The notes below the pieces were generated by a model, which saw only the letters and a program-made list of their open reading frames with translations, was not told the origin of the DNA and made no database searches. This document shows, piece by piece, positions 1 to 64,000 of a DNA stretch of 64,000 nt. Numbering within the stretch: position 1 is the first letter of the stretch; the number at the start of each line of letters is the position of its first letter. Location: contig CAVUUR010000004.1 of NCBI GenBank assembly GCA_963744715.1, positions 1-64,000 on the forward strand. Reading direction: 5' to 3'. The stretch comes from an uncultured bacterium. GTDB taxonomy: Bacteria; Babelota; Babeliae; Babelales; JACPOV01. A program made the translations under genes and the position numbers.

Positions 1-723
1 ATCATCACGATTGCTAAGAATTTCATCGTGAGCCTGAAAATGCAACACGATATTAAGTTTCAAACCCTGTATATTATTAATGTTATCGATAGGATTCATG
101 CCATTACGCGTATAGCGTTCTGCAAGAGTAACCAATTCATCAGTAGCGCCACGAAATGCCATAATTTCATCGATAGATTTTAACGGACAATCAAGAATAA
201 TATGGCCTTTTTCAAGAGCAGCAATAATCATTTTTCTATCTTCATCAGTAATGCCATATTTTTTCAATTCGGTTTCACAGCATTTCAGGTTAAGGAGTGC
301 AAGCATGTTAATAATTGCGCCGCCGCCAGCGGAAAAGCCGTAAAGATTTATTGATGGTACTTCATCATAAACAACAAAACATTTTACAATAAAAAGTAAT
401 GGCATAATTTCATCAATGGTGCCAAATGAACTCGTACGATAATCATATGCTCTCGTAGCAAGATCATAATCAGGAAAATTGAAACCAACCAAGGTGCCAG
501 ATAACACATCATGTGAAGCGAGCATATTTGCTATCTGATTATTGCCACCATAACCATGACAACATATTGTTATGCCGCCGGGTTGCATGCTAGGAATAAT
601 AATAATCCCAATATTATAAGAAGGAAGTACAACTGGCTCAAATTTTTTGAATAGAAGATATCTATCAAAGCAACTAGTAACATTACTAACCATCAAAAAT
701 ATTCCCATGAGCAACATGATCAT
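1..723 (-). CDS. Alpha/beta hydrolase fold protein, 3' end runs off the window
   Basis: My translation of the minus strand from ATG at 723 (AAGGA upstream) is open to position 1 and contains CCHGYGG and the nucleophile elbow YGFSAGG. Confidence 0.75.
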   Translation of the reverse strand, partial: MIMLLMGIFLMVSNVTSCFDRYLLFKKFEPVVLPSYNIGIIIIPSMQPGGITICCHGYGGNNQIANMLASHDVLSGTLVGFNFPDYDLATRAYDYRTSSFGTIDEIMPLLFIVKCFVVYDEVPSINLYGFSAGGGAIINMLALLNLKCCETELKKYGITDEDRKMIIAALEKGHIILDCPLKSIDEIMAFRGATDELVTLAERYTRNGMNPIDNINNIQGLKLNIVLHFQAHDEILSNRDD

Positions 724-743
724 AACTTTTCCTTCATTAACCT

Positions 744-1883
744 TTATTGTCCATCGTCAAAATAGTTGTGCACTTCAGCAGGCAATTGTTTGTAGTCAAC
801 AGTACTGGTTAGATGTGAAAAATCTAACCCACAATACGTATTCCAGAATAATAGTACTTCATCCTTTGTCCGCACGTTATTTTCAATATCGGCAAGTATC
901 GCCGCAAACGCTTTAGCCGAATAGGTTCCTTCTAAATTAATATGCTCTGTTTTACGCATGAATTGTGCAGCATCATCAACATTGCTCATCCACCCACCAT
1001 ACTCTGTTCCGCAAAAATCTTTATTGATCATTAATTGCTCATCGGGAAATGCAAGTAACGGAATTGAGCGCGAGCAAGAATTAAGAAGTTTGTTAGTTTC
1101 AAAAAATAATTCTTGTGTGCGTTTAAAAAAACCATCTACGGTACTTTCAGGTTCAACAGAGATGGCAACGATAGTTGAACGTATATCCGCCAATGCAAAT
1201 CCCAACAATAAACCGGCCGTGGTACCACAACTGCCAATAGGCAAATAAATAAAATCAGGCTCCGGCATAACACCGTGTTGAATTTGTTTTTTTAATTCAA
1301 AGGCGGCATTAACGTATCCCAAAACTCCTAAAGGGACTGATCCTCCGGTGGGGAAAAAATATATATCCTTGTTATTGGCTAATACGTTATTGAGCGCACT
1401 ATTTCTTATTTCATTATTGGCAAAAATCTGAATTTCCGCATTAAAATAATGATCCAACAACAAATTCTGTCTGACAACCGGTGAGTTTGGTTGATGTTTT
1501 AACATAAGCAAACAATCAAGTCCTAATTGCCGCGCATAACAAGCGGTCGCTAGTCCATGGTTGGTGCCAACGCAACCGAACGTTACGATTTTTTTTGCTC
1601 CTTGTTGCAGCGCATCCGCCAAAAGAAATTCTAATTTGCGAACTTTATTGCCGCCGTATAAACCATCGAACCCGGTCAAATCATCACGCTTAATGAAAAT
1701 GTTGTGATACCCTAGCACATTTCCTAAGGTATGACATCTATCGATCGGTGTTGGAAGATCTGCAAAGCTCATATAAGCGATAGCAGAATCGAGCTCTTTG
1801 CAATGCTCAAAAAGATATGCCGCATTACCGTTAAAAAAATACAGCAAGCTAAACAAACAATGTACATAGTGTATAAATTTCAT
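744..1883 (-). CDS. PLP-dependent D-cysteine desulfhydrase / ACC deaminase family protein
   Basis: IFIKRDD, GGNKVRKLEFLLADA (PLP lysine), TNH, GSCGTTAGL and EGTYSAKA motifs. Confidence 0.9.
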   Translation of the reverse strand: MKFIHYVHCLFSLLYFFNGNAAYLFEHCKELDSAIAYMSFADLPTPIDRCHTLGNVLGYHNIFIKRDDLTGFDGLYGGNKVRKLEFLLADALQQGAKKIVTFGCVGTNHGLATACYARQLGLDCLLMLKHQPNSPVVRQNLLLDHYFNAEIQIFANNEIRNSALNNVLANNKDIYFFPTGGSVPLGVLGYVNAAFELKKQIQHGVMPEPDFIYLPIGSCGTTAGLLLGFALADIRSTIVAISVEPESTVDGFFKRTQELFFETNKLLNSCSRSIPLLAFPDEQLMINKDFCGTEYGGWMSNVDDAAQFMRKTEHINLEGTYSAKAFAAILADIENNVRTKDEVLLFWNTYCGLDFSHLTSTVDYKQLPAEVHNYFDDGQ

Positions 1884-1909
1884 CTGTTTTTATCTCCTTT
1901 TATTTTTTT

Positions 1910-3172
1910 TTAAGCCGTAGCCAAAATCTGGCAAATAGCATCCTCAATTTCAGTTTTACAGGGTGGATTATAAATCGATTCTGATACATACCCATTAATT
2001 AAAATTGAAAATGCAAACATATCCTGTTCCGTTTCTACATAACCGGATAAGCTTGAAATACCAGCCAGAGATCCTGTTTTAGCTTTAACATGCAATGCTA
2101 AATTCTCCATACGATTTTTCAGGGTTCCATCAATGCCTGCACACGCCAAACTATCGTGAAAAAGAAAAAAATATGGTTGTTCATACGCCCACGTTAACAA
2201 GGAAATAATATGATGCGGTGAAATTAAATTGTAACGTGACCTTCCTGATCCATCATTGATAATTAAATCACCCATAGTTTTATCACGCAACGATGGTAAA
2301 AAATCCATCATGGCATCAACTCCTTTTGCCCACGTACCAGGAAAACCATAACAATGCGTACCTATTTTTTTAAACAAACAATCCGCATATAAATTATCTG
2401 ATTCTTTAAGCATATGGCTTACTAGTAAAGAAATACTTTCAGAATAATGGGTATTGATCGTGCTATACTTTTCTGGAGAGCGCAGGCATGAAACTTTACC
2501 ACGTAATTCGATACCATATTTCTGCAATACTGATTCAAAAAAATTGCCGCCATCAAAAAACATATCGTGCAATGAATCATTCTCCATAAAGGGAATAGTA
2601 GGCATCATACACAATCCACATGGTTTCCTATCTATCATCAATGAACTAACCGGGCTGTTCCACGGTGCACCTATATTATCAAGCAATGATCCTGGCGCGA
2701 AACATTCATGATCAAAATCTTCTTGATCGATACATAGATCACCCGTAATAGTAGTAATTCCATCGTGGCTTAGCGATTTAAATAAACGTTCAATATCGGC
2801 ACTTTTTAATGATGGATCACCTGACCCTTTAATATAGAGATTTCCATCAATAACGTTTTTGTCTACCGTTCCATCAGTGACTAACAACGTTTCAAATCTA
2901 TAATCTTGGCCAAGCACTCCTAACGCGAGTATTGCTAAAAATAACGTAATATTGCTAGCTGGAGCAAATAAATGCCGCTCATGGTGTGCATAAACGATGT
3001 GGCGATTTTTTAATGAATATATTTCGCAACCAATATGCAGATGAGGATTAGTATCTATAATTTTTTTAATCTGTTTTGCAATAGTTTGATACGTACGCGC
3101 ATAATTTTTTTTTGGTACCGATTGCACATAATTGGGTATCAAAAAACAGAGCAATAACCATAATTGTTTCAT
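1910..3172 (-). CDS. dacB: D-Ala-D-Ala carboxypeptidase/endopeptidase (PBP4, peptidase S13)
   Basis: Signal peptide; PASN, GSGDP, SDN (SxN), DGSGRSRYN and KTG motifs. The SxxK motif reads SNIT. Confidence 0.9.
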   Translation of the reverse strand: MKQLWLLLCFLIPNYVQSVPKKNYARTYQTIAKQIKKIIDTNPHLHIGCEIYSLKNRHIVYAHHERHLFAPASNITLFLAILALGVLGQDYRFETLLVTDGTVDKNVIDGNLYIKGSGDPSLKSADIERLFKSLSHDGITTITGDLCIDQEDFDHECFAPGSLLDNIGAPWNSPVSSLMIDRKPCGLCMMPTIPFMENDSLHDMFFDGGNFFESVLQKYGIELRGKVSCLRSPEKYSTINTHYSESISLLVSHMLKESDNLYADCLFKKIGTHCYGFPGTWAKGVDAMMDFLPSLRDKTMGDLIINDGSGRSRYNLISPHHIISLLTWAYEQPYFFLFHDSLACAGIDGTLKNRMENLALHVKAKTGSLAGISSLSGYVETEQDMFAFSILINGYVSESIYNPPCKTEIEDAICQILATA

Positions 3173-3427
3173 TAATGTTCCTTATACTATAAACTTTCTA
3201 ATAATTTCATACGTAATGCATCACCAACTATTTTTTAATGCACAGCGATATTCTAAAAAAATACACAACGTTCACAAAAAAATACTCGGCTATTTTTTTA
3301 TATTGCATTATAATACTCTACTTACAATTCTTGACCAGAAAAAAGTTACATTTTTTTTAGTAAGAATGCTTGTTTAAAAAAAATATTTTTACGTAGTTAA
3401 TTACCATACAAAAAAAACGAGGTTCTC

Positions 3428-4144
3428 ATGATTCCATTTACAATACCGGCACATCAAATAAATCAATATGTAACTATTCATCCAATAATTCCTATACAAG
3501 CCAATCAAGGTTGGAAATTAGAATTATTTGAGCTATCATACCCCGTTGCACAACATTATCATAAATTGCAGCAACATATGATTATCATGATTAAAGGAAC
3601 GTTACGGGTTACCATGGATACTATAACGCACGTATTAAAACCGGGAGATTTGGCGTGCATTAATCCAGGAGTCGTACATTCCTTACATCCCGAAGGAACA
3701 ATTAATTGTTTTAATGTTGGCATGCCAGGATTTTTGTACCCGGATGATGTTTTTGACGATATTCAATCAGCATTTCAAACGCCGTGGTTACCCGCTACAA
3801 GATCAGTGCTACCTCCCATGGATCCGATCTATTTCAAAACAAAAATTAATCACGGAACGTATGTCGCTTATGAACTCATTACCGATCGTGTAGCGAGTGC
3901 TGCATTATTGGAAATCTATGATTCGCCAAAACATTACCATGCTCTATCAAAGGAAATTTTTATTGTTGTTCACGGAAATCTTGCTCTTGAAAAGGATAAT
4001 CAAACAACGGTATTAACACCGGGCCAAACCGTAATTATTAATCCTGGCAGCGTTCATCATCTGAAATCTGCTGATCAATTTCCGGTACGCGTATTGTGCT
4101 TTAATGTTCCCCCGTTTGACCCACATGATATGCACAGAATTTAA
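3428..4144 (+). CDS. Bicupin (two cupin domains) protein
   Basis: Two cupin motif sets: HYHK..QH / INPGVVH and HYH...E / INPGSVHH. Confidence 0.8.
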   Translation: MIPFTIPAHQINQYVTIHPIIPIQANQGWKLELFELSYPVAQHYHKLQQHMIIMIKGTLRVTMDTITHVLKPGDLACINPGVVHSLHPEGTINCFNVGMPGFLYPDDVFDDIQSAFQTPWLPATRSVLPPMDPIYFKTKINHGTYVAYELITDRVASAALLEIYDSPKHYHALSKEIFIVVHGNLALEKDNQTTVLTPGQTVIINPGSVHHLKSADQFPVRVLCFNVPPFDPHDMHRI

Positions 4145-4222
4145 ATCTTAATGCCTTGCCTAGCATGCCAAATATAGCTATGCTAAGCGCAATCTTTCAC
4201 AAGTAACATAAAGGAGTAATCG

Positions 4223-5161
4223 GTGAATAAAATAATCTTTTCTTTTGTAATACTATTATGTTTCTTACAACAATCATCAGTAGTTGCGCAATTGGTTACA
4301 ACAGATGAAAAATCTAAAGAACAACAACCATTTCCTCTTGCCCTACTACCCAAAGATCTGCAAAATTTAATTACTTCTTATATGTGGGCCGTTGGCGATA
4401 GCCCAGATGAATTCAAACAAATAGCATTAAAACACAATAAAAATAAAACTATACAATCACAATTGACCACCTACAATCCAGTAACCTCTCGAGCTGAAGG
4501 TAAAAAATATGGTTTTCATGGCGAAAAAATCCCCATTAATTTTTATACCGGCAAAGACAATAATTCTTCTATTATTAACGTTGGTTGTATTATTGAACGT
4601 GCAGTACCATCTTCGTTGAATGGTTACAGCTATTTGGAAAGCCATGTAGAAACTACTCGCATTTTCTTAGATGGTCCATCAGGAATCTATACAACGTCAA
4701 TTACAAATGGGCAAAACGAGAATCCTACCATACTTGCATGCAGTTTATCCGTACATGGCGACCTTGCAATAGCATGGGAGGATAAAGATGATTCCTCGTA
4801 TGTTACTTTTTCAAAGCTGACTGAAGTTAAACAAGGCAAACCTATTGATCTAGGTACGAATAAGGTTCTAGCTCATTCTAGTACAAGTAACGGTGATACG
4901 TTAAATACAATTTTGTTTAATCGACAAGGAACGTTACTCACATCTATTTCTAATAATCTGGCTTGTCATAATGAAAAAGATATTAACTATATTCCAACCC
5001 CCAATAACAATACAACCCTAACTCCCGCTCAAATATGCAAACGCATGATACTGCCAATTGCTGGCGCACAAGATTTAGTAAGAGAAAAAAATGCTTTGGC
5101 CAAGCAACAAAAGGAAAAGAAAAAAAGTTCCTGGTTAGATTTACTTTTTGGTAAAAAATAA
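4223..5161 (+). CDS. Secreted hypothetical protein with F-box-like N-terminal motif (paralog 1 of 3)
   Basis: Signal peptide, then FPLALLPKDLQNLITSYM; clearly paralogous to the next two ORFs. Confidence 0.6.
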   Translation: MNKIIFSFVILLCFLQQSSVVAQLVTTDEKSKEQQPFPLALLPKDLQNLITSYMWAVGDSPDEFKQIALKHNKNKTIQSQLTTYNPVTSRAEGKKYGFHGEKIPINFYTGKDNNSSIINVGCIIERAVPSSLNGYSYLESHVETTRIFLDGPSGIYTTSITNGQNENPTILACSLSVHGDLAIAWEDKDDSSYVTFSKLTEVKQGKPIDLGTNKVLAHSSTSNGDTLNTILFNRQGTLLTSISNNLACHNEKDINYIPTPNNNTTLTPAQICKRMILPIAGAQDLVREKNALAKQQKEKKKSSWLDLLFGKK

Positions 5162-5180
5162 TGCTTTGTAAGGATATTCA

Positions 5181-6143
5181 ATGCATAAGAAAATAGTTTT
5201 CTCTCTCGTAGTACTATTATGTTTCTTACAACAATCATCGGTAGTGGCACTATTGGTTACAACGAATGAAAAATCTAAAGAACAAGAATCGTTTCCGCTT
5301 GCCCTACTACCCCAAGACATGCAAAATGTAATCATTTCTTATATGGAGGCCGTTGGCGATAGCAAGGATGAATTTCAAAGAATAATATTAGAATATGATA
5401 AGACTAAACCAACGTCATTAAAATTGATTACCGGTAATTTATTTGATTACATCAAACAAGAAACTTCGCAAGATGAATGTATCAAATATGGTTTTCATGG
5501 TAACAAAATACCCATTAATTTTTATACGCTCAAAGATAATAGCCCCTCGATTATTGAAGTTGGTTGTATTATTGCACGTGCACAAAAATCTATTTTGAAT
5601 GGCACTTGGTACTATAGTTTTTATGATCCAAGTACAAGTATCCGCATTTTTTTAGATAGCCCATCAGGAATTTATCAAACAGTAATTACCTATGATAAAC
5701 ACAAAAAAAAACCTACGATTCTTGGATGTAGCTTATCGGTACATGATGATCTTGCAATAGCATGGTTAGATAACAACGATCATTTTTTTAATATTACTTT
5801 TTCAAATCTTACTGAAGTAAAAAAAAGAAAGCCAATTGATTTAGATAAAGACAAGAATACATTAGATTTTTCGCACCTTAATCTATATTTAAATACCATG
5901 TTATTTAACCGACAAGGAACGTTACTTGCCTGTGTTCATCATGTTCCTCAGTCCCGCCAACAAACAATGGGACAAGTCTTCGGATGTATGTCAATCTCCA
6001 ATAAAGAACCACTAACTCTTGCTCAACTATGCAAACGCATGATACTGCCGATTGCCGGTGCACAGGATCTAGTAAGAGAAAAAAAAGCTTCAGAAAAAAA
6101 AGAAGACAAAAAAACATCCTGGTTAGATTTTTCTTTTTGGTGA
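5181..6143 (+). CDS. Secreted hypothetical protein with F-box-like N-terminal motif (paralog 2 of 3)
   Basis: Signal peptide, FPLALLPQDMQNVIISYM; shares CSLSVH.DLAIAW and LFNRQGTLL with paralog 1. Confidence 0.6.
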   Translation: MHKKIVFSLVVLLCFLQQSSVVALLVTTNEKSKEQESFPLALLPQDMQNVIISYMEAVGDSKDEFQRIILEYDKTKPTSLKLITGNLFDYIKQETSQDECIKYGFHGNKIPINFYTLKDNSPSIIEVGCIIARAQKSILNGTWYYSFYDPSTSIRIFLDSPSGIYQTVITYDKHKKKPTILGCSLSVHDDLAIAWLDNNDHFFNITFSNLTEVKKRKPIDLDKDKNTLDFSHLNLYLNTMLFNRQGTLLACVHHVPQSRQQTMGQVFGCMSISNKEPLTLAQLCKRMILPIAGAQDLVREKKASEKKEDKKTSWLDFSFW

Positions 6144-6170
6144 AAAAATAATGTTTTGCAAGGATATTCT

Positions 6171-7160
6171 ATGCATAAGAAAATAGTTTTCTCTCTTATA
6201 GCACTATTATGTTTCTTACAACAATCATTGGTAGTAGCGCAATTGGTTACAACAGATGAAAAATCTAAAGAACAAGAACCGTTTCCTCTTGTCCTACTAC
6301 CCCAAGATGTACAACATTTAATTATTTCTTATATGTGGGATATTGTAGACACCAAGGAGCAATTTAGGACGATAGCCGCACAATTCAATAACAATAAAAC
6401 GCTACAATCCCAACGGGCCACCTACGATCCAAGAACTTCGTGGTCCGAGCAGAGAAAATATGGATTTTCTGGTAAAAAAACTCCCATTTATTTTTATACC
6501 TTAAAAAATAATAAACCTTACATTAGTGAAGTTGGTTACATTATTGAAGACGCATGGCCATATCGCTTAAATATCAGTGCAAAGATCAGCTATTATAGTT
6601 ATAATTCTATGAAAAATCGCCAGCCAACTACCTGCATTTTTTTAAACGGCCCATCAACAACCTACGGCACGATACTCGCCAACAACATAATAAATAATAA
6701 AAAGAATATTATTGGTTGTAGTTTATCGGTACACGGCGATTTGGCAATCGCATATTGGGATAATAATGGCTCTCATATTACGTATACCGATCTTGATGAA
6801 GTTAAAAAAGATCAACCCATTGATTTGGAAAAAAATAAAGCATTATCTATTCTAGACAATGACTTTGATCATTACCGTTTAAATACCGTATTGTTTAATC
6901 ACCAAGGAACATTACTTGCGTGCGTGTATAATCACACCGATCAAAGCGCCCAATTGTTGCAGGATAACGAACATCATACTATTCTGCAACGCATGGAACA
7001 TATCCTAGCCCCCCGTAATACACCATTAACCTCTGAACAAATAGGTAAACGAATCCTGCATATACCAACACCTGAAATAAAAGCTTTGGTGAAACAAGGA
7101 AAAGAACAGAAGAAAAAAAACTCTTGGTTAAGTTTTTCTGGATTTTTCAGTAAAAAGTAA
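6171..7160 (+). CDS. Secreted hypothetical protein with F-box-like N-terminal motif (paralog 3 of 3)
   Basis: Start set at ATG 6171 by alignment to paralog 2 (AAGGA RBS); FPLVLLPQDVQHLIISYM. Confidence 0.6.
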   Translation: MHKKIVFSLIALLCFLQQSLVVAQLVTTDEKSKEQEPFPLVLLPQDVQHLIISYMWDIVDTKEQFRTIAAQFNNNKTLQSQRATYDPRTSWSEQRKYGFSGKKTPIYFYTLKNNKPYISEVGYIIEDAWPYRLNISAKISYYSYNSMKNRQPTTCIFLNGPSTTYGTILANNIINNKKNIIGCSLSVHGDLAIAYWDNNGSHITYTDLDEVKKDQPIDLEKNKALSILDNDFDHYRLNTVLFNHQGTLLACVYNHTDQSAQLLQDNEHHTILQRMEHILAPRNTPLTSEQIGKRILHIPTPEIKALVKQGKEQKKKNSWLSFSGFFSKK

Positions 7161-7198
7161 CACTTTATCTTACAACAAAAAAAACTTTTATAGGTAAT

Positions 7199-8008
7199 TT
7201 ATTGCTGCGTCTCTACTTCTTTAATATTCACAGCAGGGCTTATAAATGGACTCGCTGCCATGAAATGCGCCTGATCTAATTCATTAATGTTAGCTAGGCG
7301 ATTCACCATAGCAGGATGCGTAGAAAAAAGTTCAGCAAACCCAATCAAAAAACCGGGTTCTGTATTAAAAATTAATTCTGCTACATCTACTTTTTTATAT
7401 AAATGTTTACCGGCAGCAAGAAGCACTATACCTTTTACAGCACCTTGAGGGCATAAATTATAACCAATAGCATCAGAGGTGTATTCGCGTGCACGCGAAT
7501 AAGCTGACCCTAACAATGGAATAAAAGATGCTGGCAAGGTAAGAAATGATTTAAAAAAGCCAAGATGCCGTTTTATATGCCCCAATTCGTGGCCGATAAT
7601 GAACGAAAGTGTATCGACACCTTCTTGATAAGCAACTTCTAATACATCAGCATATAACACCACAAAATCTCTTCCGACAGCTCTTGTTGCAAAAGCATTA
7701 AGCATGCCATGCCCATGCAAAACGTACACATCAGGAATTTTCTTTAAACCTAATTTTTTCGATTGGCTTTTTACAATATCAAATACGGTGGAAAACTGTC
7801 TTTCATGTATTTTAATTGCATTGCCTCGTAAATAACCCACAAACAACAGTGAAAATAATGTCCTTGCTAGCAAAAAAATAATGCCATAAAAAGCTACCAC
7901 GCGAAAAAGGCCGCTCACTAATGCATACACGATACCACCATAGAAGAAAAGACTAATCGCACTCAAAATAACAAAATAAGTATTTTCCTTACGTACATTA
8001 AGTTGCAT
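7199..8008 (-). CDS. M48 family zinc metallopeptidase (HtpX-like)
   Basis: N-terminal TM helices; NAFA, HELGH, SRAREYTSD and STHP motifs. Confidence 0.9.
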   Translation of the reverse strand: MQLNVRKENTYFVILSAISLFFYGGIVYALVSGLFRVVAFYGIIFLLARTLFSLLFVGYLRGNAIKIHERQFSTVFDIVKSQSKKLGLKKIPDVYVLHGHGMLNAFATRAVGRDFVVLYADVLEVAYQEGVDTLSFIIGHELGHIKRHLGFFKSFLTLPASFIPLLGSAYSRAREYTSDAIGYNLCPQGAVKGIVLLAAGKHLYKKVDVAELIFNTEPGFLIGFAELFSTHPAMVNRLANINELDQAHFMAASPFISPAVNIKEVETQQ

Positions 8009-8087
8009 CGTTATAATCCTTTAAGGTAAAAAATAATGGATATTACGTTTCTAAATATAAAATTATAAGATCAAAATATCATAAGTA

Positions 8088-9119
8088 TTAAAAATGACTA
8101 GATTTGGTTAAAAATTTTTGCCCGGTTAACTCACGGTGTCTTAAGCTCGTTGGCATATTGGGAGTATGAGCATTTTTAAATGCTTCAAAATCATCTGCGC
8201 TGCCAATATCAATCAATGTTTTAATAGCTTCCGGCTTTTCCTTTTTACACTCTTTTAAAAATTTTACCAAATCTTGATTTCCATTATTTTCAATCATTTG
8301 CGCAGGAGTTTTTCCTTGATCATTTTTTACGCTCAAGATTTTTGACAACGAAGCTTTGCTCATGGCATAATACAAAAACATTTGTGCTGCGTATGTTGAA
8401 TTTTGCATCCATTCCTGACGAGTCATCTTGAATTCTTGCATGTAGCGAGCCGTGTATCGAGAAAAATTGCCGTACGCAGATATAATCTTATGAGCAGGCG
8501 TATTTCCTTCTTCATTTTTTATAAATAAATCTGCACCATACCTAATTAATTCTCCAGGAATTCTATCTTGTTCAGTAGGGTGCTTACCAGGAAATGCAAC
8601 TGAGTGTAAAGGGGTATTATCATAGTTGTTTTTCAGATTTACGTCAGCACCATTGATCAATAAAAGTTTTACCATGTTAAGATCATGCGCATAATGTAAT
8701 GCAGCCTTTCCTGCTTCATTAAACGAATTGACCTTAGCGCCACGATCAAGCAATAGTTGTGCGGTCTGAATATGATTATTTTCCACAGCAATAGTGAGTG
8801 CATTATGGTTATTATAACAATTATTTATTTGGACACCACTATCAAGCAAAATTTTTAATGTTTCAGTATCACCATTTTGCGCTGCTTGCACAAAATTTTT
8901 ATCATCTGCTACAGATATTGGTTTGGATTGGTAATATTTTCCATAGTGAACTCCAATTCCACATACGGCAACCATACCCGCTAAAATATGCTTTCTATGT
9001 GAATCTTCTGAAAAAAGTTTCCTCCAATTATTAAAATCGTTAGTCTCAACTGGCATAAGTATGGTTGAACGCAACATTACTAATACAGCAAGTAATCCTA
9101 AATTCATTTTTTTATACAT
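8088..9119 (-). CDS. Ankyrin repeat protein with N-terminal signal/TM segments
   Basis: Repeats of the type AAQNG..E.LKILL..G, GADVNLKNNYDNTPLH, GNTPAH and GKTPA. Confidence 0.9.
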   Translation of the reverse strand: MYKKMNLGLLAVLVMLRSTILMPVETNDFNNWRKLFSEDSHRKHILAGMVAVCGIGVHYGKYYQSKPISVADDKNFVQAAQNGDTETLKILLDSGVQINNCYNNHNALTIAVENNHIQTAQLLLDRGAKVNSFNEAGKAALHYAHDLNMVKLLLINGADVNLKNNYDNTPLHSVAFPGKHPTEQDRIPGELIRYGADLFIKNEEGNTPAHKIISAYGNFSRYTARYMQEFKMTRQEWMQNSTYAAQMFLYYAMSKASLSKILSVKNDQGKTPAQMIENNGNQDLVKFLKECKKEKPEAIKTLIDIGSADDFEAFKNAHTPNMPTSLRHRELTGQKFLTKSSHF

Positions 9120-9335
9120 TTTTTAACCTTCAGCGCTCTTTGCTAATTATTATAAAATTTTTTTATATACTATATATCAATTTATTATAGTTTATATTAT
9201 ATATTTGACAAGTTAATTGATCGAGCAAAATCAATTAACTTAAAAAAAATCTACTTCAACTAACGTTGATTTCAAAGTCTCGTTTTGCTATGCTACAGCC
9301 AACTTTTTATCAATGTATTTTGTTAAGGGAAATGT

Positions 9336-9752
9336 ATGATTTCATCCAAGTTATTGAGCTTTTGCTTGTTACTCATTTGTCCCTTTGCGCTAGCGCGAGT
9401 ACATTTGAACACCACAGTTCAACTCGATCGGGGACTTCAGCATTATGAACGAACCATAGAAATTCAAGTAGATGTTAATACACCAGTAACGATAGATGAT
9501 GATACGATGCATCTTGAAATCAGAATGATTACTGAACAAGAACAAGAAACTTTTATTGAATATGGGATATTCTTTAAGAATGCACAGGGCTATTATGAGC
9601 AACTAGCATCTCCCGCACTTAATGTAGCGTACGGAAAACCAGCAACTATTGCCTTTAACACAACCATCGGCCAAACTGCAGAAACTTCAGAGCCAAAAGA
9701 ATCTTTAACGATAACCGTATTGGCAAACAAGGTAACAAACTACAAACATTAA
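9336..9752 (+). CDS. Small secreted beta-rich hypothetical protein
   Basis: 138-aa ORF with AAGG RBS and a signal peptide ending ALA. Confidence 0.6.
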   Translation: MISSKLLSFCLLLICPFALARVHLNTTVQLDRGLQHYERTIEIQVDVNTPVTIDDDTMHLEIRMITEQEQETFIEYGIFFKNAQGYYEQLASPALNVAYGKPATIAFNTTIGQTAETSEPKESLTITVLANKVTNYKH

Positions 9753-9760
9753 TAAAAAAA

Positions 9761-10462
9761 ATGATAATATTTGATTTAGGCGGCGTCTTATTACATGAAG
9801 CTGAAATTAATTTATTGCACGCCCTTCCTGCTGACTTAGATATTGAATTAATACATAACAAACCGCCCCGAATTTTTAATCGAATGTTTGAATTTGCAAA
9901 TCTTATTTTCAATAAAGATTGTAAAAGAGATTGGATTATTGGCAATATTTCTGGCCATGAAATTGTGCAAAAAATTAAAGAAACTATTGATACCAATGAA
10001 TTTGATTTCTTCTTTAAAAATAAACAAGAACGAAATCTTATCAAACATGGTTCAGAATTAATATTATTGCCTGAAAAACTAGTAATGCTGACCCAATTAA
10101 ATCAAGATGGCTTTGAATTTGTAAAAAAATGTAAAAGAAATGGTATAAGAATACTTTTTCTATCAAATTGGGATCCTGAATCATTTGTTTTAATCAAAGA
10201 TAAATTTCAAGAACTTTTTAGATTATGCAACAGTGATGATATTGTTATTCCTGCTCAGATAGGTTTCATAAAACCTGACCTCAGGGCCTTTGACTACATG
10301 ATTAAAAGCTTAAAATGCGATATTACCAAAACTTTTTTTGTTGATGATAGTTCAACAAATGTTGCTGCTGCACAAAAATACGGTATTACCAGTATTCTTC
10401 ATCAAAATTGGAAACAAACTGCGCAAGAATTGATACAAAAAGGGCTAATTTTCCCGGACTGA
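9761..10462 (+). CDS. HAD-superfamily hydrolase
   Basis: IIFDLGGVL, LSN, KP and FVDD motifs. Confidence 0.9.
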   Translation: MIIFDLGGVLLHEAEINLLHALPADLDIELIHNKPPRIFNRMFEFANLIFNKDCKRDWIIGNISGHEIVQKIKETIDTNEFDFFFKNKQERNLIKHGSELILLPEKLVMLTQLNQDGFEFVKKCKRNGIRILFLSNWDPESFVLIKDKFQELFRLCNSDDIVIPAQIGFIKPDLRAFDYMIKSLKCDITKTFFVDDSSTNVAAAQKYGITSILHQNWKQTAQELIQKGLIFPD

Positions 10463-10566
10463 CGTCGACAAAGCACTTGATTCCTTCTCAAGATTGACTA
10501 ATTTTTGACCGATATAGCATTGCAATGTCGTTTTTGTCAAAAACTTCAGAGCATGAAATTCAAATT

Positions 10567-11283
10567 CTATTTTGGCAATAAACCAATTAAACGGATAGGA
10601 GATTCTACGGCACCATTGATCTTAAGAGGTAATGCAATAACATACGCATTAGTAGGCGGCATGCTTTCAAGATTAGCTACATTTTCAATAATATATTTTC
10701 CAGCGCCCAGTAAAAGTTTATGCACTGGCGCATCGCCCGTAAATTGGTCTGGTGAAAATGTATCGATACCGATGCCAACAACGTCACGTTCTAAAAGAAG
10801 TTTTGCAACTTCTTGAGACACGAAAGGACAACGCGGAATTCCATTTTTTTCATTCCGAAAAGCAATTGGATTATTCCAGCGTTTTGACCAACCTGTTGCA
10901 AAAAAAACCAAGGAGCCTTTTTTGATTGTTCCATAAGAATGTTCAAATTGTTGCACATCATCAACGCAGATAGCATAATTTTCATCTGCTTTTGAGGTTA
11001 CATCAATAACGTATGCAGGCACCACACTATTTTCTATGTTCATACTGGCACAATCCGCCGATCCTTCATAACAATGTGCAGGAGAATCTAAATGTGTTCC
11101 AAGACAAGATCGCATAGTAAATTTTTGTCCACGAAATCCTCCGTTATTATAATCCCCTGTTAATTCTGATGAAAATCCACAACTACCATCCCATACACAA
11201 ACATTTTCATCAATTATGTGCGTTAAATCAACTACCTGAAAAGTAGAAATACCTGCTATAAAAGCCAGATTCAGTATATTCAT
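10567..11283 (-). CDS. Cyclase family protein (kynurenine formamidase-like)
   Basis: GTHLDSPAH, GIDTFSPD, H..LL and IIEN motifs; start placed at ATG 11283 behind AAAGGA. Confidence 0.9.
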   Translation of the reverse strand: MNILNLAFIAGISTFQVVDLTHIIDENVCVWDGSCGFSSELTGDYNNGGFRGQKFTMRSCLGTHLDSPAHCYEGSADCASMNIENSVVPAYVIDVTSKADENYAICVDDVQQFEHSYGTIKKGSLVFFATGWSKRWNNPIAFRNEKNGIPRCPFVSQEVAKLLLERDVVGIGIDTFSPDQFTGDAPVHKLLLGAGKYIIENVANLESMPPTNAYVIALPLKINGAVESPIRLIGLLPK

Positions 11284-11682
11284 ACTAAGTAATTCCTTTC
11301 TGAAAGAATCAAAAACTACATTATTTTGTGATAAAATCAAAAATGAGTATAGCAAGAAATTACTTAGAGTAAAATTTTTGCACCACCTACATTAGCGCAT
11401 GATATTTGTGAAAAATATACTATTTTTGGCCCAGAAACTGGGTACATTACTCAGCAAAAAAAATCTACAGCCAAGTCTTGGCTATCAAGAAGTTATCTCC
11501 TAAACCAAAATAATGAGCATTGTTACTGCACGGGCATATTTAAAAATATGACCCCATTGAGATTCATTTTTTTATAACTATCAGAAAATGACTTTAAAAT
11601 AGCCATATTTTATAATTTTAATTAAACTATACTAATGATACAATTGTATAATATTAATACATTATATGCGGAAAAACAACCT

Positions 11683-12411
11683 ATGAATTTTATTACAAAA
11701 CTTTCACTATGTATGTTTCTGGTATGGAATAGTTCACAGGGCATGATTTCTAATTTATATGAACCATTTTCAAAAATAATAGGCCAAAAGAGCTTTGCGC
11801 GTATCGCTGGTATCTGCCCTGCATTATTCAAGCAAGAAGGTGTATCTTATGCAAAAATATTTTTCGCAACGTCAATAGGCCTTGCAGGCTTATGGCTTTT
11901 GAAAGAAAAAATCATAATAGACGAACGAAACGCTTATGTTGCCAATATCAACAATATGCGCATATCTCCCATGACTCAAGAAGATCTAGAATATTGGCAA
12001 AAAGAATACCTCACGATACCTTACAATGATCCGCTTATTAGATTATTAATTCCCTTTGAAGAACTAAGCTGGAAAGGTATACCTGACGTTCCTCTATCAT
12101 GCTTGCATAATATTATGAATGGTTCTGCTCAATACATAATTGTGCCAAGAAGTTTACTAGAAAAAATCTTATGCAGTCCTGTGCATATATATGTAAAAAA
12201 GCAGACTATACTCAACAATTTAAAGGATCTCAATCGGAAATTTAAAAAAAATAGTTTTACGTTCAATGGCGCAGATCATAATTTTATAAAAAACTTTGCA
12301 TATCTAGAAACAAAAGGCTTAGTAAGGAGAACTTCGAATTGTGCTGGTGACGCAGCCTCTGTTTATACTAAGGGACCAAATTTTCCATTAACCCTTTTAC
12401 CTCCTGAATAG
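11683..12411 (+). CDS. Secreted hypothetical protein
   Basis: Long ORF; ATG 11683 gives a signal peptide ending SQG-M. Confidence 0.55.
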   Translation: MNFITKLSLCMFLVWNSSQGMISNLYEPFSKIIGQKSFARIAGICPALFKQEGVSYAKIFFATSIGLAGLWLLKEKIIIDERNAYVANINNMRISPMTQEDLEYWQKEYLTIPYNDPLIRLLIPFEELSWKGIPDVPLSCLHNIMNGSAQYIIVPRSLLEKILCSPVHIYVKKQTILNNLKDLNRKFKKNSFTFNGADHNFIKNFAYLETKGLVRRTSNCAGDAASVYTKGPNFPLTLLPPE

Positions 12412-12494
12412 TTAGAAATGTTGTTAATTGAAAGATTTGCATCACACGTGTAATGTTTTTGTGACAACATATGCGTTGAAAAAAGAAACACGGC

Positions 12495-13277
12495 ATGAAA
12501 AGATTATACAAAAATTCAAATATCACTATAGACGGACCGATGCTCGATAAGGTTAAAGTCAATTTTGCTGATGCCATTGATTTTAATCAATATCCTTTTT
12601 GTTTACCTATAATAAAAAATTTGAAAGATAAGGATATCGAATTTCCGACGAACGTAACTTTTTTTGTTGGTGAAAACGGAAGTGGTAAATCAACTATTCT
12701 TGAAGCGCTCGCTCATCAAATCGGTTTCGGGCCAGAGGGTGGCAGCAAAAATATTAATTTCAAAACATCCCAAGAAAAAACATACGTAGCCGCACAACAT
12801 TTGGCCGAACAACTCACACTTTCTTGGCGCATGAAACCACGCCATGGCTATTTTTTTAGGGCAGAAAGCTTTTTTAACGTTGCTAATTATATCGATTATT
12901 TAGGACCTGATTTATATCCCTATTATGGAGGGAAATCACTGCATGAACAATCACACGGCGAGAGTTTTCTGGCATTTTTCAAACACCGTTTAGGCACCGG
13001 CGGATTTTTTATATTTGATGAACCTGAAGCCGCACTTTCACCACAACGTCAACTATCATTATTGGTTATTATCAATGAACTGTGCAACAATGGCAACACG
13101 CAATTTATTATTGCAACACACTCACCACTACTCTTGGCATACCCGCATGCGACCATTTATTCTTGTGACTCAGGCGTTCTTGAAAAAATTGCCTATACTG
13201 ACACCATGCATTATCAGATTACCAAACGCTTTTTGGATAATCCTGATGCCTATTTCCAACACTTATTTAAAGACTAA
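12495..13277 (+). CDS. ABC-type/AAA ATPase (COG3910-like, stand-alone)
   Basis: Walker A GENGSGKST, FFRAES, QSHGE, Walker B IFDEPEAALSP and IIATHSP. Confidence 0.9.
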   Translation: MKRLYKNSNITIDGPMLDKVKVNFADAIDFNQYPFCLPIIKNLKDKDIEFPTNVTFFVGENGSGKSTILEALAHQIGFGPEGGSKNINFKTSQEKTYVAAQHLAEQLTLSWRMKPRHGYFFRAESFFNVANYIDYLGPDLYPYYGGKSLHEQSHGESFLAFFKHRLGTGGFFIFDEPEAALSPQRQLSLLVIINELCNNGNTQFIIATHSPLLLAYPHATIYSCDSGVLEKIAYTDTMHYQITKRFLDNPDAYFQHLFKD

Positions 13278-13341
13278 TATTTGAATATCAAATAATTTAA
13301 AGATAAATTTTTACGAGCCTCTTTAAATAAATTCAAATTTA

Positions 13342-13614
13342 TTACCGTTGACACTGTGGCGCTTCGGTAGTTTTTTGTTCACCTGCATTACCCAAACGGG
13401 AGGCCTTAAGAAATTTTTTAATTCTATCAAATTCTTCTTGGGTAACGATAATAGAGCAACGATTATTATCAGCTTGTATTGTAGTTTTTTCCAGTACCAA
13501 TGTGCGGCTGTTGTCTTGTTCTTTATTAGTCCTCTGTTGTTTTTCTGCTTCCATGGCATGTATTGAATCTAATACAACTAGATTTAATAGCAATACTATT
13601 CTCTTAATGTTCAT
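13342..13614 (-). CDS. Small secreted hypothetical protein
   Basis: AAGGAG RBS; signal peptide ending IHA-ME. Confidence 0.6.
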   Translation of the reverse strand: MNIKRIVLLLNLVVLDSIHAMEAEKQQRTNKEQDNSRTLVLEKTTIQADNNRCSIIVTQEEFDRIKKFLKASRLGNAGEQKTTEAPQCQR

Positions 13615-13765
13615 ATAATCTCCTTAGAAAATGTTACGTATAAATGAAAGAAAATTTTTTCGTTGATTCTATAGTAAAAAACACAAGTTACAACTACCAA
13701 ACAGATGAACATACTAGAAAAAGATTAATTTTTTTCTATATTGCCAATCAATTATTGAATATTTC

Positions 13766-14641
13766 TCAAAACTTCCATCCAAGATTAAAAGCAATAAAAA
13801 TCTTATCCTTTGTTTGGTTACCAAAAAGATGTTGGTATACATTTACTGCTACGGTTCCTTGTCCTATAAAGTGTTGCGTTGAAAACCAGAGTGATGGACA
13901 AATTAAAATGCCATTGCCACCAGAATTTGGATCAATAACGCCATTAATTTTATCTCTTTGGCGTAACAAACCACTAAATTCAACCATCCACATAAAGATC
14001 CATTCATTTGATGAATAGGCGATATTTTTACCAATACCGGCCTGATAAAGAAGCATATTGCCAAATTTTGTATGATGTTTATTTTTCGTTGGTAAAAGAA
14101 CTGCGGGTGACATATAAAAAAACCAATCAATTCCCGTATAACTTGCAGTAGTACCCAGAAAAAAAGCTATGGACCCAAATCCGGTAGGCGGAATTTTCCT
14201 GTCAGAACCAAAGGGTAATATCAGTGAAGTTACCGTAGTTATTTGCTTGGTTGAGGTTTTTCCTTCACGGTTGTATGGTGCGTATTCTAATTGCACCAGA
14301 AGATCTTGTATACCAGATGAATGTTGATTTTTCATACGAAAATCTATTGCAATAGGCCATTCAATAAAAATTGAAAGATTGTCTCTAATCCCATACAAAA
14401 TACTTGGTGCAACTTCAGTAAAACTTTTACGCCTACCAATTAAAGAATCCGGAAACATAAATACCAAAAAATCATGCTTCTCAACGATGTTTTGACCAAA
14501 ACCAACAAGTGGCCCGGGTTGTTGTGATTCCGGTAACGCTAGATTTCCCTCTTTTAATTGTTCCTTTTCTCCTTCTGTTTTTTCATCGGCGAATAGAGTA
14601 AAAAAAATAACACATAAAAAAATTAATTTTTTTATGTACAA
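13766..14641 (-). CDS. Putative outer-membrane beta-barrel (MetA/phenol-degradation transporter-like)
   Basis: TTG start behind AAGGAGAGG; signal peptide, alternating beta-strand pattern, C-terminal NLGWKF. Confidence 0.65.
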   Translation of the reverse strand: MYIKKLIFLCVIFFTLFADEKTEGEKEQLKEGNLALPESQQPGPLVGFGQNIVEKHDFLVFMFPDSLIGRRKSFTEVAPSILYGIRDNLSIFIEWPIAIDFRMKNQHSSGIQDLLVQLEYAPYNREGKTSTKQITTVTSLILPFGSDRKIPPTGFGSIAFFLGTTASYTGIDWFFYMSPAVLLPTKNKHHTKFGNMLLYQAGIGKNIAYSSNEWIFMWMVEFSGLLRQRDKINGVIDPNSGGNGILICPSLWFSTQHFIGQGTVAVNVYQHLFGNQTKDKIFIAFNLGWKF

Positions 14642-14678
14642 GCCCTCTCCTTGAGAAAAATTATGTATATTTTCTTTT

Positions 14679-15092
14679 TTAACGATCACTATGTATTATT
14701 TCTGTTAATCGCACTAAGGAGTACGCACCTACAGCAATAACAAAATCGCGTACGGCATCATCATAATATAAACCATAACCCATGGAAATTAAATCAATCA
14801 CTATACATAATTGAAGAATCAATGCAAGATACGCGCCGAGCCTGGTTGCTTTAGTTAGTATCATGAACCCAATAATAATTTCAAAAATGCCAAGCATGTA
14901 CATAAAATGCATTACAGAAATTGGCAAATATGGCAGTAACAAAGGGCTAATATATTTTTCCCAATGTTCAAGAATATTAAAAAATTTATCGATACCAACC
15001 ACAATAAACATCAGGCCATAGGTAATTTTAAGCACATACCATAGTGACCTTAATTTCATTTCACGAACTGTCATTGCATTCATTCTACTCAC
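14679..15092 (-). CDS. DoxX-family membrane protein
   Basis: Four hydrophobic segments; G.DKFFN..W..Y, G.FEI..G and YD.AVRD motifs. Confidence 0.75.
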   Translation of the reverse strand: MSRMNAMTVREMKLRSLWYVLKITYGLMFIVVGIDKFFNILEHWEKYISPLLLPYLPISVMHFMYMLGIFEIIIGFMILTKATRLGAYLALILQLCIVIDLISMGYGLYYDDAVRDFVIAVGAYSLVRLTEIIHSDR

Positions 15093-15238
15093 CCGAAACG
15101 ATAAAAATTTGAAAAGAGTTTAAAAAATAGACTATCAAACCGCTAACCAACATTCAAGGATAAAAAAATGATCTCTATTGACTAGCATACTCTCTGCAAA
15201 AACATCATTATTTATCGAGTTATTAGCAATATGGGTAT

Positions 15239-16225
15239 TTAAACCTGAAATTCATATACATTGCCCACTTTGTTTTGAGCAACAATAGAATTCCCCGCCC
15301 ATGAAAGGAAGGTGATAGGTGAACTTTGTTCGAAAACATATTTCATCGTTGGGTTTTTTAAAACTATTTTTTTTGATAATTCCATTTGCGCAGGAATATC
15401 CCAAACCATTACTTCAGCTTCATCAGTTCCTGTAATAACATTGTTGCCGGAAAGGTTAAATGCAACTGACATAACGTTATTGGAATGTATAAGTTTTGCT
15501 ACACATGCGTCGATTTCATCTTTCTTAATATTCCATATTCGTACGCTGTGATCTGCACAAGCGGATGCCACACGATGAGTTGCCGCATGAGAAGACAAAC
15601 AATGCACATTACCCCCTTTATGCACCTTCAATCTTTTTGTAATAATACCGGTACTATCGGCTATTTTTATAACAGGCTTACTTTCATTAGAAAAATTAGT
15701 AAAAACGATTGCATTATCCACCAAGCAGATTATTTTGTCCGCACCATAATGGGTAATAAAGTCAGTAGATTGTTGTTCTTCCAAAAATTTCAATTTCTTT
15801 ATGCCATCAAGCTCAGCAATAAGTAATTCTTGATTATTCAAAAATAATAACGGAGTTCCGTCCATATATTGTGTAATTTTTGCAACTTCTTTATTAGACT
15901 CACTGTCAAAGATTTTTATATAATCGGCACAACGGAGTGCCACATATTTTGCATTGGGTGATAATGCTACAGCACGTATAGGATCCTCGGGTAAAAAGGC
16001 GATTTGCTTTTTCTTACTGCTTTTATCTTTAATACACAACGATTTATTTTTTGAGATAATAAAAGAACTGCTATCGGGACTAACGGCAAGAAATCCGAAT
16101 AAAGAACGTATAGCTGTTGGTTCTTTAAGATTTTGTTCAGATGGTAAAGCAAGCTGACTGTCATCCATTGAATATACTGATTGCATAATGGCAGACAAAA
16201 CAATTACTATTATTTTTTTATTCAT
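15239..16225 (-). CDS. Secreted WD40-repeat protein
   Basis: Signal peptide; SACADHSVRIWN and ITGTDEAEVMVWD repeats. Confidence 0.85.
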   Translation of the reverse strand: MNKKIIVIVLSAIMQSVYSMDDSQLALPSEQNLKEPTAIRSLFGFLAVSPDSSSFIISKNKSLCIKDKSSKKKQIAFLPEDPIRAVALSPNAKYVALRCADYIKIFDSESNKEVAKITQYMDGTPLLFLNNQELLIAELDGIKKLKFLEEQQSTDFITHYGADKIICLVDNAIVFTNFSNESKPVIKIADSTGIITKRLKVHKGGNVHCLSSHAATHRVASACADHSVRIWNIKKDEIDACVAKLIHSNNVMSVAFNLSGNNVITGTDEAEVMVWDIPAQMELSKKIVLKNPTMKYVFEQSSPITFLSWAGNSIVAQNKVGNVYEFQV

Positions 16226-16372
16226 GAGAGATTGTTCCTACACTGTTTTAAAGAATATTTGTTTGCAATTTCTAATGGTAAATAATTTAGTTAATTGCCT
16301 TATTTGTTATATAAAAATTTAATTTTATTTTTTACACAAGTCAACTATATTCACGTGTAGTGCATTGCGATG

Positions 16373-17629
16373 TTATTGATTAACATCACGAATAGATTCA
16401 AGGATGGCATTTAAATCTGAAGACCATGTATACACTCTGCCACAGGCGTCTTTAGTAATTATGCAACTCTTTGCCCATGAAACAAAGGTAATGCGACAGT
16501 TATCCTTAAAAATGTATTTAATTTTTGCCGTTGAAATTATTTTTCGTGAGCGAGATCCCTTTGGCTTCTCCCAAATATATACGGCATGATCATCTCTTGT
16601 CATGCCGGTAATAACCTTACTGCCATAGGGGCTAAAGCCTACTGAGTCCACTACATAAGGATGTTTAAATTCCACGATACATGCATCATCTGCTATTTTT
16701 TTTATATCCCATATTCGCACGCTGCGATCTTCAGATGCCGACGCCAAACAGTGAGTGTGTACATTAAAAGATAGATAATTTATATTTCCTGTATGCCCTT
16801 TTAATTTTTTTTCAATGGCACCTGAGTGAGTTACTATCTTTATAACTGGCTGGTTTTTACTGCAAAAGTTGGTAAAAATAATTTTTCTCCCCGCTAAACA
16901 TAATAGTTTTTCAATTCCGTTGTGAACAATAAGATCACGAATTTCTGTCCCCTTTTTAAATTCCCATTTTTTTATACTCGCATAAGTAGGAATAAGCAAT
17001 GCAGAATTGTTTAAAAATAAGGTAAACCGCTCTACGTCTTCATGTATTTTTTTGGTTTCTAGCGTTGCAATTTCTTTAGTTGATACACTATCATACATGG
17101 TTATGCAATCAGGATATCGTATCGCTACATGTTCTCCATCCGGTGATAATGCTACATGAAATACCGTATTAATTGTTGGAATGGATGCTATGACTCCGTT
17201 GCTTCTATTTTTTACAGATATGGATTGTTCTTCTTTAATCAAAAAACGAGTATGATCATTATTAACAGTACAGAGATTAGCTAACACCGTTCTTAACAGT
17301 GGTTTTTGCGCAATATTAATCGGTTGTTTATTATACTTTATTATCTTTGCAATCAAATCTGACGGAATATCTTTAATAAAGGTTTTAACCTTCTCTTTTG
17401 TTTGCTCATCCTGCCAATTAATTCCATCAGAAGATTCCTGTTTAAGGTATTTTTCGATAACGCTCGGTATCTTTTTTATACACAATTTTCGAAGTGAGGC
17501 AACCTTAAATATTTTTTGTTCTGAAACTTCCTGAGTAGGTTCTAATGGTGTGTTGAAGCAGTGCGTTAAATCCATTGCATATGCTGGTGATGCACTAATA
17601 AAAATAATAATGAACGCTATTTTGCGCAT
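16373..17629 (-). CDS. Secreted WD40-repeat protein with BC-box-like motif
   Basis: Signal peptide, VASLRKLCIKKI, then GHTG...SASEDRSVRIWD. Confidence 0.85.
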   Translation of the reverse strand: MRKIAFIIIFISASPAYAMDLTHCFNTPLEPTQEVSEQKIFKVASLRKLCIKKIPSVIEKYLKQESSDGINWQDEQTKEKVKTFIKDIPSDLIAKIIKYNKQPINIAQKPLLRTVLANLCTVNNDHTRFLIKEEQSISVKNRSNGVIASIPTINTVFHVALSPDGEHVAIRYPDCITMYDSVSTKEIATLETKKIHEDVERFTLFLNNSALLIPTYASIKKWEFKKGTEIRDLIVHNGIEKLLCLAGRKIIFTNFCSKNQPVIKIVTHSGAIEKKLKGHTGNINYLSFNVHTHCLASASEDRSVRIWDIKKIADDACIVEFKHPYVVDSVGFSPYGSKVITGMTRDDHAVYIWEKPKGSRSRKIISTAKIKYIFKDNCRITFVSWAKSCIITKDACGRVYTWSSDLNAILESIRDVNQ

Positions 17630-17877
17630 AACAACATTTCCCCGTTTTACAGCTAACTAATACAAGGATCAGTATAAATAACGAATCGCTTAACGCAATG
17701 AGATCTTTTTGGTTAAAAATTTGTGGTTATTTTTAGAGACAAAAAATAATTTTCGTTATTAATATTATTAATTGGCTTCTTCAATTTTTGAACTGAGATT
17801 CCCGTTGTTCAACTAAAGGGGACAAATGCGCAATGCGTTCAAACACCTTCTTCTCAATATTTTTTTTCAGTGCATAA

Positions 17878-18564
17878 CTAAGCGGATTTCCCGGAAAGTA
17901 GCTTCAGAAGTGCCTGCGCTGCGGCTGCCGATGATGCAGGATTCTGCCCGGTAACCAGGCGACCATCAACGACCACAAAACTCTTCCAATCAGCTGCCTT
18001 CTCATAGAGACCACCCAGTCTCTTCAACTCATCTTCGACAAGAAATGGCACAACCTTGGTCAGGTGAACAGCTTCCTCTTCACCGTTAGTAAAACCGGTC
18101 ACGCGCTTGCCCTTCACAATTGGTGCTCCCTTATAGGTTACACGATGAAGTACACCGGGCGCATGACAAACTGCAGCAACCGGCTTGTCAGCATTGTAGA
18201 ACGACTCGATCAAAGCAATTGAATGCGCATTGTCAACAAGATCCCACATTGGGCCGTGCCCGCCGACATAGAACACCGCGTCAAAATCTTTCGCATTCAC
18301 ATCGGCCAGTTTGACCGTTCCAGAAAGTGCCTTTTGCGCCGCCTGATCCTGCTTGAATCGCGTCATTGCCGGAGTCTGACTTTCTGGCAGATCACTCTTG
18401 GGGTCAATCGGTGGTTGACCGCCCTTAGGTGAGGCCAACGTCAGCTCAACGCCAGCGTCACGGAATACATAATAAGGGGCCGCGAATTCCTCAAGCCAGA
18501 AGCCGGTCTTGCGACCAGTATTTCCCAGTTGATCGTGGGATGTCAGTACCATAAGTATCTTCAT
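17878..18564 (-). CDS. DJ-1/PfpI (ThiJ) family type 1 glutamine amidotransferase-like protein
   Basis: MKILMVLTSH, GFWLEE, GGHGPMWD, AVCHAP and TGQNPAS motifs; GGAG RBS; visibly GC-rich. Confidence 0.92.
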   Translation of the reverse strand: MKILMVLTSHDQLGNTGRKTGFWLEEFAAPYYVFRDAGVELTLASPKGGQPPIDPKSDLPESQTPAMTRFKQDQAAQKALSGTVKLADVNAKDFDAVFYVGGHGPMWDLVDNAHSIALIESFYNADKPVAAVCHAPGVLHRVTYKGAPIVKGKRVTGFTNGEEEAVHLTKVVPFLVEDELKRLGGLYEKAADWKSFVVVDGRLVTGQNPASSAAAAQALLKLLSGKSA

Positions 18565-18591
18565 ATTCTTTTCTCCGCTCAATGGAAATTA

Positions 18592-18674
18592 ATTCAATAT
18601 CATCTCAGAAACATTAAAACACTCCGATTGATAATTATCATATGCAACGACTCTATTACAATAATTTGTTATGG
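18592..18674 (+). repeat. 83-bp direct repeat copy A (pairs with 32987-33068), contains palindrome TGATAATTATCA
   Basis: Manual alignment, about 90% identical to 32987-33068. Confidence 0.9.
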
Positions 18675-18898
18675 GATTAGAGAGATTGCCTCTATAGTTC
18701 TATAAACACTATTTCTTAGAATTTTTATACCGTATCAAGAAAGTTATTTTGCAGTGTAAATCGAATCAACTGAATTATGAGTTTCAAGCCTTTGCATCAA
18801 ATAGAGTTTTTTGAAACTTGCTAAACTATTCCTGAAGCGCTTGAATCTTGGCAAAAATAATTTGACTATCTCATATTATTTTTAAACTACGTGCATTA

Positions 18899-21800
18899 TC
18901 ATCCGCGTGAATACCGAAACCAAGAGTTCACTGAAGAAACATACATATAGGTGACTGCGTTACCATTTGCTGTTGCAGTAGGAGCGGCGCCAGCATTTAA
19001 TCCGGTAAAAGGACTCACAATTGTTGCACCGCCAGTTCCACCATTCAAAGCAGTAAAGGTTATACTATTTGTTGTCCCCAACATGACCGTAAAAATCTGG
19101 CCATCAATAGGACTTGGTGGAAAATTAATAGTTAATCCTGTTCTAGTTGCCGTAGTAGTTAATAATAGCAATGAGATACCACTGGTAACGGTTACTGTCT
19201 GATTATTCGCTGTTACTGCAAATGTTTGTGTTGCTTGACTTGCATAAATGTTTTTTACCGCTAACGCTGCGATCGCATTGATTGCAATCGTGCTAATATT
19301 CATCTGTTCAACCCCATTTGTATCAAATGATAAGGTATTGGCAGTCTGCGCAGTAATACCTGTATTAGTACTACCAGTAAATTGTAATGAAGGACTTGCT
19401 GTTGTCCCCGCAGGTAATACTAAAGTACCAGTCATGGTATCACCCGCTTTAAGCACATTCAGAGATGCTGCACCAACCAAAGCTGCTGTAATAGTACCTG
19501 CAGAGAAATTTCCTGAAGCATCACGTGCAACGATGGCACTTGGGGTATTGGCATTCGTTGCAGTTGTGGCAGAATTGGACACTTTGCCAGCAGTAACAAG
19601 GGTAGCCAATTTTGAATCAGTAATGGCAGCGGATGCACTCACATCGGCGTTGACAATGAGTGAAGTAGATAAATTACCTGAAGCATCAGTATGCACAACC
19701 CCTGCACTATTTAATCCATCAATAGTGACAACACCTGCTGATGAGATTTTCATACGCTCAGCGCCCGCAGTGCTTATCGAAAGTGTATCAGTCGTAGCTG
19801 CAGAAAAACCGGTCTTTGTACTTCCGGTGAAATTTAATGACGGGGTGCTCACTGCTCCAGCAGGCAGTTGCAGTGCACCGGTCATAGTATCACCAGCTTT
19901 CAAAACATTTAAGGATGCTGCTCCAGTTAAGCTTGCAGTTATTGTGCCAGCGGAAAAATTGCCCGAGGCGTCTCTTCGTACAATCGTGCTTGCAGTATTA
20001 TTTGCAGTCGCAGCATTTGCAGCAACCGTTGCTGAGGCAACGTTTGAAGCAGTTTGACCACCGACGGTAGAGACCACGGTTGCACTTTGTGTGCCAGTCA
20101 CATCACCAACTAATGATCCGGTAAAGTTAGTAGCCGTTGTTGCCGACGTTGCACTTGTGGCATTACCGGAAAGGTTCCCAGTCACATTACCAGTAAGATT
20201 TGCGGTAATGGTACCCGCTGCAAAATTACCTGATGCATCCCGTTTAACGATCGTAGAAGGCGTATTGGTATTTGTTGCAGCATTTGCAGCAACCGTTGCC
20301 AAAGCAACATTTGCCGCAGTTTGACCGCCAACAGTACTAACGACCGTTGCACTTTGCGTACCCGTAACATCACCAACTAATGAACCGGTAAAATTAGTTG
20401 CTGAACTGGCAGAACCGGACAAATTTGCAGTAATTGTTCCTGCAGAAAAATTACCTGATGCATCACGTGCAACAATGGCACTTGCTGTATTAGTACTTGT
20501 TGCAGTCGTGGCAGAATTGGCCACTTTGCCAGCAGTGACAATGGTAGCCAATTTTGAATCAGTAATGGCAGCAGATGCACTCACATCGGCGTTGACAATG
20601 AGTGAGGTAGATAAGTTACCTGAAGCATCAGTATGCACAACCCCTGCACTATTTAATCCATCAATAGTGACAACGCCTGCTGATGAGATTTTCATACGCT
20701 CAGAGCCGGCAGTACTCATCGATAATGTGTCCGCAGTAGCTGCAGAAAAACCGGTCGTTGGACTTCCGGTGAAATTTAATGATGGAGTGCTCACTGCTCC
20801 AGCAGGCAGTTGTAGAGCACCAGTCATAGTATCACCAGCTTTCAAAACATTTAAGGATGCTGCTCCAATTAAGCTTGCAGTTATGGTGCCAGTAGAAAAA
20901 TTACCGGAAGCATCTCGTTTGACGATCGTAGAAGCCGTATTCGTACTTGTTGCAGCATTTGCAGCAACCGTTGCCAAAGCAACATTTGCCGCAGTCTGAC
21001 CGCCAACAGTACTAACAACCGTTGCACTTTGCGTACCCGTCACATCACCAACTAATGAACCGGTAAAATTAGTGGCTGAACTGGCAGAACCGGACAAATT
21101 TGCAGTAATTGTTCCTGCAGAAAAATTTCCTGAACTATCACGTGCAACGATCGAACTTGGCGTATTGGCACTTGTTGCAGTTGTGGCAGAATTGGCAACT
21201 TTGCCAGCAGTAGCAATGGTAGCTAATTTTGAATCAGTAATGGCAGCGGATGCGCTCACATCGGCGTTGACAATGAGTGAGGTAGATAAGTTACCTGAAG
21301 CATCAGTATGCACAACCCCTGCACTATTTAATCCATCAATAGTGACAACGCCTGCTGATGAGATTTTCATACGCTCAGAGCCGGCAGTACTCATCGATAA
21401 TGTGTCCGCAGTAGCTGCAGAAAAACCGGTCGTTGGACTTCCGGTGAAATTTAATGATGGAATGCTCACTGCTCCAGCAGGAAGTTGTAATGAACCGGTC
21501 ATCACATCACCAGCTTTCAAAACATTTAAGGATGCTGCTCCAGTTAAGCTTGCAGTTATGGTGCCAGTAGAAAAATTACCGGAAGCGTCTCGTTTGACGA
21601 TCGTAGAAGCCGTATTCGTACTTGTTGCAGCATTTGCAGCAACCGTTGCTGAAGCAACATTTGAAGCAGTTTGACCACCGACGGTAGAGACCACTGTTGC
21701 ACTTTGTGTGCCAGTCACATCACCCGATAATGAACCGGTAAAATTTGTAGCAGTTGTGGCCGAAGTTGCGCTCGTTGCATTGCCTGAAAGATTCCCAGTC

Positions 21801-24800
21801 ACATTGCCAGTAAGATTTGCAGCAATGGTACCCGCCGCAAAATTACCGGAAGCGTCTCGTTTGACGATCGTAGAAGCTGTGTCCGTACTTGTTGCAGCAT
21901 TTGCAGCAACCGTTGCCGAAGAAACATTTGCCGCAGTCTGACCGCCAACAGTACTAACAACCGTTGCACTTTGCGTACCCGTCACATCACCACTCAATGA
22001 ACCGGTAAAATTAGTGGCTGAACTGGCAGAACCGGACAAATTTGCAGTAATTGTTCCTGCAGAAAAATTACCTGATGCATCACGTGCAACGATCGAACTT
22101 GGCGTATTGGCACTTGTTGCAGTTGTGGCAGAATTGGCCACTTTGCCAGCAGTGGAAATGGTAGCCAATTTTGAGTCAGTAATGGCAGCGGATGCACTCA
22201 CATCGGCGTTGACAATGAGTGAAGTAGATAAATTACCTGAAGCATCAGTATGCACAACCCCTGCACTATTTAATCCATCAATAGTAACAACACCTGCCGA
22301 TGAGATTTTCATACGCTCAGATCCTGCAGTGCTCATTGAGAGTGTGTCTGCAGTAGCTGCAGAAAATCAGGTCGTTGGACTTCCGGTAAAATTTAATGAT
22401 GGAGTGCTCGCAGTTCCTGCAGGCAGTTGCAATGCACCGGTCATAGTATCACCAGCTTTAGAAACTTTACCATTAAGCTGCGTTTGTACCGAAGAAGTAG
22501 TCCCTGATAAAAATCCTAATTCGGTGTCGGTCGTAACACTTGAAGTTAATTGATCACTTGCATTGGTCGTAAGCGCTCTATTGGCAGTCAAACCTGCTAC
22601 GATTAAATTACCATCAGTCTGTAATGTTCCAGCTGAAGCGCGATATAAATCGGTGTCACCAGCCCAAACAAGTTTCGCTTGCATGTTAGTTGGCAATGGC
22701 GTGTTAGTTGCTGTAGGAAATTCTACCTGATTATCAAAACCATTGAGTACCATCACCGCGTTTGATCCACGTGCAGCCTGTCCCGACGTATCGTTATTAC
22801 TGTAGTTAAAATTTAAATCTGCCGAAGTACCTACTTTGTTAATACTCCATCCACGAACATTATCGGGCATCCCCACATTACCCGTATCAGAAATAAGCGT
22901 AATGCCTGCTTGTTTTGTACGATCTTGCGTCACGACAAAATAAGAAGCATCATTATTTGTTGCCTGCGTACCATTACATGTTGGATCATTAGTAGGATTT
23001 TCATAGATCGTTCCCTTAGCTCCATAATAATTCGGCTCATAGGTAAGAGTCGGTACTGTTCCCGTAGCGTTGAGTACTTCATAGAGAGATTGCTGAGTAT
23101 CAGTTGTGTTACCGATTGCAAGATGTGCTGGTAGCGTAGCTTCATCAAATGCTGCAAAACTCACGTTTGTAGGGTTAGCAATACTTATATCATCGACTGA
23201 AAAGACGCCACCTAAAAAATGTAACGTAGAACTACCAACTTGCACGACATCAGTCGTACAATTTGATATCGAAACAGAATCAGCAAAAATAGAGGTACTG
23301 CTTGTATCTCCTGTTGCACCACAAGCAATAGCGGTAACCGCACCATCAATTGAACAAGAATCGGCGCGTATAGTAGCGCCCGTTGTTGCTTGTAATGCGG
23401 TTCCTTGCGCAACACCTGCAGTGGCACATTGGAAGCTGCATCCAGTAATTGCTATGGTAGTGCCAGCACCCGATGCTTGTATATTAACGGTATTTGTAAA
23501 ATTATTTGCAAAATTATAACCAACAATAGTTGCCGCACTGCTCCCAGAAATCACGATACCATTATTACAACTGCCCCAACTACCAGAAATAAATTCTACC
23601 GTTGCACCTCCCGTTATGGATGCACCAGTGTCCATGGTACCAAATACTACGCCCTCAACAGCCATGCCAGCGGCACTGCCTATAACACTAATTCCCGTAT
23701 TTACCGGTGAGCCAGTTAAAGAGCCCACAATAATTGAATTTTTCAGAGCAGCAGAAGCATTGTTAATTGCTATACCAGTTCCATTAGCAAGTGCTTGTAT
23801 ATTTTCAAGAGCAAGCTGAGCTGCCGTAGTTGCTGATATATTAATTCCCGTTTGGAATTGGCGAATATCAAGCGATTCAAAGCGACCTATCCCTGGCGAA
23901 CTACTTATTATGGAAATTCCATTTGCTGTTGAACCAATCCCACCTGCTTGTATTCCAAATTGACTAAATAATATATTAGCAGTGGTACAACTGAATAAAT
24001 CAATCGATAAATCTTGTGGTATTACAATAGTGCCTGATATTGAGCTTCCCACAATGTTAATACCATCAGCGGTAATAGTAATTGGGCCACCTGAATTGTT
24101 TTCAATAAAGATACCTGCACCAATTTGGATAGCTATAGGATTAGCAAAACTTGCAACAGTATTGGCTACTGACACAGCTTGGCTCACAGTTCTAAATGGG
24201 GCACTGAATGAACCATCGTTACTATCGTTGCCATTCAAATCAACATAATATGTTTTACTCACAGAAGGTGTTCCACCAACCGTTGCCCACTGTGTAGCGG
24301 AAGCGGAAGATGCTTGTAGAAATTGCCCAATAATTGGAGCTGTCGCAGGCAAATCAACCGTATAACTGCTTGGTACTGACGTTGGGGCACGCAATCCAAC
24401 ATATCCACTATTTGTCGCGTCTTGCCAGCGTATTGCTGATTGTGAGGCCAGAGCAAGATTACCCGTCATAGTATCACCAGTTTTGAGCACATTCAATGAC
24501 GCCGCACCAATCAAGCTTGCAGTGATGGTATTTGCAGAAAAATTTCCGGAGCCATCACGAGCAACAATGGTACTTGGCGTATTGGCACTTGTTGCATCAG
24601 TTGCAAGGATAATATTATCAGTGTTGTTCGTAATAAGTATATGAGAATCACCGGCACCAATAGTTTTCAAGTTAATCGTATTACCCGTTTTATCTCGAAA
24701 GATCTGACCGACTTGACCGCCAACATTTGCAGCAGTTGTTTGGTCTTGCATAGAAAATTGTGCAAAAGTAATCGGATCAGTATCAATAATAGCTGTTGGC

Positions 24801-27800
24801 GTATTACAAACCCAACTTGTACCTGCATTGATAGTTCCAGATTCAATAAGTACATAGGCAGTACCAGCCTCAGTGCCTGAAGCAAAATCAGTTGGACGTG
24901 TCCAGCTGCCAGCTTGGGCGAGCCAAAGACCATTTTGTACTGGATTTGTTTGACCGACTAATAAGACACGGGCATTGCTTATAAGTGTAACACCATCGAT
25001 TGTCTGTAATCCAGTTAAGGTAATATTGGTCAGAGAAACAACAACAGCAGGACTGTGGACCGTAAAGCCCGTGGCAACTGCATTGTCTACATATGATTTT
25101 GTTGCCACATCATTAGGGTTAGTGACACTACCACTGATTAAAATCATGTTGGTGCTAAAATTCCCGAAAGAATCACGCGCTACAATCGTAGAAGGTGTAT
25201 TAGTACTTGTTGCAGCATTTGCAGCAACCGTTGCCGAAGCGACATTTGCCGCAGTCTGACCACCAACGGTAGAGACAACCGTTGCACTTTGTGTGCCAGT
25301 CACATCACCCGATAATGAACCAGTAAAATTGGTAGCCGTTGTGGCACTTGTTGCAGAAGTTGCTGTCGTCGCATTACCAAACAGATTCCCGTCACATCAC
25401 CCGTAACATCACCAGTAAGACTTGCAGTTATTGTGCCCGCAGAAAAATTTCCCGAAGCGTCTCTGCGTACAATAGTGCTTGCAGTATTATTTGCAGTTGC
25501 AGCATTTGCAGCAACCGTTGCTGAAGCAACATCTGTTGCACTTTGACCACCAACAGTATTGACAACCGTTGCACTTTGCGCGCCAATCACATCACCAACT
25601 AATGATCCGGTAAAATTGGTGGCAGTTGTGGCCGAAGTTGCACTCGTGGCATTACCGGAAAGGTTCCCAGTACATTACCAGTAAGATTTGCAGTAATGGT
25701 ACCCGCTGCAAAATTACCTGATGCATCACGCTGGACGATAGTAGAAGCTGTGTTCGTACTTGTTGAAGCATTTGCAGCAACCGTCGCTGATGCAATATTT
25801 GTAGCAGTCTGACCGCCAACGGTAGAAACAACCGTTGCACTTTGTGTACCCGTCACATCACCACTCAATGAACCGGTGAAATTGGTGGATGAACTGGCAG
25901 ACCCGGAGATATTACCAGTTAGATTTGCAGTAATATTATTTGCAGAAAAATTTCCTGAACTATCACGTGCAACGATCGCACTTGGCGTATTTACATCCGT
26001 TGCAGTTGTGGCAGAATTGGCAACTTTGCCAACAGTGGAAATGGTAGCTAATTTGGTATCAGTAATGGCAGCAGATGCACTCACATCAGCATCGACAATA
26101 AGTGAAGTTGATAAAGCACCAGAAGGATCCGTATGCACTACACCTGCACTATTTAATCCATCAATGGTAACAATACCTGTTGCTGAAATGTTCATGCGCT
26201 CAGATCCTGCAGTGCTCATTGAGAGTGTGTCTGCAGTAGCTGCAGAAAAACCAGTCGCTGGACTTCCCGTGAAATTTAATGACGGAGTGCTTACTGCTCC
26301 AGCAGGCAGTTGTAGAGCACCGGTCATAGTATCACCAGCTTTCAAAACATTTAAGGATGCTGCTCCAGTAAGATTTGCAGCAATGGTGCCCGCTGCAAAA
26401 TTACCGGAAGCGTCTCGTTTGACGATCGTAGAAGCTGTGTCCGTACTTGTTGCAGCATTTGCAGCAACCGTTGCCGAAGCAACATTTGTCGCAGTCTGAC
26501 CGCCCACAAGACTGACCACGGTTGCACTTTGCGTACCCGTCACATCACCAACTAATGATCCTGTAAAGTTTGTAGCAGTTGTGGCCGAAGTTGCACTCGT
26601 GGCATTACCGGAAAGGTTCCCAGTCACATTACCAGTAAGATTTGCAGTAATATTATTTGCAGAAAAATTACCGGAAGCATCACGTTTAACGATCGTAGAA
26701 GCTGTGTCCGTACTTGTTGCAGCATTTGCAGCAACCGTTGCTGATGCAATATTTGTAGCAGTCTGACCGCCAACGGTAGAAACAACCGTTGCACTTTGTG
26801 TACCCGTCACATCACCACTCAATGAACCGGTGAAATTGGTGGCTGAACTGGCAGAACCGGAGATATTACCAGTTAGATTTGCAGTAATATTATTTGCAGA
26901 AAAATTTCCTGATGCATCACGTGCAACGATCGAACTTGGCGTATTGGCACTTGTTGCAGTTGTGGCAGAATTGGCCACTTTGCCAACAGTGGAAATGGTA
27001 GCTAATTTGGTATCAGTAATGGCAGCAGATGCACTCACATCAGCATCGACAATAAGTGAAGTTGATAAAGCACCAGAGGGATCCGTATGCACTACACCTG
27101 CACTATTTAATCCATCAATGGTAACAATACCTGTTGCTGAAATGTTCATGCGCTCAGAGCCGGCAGTACTCATCGATAATGTATCGGCAGTAGCTGCAGA
27201 AAATCCAGTCGTTGGACTTCCCGTGAAATTTAATGACGGAGTGCTTACTGCTCCAGCAGGCAGTTGTAGAGCACCAGTCATAGTATCACCAGCTTTCAAA
27301 ACATTTAAGGATGCTGCTCCAGTAAGATTTGCAGCAATGGTGCCCGCTGCAAAATTACCGGAAGCGTCTCGTTTGACGATCGTAGAAGCTGTGTCCGTAC
27401 TTGTTGCAGCATTTGCAGCAACCGTTGCCGAAGAAACATTTGCCGCAGTCTGACCGCCCACAAAACTGACCACGGTTGCACTTTGTGTGCCCGTCACATC
27501 ACCAACTAATGAACCGGTAAAATTAGTGGCTGAACTGGCAGAACCGGACAAATTTGCAGTAATTGTTCCTGCAGAAAAATTTCCTGAACTATCACGTGCA
27601 ACGATCGAACTTGGCGTATTGGCACTTGTTGCAGTTGTGGCAGAATTGGCAACTTTGCCAGCAGTAGCAATGGTAGCCAATTTTGAGTCAGTAATGGCAG
27701 CGGATGCACTCACATCAGCATCGACAATAAGTGAAGTTGATAAAGCACCAGAAGGATCAGTATGTACTACCCCTGCACTATTTAATCCATCAATAGTGAC

Positions 27801-30800
27801 AACACCTGTCGATGAGATTTTCATGCGCTCGGATCCCGCAGTGCTCATTGAGAGTGTGTCTGCAGTAGCTGCAGAAAATCCGGTCGTTGGACTTCCGGTA
27901 AAATTTAATGATGGAGTGCTCGCAGTTCCTGCAGGCAGTTGCAATGCACCGGTCATAGTATCACCAGCTTTAGAAACTTTACCATTAAGCTGCGTTTGTA
28001 CCGAAGAAGTAGTCCCTGATAAAAATCCTAATTCGGTGTCGGTCGTAACACTTGAAGTTAATTGATCACTTGCATTGGTCGTAAGCGCTCTATTGGCAGT
28101 CAAACCTGCTACGATTAAATTACCATCAGTCTGTAATGTTCCAGCTGAAGCGCGATATAAATCGGTGTCACCAGCCCAAACAAGTTTCGCTTGCATGTTA
28201 GTTGGCAATGGCGTGTTAGTTGCTGTAGGAAATTCTACCTGATTATCAAAACCATTGAGTACCATCACCGCGTTTGATCCACGTGCAGCCTGTCCCGACG
28301 TATCGTTATTACTGTAGTTAAAATTTAAATCTGCCGAAGTACCTACTTTGTTAATACTCCATCCACGAACATTGTCAGAGTTCCCAGCATTAACGGTATC
28401 AGAAATAAGCGTAATGCCTGCTTGTTTTGTACGATCTTGCGTCACGACAAAGTAAGAAGCATCATTATTCGTTGCTTGAGTACCATTGCACGTTGGATCA
28501 CTGGTAGGGTTCTCATAAATCGTTCCTTTAGCGCCGTAATAATTCGGTTCATAGGTAAGATTTGGTACTGTTCCTGTACTGCTGATCACTTGATACAAGA
28601 CTTGTCTAGTATCAGTCGTATTGCCAATAGAAAGACTTGCAGGAAGCGTTGCTATATCAAATCCAGAAAAACTTACATTGGTAGGATTTGCAATGGTAAC
28701 TTTATTTGTTGAAAACGTACCACCGACAAAATTAAGTGCAGAACTTCCCACTTGCACTACATCGGTTGTACAATTTGATATCGAAACAGAATTTGCATTG
28801 ATGGAAGTAGTATTGGTGTCTCCCGTTGCACCACACGAAATCGCAATAATTGCACCATCAATTGAACAAGAATCGGCGCGCATAGTAGCGCCTGTTGTAG
28901 ATTGCAATGCGACACCTTGCGCAATACCTGCAGTAGCACATTGAAAACTCGATCCAGTAACCACTATAACAGTTCCTGCATTAGATCCGCTTACATTGAT
29001 TGAACTTGCATTATTAGTTACAAAATTACATCCGGTTATATCCGTTTTACTTGCGCCAGAGACAATAATACTATTAGTGCCCGAGACAAAATTACTCCCT
29101 ACTAATAGAAGATTTGCACCGCCAACAACCGATATGCCCGTTTGTACGAGCGTGAATAAAGTACTTAATGTCGATACGAGTGATTTTGATCCATTAACGA
29201 TCATGCCAGTATTTGCGGGAGTACTGCCAGTGGTAGCACCGCTAAACGCTGAATTTCTGACTATGCTTCGGATATTAGTAGTAGAAAGTCCAGTACTATT
29301 ATTTAAAAATTGAACACTATCACATAATATGATTGGTATCCCTGTCGTACTGCTAGTATTCAAACCCGTTTGAAATTGATTAATGATTAATAATTGAAAC
29401 TCACCCACTCCCATCGTATCAGTCACCACCGAAATAGCACTTGCTGTCGATGAGGGCGAACCTGAGAGCGTAAAACTAATAAATTGAGTGCTTGCCGTTG
29501 TACAATGAAATAAATCAATAGAAGCAGTCGATGGTGTTATTATGGTACTTATTGTAGAACTTCCGACAATACTGATACCATTAGCGGTAATCGTAATTGG
29601 TCCGCCCGAATTGTTTTCAACAAAGATACCTGCCCCAACTTGAATAACGACAGGATTTGCCGAGCTCGCAACAGAATTGGCTACTACCACTGCATGGCTC
29701 ACTGTTCTGAATGGTGAGCTTATTGAACCATCGTTACTATCATTACCATTCAAATCAACGTAATATGTTTTAGTCGCAGAAGGTGTTCCACCGATCGTTG
29801 CCCACTGCGTAGCAGAGGAGGAAGATGCTTGTAAAAATTGCCCAACGGTTGGCGCTGTTCCCGGCAAATCGACCGTATAACTGCTGGGTACTGACGTTGG
29901 TGCACGTAGTCCAACATATCCACTACTTGTCGCATCCTGCCATTGTATTGGTGATTGCGCAGCCATCGCAAGAGGACCTGTCATAGCATCACCAGCTTTG
30001 AGCACATTCAGTGATGCTGCACCAATTAAATTTGCGGTAATGGTACCCGCAGAAAAATTTCCTGAGCCATCACGTTTTACAATAGTATTAGCAGTGTTAG
30101 AAGCTGTTGCAGCATTTGTAGCAACCGTTGCTGAAGCAACATTTGCAGCAGTCTGCCCACCAACAAGGCTCACCACCGTTGCACTTTGTGTACCGGTCAC
30201 GTCACCACTCAGTGAGCCAGTAAAATTAGTCGCTGTTGTTGCCGTTGTTGCATTGCCAGACAGATTTCCAGTTACATTTCCGGTTACGTTACCTGTTACA
30301 TCCCCACTTACATTACCAGTAACATTGCCGCTTACATTACCCGTAAGATTTCCTGTGAGAGTTGTAGCAGAAAGAGTAGTTGCATTGATTATATTGGCTG
30401 TCAGAGCGTTAACATTCGTGATATTATCAGAATCATCAAGTGTAATCCCCGATTCCTGTATACTCGTTGACCCACTGGGCGTATCTGTTCTGATGATTCG
30501 ATTATCAGCAGAAAATAGTGTCATTGTTTCCACATTGCCACTACCTGCTGGTGTTGCATAAATTAAATTTCCTGCACCATCACTTCCCAAAAATGTATTG
30601 ACTGCTCCTACTATGTTAGGCCAGCTTACCGTATTGCCATTTTTGGTGATACCTTCAATAGTAATGTTACCAGAATCATCAACTAATACTGAAGAATCTT
30701 TAATGACCTTGCCGGTATTATCTGCATATCGTGCCACCGCATTTATAGTAGAGGAAGAGGGACCTACAACTATATTACTACCACCTGATATTATTGTGCC

Positions 30801-31064
30801 ATCAACAACAAGATCGCCGTTTATAACTTCTGAACCACCTACAGTCACACTGCCTTCAATAAATTCGTTTGACTGGATAAGAACATTATTAAATACAACA
30901 GTATTTGGTATAGAAACTGGTGTAAATCGCGTTATTACTCGATTGTCTGATTCTGATGTTTCCGTTTTTTTTTCTAAAATTGCTTTCTCAGCGCCATCTG
31001 CTGACAAGCAATGCATATGCGCTAATAATACAATCAATGAAATAATATATGTGCTGTGCTTCAT
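18899..31064 (-). CDS. Giant repetitive secreted fibre/adhesin-like protein (~4,055 aa once two 1-nt deletions and one in-frame TGA are repaired)
   Basis: ORFs 25599-31064, 25300-25590, 22367-25303 and 18899-22336 share the same repeats. Sister repeats show a missing base near 25671, a missing base near 25388 and GGA>TGA at 22367-22369. Signal peptide, KAGDTMTG repeats and two YYVDLNGNDSNDG beta-helix modules. Confidence 0.8.
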
Positions 31065-31094
31065 GACATGACCCGTGTTTTAAAGTTTCAATGT

Positions 31095-32726
31095 TTATAC
31101 TGAAATGGCAACATTTATAGAGATCGCCCATTGGTTGAGAGCTTTCCAACGTTGACCAAATTCAACTTCTCCTTCAACAAAAAAATCTATGTCTAAACTG
31201 TCGCACTCACAAAAGGAATAAGAATAACCAAGAGCGGCAAATATTTTATTAGAACATGCAAAAGGATGCAGTGGCGTAGTAAAATCGATATCACAGACGT
31301 CAAGCACTTGCGTGGAGTTATCAGGTGATCCTGGATTTCCTATAGTTGCATTGCTTGCTGTTGTTAAATCTCCGATGCACAAATCTGAAAATGTATCAGT
31401 GATTGATAAAGGTAAATCACCTTTTATTCCATAAGTGTTTTTAGTAAAGTTTTTTAAACAGACGGTCTTGCCAATATGTTCTCTGCTGCGAGCCCAATAG
31501 TTGTATCCAACATCAAGTGATACCCCGTTGCAATGTTTATAATGTAACAACAGTGAACTATCGAACATGACATTGCCACCTATATTGGCTTTCCCTGCGA
31601 AAATATTGGCTACACGCTCACCTGCTTGAACTACGCCATTGTTCATGTCAAACACTTTCAGCAGCATGTACTGACTACCTGCGCCATTGCGTTGCAATGA
31701 AAAAACACGCGTTTGTTTGGATTTCAATAGATATGTGAGTGTGGCATCAAAATACAAATCAAGAGCTTTGTTTTCTGAATTATCTAAAAAAGTATACAGT
31801 CCAAGCAATGTGGTACCTATCTGCCATGATCGATTTGCACCGACGATTGGTTCAAGCAAATAACGTCCATGTGGCTTATTTCCTGTGGGTATTATAACAC
31901 AACCACCCCAATTAAAAAATCCATCAGGGGATCTTACAATATCATAGTTTAAGTCAAATCGAATGCTTGCTAGAGCGGTTTTTTCTTTTGAATCGGTATA
32001 AAATTTTCCATAGTATAATGCTGGTATTGCACCAAATGCTTGATCCCCCACAAAGGCTGCGCAAATAGAGGTGTATGCAAGAGGAGCTGTATTACATGTT
32101 GTGGTGTAGGCTCCCGGTGGATATGTTCCCGATTGTGCAAGATCAATGGTGCGGCAATGCATGCCAAGATTTGTCCTTGTATTTGCTAAAGTCAAATAGA
32201 TTCGCGACCAAAGACCACATATCCAGGATTCAAGATCAAACCAGGTATTAAACGTTACAATGGTATTTCGTATACTCGGGTTTAAAGAAAGTGTGCCAAT
32301 GATACCCGGTGCACCATCTTCCGTCATTAAACCAAATTGCCCTCCATCAACATCAAATGTTTGTGAGCCGTTTGGAGTACCTATCGAAATAGTGTTGCAT
32401 CCATTGAATAAAAACCATTTTGCAAGCAGATTTTTTTTATCGAAAAAAGTATGTTGAACTCCTACACTACAATCCAAGCCCCACCAGTAATCATAGGCAT
32501 GCTCTTCATGTGCAATTTTAGTAACTCTCAGCGCGGAATTTGAATCTTGAGGGCGAATAGAAAAAAAACTTTTACCAAAAGAGCGATCACTACCACCCGT
32601 CTTGTGGCAAGGGATCGCAACACAGGTGTCAAATGTATTGCACTGTTGCAGAGAACAATGGCTGGTAATAGCGTATAAGCTTATGATAAATGATCGTACA
32701 CAAAGCAAAAAAAAATTTTGTTGCAT
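31095..32726 (-). CDS. Cys-rich secreted protein, probable outer-membrane beta-barrel
   Basis: Signal peptide, many amphipathic strands, terminal strand QWAISINVAISV; ends 30 bp before the giant gene starts. Confidence 0.55.
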   Translation of the reverse strand: MQQNFFLLCVRSFIISLYAITSHCSLQQCNTFDTCVAIPCHKTGGSDRSFGKSFFSIRPQDSNSALRVTKIAHEEHAYDYWWGLDCSVGVQHTFFDKKNLLAKWFLFNGCNTISIGTPNGSQTFDVDGGQFGLMTEDGAPGIIGTLSLNPSIRNTIVTFNTWFDLESWICGLWSRIYLTLANTRTNLGMHCRTIDLAQSGTYPPGAYTTTCNTAPLAYTSICAAFVGDQAFGAIPALYYGKFYTDSKEKTALASIRFDLNYDIVRSPDGFFNWGGCVIIPTGNKPHGRYLLEPIVGANRSWQIGTTLLGLYTFLDNSENKALDLYFDATLTYLLKSKQTRVFSLQRNGAGSQYMLLKVFDMNNGVVQAGERVANIFAGKANIGGNVMFDSSLLLHYKHCNGVSLDVGYNYWARSREHIGKTVCLKNFTKNTYGIKGDLPLSITDTFSDLCIGDLTTASNATIGNPGSPDNSTQVLDVCDIDFTTPLHPFACSNKIFAALGYSYSFCECDSLDIDFFVEGEVEFGQRWKALNQWAISINVAISV

Positions 32727-32986
32727 ATTTTTTTCACATACACATTTAAAAATTACTACTTCAACTTTTCCAAGTTAAGGAAGAGTTATTATGAAAGTCA
32801 ACTCTTTATGTACATTTCGCTACAAGCGCTATCTACTCTTATTCAACTGCTTTTTTTTTCTTCAAATTCTACTCTTCTACTTTTATTGCTGATGTAAATT
32901 TCGTCTAAGATTAATAATTCCCAACTAAATAGCCTGGCTTTTAACCTGGCTATATTTAAGTTTTATTGGGATGCCGCAAATTCCTC

Positions 32987-33068
32987 ATTCAATACCATCT
33001 AAGAAACATTAAAACAGTCCGATTGATAATTATCATATAAAGGATTCTATTACAATATTTTGTTATGG
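32987..33068 (+). repeat. 82-bp direct repeat copy B (pairs with 18592-18674)
   Basis: Manual alignment. Confidence 0.9.
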
Positions 33069-33289
33069 CATACCGTAGAGGTTTGCAGATTAGAATTTAT
33101 GGATGCCAGGAGTTTAAGAGGTGCTAAAAAAATTCTTGCTTAACCATTTATTTTGGCTCATGATCGAGTTTCGGAACGCGGGCTGTATTTGTTTTTTATC
33201 AAAATATTTGTACGGACAATCTCAATCTTGAAACTCATTGTTACATTGTGTTACTTTCATCACAAAATCAGTACCCTTAAAAAAAGGAT

Positions 33290-35008
33290 ATGTCGTTGTT
33301 ATTGTTTTTTGCAGCCCTAGCTGGATTAATCACGGTATTATCACCTTGTATTTTACCAATATTGCCTATCTTATTGGCAGGCGGCATTGATCAAGATCGC
33401 AAAAAACCATATGGTATTATTCTAGGTGTAATATTTAGTTTTTCTTTTTTCACCTTATCATTAACCGCTCTCGTGCACGCAACGGGCATATCACCTAATT
33501 TTTTACGCTACATTGCACTTGTAGTTATTATATTTTTTGGATGCACACTGTTATTTCCAAAACTTGAGCAGTGGTTTACTGCAAAAACGGCTTTTTTAAC
33601 GCGTATTGGTGGTTCGCTTAGAGATCAATCCGCTCAGATTCAACAGGGATTTGGTAGCGGTTTTGTGCTTGGTGTTGCCTTAGGACTCATATGGGCTCCT
33701 TGTGCGGGCCCAATTTTGGGGTCGATAACAACATTAGTAGCATCCAATCAAATAACACTAGATGTTGTCTACGTCACATTGGCATATAGTATCGGTGCTG
33801 CTTTGCCTATGTTTTTTATTGCATACTTTGGTAATAAAATTATTGATTCTATCCACTATCTCTCTGGATACTCTGAACTAATACGCAAATTTTTTGGCAT
33901 TCTTATGATTGGTAGCGCACTTGCAATTTTGTTTCATGTAGATATTTGGTTACAGCAGTTAACCGTACGTTATTTTCCAAACGTAGAGCTAGAAAAAAAA
34001 TTACCCATACAAAAGGAGTTAGAAAAATTGGCACCTCAAAAAAATAAAGCTTTTTTATTTACAAGCGAGAATAGTACTCCAAAGGCTCCCGAATTTGTTG
34101 GCATTGATCAATGGCTTAATTCTCCTCCACTAACGATGCATGATCTCGAAGGAAAAGTGGTACTTGTCGATTTTTGGACCTATAGTTGCATTAATTGCGT
34201 TCGAACATTTCCTTATCTTAAATCTTGGTATGCAACGTACAAGGATAAGGGTTTTGTAATTGTTGGTGTTCACACTCCTGAATTTGAATTCGAAAAAAAT
34301 ATAGACAATATTAAAAATGCTTTGCATCGTTTCGGTTTAACCTATCCAGTAGCAGTCGATAATGAATATAAAACATGGCAAAATTATAATAATTCGTATT
34401 GGCCAGCTCATTATTTAGTTAATCAACAAGGTTATGTGGTAGAAAAACATTTTGGTGAGGGTTCCTATCTAGAAACAGAAAATGCCATACGCCATTTGTT
34501 GGGTCTTGAACCATTACCAGAAATTGAAAAGAATGTTGCGCGTACCGCAATTACGCCAGAAACCTATTTGGGTTATGCACGAGGTTTTAGTTATACCAAA
34601 GAAATTTCATTAAAAAATAATGAACCGTATGAATATAGTTACACAAAACCGTTATTATCTGATCGGGTAGGCTTAAAAGGTACGTGGCTCGTACATGCCG
34701 ATTCTATAGAAGCTAAAACGGATGATTGCGTGCTAGAACTTAATTTTATTGCTACACGGGTCTATCTTGTCATGCAAGCAAACAAACAATCGCTGATTAA
34801 CGTTCAACTTGATGGCAACCCTCTTCCATCTCAGTTTTACACGGCGGACATGAATCAACGTGGGCAAATTCTAGTGCATGAACCTCGCATGTATAGTGTG
34901 CTTAATTTACAAGATGCATATGGTAGGCATACGCTTACATTAACAATTCCTGCCGGCGTTACCTGCTATGTATTTACGTTTGGTTCAAATGAAACAGGCA
35001 ATGAGTGA
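33290..35008 (+). CDS. dipZ: Cytochrome c biogenesis protein DipZ-like (CcdA TM domain + thioredoxin + C-terminal domain)
   Basis: SPCILP, WAPCAGPILG, DFWTYSCINC, GVHTPEF and TPETYLG motifs. Confidence 0.88.
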   Translation: MSLLLFFAALAGLITVLSPCILPILPILLAGGIDQDRKKPYGIILGVIFSFSFFTLSLTALVHATGISPNFLRYIALVVIIFFGCTLLFPKLEQWFTAKTAFLTRIGGSLRDQSAQIQQGFGSGFVLGVALGLIWAPCAGPILGSITTLVASNQITLDVVYVTLAYSIGAALPMFFIAYFGNKIIDSIHYLSGYSELIRKFFGILMIGSALAILFHVDIWLQQLTVRYFPNVELEKKLPIQKELEKLAPQKNKAFLFTSENSTPKAPEFVGIDQWLNSPPLTMHDLEGKVVLVDFWTYSCINCVRTFPYLKSWYATYKDKGFVIVGVHTPEFEFEKNIDNIKNALHRFGLTYPVAVDNEYKTWQNYNNSYWPAHYLVNQQGYVVEKHFGEGSYLETENAIRHLLGLEPLPEIEKNVARTAITPETYLGYARGFSYTKEISLKNNEPYEYSYTKPLLSDRVGLKGTWLVHADSIEAKTDDCVLELNFIATRVYLVMQANKQSLINVQLDGNPLPSQFYTADMNQRGQILVHEPRMYSVLNLQDAYGRHTLTLTIPAGVTCYVFTFGSNETGNE

Positions 35009-35138
35009 CATCCAACATGATTATAGTGCTAAGCATACTATCGCTCGGCTCCAATAGCTCCTCGAATGATACAATCAGCAAAATACCCACTATAATGCTC
35101 TTAACGCAGCGTGGAATTTCACGAGTCATTGTTATTTA

Positions 35139-35198
35139 TGTGGCGCTAGCCAGACGTAGCTTGCCGAGCCAGAGGGCCCGGATAAGCGAAGACTGGCG
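35139..35198 (+). repeat. GC-rich hairpin (REP-like) element copy 1
   Basis: gccag...ctggc stem with an internal hairpin; near-identical to 36179-36237. Confidence 0.85.
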
Positions 35199-35203
35199 TG
35201 AGA

Positions 35204-35851
35204 TTATGCCATGTGCGCGACTGCCTCGTCGGTCGATAGTACCGCGTGCGCCAGATATCGATAGTTGATAAGCGCCGCCTCGTAGCCATCGCCCCATTCC
35301 GGATGGCTAGGCCCAGCAATCGCATCCTTTACAACGGCAACTTCGAAACCTTGCTCAAGGAACTCACGCAGATGGGATTCGACGCACATGTTTGCCAACA
35401 TCCCGCCCAGAATGATCTTGCTGATCCCTCTCTTGCGTAGCTGCAAAACTAAGTCATTGGTCTGCGGGCCAAACACCTTGTGTGGGCTAACAACAATTGT
35501 CTTGCCATCTTGGATGTACGGCTTGAAACGATCTAGCCAGTCTGCGCCTGAATTGGTAAACCCCGTCAGATCTAGTGGCCCGATCCGCGCGAAGGTATGC
35601 GTTCTCAACTCTACAGCTTCGAGCGGGCCATTGATCTTCCAGCCATGATCGGTGGGATAGAAATAATGGGGTGAGATGAGCACCTCATAGTCATTCGCTT
35701 TCGCGGACTTGAAAAGCCGCTCTATGTTCCCGATAATACCGTTCTTGATGACGCTGGCACCAACCAAGCCCCAACTCGTGCCCTTCTCGCTTAGAAAATC
35801 ATTTTGTGGATCGATTACAACAACAGCAGTATCACGATTATTGAATTTCAT
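35204..35851 (-). CDS. Isochorismatase / cysteine hydrolase family protein
   Basis: VVIDPQNDF, HK, ANMCVESH and VVKDA motifs; visibly GC-rich. Confidence 0.92.
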   Translation of the reverse strand: MKFNNRDTAVVVIDPQNDFLSEKGTSWGLVGASVIKNGIIGNIERLFKSAKANDYEVLISPHYFYPTDHGWKINGPLEAVELRTHTFARIGPLDLTGFTNSGADWLDRFKPYIQDGKTIVVSPHKVFGPQTNDLVLQLRKRGISKIILGGMLANMCVESHLREFLEQGFEVAVVKDAIAGPSHPEWGDGYEAALINYRYLAHAVLSTDEAVAHMA

Positions 35852-36178
35852 TCTTGACCTTTCCTTTTTTCCTGAAATTTAATACCTCGTTTTCACTGAG
35901 GTCAAGATTTTTGTCAGTGTAAAATAACAAATTCCTTATTAATTATGTATCATCACACGAAATGTTTGCCAATTATGATCATATTAATAATTTGAGATTT
36001 TTTGCAGAAATGTTTTCTTTAAATTTTGCACATTATACACAACTTCGTCCCAGTGTTTGACAATAAGCACCGGACCGACAATCGCACAAAAAAGATAGGT
36101 AAAATATAATACTCTCACACATACCATTTTTATATAGCACAATAACTTTTTCATAAAACCTGGTTATTAATTTAACGG

Positions 36179-36237
36179 TGTGGCGGCCGCCAGACTTAGC
36201 TTGCCGAGCCGAAGGCACGGATAAGCGAAGACTGGCG
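36179..36237 (+). repeat. GC-rich hairpin (REP-like) element copy 2, overlapping the tRNA-Asp 3' end
   Basis: cgccag...ctggcg stem; its last 5 nt are the tRNA's terminal CGCCA on the minus strand. Confidence 0.85.
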
Positions 36238-36309
36238 GAGCTGACGAGACTCGAACTCGCGACCTTCCGCGTGACAGGCGGACGCTCTAACCAACTGAGC
36301 TACAGCTCC
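36233..36309 (-). tRNA. tRNA-Asp (GTC)
   Basis: GGAGCTGTAGCTCAGTTGGTTAGAGCGTCCGCCT-GTC-ACGCGGA...GTTCGAG...CCA cloverleaf. Confidence 0.97.
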
Positions 36310-36316
36310 ATAGATC

Positions 36317-36392
36317 TGGCTCCGCGGGCTGGACTCGAACCAGCGACCCAACGATTAACAGTCGTTTGCTCTACCGACTGAGCTACCGCGGA
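36317..36392 (-). tRNA. tRNA-Asn (GTT)
   Basis: TCCGCGGTAGCTCAGTCGGTAGAGCAAACGACT-GTT-AATCGTT...GTTCGAG...CCA. Confidence 0.97.
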
Positions 36393-36405
36393 ACATTTTT
36401 TTTAA

Positions 36406-36481
36406 TGGTGGGCGGTGCAGGATTCGAACCTGCGACCCCCAGTTTGTAAGACTGATGCTCTACCAACTGAGCTAACCGCCC
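36406..36481 (-). tRNA. tRNA-Val (TAC)
   Basis: GGGCGGTTAGCTCAGTTGGTAGAGCATCAGTCT-TAC-AAACTGG...GTTCGAA...CCA. Confidence 0.97.
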
Positions 36482-36505
36482 CAAAATCAAACCTAGACTT
36501 TAGAA

Positions 36506-36534
36506 ATTGTAAATAAAAAGATCTTAAAAGTCAA
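36506..36534 (-). promoter_or_regulatory. Sigma70 promoter of the tRNA operon
   Basis: TTGACT-17 bp-TACAAT ending about 25 bp upstream of tRNA-Val. Confidence 0.8.
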
Positions 36535-36579
36535 AAATAAAACCACAAATTACTTTTTAGTGGATACTTTATTTTTATA
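36506..36579 (+). repeat. ~75-bp direct repeat copy A (pairs with 39020-39096)
   Basis: Shared attgta.ataaaaaga...aaaagtcaaaaataaaa...aattactttttagtggatacttt. Confidence 0.85.
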
Positions 36580-36630
36580 ATGGTACCAATCATACACTCA
36601 TTTCATGAGCGATACGCCTATCGGCCCTCT

Positions 36631-37728
36631 TTACAAAATGGCTTTCTTGTCCTTATTATTAAACTCTTGGGCAGTATCTTTTAGTGTATTATTCAAATCG
36701 GAACAATCTAAGTTCAATCTATACACACTACCCAGACCGTTTTGAGCGATAATATAACCCGCCCATGAAAGAAAAGTAATGGGGAAATCATTGTTAAAGG
36801 TATATTTTATTATTGGTTGTGAATCCATTCCCCAAACATATATCGAATGATAATCTTTGCTCGATCCGATAGCAATATAGTTGCCACAAGGGCTAAATGC
36901 TGCTGAATCAACCTCATAAGGAGTCTCTATCACCGCTACACATGAATTTTCGACATCCTTTTTTATATCCCAAATACGCACCGTACGCTCATATTCGGAT
37001 ACTGATGCAAAGCAATGAGTTGCTGCGTGAGATAATAATTGATCTATATTTTTTGTATGCCCGCTCAACTTTTTTTTAATCAGTCCCTTATAATTTGTTA
37101 TTTTTATAATAGGTTTTTCTTTGCCACAAAAATTAGTGAAAATGATCGTATCGTTTATGGTGCATAACTTCTTCTTTGATCCCTCATGTTTAATAAAATC
37201 AGTAGGTTTTTTCTCTTGCGAGAATTTCCACTTTTGTATACCCGCATAATCTGCAATAAGCAATTCCTTATCATGCAAAAATAATAATGAATATCCGTTA
37301 CCATTGCTATTATTGTTACTATGTGCAATCTCTTGAGGTTTATTCTTAGTAATATCGTAGACCTTGAGATGATCATAATATCCCAATGCCACGTATGCAG
37401 CATTGGGCGATAATGCCACATGATATATATAATCTTTGGCTCGTATAGATGCCAGTATATTTTTTTCATCATCGTGTATAGATAACAATTCCCCTTCTGC
37501 AATACTTTTTTTTGTTAAAAAACGCGTGTGATTATGATTAACAGCGCGCAAATCACATAAAGAATCAAGCAGTTCCGGTTCTTTTTCAATAGTAATACGT
37601 TGTGAAGAGCCGCTACATAGTTTCTGTTGTTGAACGTTTTGATTGATTTCTTGCAATGCTTTACGCAGTTGCATATCCATTGAACATAATGGTTGTGTGA
37701 TACATAGTATTATGAGAAGTTTATTCAT
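36631..37728 (-). CDS. Secreted WD40-repeat protein
   Basis: Start MNKLL at 37728 overlaps the upstream stop; GHTK...ERTVRIWD. Confidence 0.85.
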   Translation of the reverse strand: MNKLLIILCITQPLCSMDMQLRKALQEINQNVQQQKLCSGSSQRITIEKEPELLDSLCDLRAVNHNHTRFLTKKSIAEGELLSIHDDEKNILASIRAKDYIYHVALSPNAAYVALGYYDHLKVYDITKNKPQEIAHSNNNSNGNGYSLLFLHDKELLIADYAGIQKWKFSQEKKPTDFIKHEGSKKKLCTINDTIIFTNFCGKEKPIIKITNYKGLIKKKLSGHTKNIDQLLSHAATHCFASVSEYERTVRIWDIKKDVENSCVAVIETPYEVDSAAFSPCGNYIAIGSSKDYHSIYVWGMDSQPIIKYTFNNDFPITFLSWAGYIIAQNGLGSVYRLNLDCSDLNNTLKDTAQEFNNKDKKAIL

Positions 37729-38950
37729 GAGTAATCTTTTTCTTTTCTTCTTTTTTTGATTCTTCGGCAATGGCGGTAAGCAGATTATTTAAATCTATAG
37801 AGTCTGATTTCCATCTATAAACAAATCCATGTCCATCCTGGGCAATAACAGACTTATCTACCCATGAAATAAATGTTATAGGAAAATCATCTTTGAAGAC
37901 ATGTTTCATTATTATTGCTTGTGAATCTATATCCCAAACATACACGGTATGATCATACCTATTAGTTCCTGTAACAATTTTTCTGCCCGATGGGTTAAAG
38001 CACATAGAGTCAAAGTCACAAGTATGTTTAAGTACGGCTTTACATGCATTTTTTTTATTCTTTTTAATATCCCATATTCGCACGGTATCATCATCGGCAG
38101 CGGATGCCAAGTACTGAGTTACCGGATTAAAAGATAAATAATGTATACTTCCCGCATGTCCTTTTAATTTTTTTTCAATGACACCTAGGTCATTTGCTAT
38201 GGTTATATCTTGTTCATTGAAATCGTTAATAAAAGCAACTTTATTATTCACCGAACAGATCTTATTCATTCCATATACCATAGCAGTAATGAAATTATCT
38301 GGTTCTTCGTTCTCTAGAAACTTCCACTTTTGTATAACATGATAACCAGCAATAATCAATTCAATATCATTCAAAAATGATGACGACTCAAAATTTCCTT
38401 TATGAGATTTAATTTCTATAAATTTATTAGAAGTAATATCATAGACTTTTACGCACTCACCACAAGTAACTGCCATATACCTTTCATTAGGCGATAATGC
38501 TATAGTAAATCCATGATTTTCTGTTGGTAAAACCGATATCAATGTATCTTTCTCATCTTTCATTAAGATAGATTTTTCTTCTTGAATAAAAAAACGGGTA
38601 TGATTAGCATTAACTGCACGCAATGAATAACAACCTATTAATTCCGGATTGATCTGATTATATTTTATTATCTCTGAAATAAAATTTACTGGAATATCTT
38701 GAACAAAAGTTTTAATCTTTTCTTTTGTTCGCTTATTCTCCCACTTTATAATTCTATTACGAGATTTTTGCTTAAGATACTTTTCAATGACTTCTGGTAT
38801 CTTTTTTATACACAATTGTTGTAACGTGGAAACGTTACATTGTGGTTGTAAAATTTTATTATCACTCTCCAATGTTTTGCTCAGTTGCATATCCATTGAA
38901 TATAACGGTTGTGTGATAAACAACATTGGTATGAGCAGTATTTTATTCAT
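37721..38950 (-). CDS. Secreted WD40-repeat protein with BC-box-like motif
   Basis: Start MNKILL behind AAGGA; VSTLQQLCIKKI; GHAG...SAADDDTVRIWD. Confidence 0.85.
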   Translation of the reverse strand: MNKILLIPMLFITQPLYSMDMQLSKTLESDNKILQPQCNVSTLQQLCIKKIPEVIEKYLKQKSRNRIIKWENKRTKEKIKTFVQDIPVNFISEIIKYNQINPELIGCYSLRAVNANHTRFFIQEEKSILMKDEKDTLISVLPTENHGFTIALSPNERYMAVTCGECVKVYDITSNKFIEIKSHKGNFESSSFLNDIELIIAGYHVIQKWKFLENEEPDNFITAMVYGMNKICSVNNKVAFINDFNEQDITIANDLGVIEKKLKGHAGSIHYLSFNPVTQYLASAADDDTVRIWDIKKNKKNACKAVLKHTCDFDSMCFNPSGRKIVTGTNRYDHTVYVWDIDSQAIIMKHVFKDDFPITFISWVDKSVIAQDGHGFVYRWKSDSIDLNNLLTAIAEESKKEEKKKITHE

Positions 38951-39019
38951 ATATTTTCCTTGTAGTATGGTCACAAGCAGAACAATGCGGATATCCCCAA
39001 ATCTTTTACTAAGTTTAGC

Positions 39020-39096
39020 ATTGTATATAAAAAGAGTTTCAAAAGTCAAAAATAAAAAACTACGAATTACTTTTTAGTGGATACTTTTTTATTTAT
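39020..39096 (+). repeat. ~75-bp direct repeat copy B; minus-strand promoter TTGACT-18-TACAAT
   Basis: Manual alignment to 36506-36579. Confidence 0.85.
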
Positions 39097-39135
39097 ACTG
39101 ACCTAAAAGTATATTCTTTGTGTGAGGGTAGTTCT

Positions 39136-40032
39136 ATGGCAACGTTTACTGATTATTTGAAAAATGCTTTTTTTCTCCTGTTATTTCTTCAAATAGCCCC
39201 CCTTTTAATAAAAGGTATAAAAAAACAATACCTGGATTTTTTAGAACCGCAAACTAAAGTTGCCTATTTACCCATTAATGGTGCTATTTATGATTCTAGC
39301 TATTACACCAAACATTTGAGAAAATTTTTTAAAAATCCGGATATAAAAGCTATTTTACTGCGCATAGAATCACCAGGAAGTGCCGCCGGCTCTGCTGAAG
39401 CAATTGCTAATGAACTTGAATGGTTAAAAAAAGAATTTCCTAAACCGATTATTACCTTATGTGAAAATATTTGTACTTCCGGTGCCTATTATATCGCCGC
39501 CGTTACTGATTACATTATTGCGCCGCCATCCGGATTTATTGGCAACATTGGCACACAAATACCGTACCAATTTAAATTGAAAGAGTTTATTGAGCAGTTT
39601 AAAATTCATTATCAGGTTATTAAAGCAGGAGATTACAAAGCAGTAACCGACCCATTTTCTGATGATGCCACGCCCGAACAAACTGCTTACTTGCAAACCT
39701 TGGTACAAGATAGTTATCAAAATTTTATTGAACATGTAGCGCGGCACCGCTCTCGCATTTCTTTAACACAAGTGAAAGAATGGGCAAACGGCAAAATATT
39801 CACCGGCCGTCAGGCATTAACCATTGGCTTAATTGATGAAATAGGTTCCCGCTCTAACGCCATTAAGAAAATTAAAGAATTAGGCATTATTGAAGAAAAA
39901 ATTGAATGGATTTATCCACCACAAAAAGGTGGCTTGTTTAGTATGTTTTTTGATCAATCAGGTGTAACTAATCAAGAAGCAACGAGTTTACTAGGATCAT
40001 TCATTAAGGGCATAGTAAACTACGCCCCATAA
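39136..40032 (+). CDS. sppA: Signal peptide peptidase SppA (S49)
   Basis: LRIESPG, CTSGAYY, KAGDYK and GKIFTGRQAL.IGLIDEIG motifs. Confidence 0.9.
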   Translation: MATFTDYLKNAFFLLLFLQIAPLLIKGIKKQYLDFLEPQTKVAYLPINGAIYDSSYYTKHLRKFFKNPDIKAILLRIESPGSAAGSAEAIANELEWLKKEFPKPIITLCENICTSGAYYIAAVTDYIIAPPSGFIGNIGTQIPYQFKLKEFIEQFKIHYQVIKAGDYKAVTDPFSDDATPEQTAYLQTLVQDSYQNFIEHVARHRSRISLTQVKEWANGKIFTGRQALTIGLIDEIGSRSNAIKKIKELGIIEEKIEWIYPPQKGGLFSMFFDQSGVTNQEATSLLGSFIKGIVNYAP

Positions 40033-40036
40033 TTTA

Positions 40037-41734
40037 TTAATCAAGAGCATCCATACTATTTTTTGTAGTAGAGGTTGCTTTGCCATTCTCGCTTTTTATA
40101 GTAGAAGGCTTGAAGGGTTTCGTAACACGTTGACTAGCCAAATGTAACCCTTGACCTATGCCATATGCGGTTACGGCAGCACCAAGAACTATTTTGGGAT
40201 TTTCTAACATTTTTAATTCAAGTCTATAGCACAACTCGACCGGTATCAATGCAGTTTTTAGAGCTTTGTAAGCGAGTGGTTTATTCGCATATAAATAGGG
40301 AGCATAATTATAAAGAGAGCCAAGGCCCGCATATAATTTTGTATAACCACACGTAGATAAACCATGAAATAACATCGCCATGCCGGAGCTGCGTAAAGCT
40401 TGAGGTAAGCGACTATATATTGCCGTCAGTGGCTCGTCTATTACGTATGACCCCGCAAGGTGTATTATTGGGTTATAGAAACTTTCCCTACATAATCCCA
40501 TAAATATGCCCGGCAGAGCAGCAACCCCAGCCTGACCAACATAAGAAATAGCATTATTGTAACGTTGGCTCGCTGTGCGAATTGCTTGTGCCATATCAGT
40601 TTTTTTTCGTTGATATAATGAGGGACTAAGGGTATCGTTAAGAGATTCAAGCGCATCAGTTGTTAGATTATTTTGGTGTACGTCCAATCCGTAATTATTG
40701 AGATCTATATGTACATTTTCTGGCGCATTCCATCGGCTACAGGGTTCAATGTGTTTGAGATTGTTATCGCTCAAATCAAGATGTAAATTATCACATAGGG
40801 CATCGACATCGCTTGTTTTAAGTTTTTCAATCTTGTTATGTGATGCTTGTAATGCGATGATATTAGGAAAATGTTTTTTTATAAGAGCAAGTCTTAATTC
40901 CTTCAGTTTATTGTTACGGAGGGATATGAATTTTACTTGTTTAGAAGTTAATTTTTCTATTCCATCAAGTGATTTAAGCATTTGATTACTAAGGTTTATT
41001 CCTTCTATAGTTAGTGGAAAATTGTTTTCCAAAAGCATCGTATTTACCGATCTTTTTTGTCCCGACAATTTAACGCGCATACGCTTAAGTTCTTCTTCTC
41101 GAGGTGCTATATGTTGTGCATGTAAATTTGCTAAATATGATGAATCCTGGTTTTTATGCGTTCGTAATAACGTATTGTGGTCATGGTTGATGTTTTCTTC
41201 GAGTGGTTTTAACACTTTCTGTTCATATAAATCTGCAAGAACTTTTCGAGTTTTGTAAGGAGCTTCTAAATAATCAGCGGCATTAAATAGGTTTTTTACT
41301 TCTGAGCCGGTGAGTTTATCAAATGGTATATGTCCATTCATACCTTGTAGTAACGTATCAACAGCTCTTCCATTCAGGGGAAGATCAATTGAATTAATGG
41401 TTGTATAATCGGGTATTGCTTGGCAATCGGCGAGCATGTTTTTTAGTGTTTTGAACTGTTTTATGGTTTCTTTATCAACAGAAAGCGATTTTCCTTCGCA
41501 ATTAAGGGTTAGTATCCGAGCTACTTGCTTAATAATAGGTTTATTTATAGGAGCGTAGGCATTTTGTTGCTGTTTTTGATAAGGATTGGCCAGTATAGGA
41601 AATTTATTGGTATATTGTAGGGCCATACTAGTATTCTTATCCATACCATATAAAGAGGTAAGTGATGGTATGATTACTATACCTGCACAGAAAAAAATGA
41701 CAGTGGTTAGAAAATTAAGCTTTTTTGTTTTCAT
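40037..41734 (-). CDS. Secreted Skp1/BTB-like + leucine-rich-repeat protein
   Basis: Signal peptide; KTLKNMLAD and LFNAADYL; LRRs ISLRNNKLKEL, LQASHNKIEKL and LDLSDNNLKHI. Confidence 0.75.
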   Translation of the reverse strand: MKTKKLNFLTTVIFFCAGIVIIPSLTSLYGMDKNTSMALQYTNKFPILANPYQKQQQNAYAPINKPIIKQVARILTLNCEGKSLSVDKETIKQFKTLKNMLADCQAIPDYTTINSIDLPLNGRAVDTLLQGMNGHIPFDKLTGSEVKNLFNAADYLEAPYKTRKVLADLYEQKVLKPLEENINHDHNTLLRTHKNQDSSYLANLHAQHIAPREEELKRMRVKLSGQKRSVNTMLLENNFPLTIEGINLSNQMLKSLDGIEKLTSKQVKFISLRNNKLKELRLALIKKHFPNIIALQASHNKIEKLKTSDVDALCDNLHLDLSDNNLKHIEPCSRWNAPENVHIDLNNYGLDVHQNNLTTDALESLNDTLSPSLYQRKKTDMAQAIRTASQRYNNAISYVGQAGVAALPGIFMGLCRESFYNPIIHLAGSYVIDEPLTAIYSRLPQALRSSGMAMLFHGLSTCGYTKLYAGLGSLYNYAPYLYANKPLAYKALKTALIPVELCYRLELKMLENPKIVLGAAVTAYGIGQGLHLASQRVTKPFKPSTIKSENGKATSTTKNSMDALD

Positions 41735-42145
41735 ATTTGACTATTCCTTGTTTATAGCTAAAACCTATGTTTCGTATTGACTTATTAGTAATAGATTACC
41801 AAGTATAAAATAATTGTCAATATGAAATAAAATAATAAAAAATACCTAATTTTAGTAGTTTTTTATATTTTTCAATCAAGCATAATGAATTTTAGCAAAA
41901 AAACCACATTCGGTTGTTAAATTTATAGAGTGGGGGATTGCAAGATACAGCAAAAAGCAAGTCCTTGTAATTCTCTTCCGCTGAATGGAGAGAATACAAT
42001 TTTTCTCAATTGTTAGATAAATATGTAAGCAATTTTGTATGATCAAATTTGTTAAAATTTTTTCATCCATAACCAATTTTTTTCTGGTCATCCAAGCTAG
42101 CTGACCGTATTACTTATTTGTTGCCTTTAGTTGAACAACAGCAAT

Positions 42146-42943
42146 TCATTTTTTCATTAAGTAACAATAGTTGATAGTATGAATGTCAATAAGGGGCGCT
42201 AAGCGAACTGCATAGTGAACGCCATCAACTTCTGCATATTGCACGGTACCTAATGCAAAGCCGCGCGGAAATACTAATCCTTCACCACTGGAAAGAATCA
42301 AATCATGTTTTTTTATTTGCTGTAAATGATTAACATAATTCATTAACATCATCGTATCTTGATTGACCCCTTCATGAATACCGCATGCTTGTGTTGCCGG
42401 AGAGTAAGCAGCAATTTTACAACTGCTATCGGTAATGAGAACAATTTTGCTGTAATATGGATACACTTCGCTGACGCGACCCAATAAACAATTTTTGTAT
42501 ACGGCTATCATATCAACCGCAATTCCTTGCCAAGAACCTGCATCAACTAAAAAGAAATGTCCGGTATCAGAAATATGGCGCACCAGAACTTGCGATAAAC
42601 AATGTAATTTTTCCTGATATCGTTTTTTAAAGGCAAACAATTCAGCATTTTCTTGCGCAAATCGTTGCGACGCTTGCAACATAACTACTTGCGATAATAA
42701 TTCTTGTCGCTCAGCACTTACGCGCTCAAGCGCTTCTTCCAATTCTTGTGCAGTTTTTCTTCGTTGAAAAACATTCTTACATGAATCAGTAATACCGCGT
42801 TGCAATTTCAGAAACGGATATAATACACAGGAAAAACTTTGTTCAATAATTTTGGTTGATGATGAAATAATAGATCGATTAAAAAATGTAATACCACAAA
42901 GAATGCTCATGGCCATACCAAGTATAACAATGCGTATGTTCAC
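42146..42943 (-). CDS. mreC: Rod shape-determining protein MreC
   Basis: N-terminal TM, coiled coil, VDAGS..G, LLGRV, LITD and SSGEGLVFPRG. Confidence 0.9.
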   Translation of the reverse strand: MNIRIVILGMAMSILCGITFFNRSIISSSTKIIEQSFSCVLYPFLKLQRGITDSCKNVFQRRKTAQELEEALERVSAERQELLSQVVMLQASQRFAQENAELFAFKKRYQEKLHCLSQVLVRHISDTGHFFLVDAGSWQGIAVDMIAVYKNCLLGRVSEVYPYYSKIVLITDSSCKIAAYSPATQACGIHEGVNQDTMMLMNYVNHLQQIKKHDLILSSGEGLVFPRGFALGTVQYAEVDGVHYAVRLAPLIDIHTINYCYLMKK

Positions 42944-43039
42944 AACAATAATCCTTCTTTAGAAAATAGTTATGAGCAAGTATAGCAGGTAATGAATTGG
43001 TCTGCATCATTGCCGTATAACATTGGTAGAAAAACAAAG

Positions 43040-43064
43040 AAAAGAGGTATAAAAAACCTCTTTT
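43040..43064 (-). terminator. Probable intrinsic terminator after the fasciclin genes
   Basis: aaaagaggt...acctctttt inverted repeat. Confidence 0.5.
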
Positions 43065-43093
43065 CCTATAATAAATGGAGGAATTAATTTATT

Positions 43094-64000: not shown

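Follow-up and report, generated by a model that had tools for sequence, protein, structure and literature searches.

A bacterium of the phylum Babelota (Dependentiae) encodes a short two-motif module that, judged by its sequence, is probably a mimic of the substrate receptors of Elongin C-cullin ligases, used against a protist host. Two WD40 genes in the window (the whole stretch of 64,000 nucleotides that we analysed) carry the module, and comparison across genomes points to a genome-wide and phylum-wide family rather than a pair. The Elongin C route to hijacking cullin ligases is well known in viruses, and bacteria are known chiefly for F-box mimics. We consider the Babelota module a real and apparently undescribed family-level feature and, on sequence statistics, a probable variant of cullin-ligase receptor mimicry.

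In P0001, the first of these genes, the motif pair follows a signal-like leader and precedes a WD40 propeller (see the table). After the leader comes a recurrent xM[D/E] sequence, here M19-D20, which opens the presumed mature chain. Excerpts of PMC3355856 give the BC-box consensus as (S,T,P)LXXX(C,S,A)XXX-hydrophobic and the Cul2-box consensus as hydrophobic-PXX-hydrophobic-XXX-hydrophobic, 8-23 aa after the BC box. An earlier note on this DNA had read both patterns in P0001 and a conserved copy in a paralog, P0002, and both readings hold. The first consensus is matched by S45-I54 of P0001, within VASLRKLCIKKI (residues 43-54, 17468-17503), and by T42-I51 of P0002, within VSTLQQLCIKKI (residues 40-51); the second is matched by I88-I96 and I86-I94, respectively. 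Identity between the two proteins is 42% overall and 58% across the module. The note was also right that the spacing of ~33 aa is long: at 33 and 34 aa it exceeds the published range.

Features of the two module-bearing WD40 genes and of their tandem paralogs, in window coordinates
Feature	Position	Strand	Content or basis
P0001 gene, 418-aa ORF	16373..17629	(-)	leader, BC-box/cullin-box-like module, WD40 propeller, C-terminal helix
P0001 signal-peptide-like hydrophobic leader, residues 1-18	17576..17629	(-)	sequence and crude hydropathy scan
P0001 BC-box-like motif, S45-I54 (SLRKLCIKKI)	17468..17497	(-)	consensus of PMC3355856 (excerpt)
P0001 variable spacer, exactly 33 aa	17369..17467	(-)	remainder of helix 1, loop, helix 75-85
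P0001 cullin-box-like motif, I88-I96 (IPSDLIAKI)	17342..17368	(-)	caps predicted helix 90-100
P0001 WD40 beta-propeller, about residues 119-403	16421..17275	(-)	candidate substrate-binding domain
P0001 C-terminal helix, residues 405-417	16379..16417	(-)	conserved leucines L406, L410
P0002, second WD40 gene with module, 409 aa	37721..38950	(-)	ORF from its ATG
P0002 BC-box-like motif, T42-I51 (TLQQLCIKKI)	38798..38827	(-)	
P0002 cullin-box-like motif, residues 86-94 (IPVNFISEI)	38669..38695	(-)	spacer 34 aa
Tandem paralog downstream of P0001	15239..16225	(-)	leader and propeller kept; without module, without C-terminal helix
Tandem paralog downstream of P0002	36631..37728	(-)	most of module gone; possible BC-box remnant only

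Both window genes encode WD40 proteins, with PF00400 at 52 and 64 bits in P0001 and P0002 (cut-off 27) and a beta-propeller fold. An AlphaFold2 model of P0001 built on a 7-sequence alignment (mean pLDDT 80) predicts helices at 46-65, 75-85 and 90-100, then the propeller and a last helix at 405-417. The BC-box-like motif opens the first predicted helix, and the same three helices are predicted for the module in isolation (pLDDT 83.5). A fold search with the full-length model returned propellers only among its matches. For the module by itself, Foldseek with the 70-residue model reached E 2.5 at best (VHL at rank 18, E 8.1), and a VIA search gave a best Z of 4.6 and none >=5; these matches are not meaningful, and the module may still have a VHL-like arrangement. 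A search of the ESM Atlas gave unnamed matches at 0.84 or below.

One lone 10-residue match is unremarkable, and the significance of the BC-box-like motif lies in its recurrence by position. The pattern of the earlier note, taken as [STP]LxxxCxxx[IVL], has 40 matches in the genome's 1133 ORFs against 18.7 ± 4.3 in shuffled sequences (200 shuffles, maximum 31); at residues 20-70 it has 13 against 3.2 ± 1.7 (maximum 9). A tighter pattern, [STP]LxxLC, which is post hoc and was picked after hits were seen, has 16 matches within the same residue range, where shuffles give 1.5 ± 1.3 (maximum 6). A leader ending in xM[DEQ] precedes 14 of the 20 BC-box-like matches at residues 10-70. Among these 14 carriers, selected on the first box alone, a strict second box (hydrophobic-P-xx-hydrophobic-xxx-hydrophobic) stands 21-34 aa downstream in 8, or in 10 if Cys is allowed, against a background of 3-4% both in 1006 other proteins and in the 95 other leader-bearing proteins. 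The 8 strict cases are not independent, since seven of them are WD40 paralogs and the eighth is a short ORF like their N-terminus. Profile searching adds four N-terminal carriers (E 0.002-0.011), while the reversed profile reaches only E 0.059 at best. We thereby estimate about 14-18 putative carriers in this genome, a count that leaves aside two own-genome profile matches, an internal one (C9:63220, E 0.001) and one with the second box only (C9:121241).

Conservation within the seven WD40 paralogs is concentrated in the two boxes. Mean identity is 50% in the BC box and 49% in the second box, compared with 24% in the linker, 22% in the spacer, and 21% and 36% in the two propeller halves. Five residues are invariant (L46, L49, C50, I88 and P89 in P0001 numbering). 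A second family of carriers, whose spacer is short and SOCS-like, comprises G000 C2:137247, C12:20707, C12:21395, C12:177690 and C12:179312 (L006, L007), and L052. Three fully read members have a C-terminal hydrophobic segment, and this family may possibly consist of membrane-anchored Elongin C recruiters.

The module extends well beyond this genome. The search covered 41 relatives first and the full set of 261 phylum genomes next; 68 of the 261 had a module match at E<=0.05, a noisy tally that counts seed genomes as well as matches with stop codons, and that marks an upper end rather than a distribution. In other Babelota, the module stands before unrelated propellers, ankyrin repeats, LRR-like domains and unknown domains. 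With six seed loci set aside beforehand, 23 non-seed loci gave 26 profile matches, and 23 of these 26 lie at most 105 aa from the frame start and after a hydrophobic stretch, compared with 33% expected from position alone (L044, L049 and L055, non-N-terminal or implausible, were scored as misses). Because the profile contains no leader, this N-terminal placement behind a hydrophobic stretch is an independent check.

Substitutions and spacing in the relatives fit known BC boxes. The BC-box Cys position holds C in 9, A in 9, S in 2 and T in 2 of 22 relatives, a spectrum that, as far as sequence can tell, matches the (C,S,A) set given in excerpts of PMC3355856. A second box is recognisable in 19 of the 22; it starts with Leu in most relatives and with Ile in the window genes. 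Its spacers run from 14 to 32 aa, and 13 of the 19 fall at 14-23 aa, within the published rule that the window genes exceed. Thus, the long spacing weighs less as an obstacle than it did when only the window was considered, and the 33-aa spacer is the long end of a continuum.

Homologues that can be detected are nearly all Babelota-like proteins, and all three named matches of the module profile (3/3) are Candidatus Dependentiae. A 33-sequence profile (A6) searched against 1.84 billion representative proteins gave 34 matches at E<=0.001, mostly seeds or near relatives, with a repeat-protein artefact as the top match. These 34 included no recognised eukaryotic receptor for Elongin C. Among the 21 that were read, the new ones include P0146 (LRR-like by eye) and P0162 (a further member of the WD40 family). 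P0141 and P0148, repeat artefacts by appearance, and P0155, an Aplysia protein matched along 8 stretches, were set aside. A homologue search with residues 20-125 recovered the query alone (1 of 77 candidates).

The alternative that survives best, though unlikely, is that the module is a Babelota-specific helical cap, a chaperone-binding site or a secretion targeting signal, and that its BC-box likeness arose by convergence of amphipathic helices. This would suit a module that always comes after a leader and is so nearly confined to Babelota-like proteins, and unrelated proteins are indeed matched by short amphipathic helix pairs. The C-terminal helix could also pack on the module, since both are gone in the 15239-16225 paralog; however, the 36631-37728 paralog retains this helix despite its missing module. 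A general export signal sits poorly with the 95 proteins in the genome that have a leader and xM[DEQ] and lack the BC-box-like pattern, against 14 leader-bearing carriers. Unrelated folds follow the module, which therefore is not a propeller cap, and the occurrence of C, A, S or T at one helix position is what tight contact with a groove predicts.

The two remaining alternatives are both improbable. F-boxes likewise open with hydrophobic-P-x-[DE]-hydrophobic, which resembles the second motif; this motif might open an F-box-like, Skp1-binding element, with the first helix accessory or Skp1-mimicking, and bring the protein into an SCF-type (Cul1) ligase or into direct contact with a cullin. The leader-bearing proteins C2:92482 and C12:135514 have such a motif and no BC box, sub-threshold Skp1_POZ-like domains occur in the genome, and an F-box protein is reported in Babela (excerpts of PMC4378268). 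However, neither the module sequences nor the genome gave a Pfam F-box match (PF12937 / PF00646), the model runs almost straight from the second helix into propeller strands, and the first motif is equally conserved and obeys BC-box substitution rules. That the module is instead a sponge or decoy, binding Elongin C without an active ligase so as to titrate it or block host receptors, would agree with a second box that is weak or absent in several carriers (4/14 even when relaxed), with the tandem BC-box-like motifs of P0146 and with carriers that are short ORFs of 103-162 aa, but is hard to reconcile with a second box conserved as strongly as the first in most WD40 carriers and with repeated fusion of the module to classic substrate-binding repeat domains.

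P0146 itself is a leader-bearing LRR-like protein in which two BC-box-like motifs stand in tandem. An LP-x-[DE]-hydrophobic-xxx-I helix without a BC box occurs in leader-bearing proteins at window 4223-7160(+) and at G000 C2:92482, C9:125576 and C12:135514. By eye these are F-box-like, with no Pfam F-box match, and they include the tandem paralogs 5181-6143 and 6156-7160. Two other leader-bearing window proteins, 48839-50329(+) (E 0.003) and 40037-41734(-) (E 0.006), have sub-threshold Skp1_POZ-like N-terminal domains, and the latter also has weak LRR matches. These similarities suggest candidate BTB/Skp1-like cullin adaptors and a wider ligase-mimic toolkit; compared with the PDB, a neighbouring Skp1-like domain gave chance matches only.

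To weigh the favoured reading of an Elongin C-cullin receptor mimic, four profiles with overlapping membership (A2, A3, A4 and A6) were compared with 177,635 sequences from the PDB. Yeast Rad7 (5zb2, an entry that holds Elongin C too), matched in its N-terminal segment, ranked first for A2 (E 0.055) and A6 (E 0.002), second for A3 (E 0.065) and behind only two DHDDS chains for A4 (E 0.006). This makes Rad7 the most consistent PDB match, at E 0.002-0.065, with decoys scoring equally: unrelated helical proteins equal or beat it (DHDDS E 1e-4, Pds5 E 0.002). Its segment SLQSLCITKI aligns with the first box only, and Rad7 differs from the window proteins as an LRR DNA-repair protein. HIV Vif 141-159 was also among the matches (E 0.69), and we take both this and the matched Rad7 segment to be Elongin C-binding boxes. 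The eukaryotic LRR-type proteins PDB 9y6s chain 8F and 9fqr chain Qx, one of them TCTE1 in an axonemal structure, weakly match the first box and may contain unrecognised BC boxes.

Domain models assign the module to no established class. The module sequences gave no Pfam match to F-box, VHL or Elongin A and none above cut-off to SOCS. The best SOCS_box score in the genome's own modules was 14.2 bits (E 0.054, 1 of 14 sequences, cut-off 23.5), with none in the window modules and 0 of 22 in the relatives' modules, and Elongin_A (PF06881) had no genome match at E<=1. In the window genes, IPSD and IPVN stand in place of an LP-hydrophobic-P Cul5 box. Over the 261 phylum genomes, Pfam SOCS_box (PF07525) matched 29 at E<=0.05, where most matches were noise, either short or interrupted by stops, and a single one lay above cut-off. 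This one, L065:1423-2382 in another Babelota genome (G185), has a leader, a SOCS box with LPLP and then ankyrin repeats, an ASB-like composition in reversed order. Its SOCS box scores 25.5 bits as a segment (cut-off 23.5) and 20.5 bits in the whole protein. The link between L065 and the module is weak (17 and 35 of 500 shuffles score as high; hhalign probability 11.6%), and all that L065 shows, by its sequence, is that a textbook Elongin C box can occupy this place in the architecture within the phylum.

The genome (1.26 Mb in 12 contigs, mostly ~35% GC, 86% complete) encodes two secretin genes and three ATP/ADP translocase-family frames, which fit the description of TM6 in parts of PMC4776705. 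Cultured members of the phylum are protist parasites, according to excerpts of PMC6561590 and PMC4378268. The latter excerpts already report ubiquitin-system mimicry, including the F-box protein, in Babela, and the former describe signal sequences in 44% of Chromulinavorax proteins, many of these without known function. By sequence, the module-bearing proteins are probably secreted; the periplasm is the farthest point that Sec export reaches on its own. The leader would direct them to Sec, and a type II-like secretin or vesicles would probably bring them to the protist cytosol.

BC boxes insert into a groove of Elongin C. Helix 1 would put Leu46, Cys50 and Ile54 into this groove in the same manner, and the Pro-capped helix 88-100 would touch both Elongin C and the N-terminus of a cullin. 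This cullin would be the host's own partner of Elongin C, which need not be Cul2. The propeller would capture a host protein, leading to its ubiquitylation and probably its degradation, and paralogs without the module might, more speculatively, bind similar targets without degrading them.

The CRL2 label is the weakest part of this proposal, and we regard it as doubtful because Cul2 is described as animal-specific (excerpts of PMC2785787) and the known hosts of the phylum are protists. Of the bacterial CRL2-type receptor mimic envisaged in the earlier note, we therefore keep the Elongin C-dependent receptor mimic and drop the cullin assignment. The same excerpts argue that Cul2 and Cul5 arose in animals and that yeast Elongin C partners Cul3, note that protist cullins are sparsely sampled, and claim separate origins of Elongin-cullin ligases in animals and fungi; yeast Rad7-Elc1-Cul3 is a ligase (excerpts of PMC4832922). 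A cullin search of the bacterial genome gave 0 matches, and its controls likewise 0, which makes the result uninformative. A giant-virus MAG contig from IMG/VR (L077:139-639) encodes an Elongin C that carries an N-terminal extension and is ~73% identical to its animal counterpart.

The module shares with the VHL-box CRL2 receptors (VHL, LRR-1 and FEM-1) both consensus motifs, in the same order, beside a repeat-type substrate-binding domain. Unlike these, it is bacterial, follows a signal-like leader, has a spacer of 33 rather than 8-23 aa and no Pfam or fold match, is known from sequence alone, and probably meets a protist host without animal Cul2. SOCS-box WD40 and ankyrin proteins (WSB and ASB, of CRL5) likewise combine a box with a repeat domain, and L065 carries a Pfam-level SOCS box, whereas the window module lies at the N-terminus, has its boxes far apart and shows no LP-hydrophobic-P signature for Cul5. 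Viral hijackers of Elongin BC (orthopoxvirus ANK/BC proteins, HIV Vif and adenovirus E4orf6) are pathogen proteins with a BC box that redirects host cullin ligases, and the poxvirus ANK/BC proteins are the viral precedent (excerpts of PMC8399815 and PMC3355856). However, the viral proteins are made in the cytosol, and the poxvirus boxes are C-terminal and reduced, whereas the Babelota proteins are bacterial, of a secreted type and paralogous to one another.

Bacterial F-box effectors offer a further parallel. Legionella AnkB, presumably an F-box effector, and the Babela F-box protein place cullin-ligase receptor motifs in host-associated bacteria, but F-boxes work through Skp1/Cul1. For Babela, this parallel rests on excerpts of PMC4378268. 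Bacterial SOCS boxes are not unheard of: excerpts of PMC9743535 read such domain annotations in Endozoicomonas as immune suppression, with no mention of Elongin there. Term searches of the accessible main texts on Babela (PMC4378268) and TM6 (PMC4776705) returned F-box, WD40 and ankyrin proteins and no SOCS, and a term search of the accessible part of a Legionella effector atlas (PMC11696984) returned no SOCS, Elongin or BC box. In the open literature, outside supplementary tables and subscription papers, we found no description of an Elongin-docking module in Babelota and, among titles and abstracts, no BC-box/Elongin family of bacterial effectors of this kind.

We lean, with modest confidence, towards a broader reading in which a portable BC-box/cullin-box cassette underlies phylum-wide Sec-exported mimics on WD40, ankyrin, LRR-like and novel domains, in up to ~18 copies per genome and accompanied by box-less decoys. 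If this is true, it would be a bacterial expansion of Elongin C ligase hijacking that did not turn up in the literature we covered, and would imply Elongin C-cullin ligases at work in the protist hosts, ligases of which little has been described so far. A receptor family, if true, would give a testable function to some unexplained secreted Babelota proteins, and its modules would be baits for the cullin partner of Elongin C in protists. The modules could also yield compact Elongin C recruiters for research on targeted degradation.

Immediately downstream of each module gene in the window lies a tandem paralog with leader and propeller but without the module. In a propeller-only tree of 9 proteins, the two box-less paralogs and three carriers together form a group (support 82/91) whose internal order is unresolved. 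The four proteins outside this group all carry the module, so that module loss is the simpler reading for the box-less paralogs, which are possible decoys or non-degrading binders.

Directly upstream of P0001, a gene at 17878-18582(-) is DJ-1/PfpI-like by eye and more GC-rich than its neighbours; its recent acquisition is possible. Further along, at 18899-31064(-), lie three very long ORFs of 1145, 978 and 1821 aa, the first of which is rich in Ala, Thr and Ser, has long internal repeats and looks adhesin- or fibre-like by eye.
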